Assembly (NCBI RefSeq): GCF_016432865.1
Contig: NC_067401.1
Location: 99,696,001-99,760,000, forward strand
Origin: Antechinus flavipes
Lineage: Eukaryota
Reading direction: 5' to 3'
Length of the DNA stretch: 64,000 bases
The translations under genes and the position numbers were made by a program. Below the pieces are notes generated by a model, which worked only from the letters and a program-made list of their open reading frames with translations, searched no databases and was not told the origin of the DNA. This document shows positions 1 to 64,000 of this stretch, in pieces (positions within the stretch are counted from its first letter, which is position 1; each line of letters opens with the position of its first letter).

Positions 1-3000
1 CTATATTAAATATATATGCACCAAGTAGTGTAGCATCTAAATTCCTAAAAGAGAAATTAAGAGAGCTGCAAGAAGAAATAGACAGTAAAACTATAATAGT
101 GGGAGATCTCAACCTTGCACTCTCAGAATTAGATAAATCAAACCACAAAATAAATAAGAAAGAAGTCAAAGAGATAAATAGAATACTAGAAAAATTAGAT
201 ATGATAGATCTCTGGAGAAAATGTAATGGGGACAGAAAGGAGTACACCTTCTTTTCAGCAGTTCATGGAACCTATACAAAAATTGATCATATATTAGGAC
301 ATAAAAACCTCAAACTCAAATGCAGTAAGGCAGAAATAGTGAATGCATCCTTTTCAGACCATGATGCATTGAAAATTACATTCAATAAAAAGCCACAGGA
401 AAGTAGACCAAAAAATAATTGGAAACTAAATAATCTCATACTAAAGAATGATTGGGTGAAACAGCAAATTATAGACATAATTAATAACTTCATCCAAGAA
501 AATGATAATAATGAGACATCATACCAAAATGTATGGGATGCAGCCAAAGCGGTAATAAGGGGAAATCTCATATCTCTAGAGGCCTATTTGTATAAAATAG
601 AGAAAGAGAAGGTCAATGAATTGGGCTTGCAACTAAAAATGCTAGAAAAGGAACAAATTAAAAACCCCCAATCAAACACTAAACTTGAAATTCAAAAAAT
701 AAAAGGAGAGATCAATAAAATTGAAAGTAAAAAAACTATTGAATTGATTAATAAAACTAAGAGTTGGTTCTATGAAAAAACCAACAAAATAGACAAACCC
801 TTAGTAAATCTGATTAAAAAAAGGAAAGAGGAAAATCAAATTGTTAGTCTTAAAAATGAAAAGGGAGAACTCACCACTAACGAAGAGGAAATTAGAGCAA
901 TAATTAGGAGTTACTTTGCCCAACTCTACGCCAATAAATTCGACAACTTAAATGAAATAGAAGAATACCTCCAAAAATATAGCTTACCTAAACTAACAGA
1001 GGAAGAAGTAAATATCCTAAACACTCCTATCTCAGAAAAAGAAATAGAACAAACTATCAATCAACTCCCTAAGAAAAAAACCCCAGGACCAGATGGATTT
1101 ACATCTGAATTCTATCAAACATTTAAAGATCAATTAACTCCAATGCTAAATAAACTATTTGAAGAAGTAGGGATTGAAGGAGTCCTACCAAACTCCTTTT
1201 ATGACACAGATATGGTACTGATACCTAAACCAGGTAGGCTGAAAACAGAGAAAGAAAATTATAGACCAATCTCCCTAATGAATATTGATGCTAAAATCTT
1301 AAATAAAATATTAGCAAAAAGATTACAGAAAATCATCCCCAGGATAATACACTATGACCAAGTAGGATTTATACCAGGAATGCAGGGCTGGTTCAATATT
1401 AGGAAAACTATTAACATAATTGACTATATCAACAACCAACCAAACAAAAACCATATGATCATTTCAATAGATGCAGAAAAAGCATTTGATAAAATCCAAC
1501 AGCCATTCCTAATAAAAACACTTGAGAGCATAGGAATAAAAGGACTTTTCCTTAAAATAGTTAGGAGCATATATTTTAAACCTTCAGTAAGCATCATATG
1601 CAATGGGGAAAAACTGGAACCTTTCCCGGTAAGATCTGGAGTGAAGCAAGGTTGCCCACTATCACCATTATTATTCAATATTGTATTAGAAACATTGGCC
1701 TCTGCAATAAGAGTCGAGAAAGAGATTAAAGGAATTAGAGTAGGCAATGAGGAAACCAAACTATCACTCTTTGCAGATGATATGATGGTATACCTAGAAA
1801 ACCCCAGAGATTCTACTAAAAAGCTATTAGAAATAATTCATAATTTTAGCAAAGTAGCAGGATACAAAATAAATCCCCATAAATCCTCAGCATTCTTATA
1901 CACCACCAACAAAATCCAAGAGCAAGAGATACAAAGAGAAATTCCATTCAAAATAACTGTTGATAGCATAAAATATTTGGGAATCTACCTACCAAAGGAA
2001 AGTCAGGAATTATATGAGCAAAATTACAAAAAAGTTTTCACACAAATAAAGTCAGACTTAAATAATTGGAAAAATATTAAGTGCTCTTGGATAGGCCGAG
2101 CAAATATAATAAAGATGACAATACTCCCTAAACTAATCTATTTATTTAGTGCTATACCAATCAGACTTCCAAGAAAATATTTTAATGATTTAGAAAAAAT
2201 AACAACAAAATTCATATGGAACAATAAAAAGTCGAGAATCTCAAGGGAATTAATGAAAAAAAAATCAAATGAAGGTGGTCTAGCTGTACCTGATCTAAAA
2301 TTATATTATAAAGCAGCAGTCACCAAAACCATCTGGTATTGGCTTAGAAATAGATTAGTTGATCAGTGGAAAAGGTTAGGTTCACAAGACAGAATAGTCA
2401 ACTATAGCAATCTAGTGTTTGACAAACCCAAAGATTCTAAATTTTGGGATAAGATTTCATTATTTGATAAAAACTGCTGGGATAACTGGAAATTAGTATG
2501 GCAGAAATTAGGCAAGGACCCACACTTAACACCACATACCAAGATAAGATCAAAATGGGTCCATGACCTAGGCATAAAGAACGAGATTATAAATAAATTA
2601 GAGGAACATAGGATAGTTTATCTCTCAGACTTGTGGAGGAGAAAGAAATTTGTGACCAAAGATGAACTAGAGACCATTACCAATCACAAAATAGAAAATT
2701 TTGATTATATCAAATTAAAAAGCCTTTGTACAAACAGAACGAATGCAAACAAGATTAGTAGGGAAGTAACTAACTGGGAAAACATCTTTACAATTAAAGG
2801 TTCTGATAAAGGCCTCATTTCCAAAATATATAGAGAACTGACTCAAATTTATAAAAAATCAAGCCATTCTCCAATTGATAAATGGTCAAAGGATATGAAC
2901 AGACAATTTTCAGATGAAGAAATTGAAACTATTACCACTCACATGAAAGAGTGTTCCAAATCACTATTGATCAGAGAAATGCAAATTAAGACAACTCTGA

Positions 3001-3897
3001 GATATCACTATACTCCTGTCAGATTGGCTAAGATGACAGGAAAAAACAATGATGAATGTTGGAGGGGATGCGGGAAAACGGGGACATTGATGCATTGTTG
3101 GTGGAGTTGTGAACGAATCCAGCCATTCTGGAGAGCGATCTGGAATTATGCCCAAAAAGTTATCAAACTGTGCATACCCTTTGATCCAACAGTGTTTCTA
3201 TTGGGCTTATACCCCAAAGAGATACTAAAAAAGGGAAAGGGACCTGTATGTGCCAAAATGTTTGTAGCAGCCCTGTTTGTAGTGGCTAGAAACTGGAAAA
3301 TGAATGGATGCCCATCAATTGGAGAATAGCTGGGTAAATTGTGGTATATGAATGTTATGGAATATTATTGCTCTGTAAGGAATGACCAGCAGGATGAATA
3401 CAGAGAGGCTTGGAGAGACCTACATGGACTGATGCTAAGTGAGATGAGCAGAACCAGGAGATCATTATACACTTCGACAACGATATTGTATGAGGATGTA
3501 TTCTGATGGAAGTGGATTTTTCTGACAAAGAGACTTAACTGAGTTTCATTGGAGAAATGATGGACAGAAACAGCTACACCCAAAGAAGGAATAATGGGAA
3601 ATGAATGTGAACTATTTGCATTTTTGATTTTCTTCCCGAGTTATTTTTACCTTCTGAATCCAATTCTCCCTGTGCAACAAGAGAACTGTTTGGTTCTGCA
3701 AATATGTATTGTATCTAGGATATACTGCAACATGTTTAGCATATATAGGACTGCTTGCCATCCTGGGGGGGGGGGGGAGGAGGGAGGGAGGGGGAAAAAA
3801 CGAAACATAAGTGATTGCAAGGGATAATGTCGTGTAGAAATTATCCTGGCATGGATTCTGTCAATGCGAAGTTATTATTAAATAAAATAAAATTTAT

Positions 3898-3943
<46 letters not shown>
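1..3943 (+). mobile_element. LINE-1, young copy, 5' part outside window (ORF2 + 3'UTR + poly-A)
   Basis: ORF2 homology runs from base 3. G-rich 3'UTR tract at about 3765-3794, AATAAA at 3881-3886 and 3886-3891, uninterrupted A42 at 3902-3943. Confidence 0.98.
3..3329 (+). CDS. L1 ORF2p (APE endonuclease, reverse transcriptase, CCHC knuckle), 5'-partial, ends at premature TAG
   Basis: The frame is open from base 3 ([14 protein letters not shown]...), so the GTG at 99 is not the real start. Motifs GDLN, IDHIL, SDH, PGPDG, YRPISL, QGCPLSP, FADD and [18 protein letters not shown] are present. TAG at 3327-3329 is followed by in-frame L1 C-terminal homology (LGKLWYMNVMEYY...) to TGA at 3504-3506. 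Confidence 0.95.
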
Positions 3944-3946
<3 letters not shown>

Positions 3947-4249
3947 AGAATGTTTTGCTTAGAGAGACCTTATACAGGGGACTGCATTTGGTCTGGAAGC
4001 CTTAGTTTGCCAACCCCCGGTCTAAGTGAATGGAATCATGCTTCTCTGATACAGCCTTCTTGTACTGTGCATCATGATTTCATCACTCCTATTGTTGACA
4101 TGTTTTCTCAGAAATCCTCTAAAAAGGATCTATTTAGTGGACAGGATGGGGGAAAGCATGTTCCTCTTTTTAAAATTTCTTAGCAAGATCATGTTTTGAA
4201 ATATTTTGAAAATATTGAAATTCCATAGAAAAGTCATTTATTATTATTG

Positions 4250-4250
<1 letters not shown>

Positions 4251-4283
<33 letters not shown>
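4251..4283. repeat. (CAT)11 microsatellite
   Basis: Direct reading. Confidence 0.95.
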
Positions 4284-5397
4284 TATTTTTATTTAGATTG
4301 TCCATCTGCCTTCCCACATTGTCTTTTTTCCCATAATGCATAGATATCTTCAGTAAGTGATTTTCCACTGTATCTTGGATATAGATCACCATAGAAATTT
4401 TCATTCTCTTTGGAGTTACATTTCTAATTTTTCTGAGATATTATAGTAGATACAGGCTTTTGTGACAACAAGCATTTTGGGATCATTGAAAGCTGTGTCT
4501 GCTTTTCCAAACCGATCCAGTGCTGCTGCTTCTGCCTTCTATTTGGCTCAGTTCATCTTCCATCTGAAATACCTTACTTATGATTTGAATAGTTACATAT
4601 TGCATACGTAGGCAATATGCTATCTTTTTCTACCTCATATTTCTTATGTGCATGATTAGTTTTATTTTCTTCTCATTGCTGAAAGCTCTGCATTATTTTA
4701 GGGTTCAGTTCATTTAATGCAGTGCCTTCTTTGAGTTGTATCTAGAGGAGCCATCACTTTTTTGGAATGCAGACCTAATCTAAAAGGCCACAAGAGCTGA
4801 TCAAATTGAACTGTGCTCTTGACTAATAATAATTCCAACAGAGAACCCTTCAGCAGTGAATGCTTTGTACTAGCAAGTCAGTAATAGTAACTAGTTGTTC
4901 ATTCATATGAAAAAAGTATTTACATGTATAATATAAAATTTATAAATATATACATATATATATATGAATATTCAAGAACTCTGCTTTGAGATTAATCTTA
5001 AAATAGAGAAGGTAAAGATAGAATCATTAAATGATTTTATGAAGACAATCCTTGAGTTTATGTATACACAGCCCTTGGATTCATCTATAATGGTACATAA
5101 TATTTTGGACAAATAAAATGCATATCCTTTATCATATAACTGATCACATTCTGAGACCCTGTGTATGAATCAGCTATTATATAATAAAAGATTTGTTTAT
5201 AGCAGGTCTTGATGATTGTCCTGGTACTTCAGGCTGCCGTGTGTTCATAACTTTGCTTGTAACTTGAATCTCCCATTAATCATTGACATTATTTAACTAA
5301 ATCATATATTCAAGTCACAACTTTTCAGTCTCTGTTTCTAGATAGGCAAGATGGCAAAAATAACAGTTTTAGTGCTTAGGTCACAGGGTTATGTATG

Positions 5398-5850
5398 GGT
5401 CAAAAACCATTAATAAAAAAAGACTGGATAGATCTCTAGAAGCAAAGCAAAGTTTATTATAAGTTCTCCCGAGTGTCCCACCCATCCAGCAGACAATCGA
5501 AGGGAGGAAGCACCATAGGGGGCAGGGTCGTTGCTTATCCCTAACGCAAATTCCCCCTCCCACCACTGACCCTCATCTTTATTGGCTGAGGATCTTACAT
5601 TCTAAATGCCCAAACTACCCAAGAAATTGAACTTGACCAATAAGTACACAGTTGCCCACATTTGGTCAAAATAGGGAGGATAACAAGAGGGGGGCTTAAG
5701 TATGTCCTTAGGGGGATAACAGGGAGGAGATACTTTAAGTATACCCTTGACTTAATGCTTAAAGTCCTTCAGGCCTACTCAAACTTTGAAATAGATGAAG
5801 CCTTACTTGATTTTCACAACTGTCTTGAAAGATCTCACCTTATCTTGTTC
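5398..5850 (-). mobile_element. Probable solo ERV LTR (antisense to host gene)
   Basis: Minus-strand order fits an LTR: U3-like direct repeats (GGATAACA...TTAAGTAT..CCTT twice, about 5675-5750), CCAAT (attgg 5581-5585), degenerate TATA near 5535, AATAAA (tttatt 5453-5458). Ends not resolved. Confidence 0.55.
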
Positions 5851-5974
5851 AGTTATAGGGAGCAAATGAGATGATGTCTATAAAGTGTTTTGATTAAAAA
5901 CCTTAAATGAACTGGGCCCCCTCCCTCTCTCCCAACCCCACCATATCTTCAAATCTCTCCTTCCTAATATGTAC

Positions 5975-6245
5975 TTAAGTTTTTCTGGCTTCCTTTAAGT
6001 CCCAACTGAAATCCCATCTTCTACAGAAAGCCTTTTCCAACCTCTCTTAATTCTAGTTGTCTTCCCTCTGTTAATTATTTCCTATTTATCTTGTATATAG
6101 TTTGTGTATACATGTTCATTTGCTGCTTCTCTTCCCCATAAGATTATGAGCTCTTGGAAGGACTGTCTTTTGTCCCTTTATATCCCCAGCACTTAGGGCA
6201 GTGCTGGACATGTGGTAGATATTTAATAAATGTTTATTGACTGTC
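5975..6245 (+). mobile_element. L2 3' end
   Basis: Typical L2 tail: gattatgagctcttggaagggactgtc...ccagcacttagggcagtgctggacatgtggtagatatttaataaatgtttattgactg. Confidence 0.8.
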
Positions 6246-6571
6246 GTGTTCATCATACCAGTTACTTGATTTCATCAAAGGCAGCTGGGTGCTAATCTTG
6301 GATAGAAACTCAATATAATTTTTTTTTTTTTTTGTTCTTGGCAAAAAAAAAAAAAAAGAAAGAAAGAAAGAAAGAAAAGAAAAAGAAGGAAAGAAGAACT
6401 GAGAAAATGCTTTTTTTTTCATTGTCAATATCATTATTTCAGGTGTCTCAATCAAAACTTCTATCTTTTCTTTCATCTTTTTTTCTCTTCTTAGTTGTCC
6501 TTAGTTTCCTTTATCAGCCTCAGCTCCTTCAACATTTCTGATGCTGTTTTTTTTTTTTTAAACTAAGACTT

Positions 6572-7153
6572 TTATAGGACCCTGCCACATGCTTATTCAT
6601 TCTCCTTGTTGCTTCATACTATTATACCACAGTTCTCTTTTATTGTCCTGACTCAGTCTCCCTAATTATCCTGACCCAGTCCTGAAAGTTTCTCGGCTTC
6701 TCAAAGCTCAGTCCTACAAAACCTCCCCTCCCTCTTTATCAGAATACTTGATAAGGATAAAAGATCTTATGTTTTAGAATATCAGTGCCTCTCCCCATCA
6801 CAAGCTATCGGAATGTCAGATACTGTCTTATCAAGATGGCTGTCCCCATGTCCGGGTTCCTCCCCCCATGAGGTCATCCCATCCCCCATGCTCTGTCAGA
6901 ACTCGATGATCAGAGTCCCATTCCTGCTCTCAGCACCCTGACTCTGCCCCCACCTCAGCCTACCCCCTGAGTCTGAGCCATGTGTTTATATGTCACTGAG
7001 AACTCTCCTCATTGGCTAGATTCTTTGAGACAACAGTCTCATTCAGCCCTGGGACCAAACTATGGATCCATTTGGTTCCAGTAAATCTCTCCCATTTAAT
7101 AAATTATTAAATACCCTCTAATCTCTATCTTGCTCAGTTTCTTCAGCATTACA
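6572..7153 (+). mobile_element. Solo ERV LTR (sense to host gene)
   Basis: AP-1 site TGACTCA 6649-6655, TATA-like TTTATAT 6985-6991, AATAAA 7098-7103, ends ...cttgctcagtttcttcagcattaCA at 7153. The 5' boundary is approximate. Confidence 0.7.
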
Positions 7154-8069
7154 ACACTACTTCTTTCTTTTTCTTTTTCAAATCAGAGTTCCCAGTGTTT
7201 CTGCTATAGTCTCTTTATATGAATTCCTTTGCTCCTTTGAAATAGCTTCTCTTTGTTTCTTCAGAATTTCTTTTGTGAGCATCTTTTACCCATCCTAGAT
7301 TTATAGTCTCCTTTTAGTCCAGTTTTTGAAGTTTCTTAATTATGATACAAATAAATTGGATATCATTTTATCTAATATCATAGAAACAGGAAGGTAAGTT
7401 GGCTTTACATTTGTATTGATGGTGGTTTGAGGAGCTCTTTATATTTAAAACAGCTCTCCTCATATAAGCCCTAGGGACTCTTTTCAGCCTCTATTCACCA
7501 ATTTTCATCTAATTGTTACATTTCCCCTACTCCAATTTGTTCACATTCTATTTTTCTTTTAATACTCTCCTTTTTTTTTTTTTTTTTTTGCAGTGGTGGT
7601 ATTGTTTCTAAATGCAAGTTTCAGGAGTGTGTGCTAAGTGGCTATATTATCACCTCTTGAAATGACTTCATCTTTATTTTTGCATATGTATACTTCCTTA
7701 AGAGCAGGAATTATTTGGTTTTTGTCTTTGTATGCCCATTTGCTGATGTCTTTTACACAACAGATACTTAATAAATGTGTTTAAGTTGGATTGAATCAAG
7801 GCCACATCTTCTTTTGCCTTGACTCTAATTCATTGTTCTTGTACAATTGATAAGCCTAAGTCAAAACTGAGAATAACAGTAGGAAATCCAAGTAAAAGTA
7901 AACAGAAAAGAAATTATAATTTTATGTATGGGTACAAAAGTTATCAACACTGCTTGTAAGTATTGGTGGAGTCATGTTCTTTCTTCATATTCTAGTAATG
8001 CTCTAATTCTTATTTTTCTATAAGCCTTAACCCCCTACTTCAATTCATCACAGTGATCTTCTCAAAAAA

Positions 8070-8140
8070 TTGGGCGAGGTATAATTTAACAAGATCAAAT
8101 TTCATAGAAATAAATGTAAAGTACTAGACTTAGATTTGAA
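8070..8140 (+). mobile_element. CR1/L3 fragment
   Basis: aacaagatcaaatttcatagaaataaatgtaaagtactagacttag resembles the L3 RT-end motif (KFNxxKCKVLHLG). Confidence 0.55.
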
Positions 8141-8400
8141 AACATAACTGAATATATATACATATATATGAAACTAATATTTTAAGTTAGGCTGTATCAT
8201 AAATGATCAGGAGACATATATTATATATATATGTATATATATAATTACAAATATGTGTAAAATATGGATGTGTGGTTGTGTGTGTATACTTATCTAGATA
8301 GGTATGGATAGAAAAATAGCACTTTATGAAAAAGGAACCCTGCTCTCTTCCCCCTTATACTTTTAGTGCCTCTCCTTCAAGATTAACTACTGTTTGTACT

Positions 8401-8530
8401 ATTTATTTATCTATCCAAATTTCCATCCATTTATATCTATCCATCCATCCATCCATCCACCCACCCATTTATCCATCCCTCTATGCATCCATCCCATCTA
8501 TCCATCCATCTATTTATCTATTTATCTATC
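8401..8530. repeat. Compound (TCTA/TCCA)n tetranucleotide repeat
   Basis: Direct reading; this also explains the spurious IHPS-rich ORFs. Confidence 0.9.
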
Positions 8531-11500
8531 AGTAGTTGTGTACATGTCATCCTTGCTATTAGAATAGGAACCTTGGGGGGGACTGGACCTGCAATTTTTT
8601 TTTTCTTTTACTTTCTTGGTATCCAGGGGCTTAGAATTGTACTCTGCATATATAGTAAGCACTTAATAAGTGCTTATTGATTCTCTGATTAAGAGTTTTA
8701 ATGGACTGAGTCAGGATTAATTAATTTGTTAGTTAATGAAATAAAAGCACTTATTAAAGCACAATTGGATATAAATAGAAAAGCAAGACCATCCTTATTT
8801 TCAGTGTAGGAATTTGTATTCCTACAAATATAGGAATTTATACCTGCAGGTCAGATGGAAAGATCCAGAATTCTTTACTTAGCATGTGTTGACAAAGCAG
8901 ATGGTAATGCATCCTTTTAATGTCTTTTCTATTGAATCACGTGATTTGGGTTTGTTTTGTTTCTAAATCTGACATACTGTGCTACATTAATAAAAGAATA
9001 TCAACCAGAATGAGAAAGGTTTAAAAGTCTCTCTCTGGAAGACACTGCCCAAACCACTTGTGGAATATTTTTTATCTAATTATTGTTGGGTTTGTTTGTG
9101 TTTTTGATGGCATTACATTATACAAAGTGCTAGTATGTATCTGGAGGAGAAAAATCAGTATTTGAGTTGGCTTGAAACCATCCTGGGCCTCATTTGACAG
9201 TAACAAGATCAGAACATAATTGAGGAAGCATTGAACCAGAATCCACAAATTGGTTATACTTGAACCATTCTATCTTCTCTTCCAGAAGGAAATAATATGG
9301 TATTTTTGATTGATACTAAAGACATTAACTCAGTAGCTGCTGTAGATCCAGTACATGAATTAATTTTAATTTTGACAAAAATCAGGATAGACGTTCTCTG
9401 CCAGATGATCATTTCTCATTGGAAGAACAGTTATCAATTTCACTTACCTTCTTGAAATGTCCTCCTACTCTTAAAATAAATCAATTTTTTTTTAGGCTTG
9501 CATTTTATAATTGCATTACTAACTACAGTTCTACTCTTTATATCTTATCCTAGAATAAGGTGTATTAAAACACACACATACACCCTCACAGGTAATTTTT
9601 CAAAAAAGAATTACATAAATTTGTTGTTCTTATTAGCTTTAAACTAATTTTTTTTTGAACAGGCCATAGTTTTCTAGCTTCCCATGAAGCTTTTCTACAT
9701 TAGGAGCCAAGTTCCTAAAATTACTCTGGATGTCACCATCTGTATAGTATCTGAACATTTTCAGTGTGGATTTGGTTAAAGAACAGTATTTTCACTTTGT
9801 TCCTAACCACGGGGCTTTGTTCTAGCTTCATCATTTTAAAAAGTTTGATATGCTGCTGGACTGATTCTGTACAATCACAGAACATTAGAGCCAGAAGGAG
9901 TTGAGGAAACTGCATCTCAGAGAGATTGCTAGGCCCTACATCCTGAAGTCATTGTAGCAGCACTTTAAGCTATCCCCTCTGATTCCAAGGCTTGCATTCC
10001 GAGTTCTCCACTCTCTCAGCTTCCTCTCTGTCAAATAAGGCTTATTGAGCTTGCCCTTTCAGTGAGCCTGGGTTTGAGTGGAAGTTAATGAAACTCCATA
10101 TTATGCTGAAGTTAACAAGACAATACTTCTCATCTATTGTCTCAAGGAACTTAAGGTTGCTTAATAACTGTCAGAAAGCCCGTGAAGGATTAATCCTTCA
10201 GTTTTCCTGAGCAAATATACATATAGATAATCACATCCATCCCTCTCTCTGCTTTTTATCTGGGCAGAATATCTGTGACTATTCTTCCATGAACATTTGC
10301 TTGCATTTGAAAAGCCCAAGAACCAGTCCAAGTCCTCCATGCTTGAAACAGTTTTTAAAACATAAAGTTGCATTCTTCATATAATCATTCTTCCAGAGTA
10401 CTAGTTGCCCTTTGCAGGGTATGTGGGCAACATATAAAGTCTTCGTTTTCCTTGCTAATCCCCATGAGAGCTTTAGATTTTCCTTTCTTTATAAACTAGT
10501 TCTTTCTCCTTCAGAAGTACTCTGTTCCTATAGTTCGTTAAGGTAGCGCCTCTTTAAGACATCCTTTGTCCCATTTTATAAAGGAAAATAATGTACTTGG
10601 AGAGAGTAATATGGATTCAGGATGTTGTCAAGGTAACCAGTCTTACTGTTTCTTCTACCTTGCAATTTAAATACCCCCGTGGAGCAGTACAGAGTTGGGC
10701 ACAAGTGCTACCTTAACGAGGAAGAGTAATTGGATAGGAATAGCAATAATGCATAGCCTAATGAGTTGGTTTCCTTACTATCTTTGTTTAATTGAAAGAG
10801 TTGCCACATTGAAACAGCAACACAACTGTCAGCCTGCAAAGTGGAACGCCACAACTTGCTTCTTGGCCTTGACAGTTAGGATCTCATTCTTTCCCCTTCA
10901 GGTTGATAATTTCATTTGTGTTAAATTTCCTGAGTAGAGGACAAGATGAATGGCTAAAGGGATTGGTTTTGCTTTTAAAAGTACCTTTAAGGGGCTGGTT
11001 TTTGTTGTTGTGAAGCTATTTATTTATATTATCTGGAACTTAGTTTCTCTTGTCCACCAATGAGATATCTGAATATTTGGCTGATTTGGCAAGTGCCAGG
11101 ACAGGAATCTCAGAATAGTTTTGTTTATTTAAATGTATGTATGTATGTATGTTAATGACACAATTATTTTTCTTCTACATGTTGATTATCTGACAGTACT
11201 CTAGATTAATTGGTCCTATAAGGTACAAGACCTGATTTGCTGCTAAATTTAATGTGAATTCTAAAGACCATATTTTTGCTGAATTTCTAGGTAGAGTTTT
11301 AGAACCATGTTTCTTATGAATTCTGTTTACTATTTGGATCTGTATTTATCACCTGTGCTTTAAAAATCTCAAACTCTGCTCCCAGATAGTGAAGTCATTT
11401 TCCTGTGTTCATTGTTTTAACCCTGGTGAATCTGTGACAATTTTGTTTTCATAAGCATTTGGACTGAGATTCCTAGAAGTCTGTGATGATAAAATAGCAT

Positions 11501-11574
11501 TTTTTTTTTTAAATTGCAAGAACAGTTAAAGCTAATCACTGCAGAAACTTATCATTAAACATTTGGTGAATAGA

Positions 11575-12370
11575 GAGGCATTCAACAAATATTTATCTAT
11601 GAGTTAGGTTGGCACTTTGCTTGATACTGGTAATAAAAAGGCAAAATTACTAAAGCCCCTGCTCTCAAGGAGCTTAAATTCTATTAAAACAGCAATATAA
11701 AAGTAAATATAAACAAAGGAACTTCTAGGGGGATCAATATTAGCCACATGTGTGAAGTAGCCCTTGAGCTAACATTAAAAAAAATCTAACGATTCTATGA
11801 GATGTCTGTAGGGAAAAAAGGACTTTTTAGGTATGGGGAGAAACTCATGCAAAGGTATAGAGGCTGTGGAAAGGAGCGTTCTGTATGAGGGACAATTGGA
11901 CCAATTTGGCACGAATGCACTTCATGAACATGAATAAAATTCATGAACTTCATGAATAAAATGCACTGATCTTGGGTAAGCCAGACTGTGAAGAGCTTTA
12001 AATGTCAAAGAAGAGTTTCCATAGTTTATCCTAGAAAAAATTCACAACAATTAATGTTTTTATGAGCAAAACAATGATGGTTATGCTGTAAGAAAATCAG
12101 TTTCACAGTTGTGTGGAGGATAGTTGGAGAAAGTAAAGCTTGGCTACAAGGACACCAATCATTCAGGAAGCTATTGTGGTAGCCTGGGAAGAGGTGTTAA
12201 GAACCTAAACTAAGAAGGTGGCTTTTGTAAGTAGAAGAAAGACTACAAATGTGAAAAACATTGATTTCTCTTTGTTGAAGTCTCAGTGAGATGATGGGAT
12301 GTGGGAGGTGAAAAAGCAAAGAGCAGGGAGTAAATTCTACATGATTCGTAGAATGCTGATGCCCACAACA
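11575..12370 (-). mobile_element. L2 fragment
   Basis: attcaacaaatatttat...ccctgctctcaaggagcttaaattct followed by L2 ORF-derived purine-rich sequence. Confidence 0.7.
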
Positions 12371-12997
12371 CATGAAAGACTAGTTTCTTTGCCAATTAGT
12401 TCTAATGAGTTTATATTAAATAATGGAACAGAGGATGAGAGGAAGTTGAAATTTGCAAGGAGGAAAGTAAATTAAATGTAAATATTAGATATGCATGTAA
12501 ATATTAGACGTAAAAATGAAAGTTTGCTTCACTTTTTAGCTTCTAGTAAAAACTGGAAGAACTTCTGTTAAAAAACATTTTTGAATCCAAGTCTATAAGC
12601 ATTTATTATGGATTTATATGGGCAAAATACTGCGCCAAAAGCTTTAAGATACAAAGGCAAAACAAAAAAGCTGTGCCCGTGTTCAAGGAGCTTATGTTAT
12701 ATATAAGAGACAGAAAACATGAGAAGAAACTGATGGATAGATTGCTTAGGCTGAACTCAAAAGTTAGAGCTTTAAAAGTTGAAAACTTATGTAGCTTCTT
12801 TTCATAGATCCTCTAATTTCAACCAAGTTTCCTGTGTAATGCTTAAGTTTTTGGCAATTAGCTTCTAAAGAATAGTTCTATTTTTTGAGCAGTGTTTTTG
12901 AAATGAACTTCAGTGAATTGTGCAATTAAAAAAATGTATGAAGAACTTTTTCCATTCATAATTTGCTTTTCTTTGTGTGTCTATTTCTTATGTATAG

Positions 12998-13155
12998 CTC
13001 CTAAGGAAAAGGCATATAGGAAATGACATCGTTACCATTGTCTTCCAAGAGCCTGGAGCACTTCCTTTTACTCCAAAAAATATCCGATCTCAGTTTCAAC
13101 ACGTCTTTGTTATTGTCAAGGTGCACAATCCTTGCACTGAAAATGTGTGTTATAG
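12998..13155 (+). CDS. SIPA1L2: SIPA1L2 exon, RapGAP catalytic segment ([53 protein letters not shown])
   Basis: Acceptor tatag|CTC, donor AG|gtgagt, 158 nt, phase 0 to 2. Contains the Asn-thumb HIGND motif. Not in the ORF track because it has no in-frame start. Confidence 0.96.
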
Positions 13156-13559
13156 GTGAGTCTGTATGTCCTAATTTATTTGGCTAGTTTGATTTTAGTA
13201 TTGCATCTTTCACTATCTGTTCTTCTTTATTCCTCCAATTTCCATTTGGTTCCTAATTGTAGATTTTTTTCTTTTTTTTTTTTTGCCATGTAAGAAAGTA
13301 AGAAGGAACACATAGCACTCTGAATTAAGCAATTTCCTTAGATATACACACACATCTTCATTTTATCCTTTCATAATTGTACGTCTTGCAATTTTGTTTG
13401 TTCCTAGTTTCAGCCCCATTAAAATATACAATAGGACAATTAGTTAAAATACAGAATTGTACTGCAAGAATCATTCATTATTCTGACATAAGTCTGAGGA
13501 TGTGGGAAAGAACTCACTTATTCTTGAAAAATCCTATATGATAGTTTGAAACTCACTTG

Positions 13560-13900
13560 GAAGAATCATCAAATTAAATAGAAACACCAGGCAGCTTGTT
13601 CAGAGCCAGAAACAAGATTTTATTAGTTTAGCCCTGAGCAAAATTCAGTCTTACTCATCTTTTCATCAAAAATGAATGATAAAATACCAGAGCAGGCATT
13701 TTATAGCCTCAAAAAGTACCTATGCTCCTAATACCCAGAACTGGTCCCCAAATTACATGTTAAAAAATACAGACACTACCTAATAAGCATTCATGTTGCT
13801 TACTTATGAAACAAAAACAACTTTACTCCTATTACTCAAAGAATCAATAGTTTTCTTTGAAATTCAGTAGTTGTATCACTTCCCAGCCTTGTTATTAGGC
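13560..13900 (-). mobile_element. Possible degenerate solo LTR
   Basis: Minus-strand TATAAAA (ttttata near 13699-13705) lies about 80 nt upstream of a minus-strand AATAAA (near 13618-13623). Ends not found. Confidence 0.3.
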
Positions 13901-14152
13901 CATGTTTTCAAAATTATTGAAGCAGACAGTGGAATAGAGCATAATTTTGACCAAGAAATCATTCATAAAGATTATCCTATGTATCATATTAAAAGTAACT
14001 TATATGTTTTCATTCCACTGTTACCCATCTCCCTTCATCAAAATCGAATACCTCTTTCAGCATTTCCATGATGAAAATGGAGGAAGAAATAATTTGGGTT
14101 TTTTTTTTTCTCAGAGAAATGAATTAGTAAAAAGGAAGAGACAAGATGGAAA

Positions 14153-14730
14153 GAATCAGTCAGCAGCAAGCATTTATTAGTTAGATACCACCTATGGTCT
14201 GCGTCAGTGCTGTAGATACACAGGAAGGCAAGACAGTTTTAGCTCTCAAATGGGGGAGACAATAGGAAGCTATCTATGTATAAACAAGATATATAGAGGA
14301 GAAGTGGGAGGTAATAAACAGAGGGAAGGTACTAAGAGATTTGGAAAGTCTTCTTGAGGGTGGGAGTTTGGCTAGGATTTGAAGAAAGCTATGAAACAGA
14401 GAAGAAGGAGAGAATTACTGGAATGTCTGTAATAAAAAATGCCTACAGTGGAGAAAGAGAGTATCTTTTTTGAGGAAGAGCAAGAAAGCCAGCATCACAG
14501 GTTCTCAGAGTGTTTGGGCAAGATTCAAATATAAGAAAACTGGAAAGGTAGCAAGGAGGTTAAAAACCTTTGAACGCCAGAGGATTTTAAATTTGCTCCC
14601 GAGAGTGAGAGAGAGACACTGAAACTTATTGAACTGAGTGACATGGTCAGACCTGCACTTTAGAAAGATAGCTTTAAAACTGAATGGAGGAACGACTTGA
14701 GTTGGAAGAGATTTGACCAACCAAAAGGCT
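14153..14730 (-). mobile_element. L2 fragment
   Basis: aatcagtcagcagcaagcatttattag... start, then characteristic gagtgacatggtcagacctgcactttagaaagat. Confidence 0.8.
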
Positions 14731-14814
14731 AGAATTTATTAACATACAGTGTTTGTTAAATACTATTTTAAACAAAATAATTGTAATTATAACATAATAG
14801 CTATTTTTTGCTAT

Positions 14815-15270
14815 TCCAAAACTTCAGTAACTTCTCACTAGCTACATAATAAAGTCAAAATGCTTCACTGTGGTCTTCAAGGGCTTCCATGGTTTGGCCA
14901 GAAAGCATCCTTTTTGTCTCATGTCATTTCATTATATGAACCTCTGCCATCACATGTTCCATGGTTTCCTAATTGTCTCCATTCCCTCTCCTTCCATTTA
15001 AACCTTTATAATCCCACCATGTTTTTCAAAGTTGTAATTCAAATAATGTCTCTTCTGTGACACTGTCTTATGCCCTCCAAAGAGATTTGATCTCTCTGCC
15101 TTAACACTTATTTGAATTGTTCTTAGAAAACAGCATGTTCTTCTATATACTGTAGTTATTTATTTACATGTATACTTTCTGTCCCTCAGCCCTACTAGAT
15201 TTTAATTTATTTTGGAGATTCTCTTCAACTCTGTAACTCATGCAATTTATAATACTAATAAACATCTGTT
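14815..15270 (+). mobile_element. Degenerate L2 fragment
   Basis: Pyrimidine-rich L2 3' region ending taataaacatctgttg. Confidence 0.55.
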
Positions 15271-16107
15271 GTATGGACAGCCATCATTGGGTAATGTGGG
15301 TAGGTTTTAATACTATAGCATTTTACAAATAGAATATATTATAGGCAAAACACAGATATTTTGTATTATAGGTAAAACATTACAATAGCTTTTAAGTTAT
15401 TACAGTGCCACTCACCACCTAATAGTTGTGTTATTAAAATTTCAGTCTCTGCACACTTCCTTCAATTTTCTTACAAATTTGAAGAGTACAGTACTATGCT
15501 TACTATTGAAGTTTCTTGCTTTGTTGTTAATATTTCCCCTAGCCAGTTTAAAATACAGAGGCTGGCAGAAGTCTTTCTAATTGGCTTCTTTACTACTGTG
15601 AAATGAGATGTTTCCTTAGAATAGGTTTAATGGATGGTATATATCTTTGATGATAGAATTTATGCTTGCACAACCCAGGTTTGGGGGTATCTGTTTCAGC
15701 TTATTATCATACTACTTGAAATGGCATATACTTTTTCATGTTCCCCTTGGGCACCTCCAGTTAGAAAACTGATGTGTCCCCTAAAATCCATGCTTGAATT
15801 TTCAGTTCTCACAGCCTTTTTCCTTGTCTCTCATGCCATGGATGAAAGTGTTGGAATGGAGGGAACACTGAGAAGAATAGACTTCCTCTTTTGATTCACA
15901 AGTAATTCATAAGTAACCTTGTTTTCTTACTTAACTAAGTAACTTCATTAACTTACTTGAGTTTTGATAAATAACTTAACACTAAAAGTTTTGGTTTGTC
16001 CAAAAATTAGTAGCTTGAGAGTCAGGTAATCTAACTTGAAAATGAGTCTGTGGAAAGCTTTGGTTGCTAAATTTCCTCTTTTCTATTTTTTTTTTCCTGC
16101 CCTACAG

Positions 16108-16684
16108 TGTTGGAGTTTCAAGATCAAAAGATGTACCACCATTTGGTCCACCAATTCCCAAAGGCGTGACTTTTCCAAAATCAGCAGTTTTTAGGGACTT
16201 CCTATTAGCCAAAGTGATCAATGCTGAAAATTCAGCCCACAAGTCAGAAAAGTTTCGAGCAATGGCTACCCGAACAAGGCAGGAATACTTGAAAGATCTA
16301 GCAGAAAACTTTGTGACTACAGCTACAGTGGATACCTCCGTCAAGTTCAGTTTCATTACATTAGGGGCAAAGAAAAAGGAGAAAGTAAAACCAAGGAAGG
16401 ATGCTCACTTATACAGCGTTGGGGCTATCATGTGGAATGTCATAGCACGAGACTTTGGCCGGTCTGCTGACATTGAATGTCTCCTAGGAATCTCCAATGA
16501 ATTTATCATGTTGATTGAAAAGGAGTCTAAAAACGTTGTATTTAACTGTTCCTGCAGAGATGTTATTGGATGGACCTCTGGATTAATGAGCATCAAAGTG
16601 TTTTATGAAAGAGGAGAATGTATTCTTCTGTCTACAGTGGATAATTGCACTGATGATATAAGGGAAATTGTTCAGAGATTAGGA
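16108..16684 (+). CDS. SIPA1L2: SIPA1L2 exon, end of RapGAP domain and linker ([15 protein letters not shown]...[10 protein letters not shown])
   Basis: Acceptor cctacag|T, donor GGA|gtaagt, 577 nt, phase 2 to 0; core of ORF 16064..16735. Confidence 0.97.
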
Positions 16685-19600
16685 GTAAGTACATGTCATG
16701 CTCTAATACTTTATTCATGTTTGTTCCTCCAATAGCAGAATCAGGGAATTCTCCCTTGAACACATTTTTTAGAAAGAAATAGTTACTATTTCTCATAGAA
16801 ACAAAGCTGTCAGACATTGTACCATTTTGAACAGTTGCTGAGTAAATGGAGGCAGAGAGGAGTATAACTTCCAAACTGATCAGAGAGGACAGTTTTCTTG
16901 GTTCAAAATGATTCAGCGTGATCAACGGCCTTCGATAATTTTTCATGGAAATTGTTATTTTTCTATCTGTCAGGCAGGGTATCTGAAAACAACACATACA
17001 CATATTCAAATCTATCAGCCTCAACTCCAACCAGGGCAGCCTTAAGTCAGAACAACTTTGAACTGGCTGTGTGTGCTCTCACCATAAAAGAGTTTCGATC
17101 CCATGGCAATTTTAGGCGTTTGCTGACAGAGTGATGGGGGTACCTCCGGGATTGGGGGGGGACTATATCAGAATGATTAGTCATCTCCTCATGCTCCTCT
17201 AAGTTATCCCCGAGGCTGTAAATGAAATGCAGTAATTGATGCCGATTCATTTTGTGCTTAACCTGGTACATACTAGGATATCAATTAGCACTTCCCTGGT
17301 ATAGTTTTTGTGGAACCCAAAAAGTTACAAAGGGTCCACACTAATGTGGAAAAGAAAGAAATGTTGATATCGGTCTTCCTACTTCGGCCACTGAGGGATC
17401 AATATTGTTTAGTCACTGTTCAATCATTCACAGTAAATCGACTGGAATTCTAGCTTCCTCATCGCCCTATTTTGTTTCTAGTGAGGCCTGGAAAAAACAA
17501 ACAAACAAACAAAAAACTTCCTACTCTGTTGCCCCAAAGTAGTATTTTGTGACTAATAAAATCTTGTCTGCGTGCTTTCAGGATTAATTTTGGGCCTAAC
17601 TTGCCATTTATCACTTGTGTCTCCAGAAAGACCCCCGTTCTTATCTCAGAGTGCAAAGAGCAACTCTTAAACCAAAAATACTCAAGACACTACTATTATC
17701 AGGACATATTCCCCATGAGAATAAGGGGCCATAGTCAAATGAGACAAAAATAATTTGAAATAGTCAAGGTGTTTATCTTGAAATAATGGTAATAATTGAT
17801 AGTTTGTTGAGCAAGTTTTTCTCCCAAAGTGCTCAGAAGAAAAGCATAATATGAAATTGCCATGATTTTTACTTTGTAATAGTAGTTAGTCATGTTTATT
17901 GAACAACTTTTCTTACAGAAAGCTCCATTTTTTCCCCACATTTATTCTCACTTCATGTCTTTATGTATATCAACCATAATTTATATTCTAGGAAGTTCGT
18001 GGTATCCTAGTGCTCTGACACCAGGACTTAATTTAAATATTTCAGATTTTTAGGCCTCTAGAGAATGGCATAATGTGGCATTTTATGAGAGGGTAAAGAC
18101 TAGCTCCTGTAATGAATGACCCTGAAGCGTCTCATCTTTGAGAATTGCTGATTGGTGTTTCAGGGCTCATCTTATCTATGTATTCTATACAGAAGCTCTC
18201 TTTGGGCTGAGCTGAAATCTACTAAAAGAAACTTTTGTGAACTCCCAGGCAACCCGTTTGTCAGCAGTGAGATCTTCAAAGATGCATTTTGATCTAAAAT
18301 ACTCTTTTTAAAGATTAGAATCCTTGGGCCTACAAGGAGCTTTCTTCTTCTTTTCTTCTTTATTCCATGGATCTCTGGCAGAACTTCAGACTAACCCTAA
18401 TATAAACCTACATCCACATGAATAGTTCTAGGGATTTCAAATTGATGTACCTTGTGTTCGTAAGTTTAAGATTTCCTTCTTAATCACACTTACTTAGATG
18501 TTCTTTTTTCCTAGATGACCTTTCCTTGTCCCAGTCATTGTACTTATTTCTTACAATTGTCTCTACAGGATGGCAAAGAAGAGAGAATTTTATTCTCATT
18601 TAATGCGGGTCCATTTGCTGTACAGTGAGATAAATATTAAATAGGAAATGAAGCAATCTTGATCCTAGTTTGAACTTTGCCACTTATTGAGGGTCTAGAC
18701 ATCTAACATTTTAGAGACTCCTTCCTCACTCAAAAGTGAAAGGATTGGACAAAGTGATTCCTTAGATTGTAGCAGGCCTAAATTTGTTTTGTTTTGTTTT
18801 TGATGAAAAAAAAAAATGAGATTTGGAAAAAACTTCATAGATTGTGTCTTTGCTGATCATTTTGCAGTTGAGAAAACCTAAGCATAGAGTGATGAAATGA
18901 TTTCTGATAGAAGGACATAAAGTCATAAAGAAATAAACCTAGAGTGATCAAACTACAAATCCAAAACGCCCTAGCAAAATAAGAAATCCCAAATACCAGA
19001 TTCTTAACAACGCAATCCCATAGTTTGAAAACATTATGCATCATTGCCAGAGAAATATGAAACTACAATATACTTTTAATGTGATCTTTCTTCCTAATGA
19101 TGATGACATTTATTCTCACTGACCTAAATGACTAAAATGATGGATAAATCCGCCTTTACCTTCAGAATAATCAAGGAAAAATGTTTGCTTAGTGAATTCC
19201 AGAGATTAGGTGGAGCCAAATTAGAAAAGCGATCACTGAGAAAACTTAAGAACAAGGGAATTGTCTAGATATTGTATAAATAAATTCCAGAGCTCTCCCC
19301 ACAAAAAGTAATTAATAGGCTAAGAGACTCCTTTGACTACATCAATGCGTTTGACTCATTCACAAATTCAATGACCTTTGTGTGTTTATCCAGCAGATCT
19401 ATTTTTCCCATCTAATAGATTTAATGTCATACTAATCATTGACAATACTTAAGAAGGTCTTAGAAAAGCTGAAGTAGATGTTCAAAAGACTCATTGTTTC
19501 ATGTATTAGTAGTAAGAAAAAGTTGTCTGTGTTAAGATTTTCTCTAGATGTACGCCATTTTTATTTAATTAAAGTGTTCTGGTTTGGGTCTTGAGTAGAC

Positions 19601-19775
19601 ATAGATTAATGACAGTAGAGAGTAAAGTGATTGTTACTATTTGCCCTCTTTTTCAGTTTGAGAAATTAGAAAAAAATCCTATAAGTATACTATTTCTCAT
19701 GTCTAATTCCTATCCCCAAAGATATACACATTTTCATTATGTAGCTCAAGATCTAAGTAGGATGGGGGAGGTGGA

Positions 19776-19795
19776 GTGTGTGTGTGTGTGTGTGT
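19776..19795. repeat. (GT)10 microsatellite
   Basis: Direct reading. Confidence 0.9.
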
Positions 19796-20756
19796 AACTA
19801 TTTTTCTTCCTTACTTTTTCTTTTCTTTTTTCCCTTTCTCTTTTTTTTTCTTTTTATTCTTCTTGAAAATGTTGATATTTTCTTGAAATTGGAATTTTTG
19901 AGAGATCCATTCTAACCCCTTACACAGAAATCCTTATTTAAAAGTATAAAATATGAAGGAAATGTGTGCTGTCCTACACAGAATCTATTTTATGTATACA
20001 CCTAAACTGCACTCCCTTGCAGATGATACCCATCTCACTAACACTTGCCATTAGAGAGTTGCAGTAAACATGTCCTCTGGACCCCATTTCATGGTTTTCT
20101 TGACTTCCTTCTTTTCTTGTATACAAGTCATTCCATCTGGGAGCATAAATAGATCAAAACTTATGTTATTACTTGTTTGAATTATCTGTTGTATCAGGGA
20201 TGACTTGAAAATGAAAACAAGAAGAAATTTAAGTTATCATGGATCTAAGTAATGAAAACTGAGGGTAATGTAGTAATTTCTTATACTCCATTTTGCAGTA
20301 AGATCTTCCTAACAATCCTATGAAGTAGAAATGGAGAGTGATATCTCTGCTTTATAGATAAGAAACAGAAGGTCTTGCCCATGGCCTTGTAATTAATAAG
20401 GTCAATAAATCAAGCAATCTCACTACTATCTATGGCAACTATGGATAAGGAAAATACGATGTTAATCTTAAAAGACGTTGTGGAGAACTAAAATAGCAGA
20501 ACTTGACCACCAATATGAAGTCAAGAGAAAGACTGAAATTTGAGCTTGTAGTTCTAGTCAGAATGATAAAACTTTAAACAATTGAAAAGGGATGTTTCAT
20601 TGGCACAAGAAAGCCAAAGCCCCTAATTTTTATTGGAGACTATTGAGTAGAAAATTACTGTAGGCCGATAGGAATATGGGAACCAGAAAGTAGCGGAGCT
20701 AATGGGATCTTTTTTGAACATCATCTAAATATCTGTAATGTTAAAGATTCTGAGGG

Positions 20757-21020
20757 ACTAAAGGCACCTAGACAATGCAATGGATAGAGTCCCAGGCCTG
20801 AAATCAAGAAAGAAATCTCATTTTCTTGTGTTCAAATCTGACCTCAGGGACTTACTGGTTGTGGGATTTGGGGAAAGTCATATAACCATGTGTGCCTTAA
20901 TTTCCCCTTCTGTAAAATGAATTGAAGAAAATGACAAACCAGCCCAGAATCTTTGTCAAGAAAACCCCAAATGGAGTCCCAAAGAGTTAAGACACTGCTA
21001 AAAATGACTAAACAGCAACA
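20757..21020 (+). mobile_element. Mar1-type CORE-SINE (tRNA head, CORE, RTE-derived tail)
   Basis: B-box-like gttcaaatct, core ...ctgtaaaatga, tail ctttgtcaagaaaaccccaaatggagtc...aacagcaacaa. Confidence 0.8.
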
Positions 21021-23615
21021 AGAAGAGATTCAAGAGTAAATGGCAGATGTATATAGGGACTAAGATGAGTTTTTGCTAACGACAAGAATTTAAGGCAAAG
21101 GAAAGAGTTTACAGAGACTAGAAAGAATTAGAAGAACACAGTGTATTTAAAAATAAAAAGGAACTTCTTTACTATGAGAATGGCATCCAGGAAAATTGAC
21201 CGATCAAGAAATTATGCAGTTAAATTTGACTTTTCTTCTTGGTGCATCAGTATTTTGATCTGTAAAATGAAGACATTACTTTTCTCTGTGAATCTAATAT
21301 AACACTTGTGTCAAGAAATTTAAACATAGATATAATGTCACGTCTTGGGACTTCTATAGTCTCAATCTTATCATTCATATAAGGGCTTCGGCAACTTGTA
21401 ATTCTGGATGTGATCCCACAGATACACTTGGTCTCCATGCAGATTTTTCATTTTGTGGTCCTCTAAAAGACTTTATGATTGGCCTCCTGCAGTGGTCCCA
21501 TGAGAAAATTTCTTTTCAACTTAAAATGGCATCATTACATATTCTTAAAGGAGTGTGTTACCGTTAGAATTGCAATTGGTGGTGGGAGGGGAGGAATAAA
21601 ATGAAAGCGCGTGGTTGAAGTGCAGAATTTGTTCTGGGCTTTTGTCACGAGAGTGTCACGGATATCATTTATGTTAGTTCAGTTTAAAGATAAGAATTCT
21701 CAGCCTTTTCAAATTCAGTCACTAACTAGGGGTATCCATTTCTCTCCAGAGTTCTTTAATGCTCAAGCCATCCCTTGTAGGTGTGAGAAGGTGACTCATA
21801 ATGTATAGAAGAACAGTAACTATAGAAACAGCCAACACAATGGTGATAGATGGCGGTCCTTTTCCACAGCTGTTCATACAGATGTAGCTTTTATTAAAAT
21901 AACTCTATAGGCATTCAAAGCATGCCTCATGGAGATGTACTGCTTATTAAACTGAAACTTTATTCAGTGGTTTAGACCTGGGAATATGTGCATGATGTTT
22001 TCTAGCTTTGAGCTTCTTACAGATACCTTAATATCATCCTCCTCATCAAGTGTTACTTAATGAGAAACATTTTCTCAATACTTCTACCCTTATAAGGTGA
22101 ACGAGCGATAGAAGAAATCAATATCTGCTTGTCATAGAAGGCATTGTGTAGCTCTGAAGGGAACTGGGTAGTGACAGCAGTCTCTCCAAGACAAAAATCA
22201 AATGTGTAGAATTTGGCAGAATTTATACTAACTGGAGTGAATCATAAATTTTTTAGTTCTCTTAATGAGACCCAACAATGGAGTTTTAGATCTTACTGTC
22301 TATTTTGTAATATTGAAAACTGTGGAATTCTTGAACTTGGAAAAAAAAGAAAAGGGAGGAGAATAAAGATTTTCCTTTTCATTAGTTTTGGATCCAGAGA
22401 CAGTCTCTTTCCTTGAGGGATCTTGTTAGTGATTTATTGGAATTGAGGAGGAAGGCATAGTCCAAAGAGACCCCCCCCCCAAAAAAAATAAATTCTGTCA
22501 GACTTGCAAAATTCTCACCAGCCTCTTCCACTCTAACCAGTATCATGATGGACAACTATACTACGTCTGGCAGCAGTTGTAGATTTTAGAAAAAGACAAA
22601 GCAAGGTGGATGAAATGAACATTTAAAAAAATTTCTAAGCACCTGGTATGGATATGAGTTTATCTTTAGACTGATTGTACTAAATGATGAGTAAAGAGCT
22701 ATGAGAAAATGTTATATGCTTTCTGTCAACATTTTCTGAATAATATAGCATTTTTTAAAAGAAAGTCTCAATTTTTGCATTTTGTTAGTACGTTAGTAAT
22801 AGAAGTTTTTATTTTAGAAAGCAAAGTAAGTCACAAAGAAGTTTTGTTGAAAACAGTGAGAAAAGTGATCTATTCTTTCCATTACCTAAATGAGAAACAC
22901 ATATGCAACATGTTCAGCAAGTAATCTTCTAGTCTTTGCTTAAAAACATCCTTGGGGTTGAAGAAAGATTTATTATCTCTCCAGACAGCCTGTCCTACTT
23001 TTGGATAGTTTCTACTAAGAAATTCCTCCCCTCCTTTATCACGCCTAAATTTCCTTTTTTAAAAAAATATTTTTTATAAAACCTTGCATATCTTTAAAAC
23101 TGATATTAAAAAAAAGAAAGATGACAATTGTCTTCTTAGCCCATCCTAAGTATTCTCAAGTTCTGGGTTAATGAATTATAAGAAAACACGCTTCTCTGTG
23201 AGGAGATATTTATCTGCTTGTAAAGAAGAAAATTATTGATAGGCTTTGACTTCATTTTTTGTGTATATAATACTCTAATTATGGGGAATTGATACAACTG
23301 TTTCTGTCTTTAAATATTACGGAAAATAGACAGCTGGTTATCCCCACTTGGAAAAGCAGAAGAATCATCAGATTTTATATATCTGAAAAATCCCTACAAT
23401 ATTAGTTTTACAGAAGAAAACCTTTGTTATCCACAAATGCCTAAGCAATGATCACCCTATATTAGTTGATGATGGGTGTCATATTCCATCAAAATTTAAA
23501 AAAAAAAAAACCCTAGCTCTAAAAATGAGTTTCTCCACATGATCAAGGGAGCTTTTGAGGGTGGGGGATAGTCGTTTTTTGATAGTTTATTTTTAACTAT
23601 CTCATACTCCTTTAG

Positions 23616-23890
23616 ATAGTGACCCGAGGATGTGAAACTGTGGAAATGACATTGCGGAGGAACGGGCTGGGCCAGCTTGGCTTCCACGTCAACTTTGAAG
23701 GAATCGTCGCGGATGTGGAGCCCTTTGGCTTTGCCTGGAAGGCTGGTCTGCGCCAAGGCAGCCGCCTCGTCGAGATCTGCAAAGTGGCCGTAGCCACCCT
23801 GACTCATGAGCAGATGATTGACCTGTTACGGACTTCTGTGACAGTCAAGGTAGTCATCATCCAGCCTCATGAGGATGGATCTCCCCGGAG
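23616..23890 (+). CDS. SIPA1L2: SIPA1L2 exon, PDZ domain ([25 protein letters not shown]...[10 protein letters not shown])
   Basis: Acceptor tttag|ATA, donor AG|gtaagg, 275 nt, phase 0 to 2. Confidence 0.97.
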
Positions 23891-24149
23891 GTAAGGGACC
23901 AAGGGTCCGGCTCTGACACCCCTGGGCGGTAACTGTTGTCATGGAACTGTAACGGAGCGACCCTTGACCATATGGATCAAGGCCTAAAAGAGCGGCTGGA
24001 TTGAGTCTCTCTTTTTTAATATTAGTTGGATTGTAGCCATTAGAGCAAGTCAGGTTTAATTTAATTATGGTGGAGTAAATGATAGGACATAACCTATTAA
24101 ATAATTTAATGGGAAAGGGGACAAATCTTTTTTAAGTAAGTGTCTTTTA

Positions 24150-24360
24150 TGTCTCTGCTGCTGGGCTAAACTCTCTACAGTTATTTTCTCATTTGATCCT
24201 CAAAACCCCATTACAAGATAGATGCTATTATCATCTTCATTTTACAGTTAAAATTGATGAAAACATAGGGTAAATGACTTGCCCAAAGTCACACAGATAG
24301 TACATATCTGTTGCCAGATTTGAACTCAGATTTCCTTGACTCTTCTTTATCCTCTGTGCC
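24150..24360 (-). mobile_element. MIR/CORE-SINE
   Basis: cattttacag...aaatgacttgcccaaagtcacacag...gatttgaactcag. Confidence 0.75.
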
Positions 24361-24751
24361 TTACCTAATTCTTAATGTGTGTATACACGTGTGAGTGTAT
24401 TATATGAAGTGTACCACATAAAATAGCTTTACTAAGAAATGTATCATATGAAAGCTAAGAGTAAAAATAAACCAATGGTCAGAAAGAATTAATTTTCTTT
24501 ATAAAAATACTAATGTGATAAAATATGTAAAGTACTTTGCAAACCTTAAAAGACATATATAAATCCTAACCATGATTTTTAAAAAATGAGTACTTTTTAA
24601 TTTTCTTTTTCTAGTAGCAGATTTTTTTTGTCATAGCTTAGCCTTTTATCTGACAAGAGACCTGTTCCTGAAAAACTGGAATTCTTTTTTTGTTTGTTTG
24701 TTTAACAAGGTTATTATAAACATGAGATAGAAGAAATCACTATCTGTTTTT

Positions 24752-24768
24752 TTAATGGCTTATTTCTT

Positions 24769-24800
<32 letters not shown>

Positions 24801-24876
24801 TACTAATTATAACTTTTTATTTTTTATATTATCCCCTGCACTCACTTCTGTTCCAACTTTTCTCCTTCCTCCCTCC
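24752..24876 (-). mobile_element. Very short 5'-truncated L1 3' end with 15-bp TSD
   Basis: TSD tcactatctgttttt at 24737-24751 and 24877-24891; T18 at 24784-24801; the reverse complement of 24828-24852 matches L1 3'UTR 3804-3828 at 22/25. Confidence 0.9.
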
Positions 24877-26274
24877 TCACTATCTGTTTTTCATAGAAGA
24901 AACATTGCTTGGAACTCAGAGGTGACTTTCTTTAGGAAACTAAAGTAAAATGATTGGAATTGAATTAAATAGTTCTAAATTTTGGAAAAGAAGTTGCATG
25001 ATTGCTGAGCTCAGATCTTTTTTTTTTTTTTTATTCTGAAGTAAATATTGTAAAAACAATTAGAAAAAAATGCCTTTAGAGTAAGGGCATAAGAAAGTAG
25101 AGAGACTGCTTTTATTTTATCATTAAAATTAATTTTTAACATTTCTAGTTCAAAAGCATGCTGAAACATGAAGGAAGTGTAGAGGCATAGGAATTTTAAA
25201 AAGCTAGTCTAGAAGAGCCATCCTTTTCTGAGTAGGACATAGTATTGGAGGAAGGTGTAATTTGTTTTTTATTTCTGTTTATATAACTATGCTTCCTTTC
25301 TCATTTATTCCTTCCAAAGTTCAAGCCTTCCAAGAATGATATGGTTTTGTAATTATCACACAATTGCTATTCTTTTTGGCCTCTTCTTTGTGAAAGATGG
25401 TATTACTCAATAAATGTTACACAGTTTAATATCAGACTGCTACATGCTTTTGGCAAAAGAGAAGACTTCTAGTCAATCCAATGATTGATATTTTGTTCAT
25501 GAAATATGGGTATCTAATAACACTTGCTTGTGAATAACTGGTTACTGCTCTGGTAATTTTTGGCATGTTAAAATATGCACTAGATTACCTTTAGCATAAT
25601 GTTAACTTAAATGAAAAACAGACCTTTTATGCCTGATTAGGAAATGTTTCTTACTTATGACAAGAAGACAGAAATATTTACTATTTCTGAACTCTACAAT
25701 AACAATTTTTATTTTTGTGGCGTCTTTCAGTTGAAAAGCCCTAGTAAGTTGGGGGTGGGGGAGAGGCAAGGGAGGAATCCCTTTTCCCCAACTTCCAATA
25801 CTCATGGTATGTATAAGAACTTTGAAAATTAGTAAGAGTGAAAAAAACTTTTTAAAAGTAAAGTATGGTAAGGATTGCATTATAGGATATTGTATTATAA
25901 GAATAAAGGATAGGATCGAGATGCTAAAATTGTCTAATAATCAAAAAATGCCAAGCCCTTTATTTATTCGCAAAGTTACTTTATTGTAATGATCTTATGT
26001 GTGATATATATTAGTGACTCTTAAAATACTGGGATAAGAATTAAATCTATCTGTGATAAAATTTTATAGAGGGAAAAACGTTACTTCAGTGGTGGAATAT
26101 ATGAGATATAAACTGGTAGTTTTTACTCCTTTTCTTCTTGGAGTAAAAAATAAGAATTACATTTCAGTTTTCAGTCTTAGTTTTGGCAAAGAATCTGCGA
26201 TAATTTTCAAGCATTTGAGATGTTACATTTCTTTATGGTCTTGTTATATTTTCCATCTAACAAAAGCACTCACC

Positions 26275-26575
26275 GAATAATACAAGGACAGCGTCAAGGT
26301 CTCTCTTAAGAACTTTAGAATTGATTGGATGCCGTGGGAGACAGCGGCACAGGACCACTCAACGTGGTCTGCTCTCAACTGTGCGCAAAGCAGAAGTAAC
26401 TTAGCTCCGAGGAAGGCGAGATGCTGGCCCAGATGTTCATAGGACTGTTGGTGTCCGACCTGTGGCAGAGCACTCTGAGCTCATACTGGTCTGATCAGCC
26501 ACAGTCGGACACCCTGTAACTCGGTTCTAACAGACTGAAGACATTTTGGTACTCGAGAGCGAAGGACAACAGTGA
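26275..26575 (+). mobile_element. RTE LINE 3' fragment
   Basis: Translates YKDSVKVSLKNFRIDWMPWETAAQDHSTWSAL (from 26281) and CPTCGRAL*AHTGLISHSRT (from 26452), matching the RTE C-terminus with its C2H2 finger. Confidence 0.85.
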
Positions 26576-26859
26576 CCAGTTATTAGGGAGTAGTTTTTGG
26601 TCTTAGGTACTGCGTCAGCTCTTCGTGTGTCTTGCATCTCAGACTTCTGTATCAGGGGTACATATTCCTCTTTCTCTCCTTGATGATTTCTCTTTGAGCT
26701 ACATTGATTTTATTCATGTAGAAGCATACATGTTTTTATGTAGTTACAATGCTCTTCCTTAGTTTGGGCAACAGTTTTCTCTCTAGCTGTATTTGTGATA
26801 AACATTTCTTTCCACTTTCTTTACCTGTTCATTTACTTTTAATGTTTAAGTCACATTTC

Positions 26860-27580
26860 CATTAGGAACTTGTAGCATATGGTGTAAGTTGATCGTCTGA
26901 GGAAAACCAAGAGAGAACAGCGTAGCAAGAAAAACGGGGAGAGGAAGGAGTGTGGTCACCAGGGTCAGATGCCTTAGAGATGTGAAAGGCCGAGGGCTGA
27001 GAAAAGACAACTCCATTTGGCAGAGTTCCCACATGGTGACTGAAAAGTCCTTGGTTACTTTGGAGACAGTAGAGGAAGCCAGAGAGAGAAAAGAAAGCCC
27101 ACAGAGGCAGCAAGTGTAGATTTCCCCCCCTAAAAATTTGGGTAAAAAAAAGGAAAAGCAGCAACTTGAGAAGATGGTAGAATATAATGAATATTTTTAA
27201 GGATGGGGTAGACTTGAGAATATTTCAAGGCAATAAAGAGGGAGAGATTGACAATTAGAGCACTGGAATGGATGCTTGAAAAGAGGTGGATATAGAGTCA
27301 AGGGTATAAGTAGAAGTGTTAGCCTTGACAAGAATAAAAGCTGCTTTTAATGATCAGAAACTGGAGGAGAGGAGAGAGTGAGAATTGATGTCAAGGGATT
27401 TTAAGATGAACATAATGGAAAAAAGGAAGCTCACACTAAATGACCTCAATTTTTTTCAATAAATTAAAGAGTTGAAGTCTTTATCTGAGAGTATTCAGGG
27501 AGAAGGAAATGAGAGATAGTTTAAGTGAAGAAGGACATTTTGGAATAATTTTGGTGGAGAGTGAAATAAGAAATCAATTA
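26860..27580 (-). mobile_element. L2 internal fragment
   Basis: Purine-rich L2 ORF-derived sequence (ggagtgtggtcaccagggtcagatgc...agaaaagacaactccatttggc). Confidence 0.65.
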
Positions 27581-28004
27581 GGGAGGGGTGGTTATTTCCT
27601 AATATCTAGAGATTGAATTGTTGTTTCCTCTATTCTATAAAATGAAAATATTGTATGGCTGATTTCTAGTTATCTAGTTGAATCAATACCCACACCCTTG
27701 GCAACTTGGATTATTACTCAGACACCAAATCTTCCACAAAGTACTTGTGAGTGGGTAGAAGTTATATGTTTGTATTCCACACCTTTGTTTTTGCTAGCTA
27801 TAAAACAAGGCCTCTTGCTACACAAATAGCTAAAATATATTAAACTGCTACTATGAGCCAGGTACTACCCATTTTATTATACTACACTGAGGGACATTTA
27901 TTGCCAAGAAAGTTTGTTTTTTCTGCTTGTTCCTATAAAACAGAGCTAGGAACATTGGATGAAAGTTGTGGAGAAGAAGAATAAGCTTGGTACAACAAAA
28001 ACTT

Positions 28005-28435
28005 CTTTTTTTTCTTTTTAATTAAATTTTAATATCTTTTGTTTTCACATTCCCTGGATTTCCCCTGAATCCTTCTCACTATATTCCCCTGGAAAGACAC
28101 CTGTATAGCAAAGATCTTTTTTTAAGCAAAAAGAAAAAAAATCAATAAATCAAAACTAACAGAAACATTTTAAAAATCTGTTGTTACACACTATTTTCTA
28201 CCTTCATGGACCCCAACTTCTGTCATCGAACTAAAGGGAGATTGTTCTTTAATTTTTCAATATTCAGTTTAGATTGTAATGGTCTGGTTCTTTACATTTA
28301 CTTTGTTGTCATCAGTGTGTATGTTTTTTTCCTGGTTCTGCTTCATTGACTTTGCATTTTCACCTAAAACCTTTTTTATGCTTCTCTGGACTCATAACTT
28401 ATGTCATTATTTATAGCACAATAATAACTTAAGAA
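28005..28435 (-). mobile_element. Old L1 3' end
   Basis: T-rich start, then gtatgtttttttcctggttctgcttcattgactttgcat...ttatagcacaata, the reverse complement of L1 ORF2 end and 3'UTR. Confidence 0.65.
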
Positions 28436-28540
28436 TTAGAACTGTCCAAAAGTAGAGTGGGCTGGCTCAGAAAAAAAATAGTTAGTTTCAGTGAAGGCTA
28501 TTTAGAAGAGTATCTTCTTCAAGGACGGATTGACCCTAGA
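28436..28540 (+). mobile_element. CR1/L3 3' fragment
   Basis: aattagaactgtccaaaagtagagtgggctg... is an L3 tail motif. Confidence 0.55.
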
Positions 28541-29870
28541 TGTCTTCAGGGATGAAAAAATAAATGAATGGACTTTTCCATTCTCTGGCATCAGCTGCCT
28601 ACCTGGCTTTCCACAATAGACTATGTTGGATTTAAAATTTTATCATCTACTATATAAATGTGATCAACTCATAGGGGAGCATATCTTGAAACCATAGCAA
28701 AACCTATGGATTCAGAAAACCTAGAATGTTGATGGAGGATAAAATCAAATTCATCCTTGTCTCTTTGATCAAGAAAAAACCCTTCCCACATGACCACGGA
28801 TATATTTTAAGTGATCTCATACTCTAACGAGAGTTGTATTTATCAGAAAAGCATAGTATTATCAAACCATAGTTAGAGTTCCTGGTAATGCTTGTATTTG
28901 TCACCAGTTTTGTTTTGGATTTTGACATAATTACCTAACAGACTTTTATGACCTAGGCTTGTCTTTGCAAAATGCATTGCCTTCCAGGCTGTAGTGGTGA
29001 AAGATTAGATGGAAAAGTTTTCTGAGCTGAACTACAGATTTAGCAATTAGATTTCTTTTTAACCCTAAAGCTGAATCTGTCCCAGTTTGTGTTATTTTCC
29101 TTCTAGTATGGTAATTAAGATACTCAAGTATAAGCAGATGATATGTACATTTATTGTTAAGCAAAGAGGAAATCAAAATGCTTGCATGTAATTGATCTTG
29201 CAGCCTTATCTAAAATTTCTGAGTATTTCCTTTTGGCAAGCCAACTGCAGAAATTGTGCCAGATGCTATAAATGCAGCTCAAGTCCCTTGACTTGTATCT
29301 AGTATCTCAGAGGAAGCCAGAGACATTTATCAATGAAGTTTGTGTTTCTGTTAATGGGAGGTGGGGAGGAACAAATTTTTAAAGCTTGTCTCTCTCTTAC
29401 CCACTTCTTATCATCCTTACGGGAGACAGGCTCTTCCATTCTTTGTCAGTTTAAGTACTGCGATGCATCAGCTTAGCAGACTTGCAATAGAATTAGAAGA
29501 TGGTATTTTTCCCTTTTGGAGGGTATAATTTTTTGCTAGACACATTTTGATTGGGCAGAGGGCCTTTGTTCTGGCAAATATACAAGCTAATCTTAAATTC
29601 ATTCACTGACAACAATTAAGTAGAGGGATTGTAACAGATAAACATTGCTTCCTCTTTATTGTAGTTTGCTATTTAACAAGGAGAATATGGGTGCTTTCAC
29701 ATTGATGTTTGCCAGCTTTGCTCTTTGGATTTATTTAACCTGAGTTGTTTTGCTGCTGGTTGGTGGTGTTTATTTGTCCATCCTTCTGTTCCGCTTCCTC
29801 GATCTTGTGTTACTTCAAACACGTCTTCCCATGGGTCTCTGAATAGTCATCATATTTTACAACAAAGGCC

Positions 29871-30090
29871 ATAGGATGGTGGATAGAGTGGATAGAGGGC
29901 CAGGCCTGGACTCAGAAGACTCATCTTGCTGAGTTCAGATCTGGCCTTAGACACTTACGAGCTGTGTGATCCTGGGCAAGTCACTTCACCCTGTCTGATG
30001 GAAAAGGTAATGGCAAACTCCTCCAGTATCTCTGCCAAGAAAACCCCAAACAGGGACACAAAAAGTGGGAAATGATTGAACAACAACTAC
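29871..30090 (+). mobile_element. Mar1-type CORE-SINE (internally deleted)
   Basis: Head gatagagggccaggcctggactcagaagac...gagttcagatctgg, tail atggcaaactcctccagtatctctgccaagaaaaccccaaa...gaacaacaac. Confidence 0.85.
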
Positions 30091-30092
30091 TT

Positions 30093-30177
30093 TATATACA
30101 TATATAAAATATATGCATGTGGGTATATAAATCATATATACATGTATATATATATATATATATATACATATGTATGA

Positions 30178-30217
<40 letters not shown>

Positions 30218-30304
30218 AGTGGGGGATAGGAATAAATAACATATATAGTATATTTAATAAATAATATATCTATCTAATTAATAATTCCTTATTTTATATA
30301 TATA
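30093..30304. repeat. AT-rich low complexity with (TA)n-(TG)n-(TA)n microsatellites
   Basis: (TA) runs near 30145-30166 and 30193-30216, (TG) run near 30179-30192. Confidence 0.9.
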
Positions 30305-30470
30305 ATTTATTCCTATCCCCCACTTTACAGATGGAAAAAGCAAGCTAAGAAACACCTGATGACGTGTCCAAAGTTACACAGATATCAGGTATCCAGTGCC
30401 AGAGACTGAGTTTGAACTCGCATCCTTAAACTCTGAATCCAGGGCTCTTTCCATAAAGTCACATTGCCTC
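30305..30470 (-). mobile_element. MIR/CORE-SINE
   Basis: tatcccccactttacagatgg...tgtccaaagttacacag...tttgaactcg...tccagggctctttcca. Confidence 0.75.
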
Positions 30471-30809
30471 TGGATGGTGTTTCTGGAATAGGACATAGGA
30501 CAAATACATATGGAGAAAGCATAAGAACACATGTAAAATGAGATGCAAAGCAGCACTAGCAGCATGCAGTGACATGTACTCCCGCAGAGACGAGTCTTTC
30601 ATGCTTGCTTTAAATCTCTGTCCTCATTTCACCAAGAGGATGGCCCCTTTGGAAGACCACTCTAGGTAGCCATCCTTAAAGGAATTTCTGTTACTTGGGG
30701 CAGAGCCTGCTATGGTCAAACCTAAGTCTGTGCAGTCTAAGTAGAAGATTGTACTTGTGGAAAATAGAGTCAGGGAACCTGGTCAAGAGTTGAAAATGAC
30801 TTGTTAGGA

Positions 30810-30990
30810 TTTTTGTTCAGTCATTTTCTTTCGTGTCCGACCTCATTTGGGGTTTCCATGGCAAAGACAGTGTTGTGGTTTGCCACTTCCTTCTCCAGCT
30901 CATTTTACAGATGAAGAAACTGAGGCAAAAAACCCATACCTAGTGTCTGCAGCCAAATTTGAACTCCAGAAGATGAGTCGTCCTGATTTG
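30810..30990 (-). mobile_element. Mar1-type CORE-SINE
   Basis: tttggggtttccatggcaaag...ccttctccagctcattttacagatgaagaaactgaggc. Confidence 0.85.
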
Positions 30991-31949
30991 AGTTAATTCT
31001 AGAATTCTAACTAATCCTAGTTATAAGTCACATTAAATTGAGCAGAAGAATACACGCTTAGAGCAGGAATACAGTAATAAGATTAGCTTTTTTTTAAATG
31101 AAATTATTTTTGAGATGAGTTCTTTGGAGGCCAGCAGGGGACCAATTAGAGAAATGGAAAAGATAATTTACATGTATGTTTGGCATAGCTGAGATGTTGG
31201 AAATTGCTTGATTCTGTCTAAATTCTGTTTTCAGTATAATACAGTGCTCAGTTTCTCAGCAGAAGTCTCAAGTCATGACTGCATTTTGATAAGATTTTTC
31301 TTTTAAATATCAAACTTGGACGTTGCCTTATTAAAGACGACTGTCTTCGTGATAGCTCTGAGAGAAATGTTTTACCAACAAAAGCTCAGACAGCCCATTC
31401 TTATTTTCTAACATTCTTCCACCAAAAAACCAAACCAAACCAAAACAAAAAACAAAAATCACAAGAAACAGCACACTACAACTCAGACCTAGGTCAGTAT
31501 TGGGAGTGGGAAGGGTTGTAATGAGACTGACAAACCTCTCAGTATGCATTTATGGGGTTGGAAAGGAACTGAATATGCCATACTTTCTCATTTTATGCAG
31601 ATAATAGAAGCTTCATCTTGCTCTGTCTTTTGAATGAAAAAACTGAGATTGATATAAAATTTAAATGTTTTTATTTAGTATAATGCAGACCACAGCAAAA
31701 CACAAATACAAATATGCTGAATTATATCTATTCACTATTCTCAACGATTTACATTATACATATATACATTTAATAAACATTATTAGATAATAATAAATAA
31801 AATCAAAATTTAAACATCATGTTTCAGCAGGTTTCAAGCAGGTTTAATCTTAGTGTATATTGAAAAGATGCAAGATAATTATATTGTTTCTTAAGACAAA
31901 CAAACTTCATTGAACAGATTTATAGTCACCACCTGATATGTACAGACAT

Positions 31950-32850
31950 CTATTCTAGAGAAATAATTGTGACCCTCAAGGAGCTTATATTCAATTCTGT
32001 AGCAAGGGAACAGACTTTCAGTATACACCTAAATATGGTACAAGGGAGAAACCAAACTTAAGAATTTTAGAAAAATTTGAGGAGGAAAACAGTAGTGACT
32101 TCTAAGGAGATCAAGGAAAGTTGCAAAAGAGAGGCAGCACATTGCCTGTCTCCATAAAAGGAGATTAAGAGTTCTGACACACAAGGAAGGTAGAGGATGC
32201 ATTGTAAGAAAAAGGTGGGGAGGTAACTTGTTCCAATACAGAGGTGAAGGATGTTTTATGTGGAGATCATGGACTATCTAATAACTGAGTTTTGCTGGAA
32301 TATGGAGAATAGTTTTAAGTTAGACTGGGATATAAAGGTTCAAGCCAAATTGTAGAGGAATTTAACACCAGAGTAAGTCATTTATATTGTATTCTATGGA
32401 CAATAGGGAGATCCTGATTTTTAGCCTAGAAGAATTGTGAATACTGGCCACTAAAAATAATTTTGGAAACTATGGAAGGGATAGATTCCAGAAAAGAGAG
32501 AGTGGAGTCAGGGAGATTAGGTAAGTGATTATTGTAGTAGTCCATGTGAGAGGTGAAAATGGTACAAATTAAACTAATGTCTATGAGTGGAGAGAAAGGG
32601 TCAAAGGCAAAAGATTTTTCTTGGAATTAGAATTGATCACACTTAAATATTTGGATGAGGAGGAAGAGGCAGTGAGGAAGAGAGAAGAGTCAAATAAAAT
32701 CTAGGTTTTTAAGCCTGAGAAGTTTTATTTTGTTTTGGAGGGATTGATCCTCAGCAGAAATGGGGAAGTTTTCAGTGGAGACATGATGTGTAAAGTACCC
32801 CCGGAATTTCTAGGTAGAGATGTCTTACAGCATTTGGAGACCATCAGATC
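31950..32850 (-). mobile_element. L2 fragment
   Basis: gaccctcaaggagcttatattc start and degenerate L2 body. Confidence 0.65.
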
Positions 32851-33422
32851 ACAAGACTAGAGTTTGAAAAAAACTAGTAAATGAATAAATAAATTAATTT
32901 AGCCCCAGACCTACACAGTCATACAGGAACATTTTTATGTTAAGGTTCCAGAGAGAGAATGGATTAAATTTGATACATATGTATACATGTGGAAGTCAGT
33001 TGTATAGAGTGAATTGATTTTCTCTTGACTGAAGAGAGTTGAGAAAGAATTGATGGATAAGTTGGCAAAAATTACAAGGAGAGCACAATGAAAGAAACAT
33101 ATAATACATCTTATCTCCCAAAGCCAAATAGATGTTATTTTAAAGTATTTGCTATTTGTGAAATCAAGCCATTGATCGCTTTATATTGTATCACATAGTT
33201 AAGAGAGAAATTACTTTTGAGGAAATCTTTCAGTAATTCAGAAGGGTGTGTAACTTAGTTGGTGTTAGCGTTCCTTCCACTCAATTAGATTTTACTCCCT
33301 CCATGTTTTAATAGATGGTTCTTCATAAGTCACCATAGCAAAAATAGTTCTTCACCTGATGGATAACCTTCTGGTGATAAACTTCCTCAAACAGCTAGTG
33401 GCTTTCAAAAGTAAAGGGTCAC

Positions 33423-34511
33423 AAAATTAGAAGGGAAGCAATAAATTGAGAAAACATTTTTGCAGTCAAAGGTTCTGATAAAGTCCTCATTTCCAAAATA
33501 TATAGAGAATTGACTCTAATTTATAAGAAATCAAGCCATTCTCCAAATGATAAATGGTCAAAGGAGATGAACAGACAATTCTCAGACGAAGAAATTGAAA
33601 CTATTTCTAGCCATATGAAAAGATGCTCCAAGTCATTATTATTCAGAGAAATGCAAATTAAGACAACTCTGAGATACCACTACACACCTGTCAGATTGGC
33701 TAAGATGACAGGAAAGGAAAAGATAATGCAGAATGTTGGAGGGGATGTGGGAAAACTGGGACACTGATACATTGTTGGTGGAGTTGTGAACACATCCAGC
33801 TATTCTGGAGAGCAATTTGGAACTATGCTCAGAAAGTTATAAAACTGTGCATACCCTTTGATCCAGCAGTGTTTCTACTGGGTTTATATCCCAAAGAGAT
33901 ACTAAAGAAGGGAAAGGGACCTGTATGTGCAAGAATGTTTGTGGCAGATTTCTTTGTAGTGGCTATAAACTGGAAACTGAGTGGATGCCCATCAATTGGA
34001 GAATGTCTGAATAAATTGTGGTATATGAATACTGTGGAATATTATTGTTCGGTAATAAATGACCAACAGGAGGATTTCAGAAAGGCCTGGGGAGACTTAC
34101 ATGAACTCATGCTGAGTGAAATGAGCAGGACCAGGAGATCATTATATACTTCAACAACGATACTATATGATGATCAGTTCTGATGGATGGGACTATCTCC
34201 AGCAATGAGATGAACCAAATCAGTTCTAATAGAGCAGTAATGAACTGAACCAGCTACACCCAGCAAAAGAACTCTGGGAGATGACTAAGAACCATTACAT
34301 AGAATTCCCAATCCCTCTATTTTTGTCCAACTGCATTTTTGATTTCCTTCACAGGCTAATAGTACATTATTTCAAACTCCAATGCTTTCTGTACAGCAAA
34401 ATTACTGTTAGGACATGTATATTTATTTTGCATTTAATTTATACTTTAACATATTTAACATGTAGTGGTCAACCTGCCATCTGGGGGAGGGGATGGGGGA
34501 AGGTGGGGAAA
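33423..34511 (+). mobile_element. 5'-truncated older L1 (ORF2 C-terminus + partial 3'UTR), frameshifted
   Basis: Homologous to about 2750-3800 of the first L1; broken ORFs 33510..33767 and 33869..34183; degenerate TSD aaaagtaaagggtcac (33407-33422) / aaaaataaagggttac (34512-34527). Confidence 0.93.
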
Positions 34512-35469
34512 AAAAATAAAGGGTTACTTTTACACCATTATGAGACAATATGCTTGGATTTTGATGTAGGCTTATAGGTTAATGGGAAGGAAAAGGGGTT
34601 AATTTCAAGATTAGATTCTTTACATTTATATGCATTATAGTCATACAAACTTGAGTATCATTTACTCTTTATTTCTTTATGCTTGTTTCTGTAATTAGGC
34701 TTTTGCAAATTCCGTGAGTTTTCTGTAAAAAGGGTTTGTTTTTTTAAGAATAAGGAGAAAACAGTCATACTATGGTTAAGCCATAATGTCATTCCCCATT
34801 ATAGTGGATATATGTGCTTGTTGTAAATGAAAATTCAACAGATAGTCTGAGAGAGATGGCATTATATTGCATTTAAAGTCAGGGGTTTTATGTGGCTATA
34901 GAGGCAGCTGGTTCATAATCAGCTTTCCTCTGGAGTATTGTACTCAAACTTTTTAAAAGCATCATGTAGTTCATTAAAGGTAGAACATCTTAGAAAGTCT
35001 TTTGTTAACTCTCGAATGAGTACAGAAAAAGTCCCAGGGCTTTTAATGCTGACTCTTTCATATATAAGCATATTAAACCTGAAAAGGCTTGCCTTGAATA
35101 CTCTTAATATCAAAACTTCCCAGACTTCATCTTGGAATGACAAAACTCGAATAATTGGATTTGTGAGGTGACTCTGAACTTGTTAATGGTGCTATTTGTG
35201 GTTTGTAACTTGTTAGTGGAGACCCAAGGGTGACTGTAAATGACATAAAATATATTTTTCCCAGACTAAAAGAACTTATGTACTTTACTGATCTATTGAA
35301 TATAGGAAAGAGAGCATCGAGAGATTGCTTCTCTGGGAACCATCAAGCTGGGTAAGAAATGCACCTCTGATGGCTTAGAAGTGCATGAGACTTGGAAATG
35401 AGTTAGCCCTAAATTTTTTATTGATTGTGACTTATTTATTTTTTCATCTTCCGCTTGGGTGAATGAACC

Positions 35470-36048
35470 TTACCATTCTCAGCTCAGGACAAGTCAATAA
35501 TGTTAGATGCTGGGGATTAAAATAATAAAAAATAAGTAAATCCCTTGCTTTCAAGGATCTTGTATTTTAACAGGGGAAATGACAAATCATTTCTTAGCAA
35601 AGACTAAGTACATTCAGTGTACATACAAAACCATTTCGGGGAAACACTAGTTACTGGAGGAATTGGGTAAGGGGTTATATAGTAGATGGCTCTTGAACTC
35701 AGCTCTAAATGGAGTTAGAAACGTTATTAGAATTAGATACAATAATAGGTTGGACAAAGGCATGGAAACAGGATGGAATTCTGTGATTGAGGACAGCAAA
35801 TCGGTCCATTTAGCTGGATAATAAAATGTTTAAAGGGATGTAGTATGCAACAAACCTAGAAACAAGCAGATTGGAGCCAAATGTTGGAGGACTCTCAAAC
35901 ATAAAGGTAAAAAAGATATTTTGTCTTGGGAGCAGCACCAAAAAGCCAGGCTTACAAAATATGGTTAAAGGTACTTCAAAAAATACATGGGAAGATTTAT
36001 TTCATGGCTACATTGATGTCAGGATGGTGGAGAAGAGGATGCTAAAGC
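35470..36048 (-). mobile_element. Degenerate L2
   Basis: tagatgctggggattaaa...cccttgctttcaaggatctt... followed by L2 body. Confidence 0.6.
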
Positions 36049-36386
36049 TGTGAAAGAGCTTCAACTCCCTGTGGAAGATGAGGAGATTGATGGAAATATG
36101 TAAGTCTGGACTGGGCCAAGCCCAGCAGCTTTGGAGGCCCTTCTGGCAGTCATGGCAGTGGTAGATGGGGAGACTTCAGTGGTCCAGGAAGGAAGAGAGG
36201 AGTCCTACGGGGCTCTGGTGGCAGTGGCCCCTGAAACTTCGGCAGTCAGGGCAGTTTCCAAGACCACCAAGGAAAGGAGGAGAGACAACAAGTCACAAAG
36301 GAAAAAGATAAAATCATCTCTATTCTCTTTTCCTCTGCTATTTGAACAAACTCTGGGTATATTTTTTTGTCATCTAATCACTGACA
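36049..36386 (+). mobile_element. Possible small solo LTR
   Basis: TG...CA ends, near-TSD aagc/gagc, GC-richer purine-rich body with GGCAGT repeats and an A-rich poly-A-like region near 36305. Confidence 0.4.
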
Positions 36387-37019
36387 GAGCTTTCTAAGGA
36401 CATTCCAAGTGCAGGGGAAAAAAGTGGATGGCATTTTAAGGGGAAAAGTGTTTGATTAGATGAATGTTCTGTGTTAACTTTTTGTAAAGAGAGGTGCTTA
36501 AAAAAACCCTGAAATTATTACACATCATCATAAGTACAATGTCAAGCATCATTCATTAAGCACCTACTGTGTGTCAGACCCTGCAATAAGTGATGGGGAA
36601 ACAGAAAAAAAAAAACAAAAAGGAGCACACAGAAAGTATATTAGTAAGCTACAAGCAAGATAAATATAAGATAAAATGAAGATCATCTCAGGGAAGACAC
36701 AGATTTAGAACTGGAATTTTTTTTCAGCTGAGAATTAAAAGAAGTCAGGGAAGCTAGTATGAAGTATTCTAAGAAATAAAAAAGGAGAGGGATGAAAAAT
36801 TTGGAAACCGCTCCAGTTGTTTTCTCAGTTTTCCAAATTTTGTTGGCAGATGCTTCATTTTATTTAATGTAATTTTTTGTGAAGTCAAAGAATGACTAAG
36901 TCACTTATTCTTTAACAACTAAAAATAATTAAGTGCCTGTTATACACAGAGAAAGGATGGTGGTGGTGATAACTAGTTTACATAGCATAGTCTTTAATCT
37001 CTTGGAGCTCCACAGAGTC

Positions 37020-37245
37020 TAGTCCAACTGGGAAGACCTGAGTTCAAATCTAGTCTTGGACACCTGATGGCTGGATGGACCTGGACAAATCACCCTCTTG
37101 CTGCCTCAATTTCTTCATCTGTAAAATGGCACTACTCCCTACTTCCCAGGGTTATTGTGAGGATTAAATGAGAAAATACTCAGCACATAGAAGGTGCTAT
37201 ATAAATGTTTATTATTATTGTTGTTGTTGTTGTTTTTATTATTAT
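37020..37245 (+). mobile_element. MIR/CORE-SINE
   Basis: gaagacctgagttcaaatct...cctcaatttcttcatctgtaaaatgg...gggttattgtgaggattaaatgag, with a (TTA/TTG)n tail. Confidence 0.8.
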
Positions 37246-37573
37246 TCTAGCAAGTGGTTAGTAAAAGAGCAGCGGGTGAGGATGCATATGTCTCTCTGCA
37301 CTAAACCAAGTGGTAATGATTTTGTATTATCAATGGTTGGATGATTTTTACTTGGTTGAGGAATCATCCCTGTCACATCCCTAAGCATAGATAATAGAAA
37401 CTGGAACACAAATAGGGAATTTGGAGGCTCCCCGTTGCGCTCGGGTGAGGTTTGGGAGGACCCCCTGCGCTGTGCCATCGTGGGGTGTTTCCCCTCTGGC
37501 AGAGCATGAGCACGTTTCAGTCCGGGGGCCGTGGCCAGGCTGCGTGACTCGGTGTCCCTTCTCGGTCCTGCAG

Positions 37574-37831
37574 GGGTTGTTCGGAGCTCTGCCGGATCCC
37601 GATGGTGGAATATAAGCTCGACAGTGAGGGCACCCCCTGCGAGTACAAAACCCCTTTCAGGAGGAACACGACTTGGCACCGGGTCCCTACTCCTGCCGGG
37701 CAGCCTCTGTCCAGGGCCTCCCCGATCCTGGGCACGGCCGACCGGCTGCCCTGCCAGCAGCTTCTCCAGCAGGCGCAGACGGCCATTCCTCGGAGCACGT
37801 CCTTTGACCGAAAATTACCGGATGGCACAAG
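37574..37831 (+). CDS. SIPA1L2: SIPA1L2 exon (GCSELCRIPMVEYKLDSEGTPCEYK...FDRKLPDGT-R)
   Basis: Acceptor ctgcag|G, donor AG|gtaaaa, 258 nt, phase 2 to 2. Confidence 0.96.
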
Positions 37832-38694
37832 GTAAAATCCTTCGTCCTTAAATTCCTCCCCTTTCCTTTTTCCTGTGCGCTCCTTATAGGCTTTTATTAT
37901 TGGCCTTCTTAGGGTGGGACTTTCCTTGTCTCTGTCCAGCCCTGTCCAGACTGTTGGGCTGAGGTTGCAGGTAGCTTGGGCAGAAGGCCGGGAGCAGCCA
38001 ACCAGGGAGCGGGTCATCCCTCTCTGATTGTAGTGGTTCTGTGGGAGAGGCCCGGAGTCCCCCCCAGAGCCAACGGCGCCTCCCCTTCCCCCACTGTGAA
38101 GCTGCGAGGTAGTCTGTGCTCCAAGCATCCTGGGTAAGGTGCCCTGGGAACTGTGACTGGGTCTGTGTGCACAAGTCATGAGCGTAAATAAGACAAGTCC
38201 ATCTTCTGCACAATTCGTGCCTAAATGCCATTATCAGAACATAGGGCACCACTGCCAGAAGTTCTGTGACCATTAGAGTCCTTCTGCTCTCCTTTCCTCC
38301 CTTAAAGGTCAAGCATAGTAAAGTCTTGTTAAAAATTCTTATTTGAAATGGATTTCTGTCGATGAGAGGGGAAGGCATGTAAAACCTGTAACTTTTTAAA
38401 AAGGCTTTTTTTAGAGTTTAGAATTTTTAACTTGTGTAACTTTTTAATTTTTATTATATAGGTAGATACAAATATGTATACACATATGCACATGGGTACA
38501 CATAAAACACGCATACATTTCTCCATCTGTGTGTGTGTATCACACCATGGTAGAAGAATAAATATGTATCTATGTACCGTGTTAATTCATTTGGATAAAA
38601 ACTTATTTGCAGGAACTTCTCTAGATGGCAAAATAAGAGTTAATTTATTTGTAAAGAATCTGATCAACACTTATTCCCCCCACACACACACATA

Positions 38695-38965
38695 TTTAGT
38701 TTTTCCAATTAAATATAAAAACAAATTTTTAACATTTTGCTTATTAAAATTTTGAGTTCTAAATTTTTCTTCCTCCCTCCCTTCTCACCCCCCTCAGTGA
38801 GAAGGCAAGCATGATATAGCATGATTTGCAATCATGCAAAACATTTCCATGTTAGTCATATTATGAAAGAAAACACAGGGATCCCCCCCCAAAAAAAAAA
38901 AACCAAGAAAAATAAAGTTTAAAAGTATGCTTCAATCTGCATTCAGACTCAGTCAGTTCTTTCTG
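38695..38965 (-). mobile_element. Old L1 3'UTR
   Basis: ttaaaattttgagttctaaatt...gagaaggcaagc...atcatgcaaaacatttccat...gtatgcttcaatctgcattcagactc. Confidence 0.7.
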
Positions 38966-39996
38966 ACTCTTTTTCTTTCTTAATGTTTATTATGCTTGAA
39001 GCTTGGAAAGTGTTTCTTCCCTGTGCCTCTTCTCATTAAAGTATACTGTTTCTCCAAACAATGTTGACAGGCTGTATATGAAATGTGGTAATTGATAAGA
39101 GAGCCTTATACATCTTGATTTGCCAAATGTTCTCTTACTTTTCTTTTTCCTTTCTTTATTTATTAAATTTCAAGAGACTCACATTCCACTCTCTGCCCAA
39201 GGAAGAGCATTTAATCTGGTTCAATTAAAGACACACTGAATTTAGTGACTTCCACACCAGTAAAGATACAAGTAGACAATATAGGATAGGGATCCATCAT
39301 AACAAATTGATGTGCATATACAAAATAAAATCCTTTATGGAAGCTTAAATGAAGAAAAAATTCCTCAAAGAATTTTCTATGTTAAGATGGTATACTAGTA
39401 AAAAAATATTAAATAAAATAATATCTAAACTAGATCTCATAGCAAAAGAATTCAATAGCTATTTTTTGTGCTTGCCCCCAACATTAATTCATTTCTGTAT
39501 TTCATGGGCAAATTGTACTCTCAGAGAAACACGATTACAATGAACAGTGATGATCATTTGAAAATGAATAGAGCTCACCAGAATGGCATAAAGTGTAATG
39601 AAAAAATCTATTGGGACTGTTCTTATTCTAATTCTACAATCTTTTCTTTTCCTCTGTTCCTATTTTCCTATATTCTACTTTCTACATGAATCTGTATACT
39701 GAGTTCTGTAGGTGATTAAGTGTGGTTTTGTTTCTACACATATTTCTTTTCACTGTAACATTCCCAACCATAAAGCAACTGACATATCTCATTATAATCA
39801 ACTCTTAATTGCTTATGGCTTAATTATCCTGTTCTGAATGGTTTGGGGTAGTTTCTTTTTTTTTAATCTCAACATGTTTCTTTTCTTTGTAATTATAAAA
39901 AAAGAATTTATATATAAAACAAAACAAGCCAGGTCAAGATGTTGAAACTCTACAAATACCTTAGTGCATTGTTAATGATTCTAGTCAACATTACAG

Positions 39997-40080
39997 AAGT
40001 TCACCAAGCAACCAGTCATCTTCCAGTGACCCAGGACCCAGCGGGAGTAGCCACTGGAGACAGCAAGTGGGATATGACGG
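39997..40080 (+). CDS. SIPA1L2: SIPA1L2 84-nt symmetric exon (SSPSNQSSSSDPGPSGSSHWRQQVGYD-G)
   Basis: Acceptor ttacag|A, donor GG|gtattg, phase 2 to 2. Matches the recalled human segment SSPSNQSSSSDPGP...VGYDG. Not flagged in this frame by the ORF track. Confidence 0.9.
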
Positions 40081-41566
40081 GTATTGATGATTTTCTGTTG
40101 CATTATAGTCTTCTATTTTCTATAGAGGCTTTTAAAAAAATCACATTATTTCACAGCTGTAGGTATATTCAGAATCTTCTTAGTTTGTTTTTTTTGTTGT
40201 TGTTATTGTCAATTTTTTAATTTCTGTAAAAGAAAACATAAAATTGAAAATTAAGCCTTTAGGGAAACGAGAAACTACTCTTTGGTAATGTTCCTTTAAA
40301 TGCTGAAGAAGCCTAAACACCCAACCTTCATTAAAGCAGATTTTTTTCCTCTTTAAGTTATTGCCCAAAGTTTAAGTATATATAAATAGTAAATAATAAT
40401 TGTATAAATAGATGAACATTTTAAAGTAATATTTTATTAATTATAGTAGCAAGCATTTAAGTAGCTCTTTAGAAGCTTGTAAAATATTTTGCAGAGAGCC
40501 ATTTGAGAAAATTTAACCAAAAAAACATTTTTTAATTCATAACCTTGGTGTGCGATAGCCCCTTAGCATTTGACATGTTATCCAAGCAGCAGAATATTGT
40601 TGCCTTGACACGTTTCACTATAAAATATCCCTGGTTGTATATGCATAGTGTCTAGGAGCAGACTGGAGCAAAGTCATATGGTTCATTCTGAGCATAGTGA
40701 CAGCTGAATTGATTGATGCTAATAACAGAGAAAACATTAATAAATTTCATAGGAAGAAAATGGAAAAAATGCTCGTCTAGTCAGATTTTTCTGCGGATAG
40801 TAATTGCTTCTAGTAACTGTGGCTTGTTGCTTTGCAATAGAATGCCATTTTAAAGGAATGATTTAGAGAATAACCAAGTCAAATATTAGCATGAGGAAAG
40901 ATTTTATGTTACTATATTAATATGTACAAAAGAAAACCTTACACCCATTCCTTCCTTTTGCTTCTTTCTTTTGCATGTAGAATTGTTTTAAGGATGTGTT
41001 TATTTTACTTTGTGTGGGTATTCAAATTATTTGTATAAATAGATAATATTTTAAAGTAATAATTTACAAACAGCTCATTTGACAAAATTTGACAAAAAAA
41101 ATTTATAGCCATTTGCAATTCTGAATTTAAAAAAAATTGGCGTAGGGTTTTCTTAGTTGGACCCACTTCTCTACTGCCCCAAAACCAGTCAGATATATAG
41201 ACCTGCCTTTAAAAATGTTTAATTTCTAAAGGCAGCTACAAAGAGCCAAACAGAGACTGCACAGTAGATGGCTCCGTTCTTATGATTCTGGTTATTTAAC
41301 CTTTTATGACTCCCATGTGGTCTTACTGACTGACCATTTGGTGCATTCACTAAAGTTCTGCAGACTTCAAGGCACTTGCCTTTAGTGCTAGACTTGAGTT
41401 GAAAGGTATCTACTTTTTTTTTTTTTTTTTTTTTAATGAGGAAATGGCTTCTAAGTAAAGTTCCCTTTTTATTTCTGTTTTGGAAATTTGAGACATAAAG
41501 AATGGTCGTGATTATGGGTTGGGTTGGTTTGCAAACAAGAACCTTAATTTCCCTATTTCTATTTAG

Positions 41567-41667
41567 GTGCCAGTCTCCTCTGCTTCATGAACACCAGAGT
41601 TCCGGTCCACTGGAGTGTGAAGGAGCCAGGGAGCGAGAAGAAATTATGGAAGGAACGAGACTTTCTG
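41567..41667 (+). CDS. SIPA1L2: SIPA1L2 exon (CQSPLLHEHQSSGPLECEGAREREEIMEGTRLS-E)
   Basis: Acceptor atttag|G, donor TG|gtaatt, 101 nt, phase 2 to 1. Confidence 0.93.
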
Positions 41668-42120
41668 GTAATTATATACACCGCAGGGTTCATTAAGGAC
41701 TCCCAATGCTTGCTCGTCCATTCATCCCGTAGATGTTAACCAAGCATTTTCCAACAGCCGCTAGCCTTCCCGTTTCTGAGCTCTTTTCTGTAGGTATATC
41801 AAGCCTTTCCCTGCCAACAACCAGGAGGAAGGCACCCAGAGGTGTATAGAGCGGAAGGAGAATTCTGCCCTCCAGAAAGCTCTCTCAAGTCAGGGAGCGA
41901 GGATAGTAGTAATGGCTAGGGGGGCAGGGGCGGGGGGAGATGACTTCAATAACAGTAAATCTTACCTGAGAGTGTGCATTTTGGGAAGGCCAGGAAGTCC
42001 TGGAGCCCCATTCCTCTGTATTCCCGCCTGATCATTTGTTCTGCAGGTATCTTTCTTTCCCTTGAGAATTTTCCTAACCTTACAGATTGGGAACTCAAAT
42101 CTTCTCTCCATTTGTGGCAG

Positions 42121-42224
42121 AAACCAAGTGGCACGGACCACCTTCCAAAGTCTTGAGTTCCTATAAAGAGCGAGCCCTACAGAAAGAAGGAAGTTGCAAA
42201 GACTCCCCGAATAAGCTTTCTCAC
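42121..42224 (+). CDS. SIPA1L2: SIPA1L2 exon (TKWHGPPSKVLSSYKERALQKEGSCKDSPNKLSH)
   Basis: Acceptor ggcag|AA, donor CAC|gtaagt, 104 nt, phase 1 to 0. Confidence 0.93.
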
Positions 42225-43254
42225 GTAAGTTTTTTTATTTGAAGATTAGTTACTAATCCATGTCAGAGACGAAGATGTATTTTTTATAGAGAGACTTCAA
42301 ACCACATTCTTTAAGGATCACTCTTCATCTTCATGGGTTGCCTTGGAGATGAGGAAAACCAGAAACAGACTGTTTTATTCTGTTTTACAGAGGAAAAAGC
42401 TACCAATGACATGCCCAACGTCACAAAAAATTAGGGACAGAGCTAAAAATAGAACTCCCACTTTCTGGTTCCTATTACTGGATCATATTATTCTTTCCAA
42501 CCCTTCCCCCCTTTAATCCAAACACTTTTTAGCTAGGAAAATAAATGTCCAAAATACATAATTGAAAGTTCATTAATGCAACTTGGGATCAAATAATCTA
42601 TATTTAAAATAAGTTCATGACAAGAACATTTTTGAAATGAAGGTTAAATACACGTATGTATTCTACCTTAATGGAACTGTGCTTCCAATTAAAAATAAAT
42701 TAGAATCCCTATATTCGTGGTTATTACCATGTATTTCCAGAAACAAATTCATAAATAAAAGTATTGCATGAATGACTGTACAATACATTTGTGATTACAT
42801 CAGGATGAATAAACTTACTCTCCACAGACAGATTAAAATTTAGTAGGTAAGTGCCAGGGAGTTGCCTGAGACATATGGCACTAAGTGACTTTACCAGATA
42901 CTAACCTATCTCAGGAAAGTTTTGAGCCCAACTCTTCACGACTTTTTAGTCTCTCACATATTATGCTGCAAATTTCATTAATGAAAAATGTGGAAGTTTA
43001 CACTTTACCATCTTTATAATTGTTAAGAATAATGTAGATGTTTACTAGCCAACCACATTCCACATGTCTTCACGTGACTACTAGAATGGAAGATAAAATC
43101 TTATTCTATTCAGTTCAGTTTTTTACAGACCCTAAATCTATAAAGCCCTACCTGTAATTTAAGCATTGGGAAAGTGCTAGGAATATAGACATCTGCTAAA
43201 AAGATCAGTGAGACTTACTTAAGGATCTCACAGGAACATGTACAGTCTATAACA

Positions 43255-43390
43255 AATTGCTTGTGTCCTCAGGGGGAAAGCTTAGGGAGGGGAGAAAGGG
43301 AAGGAGAGAATTTGGAACTTAAAAAAAATTTTTAAAAACAAATGTTAAAACTTGCTTTTACATGTAATGGGGGGAATGTATTTTTTTTTT
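43255..43390 (+). mobile_element. Old L1 extreme 3' end
   Basis: gggaggggggagaaagggaaggagagaatttggaacttaaaa...atgttaaaac..tttttacatgtaat. Confidence 0.6.
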
Positions 43391-43968
43391 TTAAAGAATC
43401 TAGCAGAAATTAAAAAGGAGTCACTTTAAAATAGATTAGGGACAGGACCTTTGTCCAGTTGGGGTTGTCATTTGCTAATTGGCTCCTGATATGTTAACTT
43501 GGCCTTGGAGACGGAGGCCATAGATGTATGAATATTGCCAGAATGGAGACGACAGAATGTTTTCCTTTTCCCATCAGTAAAATGATAGTGCCTAGTGCTC
43601 CTACTGCCATCTTCACCATATAAATCATTGGAGTACTTTCCCATGAAAACATCCTTGTCCCTTCTGTAAATCACCCTCCTACTTCCCTTGCCTGCGTATT
43701 GTCCCTAACTTTTATATTTTGCTGATTTTATGGCTATTTGGAGAGTGACAACATGTCTGCTTCGTGCTCGGATGATTGTTTTCTGCCAGTAGAAGTCATG
43801 CCAAACTAAGGGAAAGAAAAGGGGAGGAACAGGTTTTGAAAGGGTTTGTTCTTCCCCCAAAACAGCCTCTAAAATAAACTTGTTTTACTGCTTTCCTATT
43901 TCTGTTTTCGCTGCCTGTATTTCCTGTACTGTAACACTCACCATTTATTTAGCCTAGTTCTGGACACA

Positions 43969-44080
43969 GCCTCATTTTACAGACGGGAAAACAAGTTTAG
44001 AGAAATTAAGGGACTTGCCTGCTGTCACTCAGTACTCGGGTGAGGAGAGATTCGAATCTGGGTCTTCTCCAGTTTCTGAG
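43969..44080 (-). mobile_element. MIR/CORE-SINE fragment (GC-shifted)
   Basis: cctcattttacagacgggaaaac...aagggacttgcc...gattcgaatctgggtcttc. Confidence 0.7.
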
Positions 44081-44374
44081 ACCCTAGTGTCTCCCGAGGA
44101 ACCGTGGCAAATAGTGCCGTGGAAACATTCAGTCCTCTCCATTCGGGTAGTGCTTCATAAAAGGCTCATCAGCTGACTGGCGGCTTGGTATCCGATGCGC
44201 TCTGCCCAGGATTGTTGCCGTTACTGTTGGGGCTTTTAAATCATGCGTCTGTCTCCTGTTGGGGGTAATAAGAGGGTTTGGTTGTTAGGAGAGAGATATG
44301 TGAGACTGATAGGCTTTATAGATGAATGAGGTAAAAATCTGTTTTAAAAAAAACCACTGTTTTTCCTCTTCAAG

Positions 44375-44763
44375 ATTGGAGACAAAAACTGTTCCAGTCA
44401 CTCCAGCAGTAACACCCTCTCCAGTAATACATCCAGCAACAGTGACGACAAGCACTTTGGCTCCGGAGACCTCATGGACCCCGAATTGCTGGGCCTGACC
44501 TACATTAAAGGGGCCTCCACGGACAGCGGCATCGACACCACCCCCTGCATGTCCACCTCGATGATGGGCCCCCTGCACCTGACGGGCAGCAGGTCCATGA
44601 TGCACAGTCGGGCGGAGCAGTGGGCCGACGCCGCGGAGGGGCCCGGCCCCGAGGAGGAGCAGCCCAAGCTCTACGCGGTCCACAGCTACCCCTCGGCCAT
44701 CTCTGTCAGCAACACTGCGGAAGGCAGCCTGGGGGACCTGAGCGAGATCTCCTCCCATTCCAG
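44375..44763 (+). CDS. SIPA1L2: SIPA1L2 exon (IGDKNCSSHSSSNTLSSNTSSNSDDKHFGSGDLMDPELLGLTYIKGASTDSGIDTT...EISSHS-S)
   Basis: Acceptor ttcaag|ATT, donor AG|gtacgg, 389 nt, phase 0 to 2. Confidence 0.96.
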
Positions 44764-44879
44764 GTACGGCACCGGGGGGCCCGCCGCGTGACCCACGGCC
44801 CGGTTGGGCTGATCGGCCCGGGATCGGGCTCGGAACCGCAGACATGCGCTGCTGGCTCTGGGAGTTCTGGCAGTTGGGA

Positions 44880-45030
44880 CCCTCTTTCTTGGCAGAGATC
44901 CCGCCCTTTCCTTCTCCAGTGCGTCACGCGGATGAGGAAACTGAGAGAATGGGGTTCGGTGACGGGCCCAGAGTCACCCAGCCAGTGTCCGAGGCGGGAG
45001 CTCAGGAAGGCGTGGCTCCGCTGACTCCCC
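44880..45030 (-). mobile_element. Mar1-type CORE-SINE, strongly GC-shifted
   Basis: tttcttggcagagat...ccttctccag...gatgaggaaactgag...gtgac..gcccagagtcac..agccagtgtccgaggc...ctcaggaag. Confidence 0.75.
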
Positions 45031-45879
45031 CAGAAGCCTTCCTGGGGGGCAGGAAGGAAATGCCGTGGAATTGGGAGACACTGGGCAGAAGATTGGGGTG
45101 GGCTTTCCACTGCCATTCTGTGCGTTGGCTCATTGGTGGAACACGTGGAGCTCGCGGTTATGGGCTGTGCTGAGCAGTTTGGGAGGGCGGAGGGACACCC
45201 CTCCTTTTGTGAGGGTGCCATGGGTTCCCCCACAGCTTCACAAGCGGCCTCCATAGAGTTCCCCATTCCCTGCAGGAGGATCCCCTCCCCACAAGGCCTT
45301 TCCTGCTTCTCCGAGCACCTTTTCCCTTTCCGGTTACCTTCATGTATTCGATGACATAATCTTTGTACTTGGAGATTTGCACGTTGCCCCTCCCTTAGCC
45401 TGGGAACCCCCTGAAAGCAAGGATACAGTTTGCCTTATGCTTAGTGTGCTACTTGGCCCACAGCAGACAGCCAGTACAATCTTGGTGAAAGACTATTATA
45501 TGGTATATAGATTATATGACATAAATATTATATATGATAAAATGCATATGAATTCATCTCTTTGGATGAGAGAAGGGGACTGTGGAAATAAAGTGAATAG
45601 GGATATTTTGGCCCTTTTGCAGAGAGATACATTTTGCTTCCAATTGAATGTTGATAAGTAAATTAATTTCAAAAATCCATATAAATTAAGTTATCTGTGC
45701 GATTTTCTTTTACTTGAATCATGACAGAAACCAGAGATGCACATAGGTGCATGCATGTATTTGTGTCTATGTATACTCAAGTACAGATGTTTGTGTGCAT
45801 ATATATGCATGTGCTCATTTTACATACATGCAGACATACCCACATATAGTTAGATATATTGATTGATTGATAGATCAAA

Positions 45880-46120
45880 ATCAATTGGTAAGCATTTATT
45901 AAGTGCCAACTGTGTGCCAAGCACTGTGCTACATGTTAGGGATATAAAAAGAGACAAAAGACAGTTTCTGCCCTAAAGGAACTTATAATTTAATGAGGAA
46001 GCTGACATTTAAACAAATTTACAAACCAAGCAGTATACATGAAAAATAGGAAATGATTAAAAGAGAGAAAGCACAAGAATTAAAAAGGATGAAGAAGGGC
46101 CTCCTTAGAAGAGGGGATAG
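45880..46120 (-). mobile_element. L2 3' end
   Basis: aagcatttattaagtgccaactgtgtgccaagcactgtgcta... Confidence 0.85.
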
Positions 46121-47509
46121 ATTTATACTTCCCTTACTTCAACGCAGTGTCCATAAGTTGCTAAAAAAGGAGCTGTTAAGGTAAAGCATGTTTCTTCATG
46201 AACTTCCTTCTCTTCCCCTTTAAATTGGGAGTTATGATGGAATATTAGAAATGAGTTAGTGGGGGCATAGAGAGGTATGTGCACAAGACATGAGGCTGTG
46301 TTTCTCTAATTGTATTCTGTAACACAGACTTAATGGGAAGAGTTAGACTAAAGCTCTTTGTTTTCTAATAGAAAGGAGATGTGAATTAATAGATCGTTAT
46401 TTGACATTGTTAGTCAAGGTTGAAACTAAATTTAAAAGATGTGTTCTCATTAGAAATATGTAACATATGATCATTAGTGGTTTTGAGTCAGACTTCATGC
46501 ATGCTACAAACAACAAAAATCAGAGAATCTTGATAATAACTTAAAATTGGGATTTTAATCCCTTTTCTCAGTTTAATTTAAAAACTAAATCAAGAAAATT
46601 CATGTGAAGGGCTAGCCCTAGGGGGAAATCTTGAAGTAAACAAAGTTAGCTTTGGTAACTCTCTCTACCATATCATTCTCCTGGGCTGTAGCCCATATTT
46701 CTCCCTACCAGTTCCATACATCCTTGATTTTCCTTTCTTAACTCAAATTTAAAATGTATCTGGTATCTTTCCTCAAATCTTTCTGATTTTAAGGACAGTT
46801 GGTTGATCTAAAAAAAAATACTGTGTTAATAGTTGCTGGTGAATTAGTCACATTATATATTGCTCATTCTTTGGTACCTTAAATGCATCTGAATAGGAAC
46901 TTTTGGGAAACGCAAAGCTTTTAACAGCATATTGGTTCTTATGGTAGAAATTCTGAATAGAGCCATAGGATTAATATTACAAGGTAGACAGACCGTTGTG
47001 TTCAGATCACACCCTGCAGGTGACCACCTCTTCTGCCAGCCCTATAGATGGGGAGTCTTCTCTGCCTCCAACTGGCCATGAAGACAGACTGTTAAATAGT
47101 TTAGGTCCTTAGTTTAGTCATTAAATGGTTCAGGTCAGAAGAGTCATAGAAGGTGAGGTATTTACCCAAAGCCACACAGCAAATTGGTGAAAGAGTGGGA
47201 ACAAGAACATAAGACTTCTACCAGCAGATCAGTGCTCTTCCCCAATGCTTCCCAGCATTTAGTGAACATATAGTGAACAAGGATCTAAACTTCTAGCATG
47301 GAGAAAACATACCAACTGTTGGAGTAAAATATTTAAGTGACTGGCAGCTACATTCCCATGTTTGACATAAAAATGAACAGAACTTCCCTTTCCAGGGCAG
47401 GGAGTAAGATGCTAAAAGGCGTTTCATGACTATCATGTATGTTAAATGTGCTTCTTGTGTATAATTTTTTTGATAAGTCATCACTGTAAGTGCCTTCTGT
47501 CCATAGTCA

Positions 47510-48565
47510 CCATGGAAATAACTGAGAAAAGCAAAAGCACAGGGACCAGAGATGGAGGGTCATATTCAACAGACCTGGAAGCGAGCTTTGCTTATAGAAT
47601 ACTAGGAAGGAGTGGAAAAGTGTAAGACTGGAAAGGTGAGAAATGGGCTGGGTTATGAGGAGCTCTCAGAGCTAATGGACTGTATATTTCATCCTTGAGA
47701 TATTAGGAACTGAATCTTACTGAAGGGGAAGGGACACCACCAGAAAAATTCCCTTAGCTGTTGAGCAGAGCATTGGAGTGGGGTGGGACTTGAGGCAGAG
47801 AGAATCATTAGAAGGTTACTGTGATGGTCCAAATGAGAAATGATGAAGGTCTGAAGGAGATTTGTGAAATCTTGTGCAGGTACATGGGAGAAGACTTAGC
47901 AGTGGATCAGATTTCGGGGGTGAGAATAAGGAATCAAAGATGGCACCAAATTGTAAGCCCGTGTGATTGGGGAAATGGAGCCATTGACTGTAATAGGAGT
48001 TAAGGAGAGTTAAGAGAGAAAGTTGAATTCTTCTGGGGAAGTGTTGATCTTGAGCTGTCTATTGAACTATGGGATTGAGACTCCCAAGAGACATTTGGTA
48101 ATATGTAGCACAGTCCATGAAGCTAGTGATAGTTATATAGATCTGGAAATCATAGGCATAAAGATTATAATTATATCTGTGAAACCTAATGATATTATCA
48201 AGTGAAATATGAAAGAGGGAGAAGAGAAGAGGATCACATCCTCAAAGGACTCCTAGATTTAGTGAGCAAAATACAAATAAAGATTAACAAAAAAAGACAT
48301 TAGGAGAATCAGCAAAGGAAAACAGTAAGAAAGTGTAACAGTGTCATGAAAATCCAAAGAGAAAAGAACATCCAGGAGAAGGGTGACCATCAGCATCAGA
48401 AGCCACATTGAACAGACCAACAGATGTGGTAAGAAGGTATCACTGGTAATTTTGGAGAAGGTGATTTCAGATGAATGATGAGGTCAGAAGCCAGATTGTT
48501 GAGGGTTTAGAGGACAGTGATAGGAAAGAAAATTATAGCATCCAGTGTAGACAACTTTCTCAAAT
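47510..48565 (-). mobile_element. L2 body fragment
   Basis: gacttgaggcagagagaatcattagaaggttactgtgatggtccaaatgagaaatgatgaagg... and continuing L2 ORF-derived sequence. Confidence 0.7.
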
Positions 48566-48779
48566 ACTAAATACGCTCCTAATTCTTGGAGCATTTCTCA
48601 GTGTGTAAGTTATTGGTCTCCTTTTACTGCTTTAAAAAGCAAAACTTCCCCTATGTCTGCTATATATGATTTAATCATTTTCTTAATTATCTCTTCCACT
48701 TGAGGAATTAGGAGAATTGTAGAGGCACTCAGTTTAGATAGTTCTGTGTCTTGTTATTAGCACTAGAATGTTTTGTGTT

Positions 48780-48914
48780 GTTTTTATTGTTAAGTCATTT
48801 CTTAGTTGTGTCTGACTCTTCATGACCCTTTTGGGGCTTTTCTGTCAAAAGTACAGAAGTAGTTTGCCCTTTCCTTCTTCAGCTCATTTTTGCAGATGAG
48901 GAAACTGAGGCAAA
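48780..48914 (-). mobile_element. Mar1-type SINE 3' half
   Basis: gtgtctgactcttcatgaccc...ccttcttcagctcatttttgcagatgaggaaactgaggc. Confidence 0.85.
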
Positions 48915-51900
48915 TTTTTGCTGTTCTTTTTTTTGATTTTTGGGAATGCTAATAACGAGTGGTTAAAATCAGATGTTAAGGTTACCCTGGTGTCATTTAT
49001 CTAAATTCTCCCTACCTGATTTCATGGACAGTTGAATACCTAATATCTACAGTACTTTGGCTTCCTATTCCCATATTAATGTTTTATGCAGAGCATAGCA
49101 GTTGGGAAAACACCTTTTATAATACCTTATTAGACTAATCTAGTTGGCATGATAAATAGGATTTTATATTGCCATCAAATATTGTTTGGGTGGTCATCTT
49201 TGCTTGCAAGGTGCACATGCCTCTATATAAAAGCATCTTTTAGTGAGAGACTAGATATTTATGCACAAGTGAAGCAGCTTTTTTGCATACCTTAACTCTT
49301 ATTTAAATTAGCATGGGTCATACTGCTGGCAAGCAAATACATGTGCTAGATTGAATTTCTGATTGGTTTTGTTTTCCTTCCCTCTCTTTAAAATTGCATA
49401 TGTGCACATCTGTTGTAGATAGTGAACTGCGTTGTAAGAGTTGAATCTTTTTGCAATTTGGCTTCCTTTTACTCATAATTCACAGTTGATGATGACTTTG
49501 AACTCCATTTCCAACTCGATACTGGAGGCTTTTGCTTTCACCATCACCTAGATTCGGAGCTTCAAGGAAGCTCACTCCAGCTAGTATCAACTAGAAACAT
49601 CTCTGCATCTTAATATGGGATTCAGTCATGAAATTCTAGCATGCAATTTTCTGTACCTTTTCTTCCTTCCTGGACAGACACATGAAAAAAGACTATAGCA
49701 TAAGATAGCTTGTTTTGATTTAACCCAGTAGAAAAGGGAAAAAAATATGCTTAAATTATTCAAACACATGGGATCTATCTTAAGCTATTTTGATTCTGTA
49801 AACTTTGAGAAAATTCTGTGGAGTCCAGATGAGGAGAAAATAGATATGCATTCTGCGTGCCAGATTTGTGTTCTCGTGCTTTGTATTCAATTCGCACAGA
49901 CATATAAACATGAAGAAGGCATGTATATTATGTACTGGGTGGGGGAGAAGGTGACTTTGAGTGCCTCTGATTTTTTTCAATTTGTTTACTCCCTATTGCA
50001 GACAGAGATTTCAATTCTTCCTCAATTTTGTTCTGAGTCTCAGTTATCATTAATTGGTATGGCCCCTAAAATTCATCACTTCATAGACATTCTTCTGCCA
50101 GTGATCTTTTATAGTCAAGATTGCCCATAGTTTAGCTTCTTCCCTTTTTTTCTTTCAAAATTCACCTCTAGGTTCATCTCCTTTTCTCTTCAGCTGCCAG
50201 TACCCCCAACTCTCCACAAATCCCCATGTATTTACATTGAATATATTTTAAATATATTTATGTCTATAAGTTGTTTTCCTTAATAGAATATATTCTCTCT
50301 GAGGGCAAGAACTCTATAATTTTTATTTTTGTAGCCCACAGTGTCTATCACATAACTGTATAAATATTTGTGGATAGAATAGAGAATCCAAGCTCAGTTC
50401 CATGGAACACAGAAACAGGACTTTAGTAGAAAATGAATTTTTTTGTGGTAGAATGAAAAATAAAAAATCCCTGGAGAAAACAGAATTGATAAAACAGAAC
50501 TTCTTGTTTTGTGTTTTTTTTTATTTTTATAAAATCATAATTGATTATATCTAATATTTGGATATTTACTTCCTTAAAGGAAGTAACTAATTACTCTCCT
50601 AGAATGTGCAATGAAAAAATAAACAAATTATTAAGATAGTAATAAATCTTCCTTTTTAAAAAAAAAGACAAACTAGCTTTAGAAATCTTAAGAAGCTGCA
50701 TATTTTTCATATATAAATAGCAGTCCTTAGACTGGGCAGTTATGGCATGCTGAAGGAAAGGGGATTTGACCTTATTTTGTGTCCCCTCTTAGAGACTTCT
50801 TTATACAGGCTGTTTTATTTCAAGCAAAAGGACCAGTGACTGGAATCTGACTATGGATGTTACTGAAAGTTTAAGGTCAAATCATTTTATCTTCTGATAT
50901 CAGTTATCTTAGTACTGTGGAACAACTCATTCCTCCCTTCTACTATGTAACCAATTTCTCTCTATTGCCTGCATCTCCTTTACATATACACTATCCCCTT
51001 CCCAACTTTCTTGAGCATTTTGGAGACGACAGAACATCTCGTCCTAAGAAAGAATACTTCTGATGAACAAAAATGATAGTGCTCCAAATTTAGGGGTGTT
51101 CTAGGAAAAAGGGGTGCAGAAGGAAACCTGAATATCATTCATAGGCCTAAAATTGATCCTGAAAAGAAGAATGAAATGAAAAGTTTCATATTTTCCTCTC
51201 CAGCTTCTTTTCAATATCTTGTTTTGCCCCAGGTGTCTAAATTTCTTGAAAGTAGCTAGGTGTCTATATGGTGTTTCATATTGCTGTTAAACACTTCTCT
51301 TCTCTCTTTCCTATTGTATGAAGATTATTCTCCTCTGCAGCATTAACAGATGGAAAAATAAAAGTTAAATCATTTCACTTTTTTCTATTAATATATTATC
51401 ATTCTGAATCAGGCACTTTTTTCACCCTTGTGTCTCTGTCCCCCATCAATTGCCAAGAAAAGGTCTTTCTTTGGCATTTAACTGTGATTTCAAACCTTGG
51501 CTTATTCTAGCTCTTTGTCTCGCTGATAATTTTCTTATAGAACTGGTTCTTTTTTGTGTTTGTCTTTAGTTACTAGATCTTATTTCATTTGAAAGTATCT
51601 GCCATTTTCAAATCTTGATTCCCTGTTCATCCCCTTTACTTTCTTTTTATACCCTCTCCTGTTAATTGTAGTTGATTTTGAGAATTTCATTGCCAAAATC
51701 TTGTTCTTGAGAGCCTCCCATCCCACTGGAGGCAATCCCTCGTGTACTGCCTCGGGCCAGGAGATTGTACCCCACCTCTCTCCAAATTGCTCAAATTTAA
51801 CGGACACCCCTCAGAGCAAGCTTGGGCACCTCTCCTTATCTCACCACAGCTGAGGATGGCATGTTTCTCACTGAATGTTTGGTGCAGTAGATACGCTTCT

Positions 51901-52802
51901 GAAAAGTGTGCAAATCAATTTAGTAAGCCAAAGAATGCCATCTAAATATGGGCTACTAATATTATAAGTCTAATCCTTAAAAGCTCTGATTTCCTAAACC
52001 AAATCATGTTTTCAATGCACAAGGGGACCTTGCTGTTTAGGAGGACCCCATTATAAATCCTTTTGTAAAGCAATAGTGCTGTACTGTGAATAATCACTTT
52101 CTCATTTATCTGCATTGTAAGCTTAGCTTTCCGTAGTTCATGTTTTATAAATGTGAAATACACCAGAACGAAGGACCTCTTGTATTAGAAGCTATAATAT
52201 TTAAGCACGTGCAGTGTTTTTGTGTTTGCAAAATGGCATAAAGTTGTTTTGGGATTCCATTCATTAATTTCTGTGCAGTAATTCTTGTGGGTTATGCCCA
52301 TGCCATGGTTCCCACTTTGTAGATCAAATGAGATTATACATGAAAGAATTTGAGAATCTTAAATCCTTATGTAATTTGAGTGGTTACATGAGAAAAATGA
52401 AGAAAAAAGAACTTGGAGCACTATGTTCGAAGGCTCCTGAGGTTGTGGAGGACGCAGAATATCAGGAGCTCTTAACCTTGAAGTGCTGGTAGGTGGTATG
52501 GCCCCATTGTCTTACTGATGAGTGCAGTGGGATCCCAGGTTGGACCACTCTGACTTGTAGGTTTCCCCAAGGTCCCCTTTTTAAATGTTTTTGATCTGCA
52601 TGTGTATCTACGAATTGGGTGTAAAATGTGAGAAAGTTAAAAGTTTCCCCATGTAAGCAATCACACCATATTCTTGTCCCTTTCCCTCATCTTGCTCTGG
52701 GAGAGGGGAAAGCACAACAATTGTGGCTGTGATTGGCAGTGTCCCAGAGCTTCTAGGGATAGCATTGTAAGGTTGCTTTTGTTTCTTTTTTCCCTTTTAC
52801 AG

Positions 52803-53027
52803 TGGTTCCCACCACTCAGGAAGCCCTTCAGCGCACTGTTCTAAAAATAGCGGATCTTTGGACACCTCCAAAGTCTACATAGTATCACACAATAGTGGCC
52901 AACAGGTTACTGGGTCAGTGTCCAAATCCTATCACAGGCAAGGCGCAGTCAGCAAATATGTAATTGGTTGGAAGAAATCAGAAGGCAGCCCCACACCCGA
53001 AGAGTCTGAAGTAAACGAATGTCAGGG
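52803..53027 (+). CDS. SIPA1L2: SIPA1L2 exon (GSHHSGSPSAHCSKNSGSLDTSKVYIVSH...KYVIGWKKSEGSPTPEESEVNECQ-G)
   Basis: Acceptor ttttacag|T, donor GG|gtaagt, 225 nt, phase 2 to 2. Absent from the ORF track. Confidence 0.95.
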
Positions 53028-54169
53028 GTAAGTAAAACAACTTCTTTTTCTTTTTCTCTGGGCAAAATTATGAGGAAAGAGAAAATAGGAAAATGAGAGT
53101 TTTTTTCTAAAGGAGTAGGTCTTTCTTTAAAGTTAACTAATTTTTTGCAAAAATTTTTAACTTACATATTTTTCTTAAAACTCTTATGTCCATTTCCCAA
53201 TTTTAACATTGAATTGAAAGAAATTTTTTTCTTCCTAAAGACCAAAACTAATTTTTTCCAATATAAATACTTTCAGCAAAATACTATTTAAGTTTAAATC
53301 TTTGAGAAATCAGCAAATTCATGGGTAGAGAGTGCACACATTGAATTTGTGGTAGAACTAAGCGATCTTTAAACTACAAAAAAGTGTTTTTATTTGTTTA
53401 ATCATTTAAACATTGCTTTTTTATTTCTTATGCTTTGAAAGATGGGATTTTTTTATAATTATTTATAAAAGAAAAAAATGTTGATTGACCTTTTGATAAA
53501 ATCTTTCATGATATCTGTGATTGTATTTTTGTACTTCTGAAGTGGTAGGTTCTTGCATATTTTAGCATATGCAAAAAAAGGCTAACCAAACCATTTTAAT
53601 TGGTTTTTGAAGATTCAGACCTAAAAAAGATATTGTGTACTCATTTCAGTCTCTGGGTTAACATTTTCTACTGGATTAGCCCACCATAATGGCATCAAAT
53701 GCTAATACTTTCAAGTGCATATGTGTTCTTTGATGAATATTAAGGATGCCCTTGGAGAGTTTTTGGAGCTTTGTTTTTTTAAAAAAAGTTATCTTTTTAA
53801 AATTAGTTTTCCATTTTATAAAACTATCTCCTAAGTGCATGACTAAAAGATATTTTTAACTTCATATCATTGTAGGCAATGTGATATAGTGGTTAGAGAA
53901 GCCAGAAAGAAAGTTTCATCTCTGACACAAGCTTGGATAAGTCATTTAATTTCTTAATGTCCTTGATAACTCTCTGAGATTGAGAGGATTTTAGGTCTTG
54001 GGAAGCATTAAAGGATACATTAGCATCATTTAGCTACTGCTGCTCCTCATGTGCACTTTAAAGGGAAACTGGCACAACAAATGTATGGAAAAAGTGTTGG
54101 ACCCACAAACTGACTCGAATTACTGCACATCTTCCACAGTATCAGTGGCAACAACCACAGAAATAATGG

Positions 54170-54520
54170 AGTCAACCATTTATGTAGCACTTTAAGGTTT
54201 GCAAAGCATTTCACAGATGTTATTTTGTTTAACCTAAAACGAGGATGATAATCCTAGGATTGTTGTGTGGATCAAATGTGATCACAATTGTAAAGAGCTT
54301 AACATAGTGCTTGACACGTAGTAGTGCCATATAAATGTTGTTGTTATTCTCACACTAATGGGAGGTAAGTGCTATTATTATTCTTATTTTTACAGGCAAG
54401 GAAACTGAGGCGAGTAGTGCTTAAATGAATTGCCCAGGATCATACAGCTGTGTCTGAGGGCACACGAGCTGAGGGCTTCCGACTCCAGGACTGTAGAGCT
54501 ATCTATCTGCCGAGCCAGGA
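54170..54520. mobile_element. Nested CORE-SINEs: plus-strand MIR 3' half (about 54236-54350) inside a minus-strand MIR
   Basis: The minus copy is split between ...ttgtttaacct and cacactaatgggaggtaagtgct...; the insert reads gattgttgtgtggatcaaatg...tataaatgttg. Confidence 0.6.
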
Positions 54521-55897
54521 GAGATCAGGCTCATTCTTGTAGATCAGCCCCCTCCCATGGAGGTTATTTTTGAAAAAGTTAGAGGCAAGGTCCAGCTTGT
54601 AGCTCTGGACTAGATCACAGAGATTGGACTTGCCAACAGTCCTCCTTGTAAAAATACTAGAATGTCCTTCATGGATTTCTTAAGAAGGTTTTTGAGGAGG
54701 CCTTTTTTGTACATGCTTACAAACTCACCAATGAGTACTTCTACACTGATTTTCATCATTTTCAAAGCCCTCCCTCCTTCCCTTATCGCCTGTCTGTTTT
54801 TCATGTGTTAGTCCTTGAAATACTTGAAAGTGCATGAAAATGTACACCATTTTAGGAACAGGGATGGAATTTTTTTCCCAGAGAAATGGTTATTAGTTTT
54901 GTGTTTGTAAGTGAAAGTTTCCAATTTAAGCATTTTTTTCTGGAAGCTTTTGCTTAGCTTGTTGTAACAGCATCCTCTCTGAACCAAAATGCCTTCGAGG
55001 TGCCAGTGATGAGAGCCCTAAACAGCTCATTTGCTGGAGACTTAGCTGCCTCGGTACATCTTAATTCCTAGAGTTCAATAGCGTAGGCCATTGCCTCTGC
55101 CGAGGCTACTCCACTCGCTGATTGTTCTGCATTTGGCAGGAAGTAATTGGACTCCAGTTTACGTCTTTGGACATCTACAGTTGTTCAAAGTGTGTTCTCA
55201 AAGTAAACCCTTTAAAGATCACTTTTGCTTCCCTCCTAGAAGAGAGCTGAGAGACAGTAATTCAGTCTGACAGTCTTTTGTTGACCATAAATACATTTTT
55301 ATATACTGATAATTAAGGGAGACAGATGTTTTATTTATCCAGACAGCTTTATGAAATTGCTGATAATTAAACGTGTTTGGCATATGCCAGGAATGGTTAC
55401 TCTTGAACCTCGGGCATCTCCTCTGGACACGATAGGATTGGGACCTGGAGTCCAGGGGTCTGACTACCCTTAATCTCCAAGTTTTTAAGAAGCACACACA
55501 CTGATTTAGAAATACTGGCTCATCTCTATGTTTTAAAATCAATCTAATGAATTATTGAAACTCTGTTTCCAAATCCAAACTAGGAAAAAAGGAAACAGGC
55601 TTCATTGGAGGAAGCGGCAGCTTGTTTCCATATATTGTGCTCTGGGAATCTGATTTGTTTCTGAATTATTCAAAAATCTTATCTGGCAATTGAACTTAGT
55701 TCATAAATATAAAATGACTTGGGGATTTGGAGTGAAGGGGGAGCAAAACTGAACGGACTTAATAATAAAGAAATGCACATGTGTATTTGTGTATGTGTTT
55801 TTGAACACTAGTTATTGCATTTTAATTTATAATTTCATAGGCAGTTTGATGGTTGGCTCCCTGATCCTCTCTCTTTTATTCTGATCTATTCAAACAG

Positions 55898-56051
55898 AAT
55901 GTATAGTGATATGGAAGCCATGTCCACATCAAGTCAACATCAGGCCGTGGTGGAGGATGCAGTTTCTGAAACCCAACATGTCCTGTCCAAAGAAGACTTT
56001 TTGAAGTTAATGCTTCCTGGCAGCCCTTTGGTGGAGGAGGGCCGAAGAAAG
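55898..56051 (+). CDS. SIPA1L2: SIPA1L2 exon (MYSDMEAMSTSSQHQAVVEDAVSETQHVLSKEDFLKLMLPGSPLVEEGRRK)
   Basis: Acceptor aaacag|A, donor AAG|gttagc, 154 nt, phase 2 to 0. Confidence 0.94.
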
Positions 56052-56218
56052 GTTAGCCAATTTAAAAGGATTTTCAGTCCCTACAAAGAACAGATATAGT
56101 TCACTGTCGTCCCTAAAAAAAATCCCGATAGAACCCACTGTTTCTTACAAATTGACTGTATTTGTTTAATATTGGGGTTTTGTTTGTTTGTATGTTTTGC
56201 AAAGTGGTAGATTTATCC

Positions 56219-56317
56219 ACATAGCTACTAAGTGGGAAGTGTCTCCTGGCGGATTTGAACTCAGGTCCTCCCAGCTCCAGAGCCAGTGCTGTATCCACTG
56301 TACCATCTAGCTGCCCC
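56219..56317 (-). mobile_element. tRNA-derived SINE head (WSINE1/Mar1-like)
   Basis: Minus strand reads ggggcagctagaTGGTACAGTGGatacagcactgg...GAGTTCAAATCC, i.e. Pol III A and B boxes. Confidence 0.85.
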
Positions 56318-56834
56318 TAAATGAAGTATATTTAACAGGAGGCAGTAACAGATGGGCAGACAGGGATACTGAAGCATAAACATGGAAGGAAAACATGAGT
56401 GGAGTCAGAAACAGTTCATACATATTTTTTCATTTATAGGTTTAATCTCTTTGCTGAGAGCAGAAACTTTAAATGGAAATTGAATGGCATGAGGATAAGA
56501 TTAATATGGCCTCAAGCCTGTTTGAAGAACTCCAGTAATTGTGATAATTATAATGAAGGCTTTAACCCCCCCCCCAAATCATACTACAAGCCTGCCCATA
56601 TTCTATTGAATATTGTGCTTGAAATTCTGAAAGAAAAATGGATATTATTGCAGAAGAAGAATACAGGCCTGTGTTAGTTCAGATATTTTTTAAAAAGTGA
56701 GTTGCCATTATGGTTTTTAAAATACCGACCCTATAAAAGATGAGCAAAAGTGATTGTTCTGATCAGGAATGGGCTTGAGGAGTTTAGGTAGGCACTACAT
56801 CATTGCTTATTAGTATCTCTCTGGGTTCAAGGCC

Positions 56835-57068
56835 TTGATGTGGCTCACTGTCCAAAGTGTCAGGCCCGGAGCCAGGAATACCTGAGTTCAAATGGGCCCT
56901 CAGGCACTGGCTATGTCATCCTAGGCTCAATCAACTTCCTCCTCTGTAAAATGAGCATAATAATAGCACTTGCTTCCCAGATTGTTGTAAAGACTTTTGA
57001 GACATTTATATCACAGGCCCTAGAATGTCTTAGGTACAATATAAATGTTAGTGATGATGATGATGATG
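56835..57068 (+). mobile_element. MIR/CORE-SINE with (GAT)n tail
   Basis: acctgagttcaaat...cttcctcctctgtaaaatgagcataataatagcac...tataaatgttagtgatgatgat. Confidence 0.75.
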
Positions 57069-59055
57069 AGGGGAGGGGGGAGAAGTGACTGGTCATGGTC
57101 AGGATGGTGATAAGACCTTAAAAGATAAGGATTTTGAAGCAATTGGCCACCAGTGTCTACATTTAGCATTTCCTTTTCATATTTCAGCTGTGTAGCTTAC
57201 GCCAATTTTTGTCTCAGAGCTAGAAGGAAGTAGGAAGGGGCTGTAGCCTCAATTCACCTCTCTCCTTTCAGCTAAATTGGACGTGCTGGGGAACCAACAT
57301 CCTTCTGTCTCTCAGCTTAGAGAAGGTAGGAGGGAGGCAGAAAAGAGAGAAAAGTAGCAAATGCTGGTGATGAGTTTTTCTTCCCTTCTCCCCTCCCACC
57401 CAGCAAGTGGTCAGCTTCCTTTCTCACTCCTTTTTACTCTGACAGAGAGAGAACATGTTCCATTTAGAAGCCTCTGCTGGCAGCAATGATTATTTTATGA
57501 AAGCAAAAAGATTAGGAGGGGGGGCTTTGCTGTAAAAAAAATAGTATATCTGTTTCTAAACAAAGATTGGTATAAAGAGGGAGTGGGAAGAAAGGTACAA
57601 GTAAATATAATAATTATAAAAACAGACTAATGTCAATAGATTGACCGCTACCCTGACAGAAGAGATGAGGAAAATGGAAGTCTGTTACTTTCTAGCTGAG
57701 GGGGAGATTGGACAAATCACTTGAGCTTTTTTGGCCTCAGTTGTCTTTTTTTTTTCCCTTTTCTTTTTTTCTTTCTCTTTTTCTTTTTGTCAAATGTCAA
57801 ATCTTGTCTTCCCAAAGGCAGAAGGCTGGGCAAGCGATTAACCTAAAATTCTTCCCAGCTTTAAATACATGACAGTTGAATTAGAAGCTTGTTAGTATTT
57901 TAGAGCTAGAGGGGACCTTAGAAATCAGGGGAGTCAGCACATTCAGTGGCATTGGAGGGAGAAAACTAGGGTTCAGTACCTGCTTCTAATACCTTCTGGG
58001 TAATTCTGGCCACTTATCTTTTCTGGGCTTCAGTTTTCTTATCTGTAAATCTGAGTTTAGATAGCCTTCTGAGGTCTCTTCTCATTCTTGATCTGGGATC
58101 CTATTTTAAAACTTAATTTAATAGATGAGGAAGCTGAGACCCAGAATTTAAATGTCTTCTCTCAGAACATATGTAGCTAAGTAGAGAAACCAAGGCCAGA
58201 GCATGGCTTCTAGGCCATAATAACTCTTACTGAAATAGAAAATATTCATATAGTTCCCTTTATTACTGACAGTGAGTCAGAAAAAAAAAAAAAAGAACAA
58301 GTAGGCAAAAACTCTGGCTTTTCTAAAATGGAATTGTACTCCAATTAACTGAATTATAGCCTTGGAATAACACAAATTAGATCCTACCTCAAAAACCCTT
58401 TATTCTCTTCTGCCTATAATAACGTGCTGAAGAATGGACTAGTTGTCTGTGTAAAGGGAATCCCTTAAGAATTTGATCCTAATGAATCTCTTGTTCTTAA
58501 CATATATGTATTAACTGATGTATATTGCTAATATAAGCTCATTAAAGGTTTAAACTGCACAAAGACTGCTGGGGACGCTATATGTGAATGTATGCATATA
58601 TACATATATGTGTATGTGTGTGGACATATATGTGTTTATATAAGGTATATTGTACAAATACTACAAATCAGAAGATAGCAGTATGAGTTCAGATATGAAG
58701 ACAGGCTATTGCAAAAATAAATTCTGATAGCATATCCTTTTTGTCAAGAGATTTCTTCTTTAAAACCACATTTTCCTCTCCTAGTATATGTTTAACTTTG
58801 TAGGCCACGTACATGATTTATGTAAGCATTCATCAGTTAGGAAGAGTCTACAGAATGGAAGGAACACAAAGAATAGGGATATTTTTAGCCCTTCTGCTGC
58901 ATTCACCAACTTAAATGGCCATTTCTATACTTATTTGATGTAAACAACGTTTAAGGACAGCCAGCCGATCATACTTGTTTATCCAACGGGATATGCCTCA
59001 GGATGTAACGGAACATGTTGAAAATGTGGGGTTTTGTTTGATTTTGTTTTAAGAT

Positions 59056-59056
<1 letters not shown>

Positions 59057-59100
<44 letters not shown>
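59057..59100. repeat. (GT)22 microsatellite
   Basis: Direct reading. Confidence 0.97.
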
Positions 59101-59102
<2 letters not shown>

Positions 59103-59719
59103 TCAGAATCAAGTATTTTAGTAAACACTATGTAAGGATTTTTTCTCTAAATACAGTTACAACAATTTCATGGAATTCTTTTTCCAACTAGACTTTTCTG
59201 TTTTCTTTGGATTTATTTGGGCTCCTTCAAGTTTCTGATATTTGAAATTTGTTTTCTTGTCATGTGGATTAGATTGAACCTCACATGCAATTGATCGGTG
59301 CCGAAATCACTGCGTATTAAAAGCCTAGTTGTTTCAAATTAAAATCCAGCAGCTTTATGTGTGCATGTGAGTGAATGTTGCCTGACAGGGTAGCCTTCTC
59401 TGTGTCCGAAGCCATCATTGCCCTGAGATTGTGGGGGTCATTTAGCATTTAGAATTCACAAAGTGGCGGAGCACCTCATCGATTCCTGGCCACATTTAGC
59501 CGAATGTCAGAGAGGAAGCACTGGGCCGGAATAACGGCTCTGAAACACCAGGGTGTTTGGCCAGGGGAGTCAGTGGGTTTCCTCCAGAGCCTTCCTGGGG
59601 AAGAGCTCACAGCGAGTTTTTAGGGGGCTGCATCAGCCCATGGCCCCTGGCGGCGTTCCCTGCACGCCTTCCTTGTTTACTAACGCCCTTTCCCTTTCCC
59701 CTCTCTCCTGACCCTCTAG

Positions 59720-59939
59720 TTCTCGTTCTATGGGAACCTGTCTCCCAGAAGGTCCCTGTACCGCACGCTCTCGGATGAGAGCATCTGCAGCAATCGCCGG
59801 GGATCGTCCTTTGGCAGCTCGCGGAGTTCCATCCTGGACCAAGCCTTGCCCAACGACATCTTGTTCAGCACCACCCCTCCCTACCACAGCACGCTCCCAC
59901 CTCGGACCAACCCGGCCCCGGGCCTGGGGAGCCTGAGAA
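59720..59939 (+). CDS. SIPA1L2: SIPA1L2 exon, SPAR C-terminal region (FSFYGNLSPRRSLYRTLSDESICSNRRGSSFGSSRSSILDQALPNDILFSTTPPYHSTLPPRTNPAPGLGSLR-N)
   Basis: Acceptor ctctag|TTC, donor A|gtaagt, 220 nt, phase 0 to 1. This frame is not in the ORF track. Confidence 0.96.
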
Positions 59940-60404
59940 GTAAGTGGCGTCCGGGGGTGACTGTGTGACCAGGCGCCGGGGCTTCTGGGCTGCACCCAGA
60001 AGCCTAATCTTCACCTAATCACCTTCACCTAATCCCACCTGGCTCCTGAGCCTGCTCGGCTGCCTGCTGGCTGAGGGACCTTTCCAAAAAATCACTTTCC
60101 TCCTCTCTGCAACATGGATTCCTTACCCGTAACATGAGAGGGTGGATCTAGAGCTGGTAGCAATCTAGACCCCCTTCCGCACTTGACAGGTGGGGAAACT
60201 GAGGCCTGAGGAGAGTAAAAGCCTTGGCCACGGTCACACAGGTAGTGTCAGGCTTCTCTGATTTCCATGCTCTTCGTCTCTAACATGTTTTCTCCTGCCT
60301 GCTGGCTCAAAATCCTGTCTGTTTTTAAATTTTTTTTCTTTTTTAAATTTTCATTTATGAATTCTCTCCCTTCCTCCTCTATGGTCTTGTAATAGAAAGA
60401 CAAT

Positions 60405-60623
60405 TTTGTTGTTGAAGTTGTTCAGTCGTGCTCCCGTTTGGGGTTTTCTTGGCAAAGATACTGAAGTGATTTGCCTCTTTCTTTTCCAGATCATTTTATA
60501 AATGGTGAAATTGAGGCAGAGTTAAGTGACTTACCCAGAGTCACACAGCTAATAAGTATCTGAAGCGAGATTTTAAGTCAGACCAGCACTCTATCCACTT
60601 CATCATCACATAGCTAGGTGCCC
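60405..60623 (-). mobile_element. Mar1-type CORE-SINE
   Basis: tttggggttttcttggcaaagatactgaagtgatttgcc...gttaagtgacttacccagagtcacacagcta...ctaggtgcccc. Confidence 0.85.
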
Positions 60624-61520
60624 CAAGAAAGACAATATAGTGGGGCAAAAAAAAGCACTGGATGGAAGTCCAGAGACCTGCGACCAAATGCCTACTTATT
60701 AGTCATTGTTTCATGAACAAGTTCTTTCATCTTTCCAAGCCAATACCTTCTTCATCTCTAAAATATCAACAATAGATTTTGTGCATCTATCAGACAAGAT
60801 TGTTGCCAATCTCAAAACACTATGGAAATATGAGTTAATATCATGACTTAATTTGAAAACAGGAAAAAAATGATTAAAAGAGAGATTTTTAACAAAGTAA
60901 GTGGTGATGTATTCACTGTTCCTGACTGAATTAACCAAAAAACCTACAACTAAGAGGGATAAAAGTCAAGATCATCCCAATTGAATCTTTGGACTTCTGT
61001 ATCAGACTTCAACTTTTATAACTATAAAGAATTATCTAAAACTGTATTATGAAAATTTTTAGGAAAAGAGGGAAAAGTGGTTTCATAATCATCCCTTTGT
61101 TTGCTCTCTAAAGTAAATACATACTGTAGCAAGAGAATGAATACATGACAAAGATGGGCATCCTAGTTTGGGTGACCCTCAGGTGACCCTGAGCTAGACC
61201 TTCCACCTGTCTTGTCTTTCATTTCTTCATTTGTAAAATAATGGAGTTGAACTAAATTATCTCAAAGGTTCTGTGATGCTCAAAGGTTATTTGATTCTCA
61301 AGAGCTGAACCAGTTGCCAAAAATTAAACTTCTGATTTTTTTCCCCAAAATTATTTTCTTGGCTAATCAGTTTTACTAACTTTTTCCTAAATAAAGCTAT
61401 TTCTGTATTACAGAGTTGTGGAAATTTTAAAGAAAGAATTCATCTTCAGGATCTTAGTATGTTTTCATAAAGCATCCAAAACTCTTAGACTCAATGAAAT
61501 TATAAACCTATGTTTAGTGA

Positions 61521-61765
61521 AGCAGAGGGGTGTTATAGCTGATGGAGCACCGAGGCAGGAATCAGGACGAGCCAAGTTCAGATGTAGCCTCAGATACTTA
61601 CTAGCTATGTCACCCCCCTGAACTTTGTTTACCTCAGTTCCCTCTTTTTTAAAATGCAGATAATAATAGCACCTACCTCCCAGGTTGTCGTACTGATCCA
61701 GTGAGAGAAAATTTAAAGCACTTTGCGAAACTTTAAAGCAACCAGATAAATGCTGGCTATTTTTA
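61521..61765 (+). mobile_element. MIR/CORE-SINE
   Basis: aagttcagatgtagcctcagatacttactagctatg...ataatagcacctacctcccaggttg...aaagcactttgcgaaactttaaagc. Confidence 0.8.
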
Positions 61766-62274
61766 TAATTCCAAGCATGAATTGAAAACAATACCCATCT
61801 TCCTTTGAATTCTCCTAATCTATTATATTTAGTGACAGTATTCTAAATATTGTAAGATTCATGTATGTAAGTGAAAATAACACTTGAACACAATAAAGCA
61901 AGGTTACAGAATGAGGGTCAAATATACTATTATTTTCCAAAGCAATTTGCCTTTAAGTGGATGTTAATGTCATCTTGTATTTAGTTCATCACAGTACTTC
62001 AGCATTTCCAAAAGATTTTTTAAAAATTTCATCAGGAGGGTATTCTCTCTGTGATCACCTGTGTTACCTGTAGGCCTTTTTAATATCCAAATTTTATGAG
62101 TTACCATGGCCAAAAGGAATTTATCTCCTGGTGACCAGTTTCTAATATAAAGAATAAAATGTTACATATACTTGGATCTGGTTTCTGCTTCTTTTATTTC
62201 ATAATTTGCCTGAAGCTTTGGGGTGATAGTTCAAAAAAAATTTAATAATAACTGTTTCATGCTAGAGAAGCAAT

Positions 62275-62520
62275 CTAGTCAGGCAGTCGATGAGCATTTA
62301 TTAAGTGCCTCCTATTTGCTGGGCTCTCTGCTAAAAGTGAGAGGCCACAAAACACAACCTCCCCTCGCAAGGAGCTCCCAGTCCCACGGGAGGAGGTAAC
62401 TTTCGGTGAACTCCACGGCAGGAGCAGACTAGAGGACAATAACGTGACCTCTAAGTAGTGCATGGACTGTTGTGGAGAGAGACTTGAGGCAAGGATTCCG
62501 GCCAGTAGGCTGCAGGTATG
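62275..62520 (-). mobile_element. L2 3' end, GC-shifted
   Basis: gagcatttattaagtgcc...ctcgcaaggagctcccagtcccacgggagg...gagagagacttgaggcaagg. Confidence 0.75.
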
Positions 62521-62697
62521 GAGGAAGGAGTAATATGGTCAGAATGACAAAGGTCTGAGTTCAGATCCTGGCTCAGACATTTTCTTGTTGTCTTGAGCAT
62601 GGCAAAGTTATTGCAAGCCTTCTATTTCTCATCCTCATTTCCCCGAGTAGAGTCTACCTCAGAGGCTTCTTCTAAGTTCCTTCCCAATCTTAAACTC

Positions 62698-62714
62698 TGT
62701 GTGCGTACGTGTGC

Positions 62715-62756
<42 letters not shown>
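62698..62756. repeat. 59-bp perfectly alternating purine/pyrimidine tract (GT with GC/AC interruptions)
   Basis: Direct reading. Confidence 0.95.
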
Positions 62757-62757
<1 letters not shown>

Positions 62758-63784
62758 GGTTAAAATCATTATCCAAATGTTTTTGCATCTCTCCTCTCAT
62801 GCTGCCTTATTGTTTTCAAACCAGAGGTAGTTTTTCACTAAAATACTACTGTCCCGTAGTACCCATTTTATTACTTTTTCTTAACAAACAACAAAAAAAA
62901 CAAAGAATTGACCAACATTTGCTGAACTCCACCTTTCTCCCTGTCATTGGTGGGCATCCTCCTGCGGCAGAATTAGTCAGCCTCATCCCTCCAAAAAATT
63001 GGTGATCTGAGTGCCAAAATGCCTCCAGGAAAAAAAAAAAAAAGGAGATGTTTTAAGAGAGATGGCAATTTCCACGCCCCCAGCCCCTGCGTGTTCCTAA
63101 CTTGTCTTGCTGAAGACTTACAGCTTTGTCTCACACCCGTGGCGGTCTCCCTGGTTCTGAGAGTCTGTCTCTCCCCACTGGGGCGTGTTTCATGGCCCTG
63201 GGCCTGCCTCGGTTACGGGTCGCGGAGAGTCCGACTCTGGGAACAAGGATGCAGTCTGCAAGGAAGCCTTCCCAGCAGGGGCTGCCAGGGTGCCCGCGTT
63301 CCAGAGCTAGGTAACACTCCCCCAGAGGGCTCTAGCTCCCTGGAGCCTGCGGAGGTGTGGGTTCCGTCAGCCTTCCTGGCACCGACTGGGGAACTCCAAT
63401 CTCCCGCATCCTAGAGACGGTGCTTGCAAGGAAGAGTAGGCCAGGGAAAGATCTGCAGCAGAGCCAGCGGGCGCTGATTCAGTCCCTGCACGTGCCGGGG
63501 CCGTGCTAAGGGTGAGGATGCAGACAAGTCCGAGCATTCTGCCCTCCCGGAGCTCCGAGGCCACTCAGGGCGACCACGTGCATGGAGGAAATCCTGCGGC
63601 AGAAACCCAGCTGCTTTGCCATCACTCTCCACGTGACCTAGCACAGGTCCTGTCCATAAGGTGGAAGGACTGGGTGAGGGGATCAGTGGAGTCTTTTCCA
63701 GCTTTCAGTCTCTGATCCTGCATGAATATTAAGGTGCGACCCCAGCAATCACTTACCTTCACAATATAAGGGGAATGGCTTACG

Positions 63785-63987
63785 CAGTGGTTCTCAAACC
63801 TTTGTTCTCAGTATCTTCATGTTGTTAAAAAACTATCGAGGATCTGTTCAAAGAGTTTTTGTTCACATGGGTTCTATTTGTAGCTATTTACTATATTAGA
63901 AATGAAAAATAATTTTGAATTTGTAGACCCTCTGAAAGGCTTTCAGAGACCCCAACAATTCTTTGGGCTACACTTTGAGGACCACTG
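63785..63987. mobile_element. hAT-Charlie-type MITE (203 bp)
   Basis: TIRs CAGTGGTTCTCAAA (63785-63798) and TTTGAGGACCACTG (63974-63987) match at 13/14. The right flank ccttacag has the central TA of an 8-bp hAT TSD; the left flank gcttacg matches it with one mismatch and a one-base gap. Confidence 0.85.
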
Positions 63988-64000
63988 CCTTACAGTAAAG

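What the first reader, a model, noticed from the sequence alone, without database searches (positions are those of the whole stretch)
44880..45030. An ancient SINE rewritten toward G/C: internal-control evidence for GC-biased gene conversion
Seen: 44954-44984 (gttcggtgacgggcccagagtcacccagcca) versus the sister copy at 60521-60551 (gttaagtgacttacccagagtcacacagcta) differ at 7 of 31 positions, and all 7 are G/C here versus A/T there. The core motif cattttacagatgagg (intact at 30901) has become cgtcacgcggatgagg, creating new CpGs. Neighbouring MIRs at 43969-44080 and about 60170-60260 show the same trend. A neutral repeat has no codon or promoter reason to gain GC, and methylation would remove CpG. 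Inference: a strong local W-to-S fixation bias (recombination hotspot) that also sweeps the adjacent exon and may push non-adaptive amino-acid changes into it (e.g. AEGPGPEEEQP). This is the most distinctive signal in the window.
Basis: partly seen in the sequence, partly recalled or inferred. Interest (0 to 1): 0.7.

Follow-up and report, generated by a model that had tools for sequence, protein, structure and literature searches.

The report
Old SINE rewritten toward G/C
An old, normally AT-drifting mobile-element fossil beside a SIPA1L2-type exon of a marsupial has been pushed strongly toward G and C. [quoted passage not shown]

Summary
The MIR-type SINE at 44884-45002 was polarised against 16 other copies in the window. 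It carries 24 weak-to-strong (W>S) and 3 strong-to-weak (S>W) changes, against 132:171 in the others (p = 3.6e-6). Without the CpG-ambiguous sites the count is still 17:3.

W>S per site is up 2.5-fold and non-CpG S>W is down 3.6-fold. The changes are strand-symmetric and include transversions. One fixation-bias parameter (B about 2.2) fits both shifts.

The copy lies in a roughly 1-kb GC spike at 44351-45450, with GC 0.60-0.72 and CpG o/e about 0.6-0.7. The background is 0.356 and 0.18. The spike ignores the exon-intron border: exon GC3 climbs from 0.55 to about 1.0.

A second copy inside another spike (60178-60249) is also biased (8:2). Copies just outside spikes, including 43971-44068, are not.

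The best reading is GC-biased gene conversion at a long-lived, CpG-island-like hotspot. Recombination itself was not shown. The claimed amino-acid effect is not supported.

This is a clean single-locus example of a known process.

The parts
44884..45002 (+). Focal MIR-type (CORE) SINE copy, 121-240 nt downstream of the splice donor. GC 0.61, 8 CpGs, W>S 24 and S>W 3.
   Evidence: Leave-one-out profile E = 5.5e-13.
44375..44763 (+). Coding exon of a SIPA1L2-type gene (129 codons plus 2 nt). It has an AG acceptor and a GT donor. GC3 rises from 0.55 in the first 20 codons to 0.95-1.0.
   Evidence: Orthologue fragments cover 100% of it with the same 3' boundary. Neighbouring exons carry Rap_GAP, PDZ and SPAR_C.
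44351..45450 (.). GC spike, defined as 300-bp windows at or above 0.55. Mean GC is 0.60, with a peak of 0.72-0.75 at the exon-intron junction. The background is 0.356.
44450..45100 (.). Core of the spike. It meets the formal CpG-island criteria (651 bp, GC 0.657, CpG o/e 0.63).
60178..60249 (+). Second MIR-type copy, lying inside another GC spike. It is also W>S-biased (8:2, GC* 0.77).
59401..60250 (.). Another roughly 0.85-kb GC spike, around the SPAR_C exon at about 59720-59965.
60428..60622 (+). It lies outside any spike and is itself drifting toward AT (W>S 6, S>W 17).
43971..44068 (+). Neighbouring MIR-type copy about 300 bp upstream of the spike. It is not biased (12:13), which sets an upstream limit on the effect.
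37351..38300 (.). GC spike around the exon at about 37548-37832. The MIR copy just outside it (37128-37031) is unbiased (12:13).
63001..63750 (.). Fifth GC spike, with no exon that Pfam can recognise.

Best explanation
A roughly 1-kb segment centred on the 3' end of this SIPA1L2-type exon has been under a sustained fixation bias that favours G/C over A/T alleles. The bias has lasted since an old MIR-type SINE inserted there. The most likely cause is GC-biased gene conversion: mismatches in meiotic heteroduplex DNA are repaired toward G/C. This would happen at a recombination-initiation site that stayed in place for a long time.

The bias acts on all sequence in the tract. It raised the SINE from about 0.46 to 0.61 GC and created 8 CpGs in it. 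It drove the exon's third codon positions to about 1.0 GC. The result is a CpG-island-like spike in a 36% GC intron landscape.

About 37% of the SINE's A/T sites were replaced, so the hotspot must have been long-lived or recurrent. That fits the stable, CpG-island-associated (PRDM9-independent, 'default') hotspot type better than a short-lived PRDM9-directed one. Germline hypomethylation of the island probably helps to keep the new CpGs.

Shown: the polarised W>S excess, the S>W deficit, the strand symmetry, the scale, and the disregard of the exon border. Inferred: recombination as the cause, the hotspot type, and hypomethylation.
For: 1. W>S is 24 against S>W 3 in the focal copy, and 132:171 in 16 other copies (p = 3.6e-6). 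Without changes that could be mispolarised CpG decay it is 17:3 (p = 2.5e-4).
2. Both directions shift. W>S per W site is 0.37 against 0.145 (p = 2.5e-5). S>W per S site is 0.0625 against 0.227 (p = 0.006).
3. The ancestral SINE is almost free of CpG, so the S>W deficit is at non-CpG sites (3/48 against 140/703). Hypomethylation alone cannot produce that.
4. One parameter fits both shifts. GC* is 0.855 against 0.39, giving a difference in B of 2.2 (bootstrap CI 1.3-4.0) by the formula in PMC11161765. At B = 2.2 the expected factors are 2.47 and 0.27; the observed ones are 2.55 and 0.275.
5. The changes are strand-symmetric and include transversions (A>G 8, T>C 8, A>C 4, T>G 4). That argues against transcription-coupled asymmetry.
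6. The control copies have GC* 0.39, close to the background GC of 0.356, so they behave as neutral markers.
7. The spike is about 1 kb long and ignores the exon border. The upstream intron is at 0.34, GC3 runs from 0.55 to 1.0 along the exon, and the first 100 bp of the intron are at 0.75.
8. The only two SINE copies inside GC spikes rank first and second of 17 for GC* (chance 1/136). Copies 200-400 bp outside spikes are unbiased.
9. The pattern matches published gBGC signatures. W>S-biased exons with equally biased flanks occur at a scale below a few kb (PMC2631073). gBGC at stable CpG-island hotspots has been offered as the explanation for the GC-richness of CpG islands (PMC11161765).
10. 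Marsupials retain PRDM9 but may also use promoter-type hotspots (PMC10166821).
Against: - There are no recombination, linkage-disequilibrium, allele-frequency or methylation data for this locus.
- No orthologous DNA could be obtained, so the polarisation rests on 4-15 in-window copies per column. These copies are a mix of MIR-type subfamilies.
- This is a single locus with about 30 substitutions. PMC11161765 itself warns that GC*-based inference is not suited to single loci.
- Directional selection for GC or CpG is also a fixation bias. Sequence alone cannot separate it from gBGC (PMC2631073).
- Four of the five spikes sit on exons. An exon-linked cause other than recombination therefore remains possible.
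- Across the 15 copies outside spikes, GC* does not correlate with flanking GC, so there is no graded regional signal to add support.
- Six changes fall within 8 bp of the core motif (44923-44930). That could be one complex mutation rather than six independent fixations.
Confidence: 0.62

Rival explanations
1. The segment is a functional intragenic CpG island, such as an alternative promoter or an enhancer. It is kept unmethylated in the germline, and selection for GC- or CpG-rich binding sites drove the W>S changes. The SINE was simply absorbed into the island.
For: The core 44450-45100 meets the CpG-island criteria (GC 0.657, o/e 0.63, against 0.356 and 0.18 in the background). New CpGs persist in the SINE (o/e 0.72). 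Orthologue ORF fragments of several other vertebrates also read through into GC-rich sequence just after this exon (P0013, P0014, P0022, P0030), which hints at an old, shared feature. An unchecked scan note, s1-204768, reports an LTR beside a CpG island with about 29 CpGs against about 3.
Against: Hypomethylation alone cannot raise W>S at non-CpG sites (17 such changes) or lower non-CpG S>W. Selection would have to act on most A/T sites of a 119-bp fossil and on nearly every third codon position at once. The SINE's total divergence (27%) is not reduced compared with the other copies (23%), so there is no sign of constraint. No transcription start could be tested.
Confidence: 0.17
2. A local mutational bias toward G/C raised the W>S input without any fixation bias. 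Error-prone or GC-biased synthesis during repeated break repair, or non-B DNA, could be the source.
For: W>S per site is 2.5-fold above that of the control copies. The dense cluster of 6 changes in 8 bp at 44923-44930 looks like a multi-nucleotide mutation event.
Against: A pure increase in W>S mutation does not predict the 3.6-fold deficit of non-CpG S>W changes (p = 0.006). Total divergence is barely raised (27% against 23%). I know of no mutational process at the 1-kb scale that is strand-symmetric and favours both transitions and transversions toward G/C.
Confidence: 0.08
3. The spike is a relic or an artefact. It could be left over from an ancestrally GC-rich region around conserved exons while the rest of the intron filled with AT-rich repeats. 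In that case the SINE signal would come from mispolarisation (a GC-richer source subfamily, or parallel decay in all other copies) or from an assembly error.
For: Four of the five spikes hold exons. Marsupial autosomes are uniformly GC-poor (PMC6124049). The in-window copies are a mix of MIR-type subfamilies, and no repeat library was available.
Against: At the changed sites the A/T state is shared by up to 13/13 of the other copies. These include the five copies that share the marsupial-type 5' part with the focal copy. Removing the CpG-decay-prone sites leaves 17:3. The control copies' GC* (0.39) matches the background GC. Six independent runs from two studies hold 57-67% of the sampled words of 44770-45700, so the stretch is not a one-off assembly product. 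A relic model cannot explain GC gain after the insertion.
Confidence: 0.06

Closest known systems
gBGC tracts, or 'hotspots of biased nucleotide substitution' in mammalian genes (Berglund, Pollard and Webster 2009, PMC2631073)
   Same: A single exon and its non-coding flanks carry a clustered W>S excess. In that paper the flanks of the top exons show 60 W>S against 11 S>W. The scale is below a few kb and the pattern disregards the coding boundary.
   Different: Those tracts are recent bursts on the human lineage, found with outgroups and linked to male recombination rates. Here the bias is integrated over the long life of a SINE, is much larger in total (37% of W sites replaced), was polarised with paralogous repeat copies, and has no recombination data.
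PRDM9-independent ('default') recombination hotspots at hypomethylated CpG islands (Joseph et al. 2024, PMC11161765)
   Same: They are stable, CpG-island-like, 1-kb-scale sites with raised GC*. The same formula, B = logit(GC*hot) - logit(GC*u), gives about 2.2 here.
   Different: That study covers placental mammals, pools thousands of loci and uses methylation and DSB maps. This is one intragenic site in a marsupial with none of those data.
Interspersed repeats used as neutral markers of equilibrium GC content (the classical approach to isochore evolution; from general knowledge, not checked here)
   Same: Copies are compared with the family's ancestral state to count W>S and S>W and to derive GC*.
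   Different: Those studies pool thousands of copies against a curated consensus. Here 17 in-window copies serve both as consensus and as controls.
MIR-type CORE-SINEs of mammals, including marsupial-specific relatives
   Same: The copy has the conserved core (the ...TTTTACAGATGAGGAAACTGAGGC-type motif). It matches 16 other in-window copies, and five of them share the 5' part with it.
   Different: The subfamily name could not be assigned because no repeat library was available. The focal copy has lost the recognisable core through W>S changes.

Membership tests
GC-biased gene conversion tract / hotspot | Excess of W>S over S>W substitutions after polarisation | tested here: met
   24:3 against 132:171 in the controls, p = 3.6e-6. 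17:3 without CpG-ambiguous sites.
GC-biased gene conversion tract / hotspot | Fixation-type bias: W>S raised and S>W lowered reciprocally, including at non-CpG sites | tested here: met
   The rates are 0.37 against 0.145, and 0.0625 against 0.227. Both fit B of about 2.2.
GC-biased gene conversion tract / hotspot | Regional action on coding and non-coding DNA alike, at a scale of about 1 kb | tested here: met
   GC3 rises from 0.55 to 1.0 along the exon. The intron reaches 0.75 and then falls to 0.26-0.37 by 45464. The spike spans 44351-45450.
GC-biased gene conversion tract / hotspot | Strand symmetry, affecting both transitions and transversions | tested here: met
   A>G 8, T>C 8, A>C 4, T>G 4.
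GC-biased gene conversion tract / hotspot | Coincidence with raised meiotic recombination or DSB activity | not testable with these tools
   No recombination map or DSB data were available.
GC-biased gene conversion tract / hotspot | W>S alleles segregate at higher derived frequency than S>W alleles | not testable with these tools
GC-biased gene conversion tract / hotspot | W>S excess confirmed with orthologous outgroups | not testable with these tools
CpG island (Gardiner-Garden and Frommer criteria) | At least 200 bp, GC at least 0.5, CpG o/e at least 0.6 | tested here: met
   44450-45100: 651 bp, GC 0.657, o/e 0.63.
CpG island (functional, hypomethylated) | Unmethylated in the germline, or with promoter activity | not testable with these tools
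   No methylation or transcript-start data were available.
MIR-type CORE-SINE | Significant similarity to other family copies across the core | tested here: met
   A single-copy query gives E = 2.1e-5. A profile built without the focal copy gives E = 5.5e-13.
MIR-type CORE-SINE | Match to a curated subfamily consensus (Dfam/Repbase) | not testable with these tools
   No repeat library was available. A consensus recalled from memory was not used.
SIPA1L2 (SPAR-family RapGAP) gene | Rap_GAP, PDZ and SPAR_C domains in order on one strand, with the exon matching SIPA1L2-named proteins | tested here: met
   Pfam gives Rap_GAP at 16046-16732, PDZ at 23616-23891, and SPAR_C at 55833-56096 and 59720-59965. 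Hits P0017 and P0064 are named SIPA1L2 by their source. The paralogue assignment rests on those names only.

The most novel reading that the evidence does not exclude
In this dasyurid marsupial, recombination initiation may be anchored for tens of millions of years at a chain of exon- or CpG-island-associated sites. There are five roughly 1-kb GC spikes in 64 kb of one gene, set in 36% GC background. That would make the fine-scale landscape bird- or dog-like (stable 'default' hotspots) even though marsupials retain PRDM9. Old SINE fossils inside the spikes would then serve as dated recorders of hotspot lifetime.
Probability: 0.2. Interest if true: 0.55.

Novelty: new member of a known kind. 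Interest (0 to 1): 0.3.

Why it matters
This locus is a compact example of a non-adaptive force reshaping both a neutral repeat and a coding exon's synonymous sites. It carries its own controls, because the other copies of the same repeat in the window evolve toward the background composition.

The practical consequences are ordinary but real. GC3 near 1.0 and clustered W>S changes in this exon should not be read as codon-usage selection or as adaptive acceleration. CpG-island callers will flag this intragenic segment whether or not it is a promoter.

If the hotspot's long life were confirmed, it would bear on how stable recombination landscapes are in marsupials. Fine-scale maps for marsupials are scarce.

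Tried and rejected
2. Laying contigs of four runs (organisms A, B, C, D) on 44770-50700, to polarise substitutions and look for variants. Nothing was laid. Later local scripts read the window file only.
3. Other repeats inside the spikes as further internal controls. blastn and nhmmer self-searches found only the two MIR-type copies.
4. A graded relation between GC* and flanking GC across all copies. None was found (Spearman rho 0.1-0.24, not significant). The effect is confined to the spikes.
5. Amino-acid-level bias. The exon's GARP and FYMINK composition and its private replacements, set against 16 orthologue fragments, show no GC-ward shift.
6. Hypomethylation as the sole cause. Rejected, because the ancestral SINE has almost no CpG.
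7. Transcription-coupled asymmetry. Rejected on strand symmetry.
8. An exon in the fifth spike. There is no Pfam match in any frame segment, which is inconclusive.
9. The large representative-protein search was not run.

Full report
**What is there.**
The window is 37% GC. On its + strand it carries a gene with Rap_GAP (16046-16732), PDZ (23616-23891) and SPAR_C (55833-56096, 59720-59965) exons. That makes it a SIPA1L-family gene.

The exon next to the finding is 44375-44763, with an AG acceptor and a GT donor. Its translation finds about 70 exon-sized ORF fragments from other vertebrates. Two are named SIPA1L2 by their source. All end at the same ...SSHS-R boundary.

Earlier notes of this scan call the genome an antechinus, a dasyurid marsupial. 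I did not verify that. The SINE type and the low GC are consistent with it.

**The observation.**
- The two 31-mers differ at 7 positions, and all 7 are G/C here against A/T there.
- The altered core motif is at 44922.
- Iterative nhmmer finds 17 MIR-type SINE copies in the window.
- A profile built without the focal copy still recovers 44884-44999 at E = 5.5e-13. The element is therefore a real, old SINE copy, about 27% diverged from the family majority.

**Polarisation.**
For each copy I took the majority base of the other copies as ancestral.

| Measure | Focal copy | 16 other copies | Test |
|---|---|---|---|
| W>S: S>W | 24: 3 | 132: 171 | Fisher p = 3.6e-6 |
| W>S: S>W without TG/CA to CG changes | 17: 3 | 124: 171 | p = 2.5e-4 |
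| W>S per W site | 0.37 | 0.145 | p = 2.5e-5 |
| S>W per S site | 0.0625 | 0.227 | p = 0.006 |
| GC* | 0.855 | 0.39 | |
| CpG count per copy | 8 (o/e 0.72) | 0-3 | |

- Support for the A/T ancestral state at the changed sites is often unanimous, 11/11 to 13/13 of the other copies.
One is a decay in the sister copy, which is itself AT-drifting (6:17).
- The 7 changes removed in the second row are those that could be mispolarised parallel CpG decay.
- The family ancestor has practically no CpG, so the S>W deficit is at non-CpG sites (3/48 against 140/703).
- The changes are strand-symmetric and a third are transversions (A>G 8, T>C 8, A>C 4, T>G 4).
- The control GC* of 0.39 is close to the window's background GC of 0.356.
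- Using the expression B = logit(GC*hot) - logit(GC*u) from PMC11161765, the difference in B is about 2.2 (bootstrap 1.3-4.0).
- B = 2.2 predicts factors of 2.47 for W>S and 0.27 for S>W. The observed factors are 2.55 and 0.275.
- These numbers are rough. The counts are small, there is no multiple-hit correction, and the copies differ in age.

**The setting.**
- The copy sits in one of only five GC-rich segments of the window.
- Its segment, 44351-45450, peaks at 0.72-0.75 GC exactly at the exon-intron junction.
- The core 44450-45100 formally qualifies as a CpG island: GC 0.657 and o/e 0.63, against a background of 0.356 and 0.18.
- The spike ignores the coding boundary. The intron just upstream is at 0.34. 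GC3 rises from 0.55 in the first 20 codons to 0.95-1.0. The first 100 bp of the downstream intron are at 0.75. GC falls to 0.26-0.37 by 45464.
- The only other SINE copy inside a spike (60178-60249) is also biased (8:2, p = 0.023).
- Copies 200-400 bp outside spikes are not biased: 43971-44068 at 12:13 and 37128-37031 at 12:13.
- The two in-spike copies rank first and second of 17 for GC*, which has a chance of 1/136.
- Outside the spikes, GC* does not follow flanking GC.
- One copy outside any spike, 30059-29879, is mildly W>S-rich (13:7). I have no explanation for it.

**Mechanism.**
W>S is raised and non-CpG S>W is lowered. The pattern is strand-symmetric, covers about 1 kb and acts on a repeat fossil and on synonymous sites alike. 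Together these are the signature of a fixation bias toward G/C.

The established process with that signature is GC-biased gene conversion. Published cases show the same anatomy: W>S-biased exons with equally biased flanks, confined to less than a few kb (PMC2631073).

The cumulative change is large, so I infer a long-lived or recurrent hotspot. The known stable type lies at hypomethylated CpG islands, and gBGC there has been proposed to explain why such islands are GC-rich (PMC11161765). Marsupials keep PRDM9 but may use both hotspot types (PMC10166821). Their generally low GC is attributed to low recombination (PMC6124049), which makes isolated spikes stand out.

The persistence of new CpGs suggests that germline hypomethylation accompanies the bias. 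The 'CpG island' and 'gBGC' readings are therefore probably two sides of one thing rather than exclusive.

None of recombination, methylation or allele frequencies was observed here.

**What is not supported.**
- The amino-acid inference fails the available test.
- The exon's GARP fraction (0.28) is low among the fragments (0.22-0.41).
- Its nine private replacements go in mixed directions. A>T, P>S and L>M run against the bias, two M>L run with it, and the rest are neutral or ambiguous.
- Without a close outgroup this remains a weak test.

**Limits.**
I worked beside those places and sent none of their letters to any search tool afterwards.
- The look-up of sequencing runs showed that six runs from two studies hold 57-67% of the sampled words of 44770-45700. 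More distant organisms hold 4-10%. The stretch therefore exists in independent data, but the run names are coded.
- No human contig was knowingly handled. The unnamed Logan protein fragments were used only as proteins.

**Verdict.**
The process is well known, so this is a good new example rather than a new kind of thing.

Noticed in passing
window 3-3326 (+): An open frame of 1108 codons runs off the window start. It has endonuclease and reverse-transcriptase domains (RVT_1 E = 2e-46), so it is an L1-type ORF2 that looks intact over this length. That suggests a young LINE copy upstream of, or inside, the SIPA1L2-type gene.
   Followed up: partly
window 23601-24000, 37351-38300, 44351-45450, 59401-60250, 63001-63750: The window has exactly five GC-rich segments (0.4-1.1 kb, GC 0.56-0.60, CpG o/e 0.47-0.62) in a 35.6% GC background. 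Four hold SIPA1L exons and extend hundreds of bp into introns. The RapGAP exon (16046-16732, GC 0.39) and the exon at 55833-56096 have no spike.
   Followed up: partly
window 63001-63750: This GC spike has no Pfam-recognisable coding segment in any + frame. It may be a non-exonic island or hold a short exon that was not recognised.
   Followed up: partly
window 44923-44930: Six substitutions (5 W>S, 1 W>W) fall within 8 bp of the SINE core and create three CpGs. That is unusually dense, even for this copy, and could be one complex mutation event.
   Followed up: no
window 30059-29879 (-): A MIR-type copy in AT-rich surroundings (flank GC 0.34) shows a mild W>S excess (13:7, GC* 0.60). The spike model does not explain it.
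   Followed up: no
alignment A2 (P0013, P0014, P0022, P0030 against P0001, P0016, P0021): In several unnamed vertebrate contigs the frame reads through the same exon's donor into Gly/Pro/Ala/Arg-rich (GC-rich) sequence. In others it reads into AT-rich sequence. The GC-rich state downstream of this exon may therefore recur or be old in some lineages.
   Followed up: no
window 44552-44600: The exon carries several methionines (MSTSMM, SMMH) where orthologue fragments have Leu, Val or Ile. L>M at codon 44564 is private against 16/16 fragments. This is unexplained.
   Followed up: no
window about 62700-62760: A (TG)n/(CA)n microsatellite, seen as a CVCVCV... translation, lies just upstream of the fifth GC spike.
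   Followed up: no
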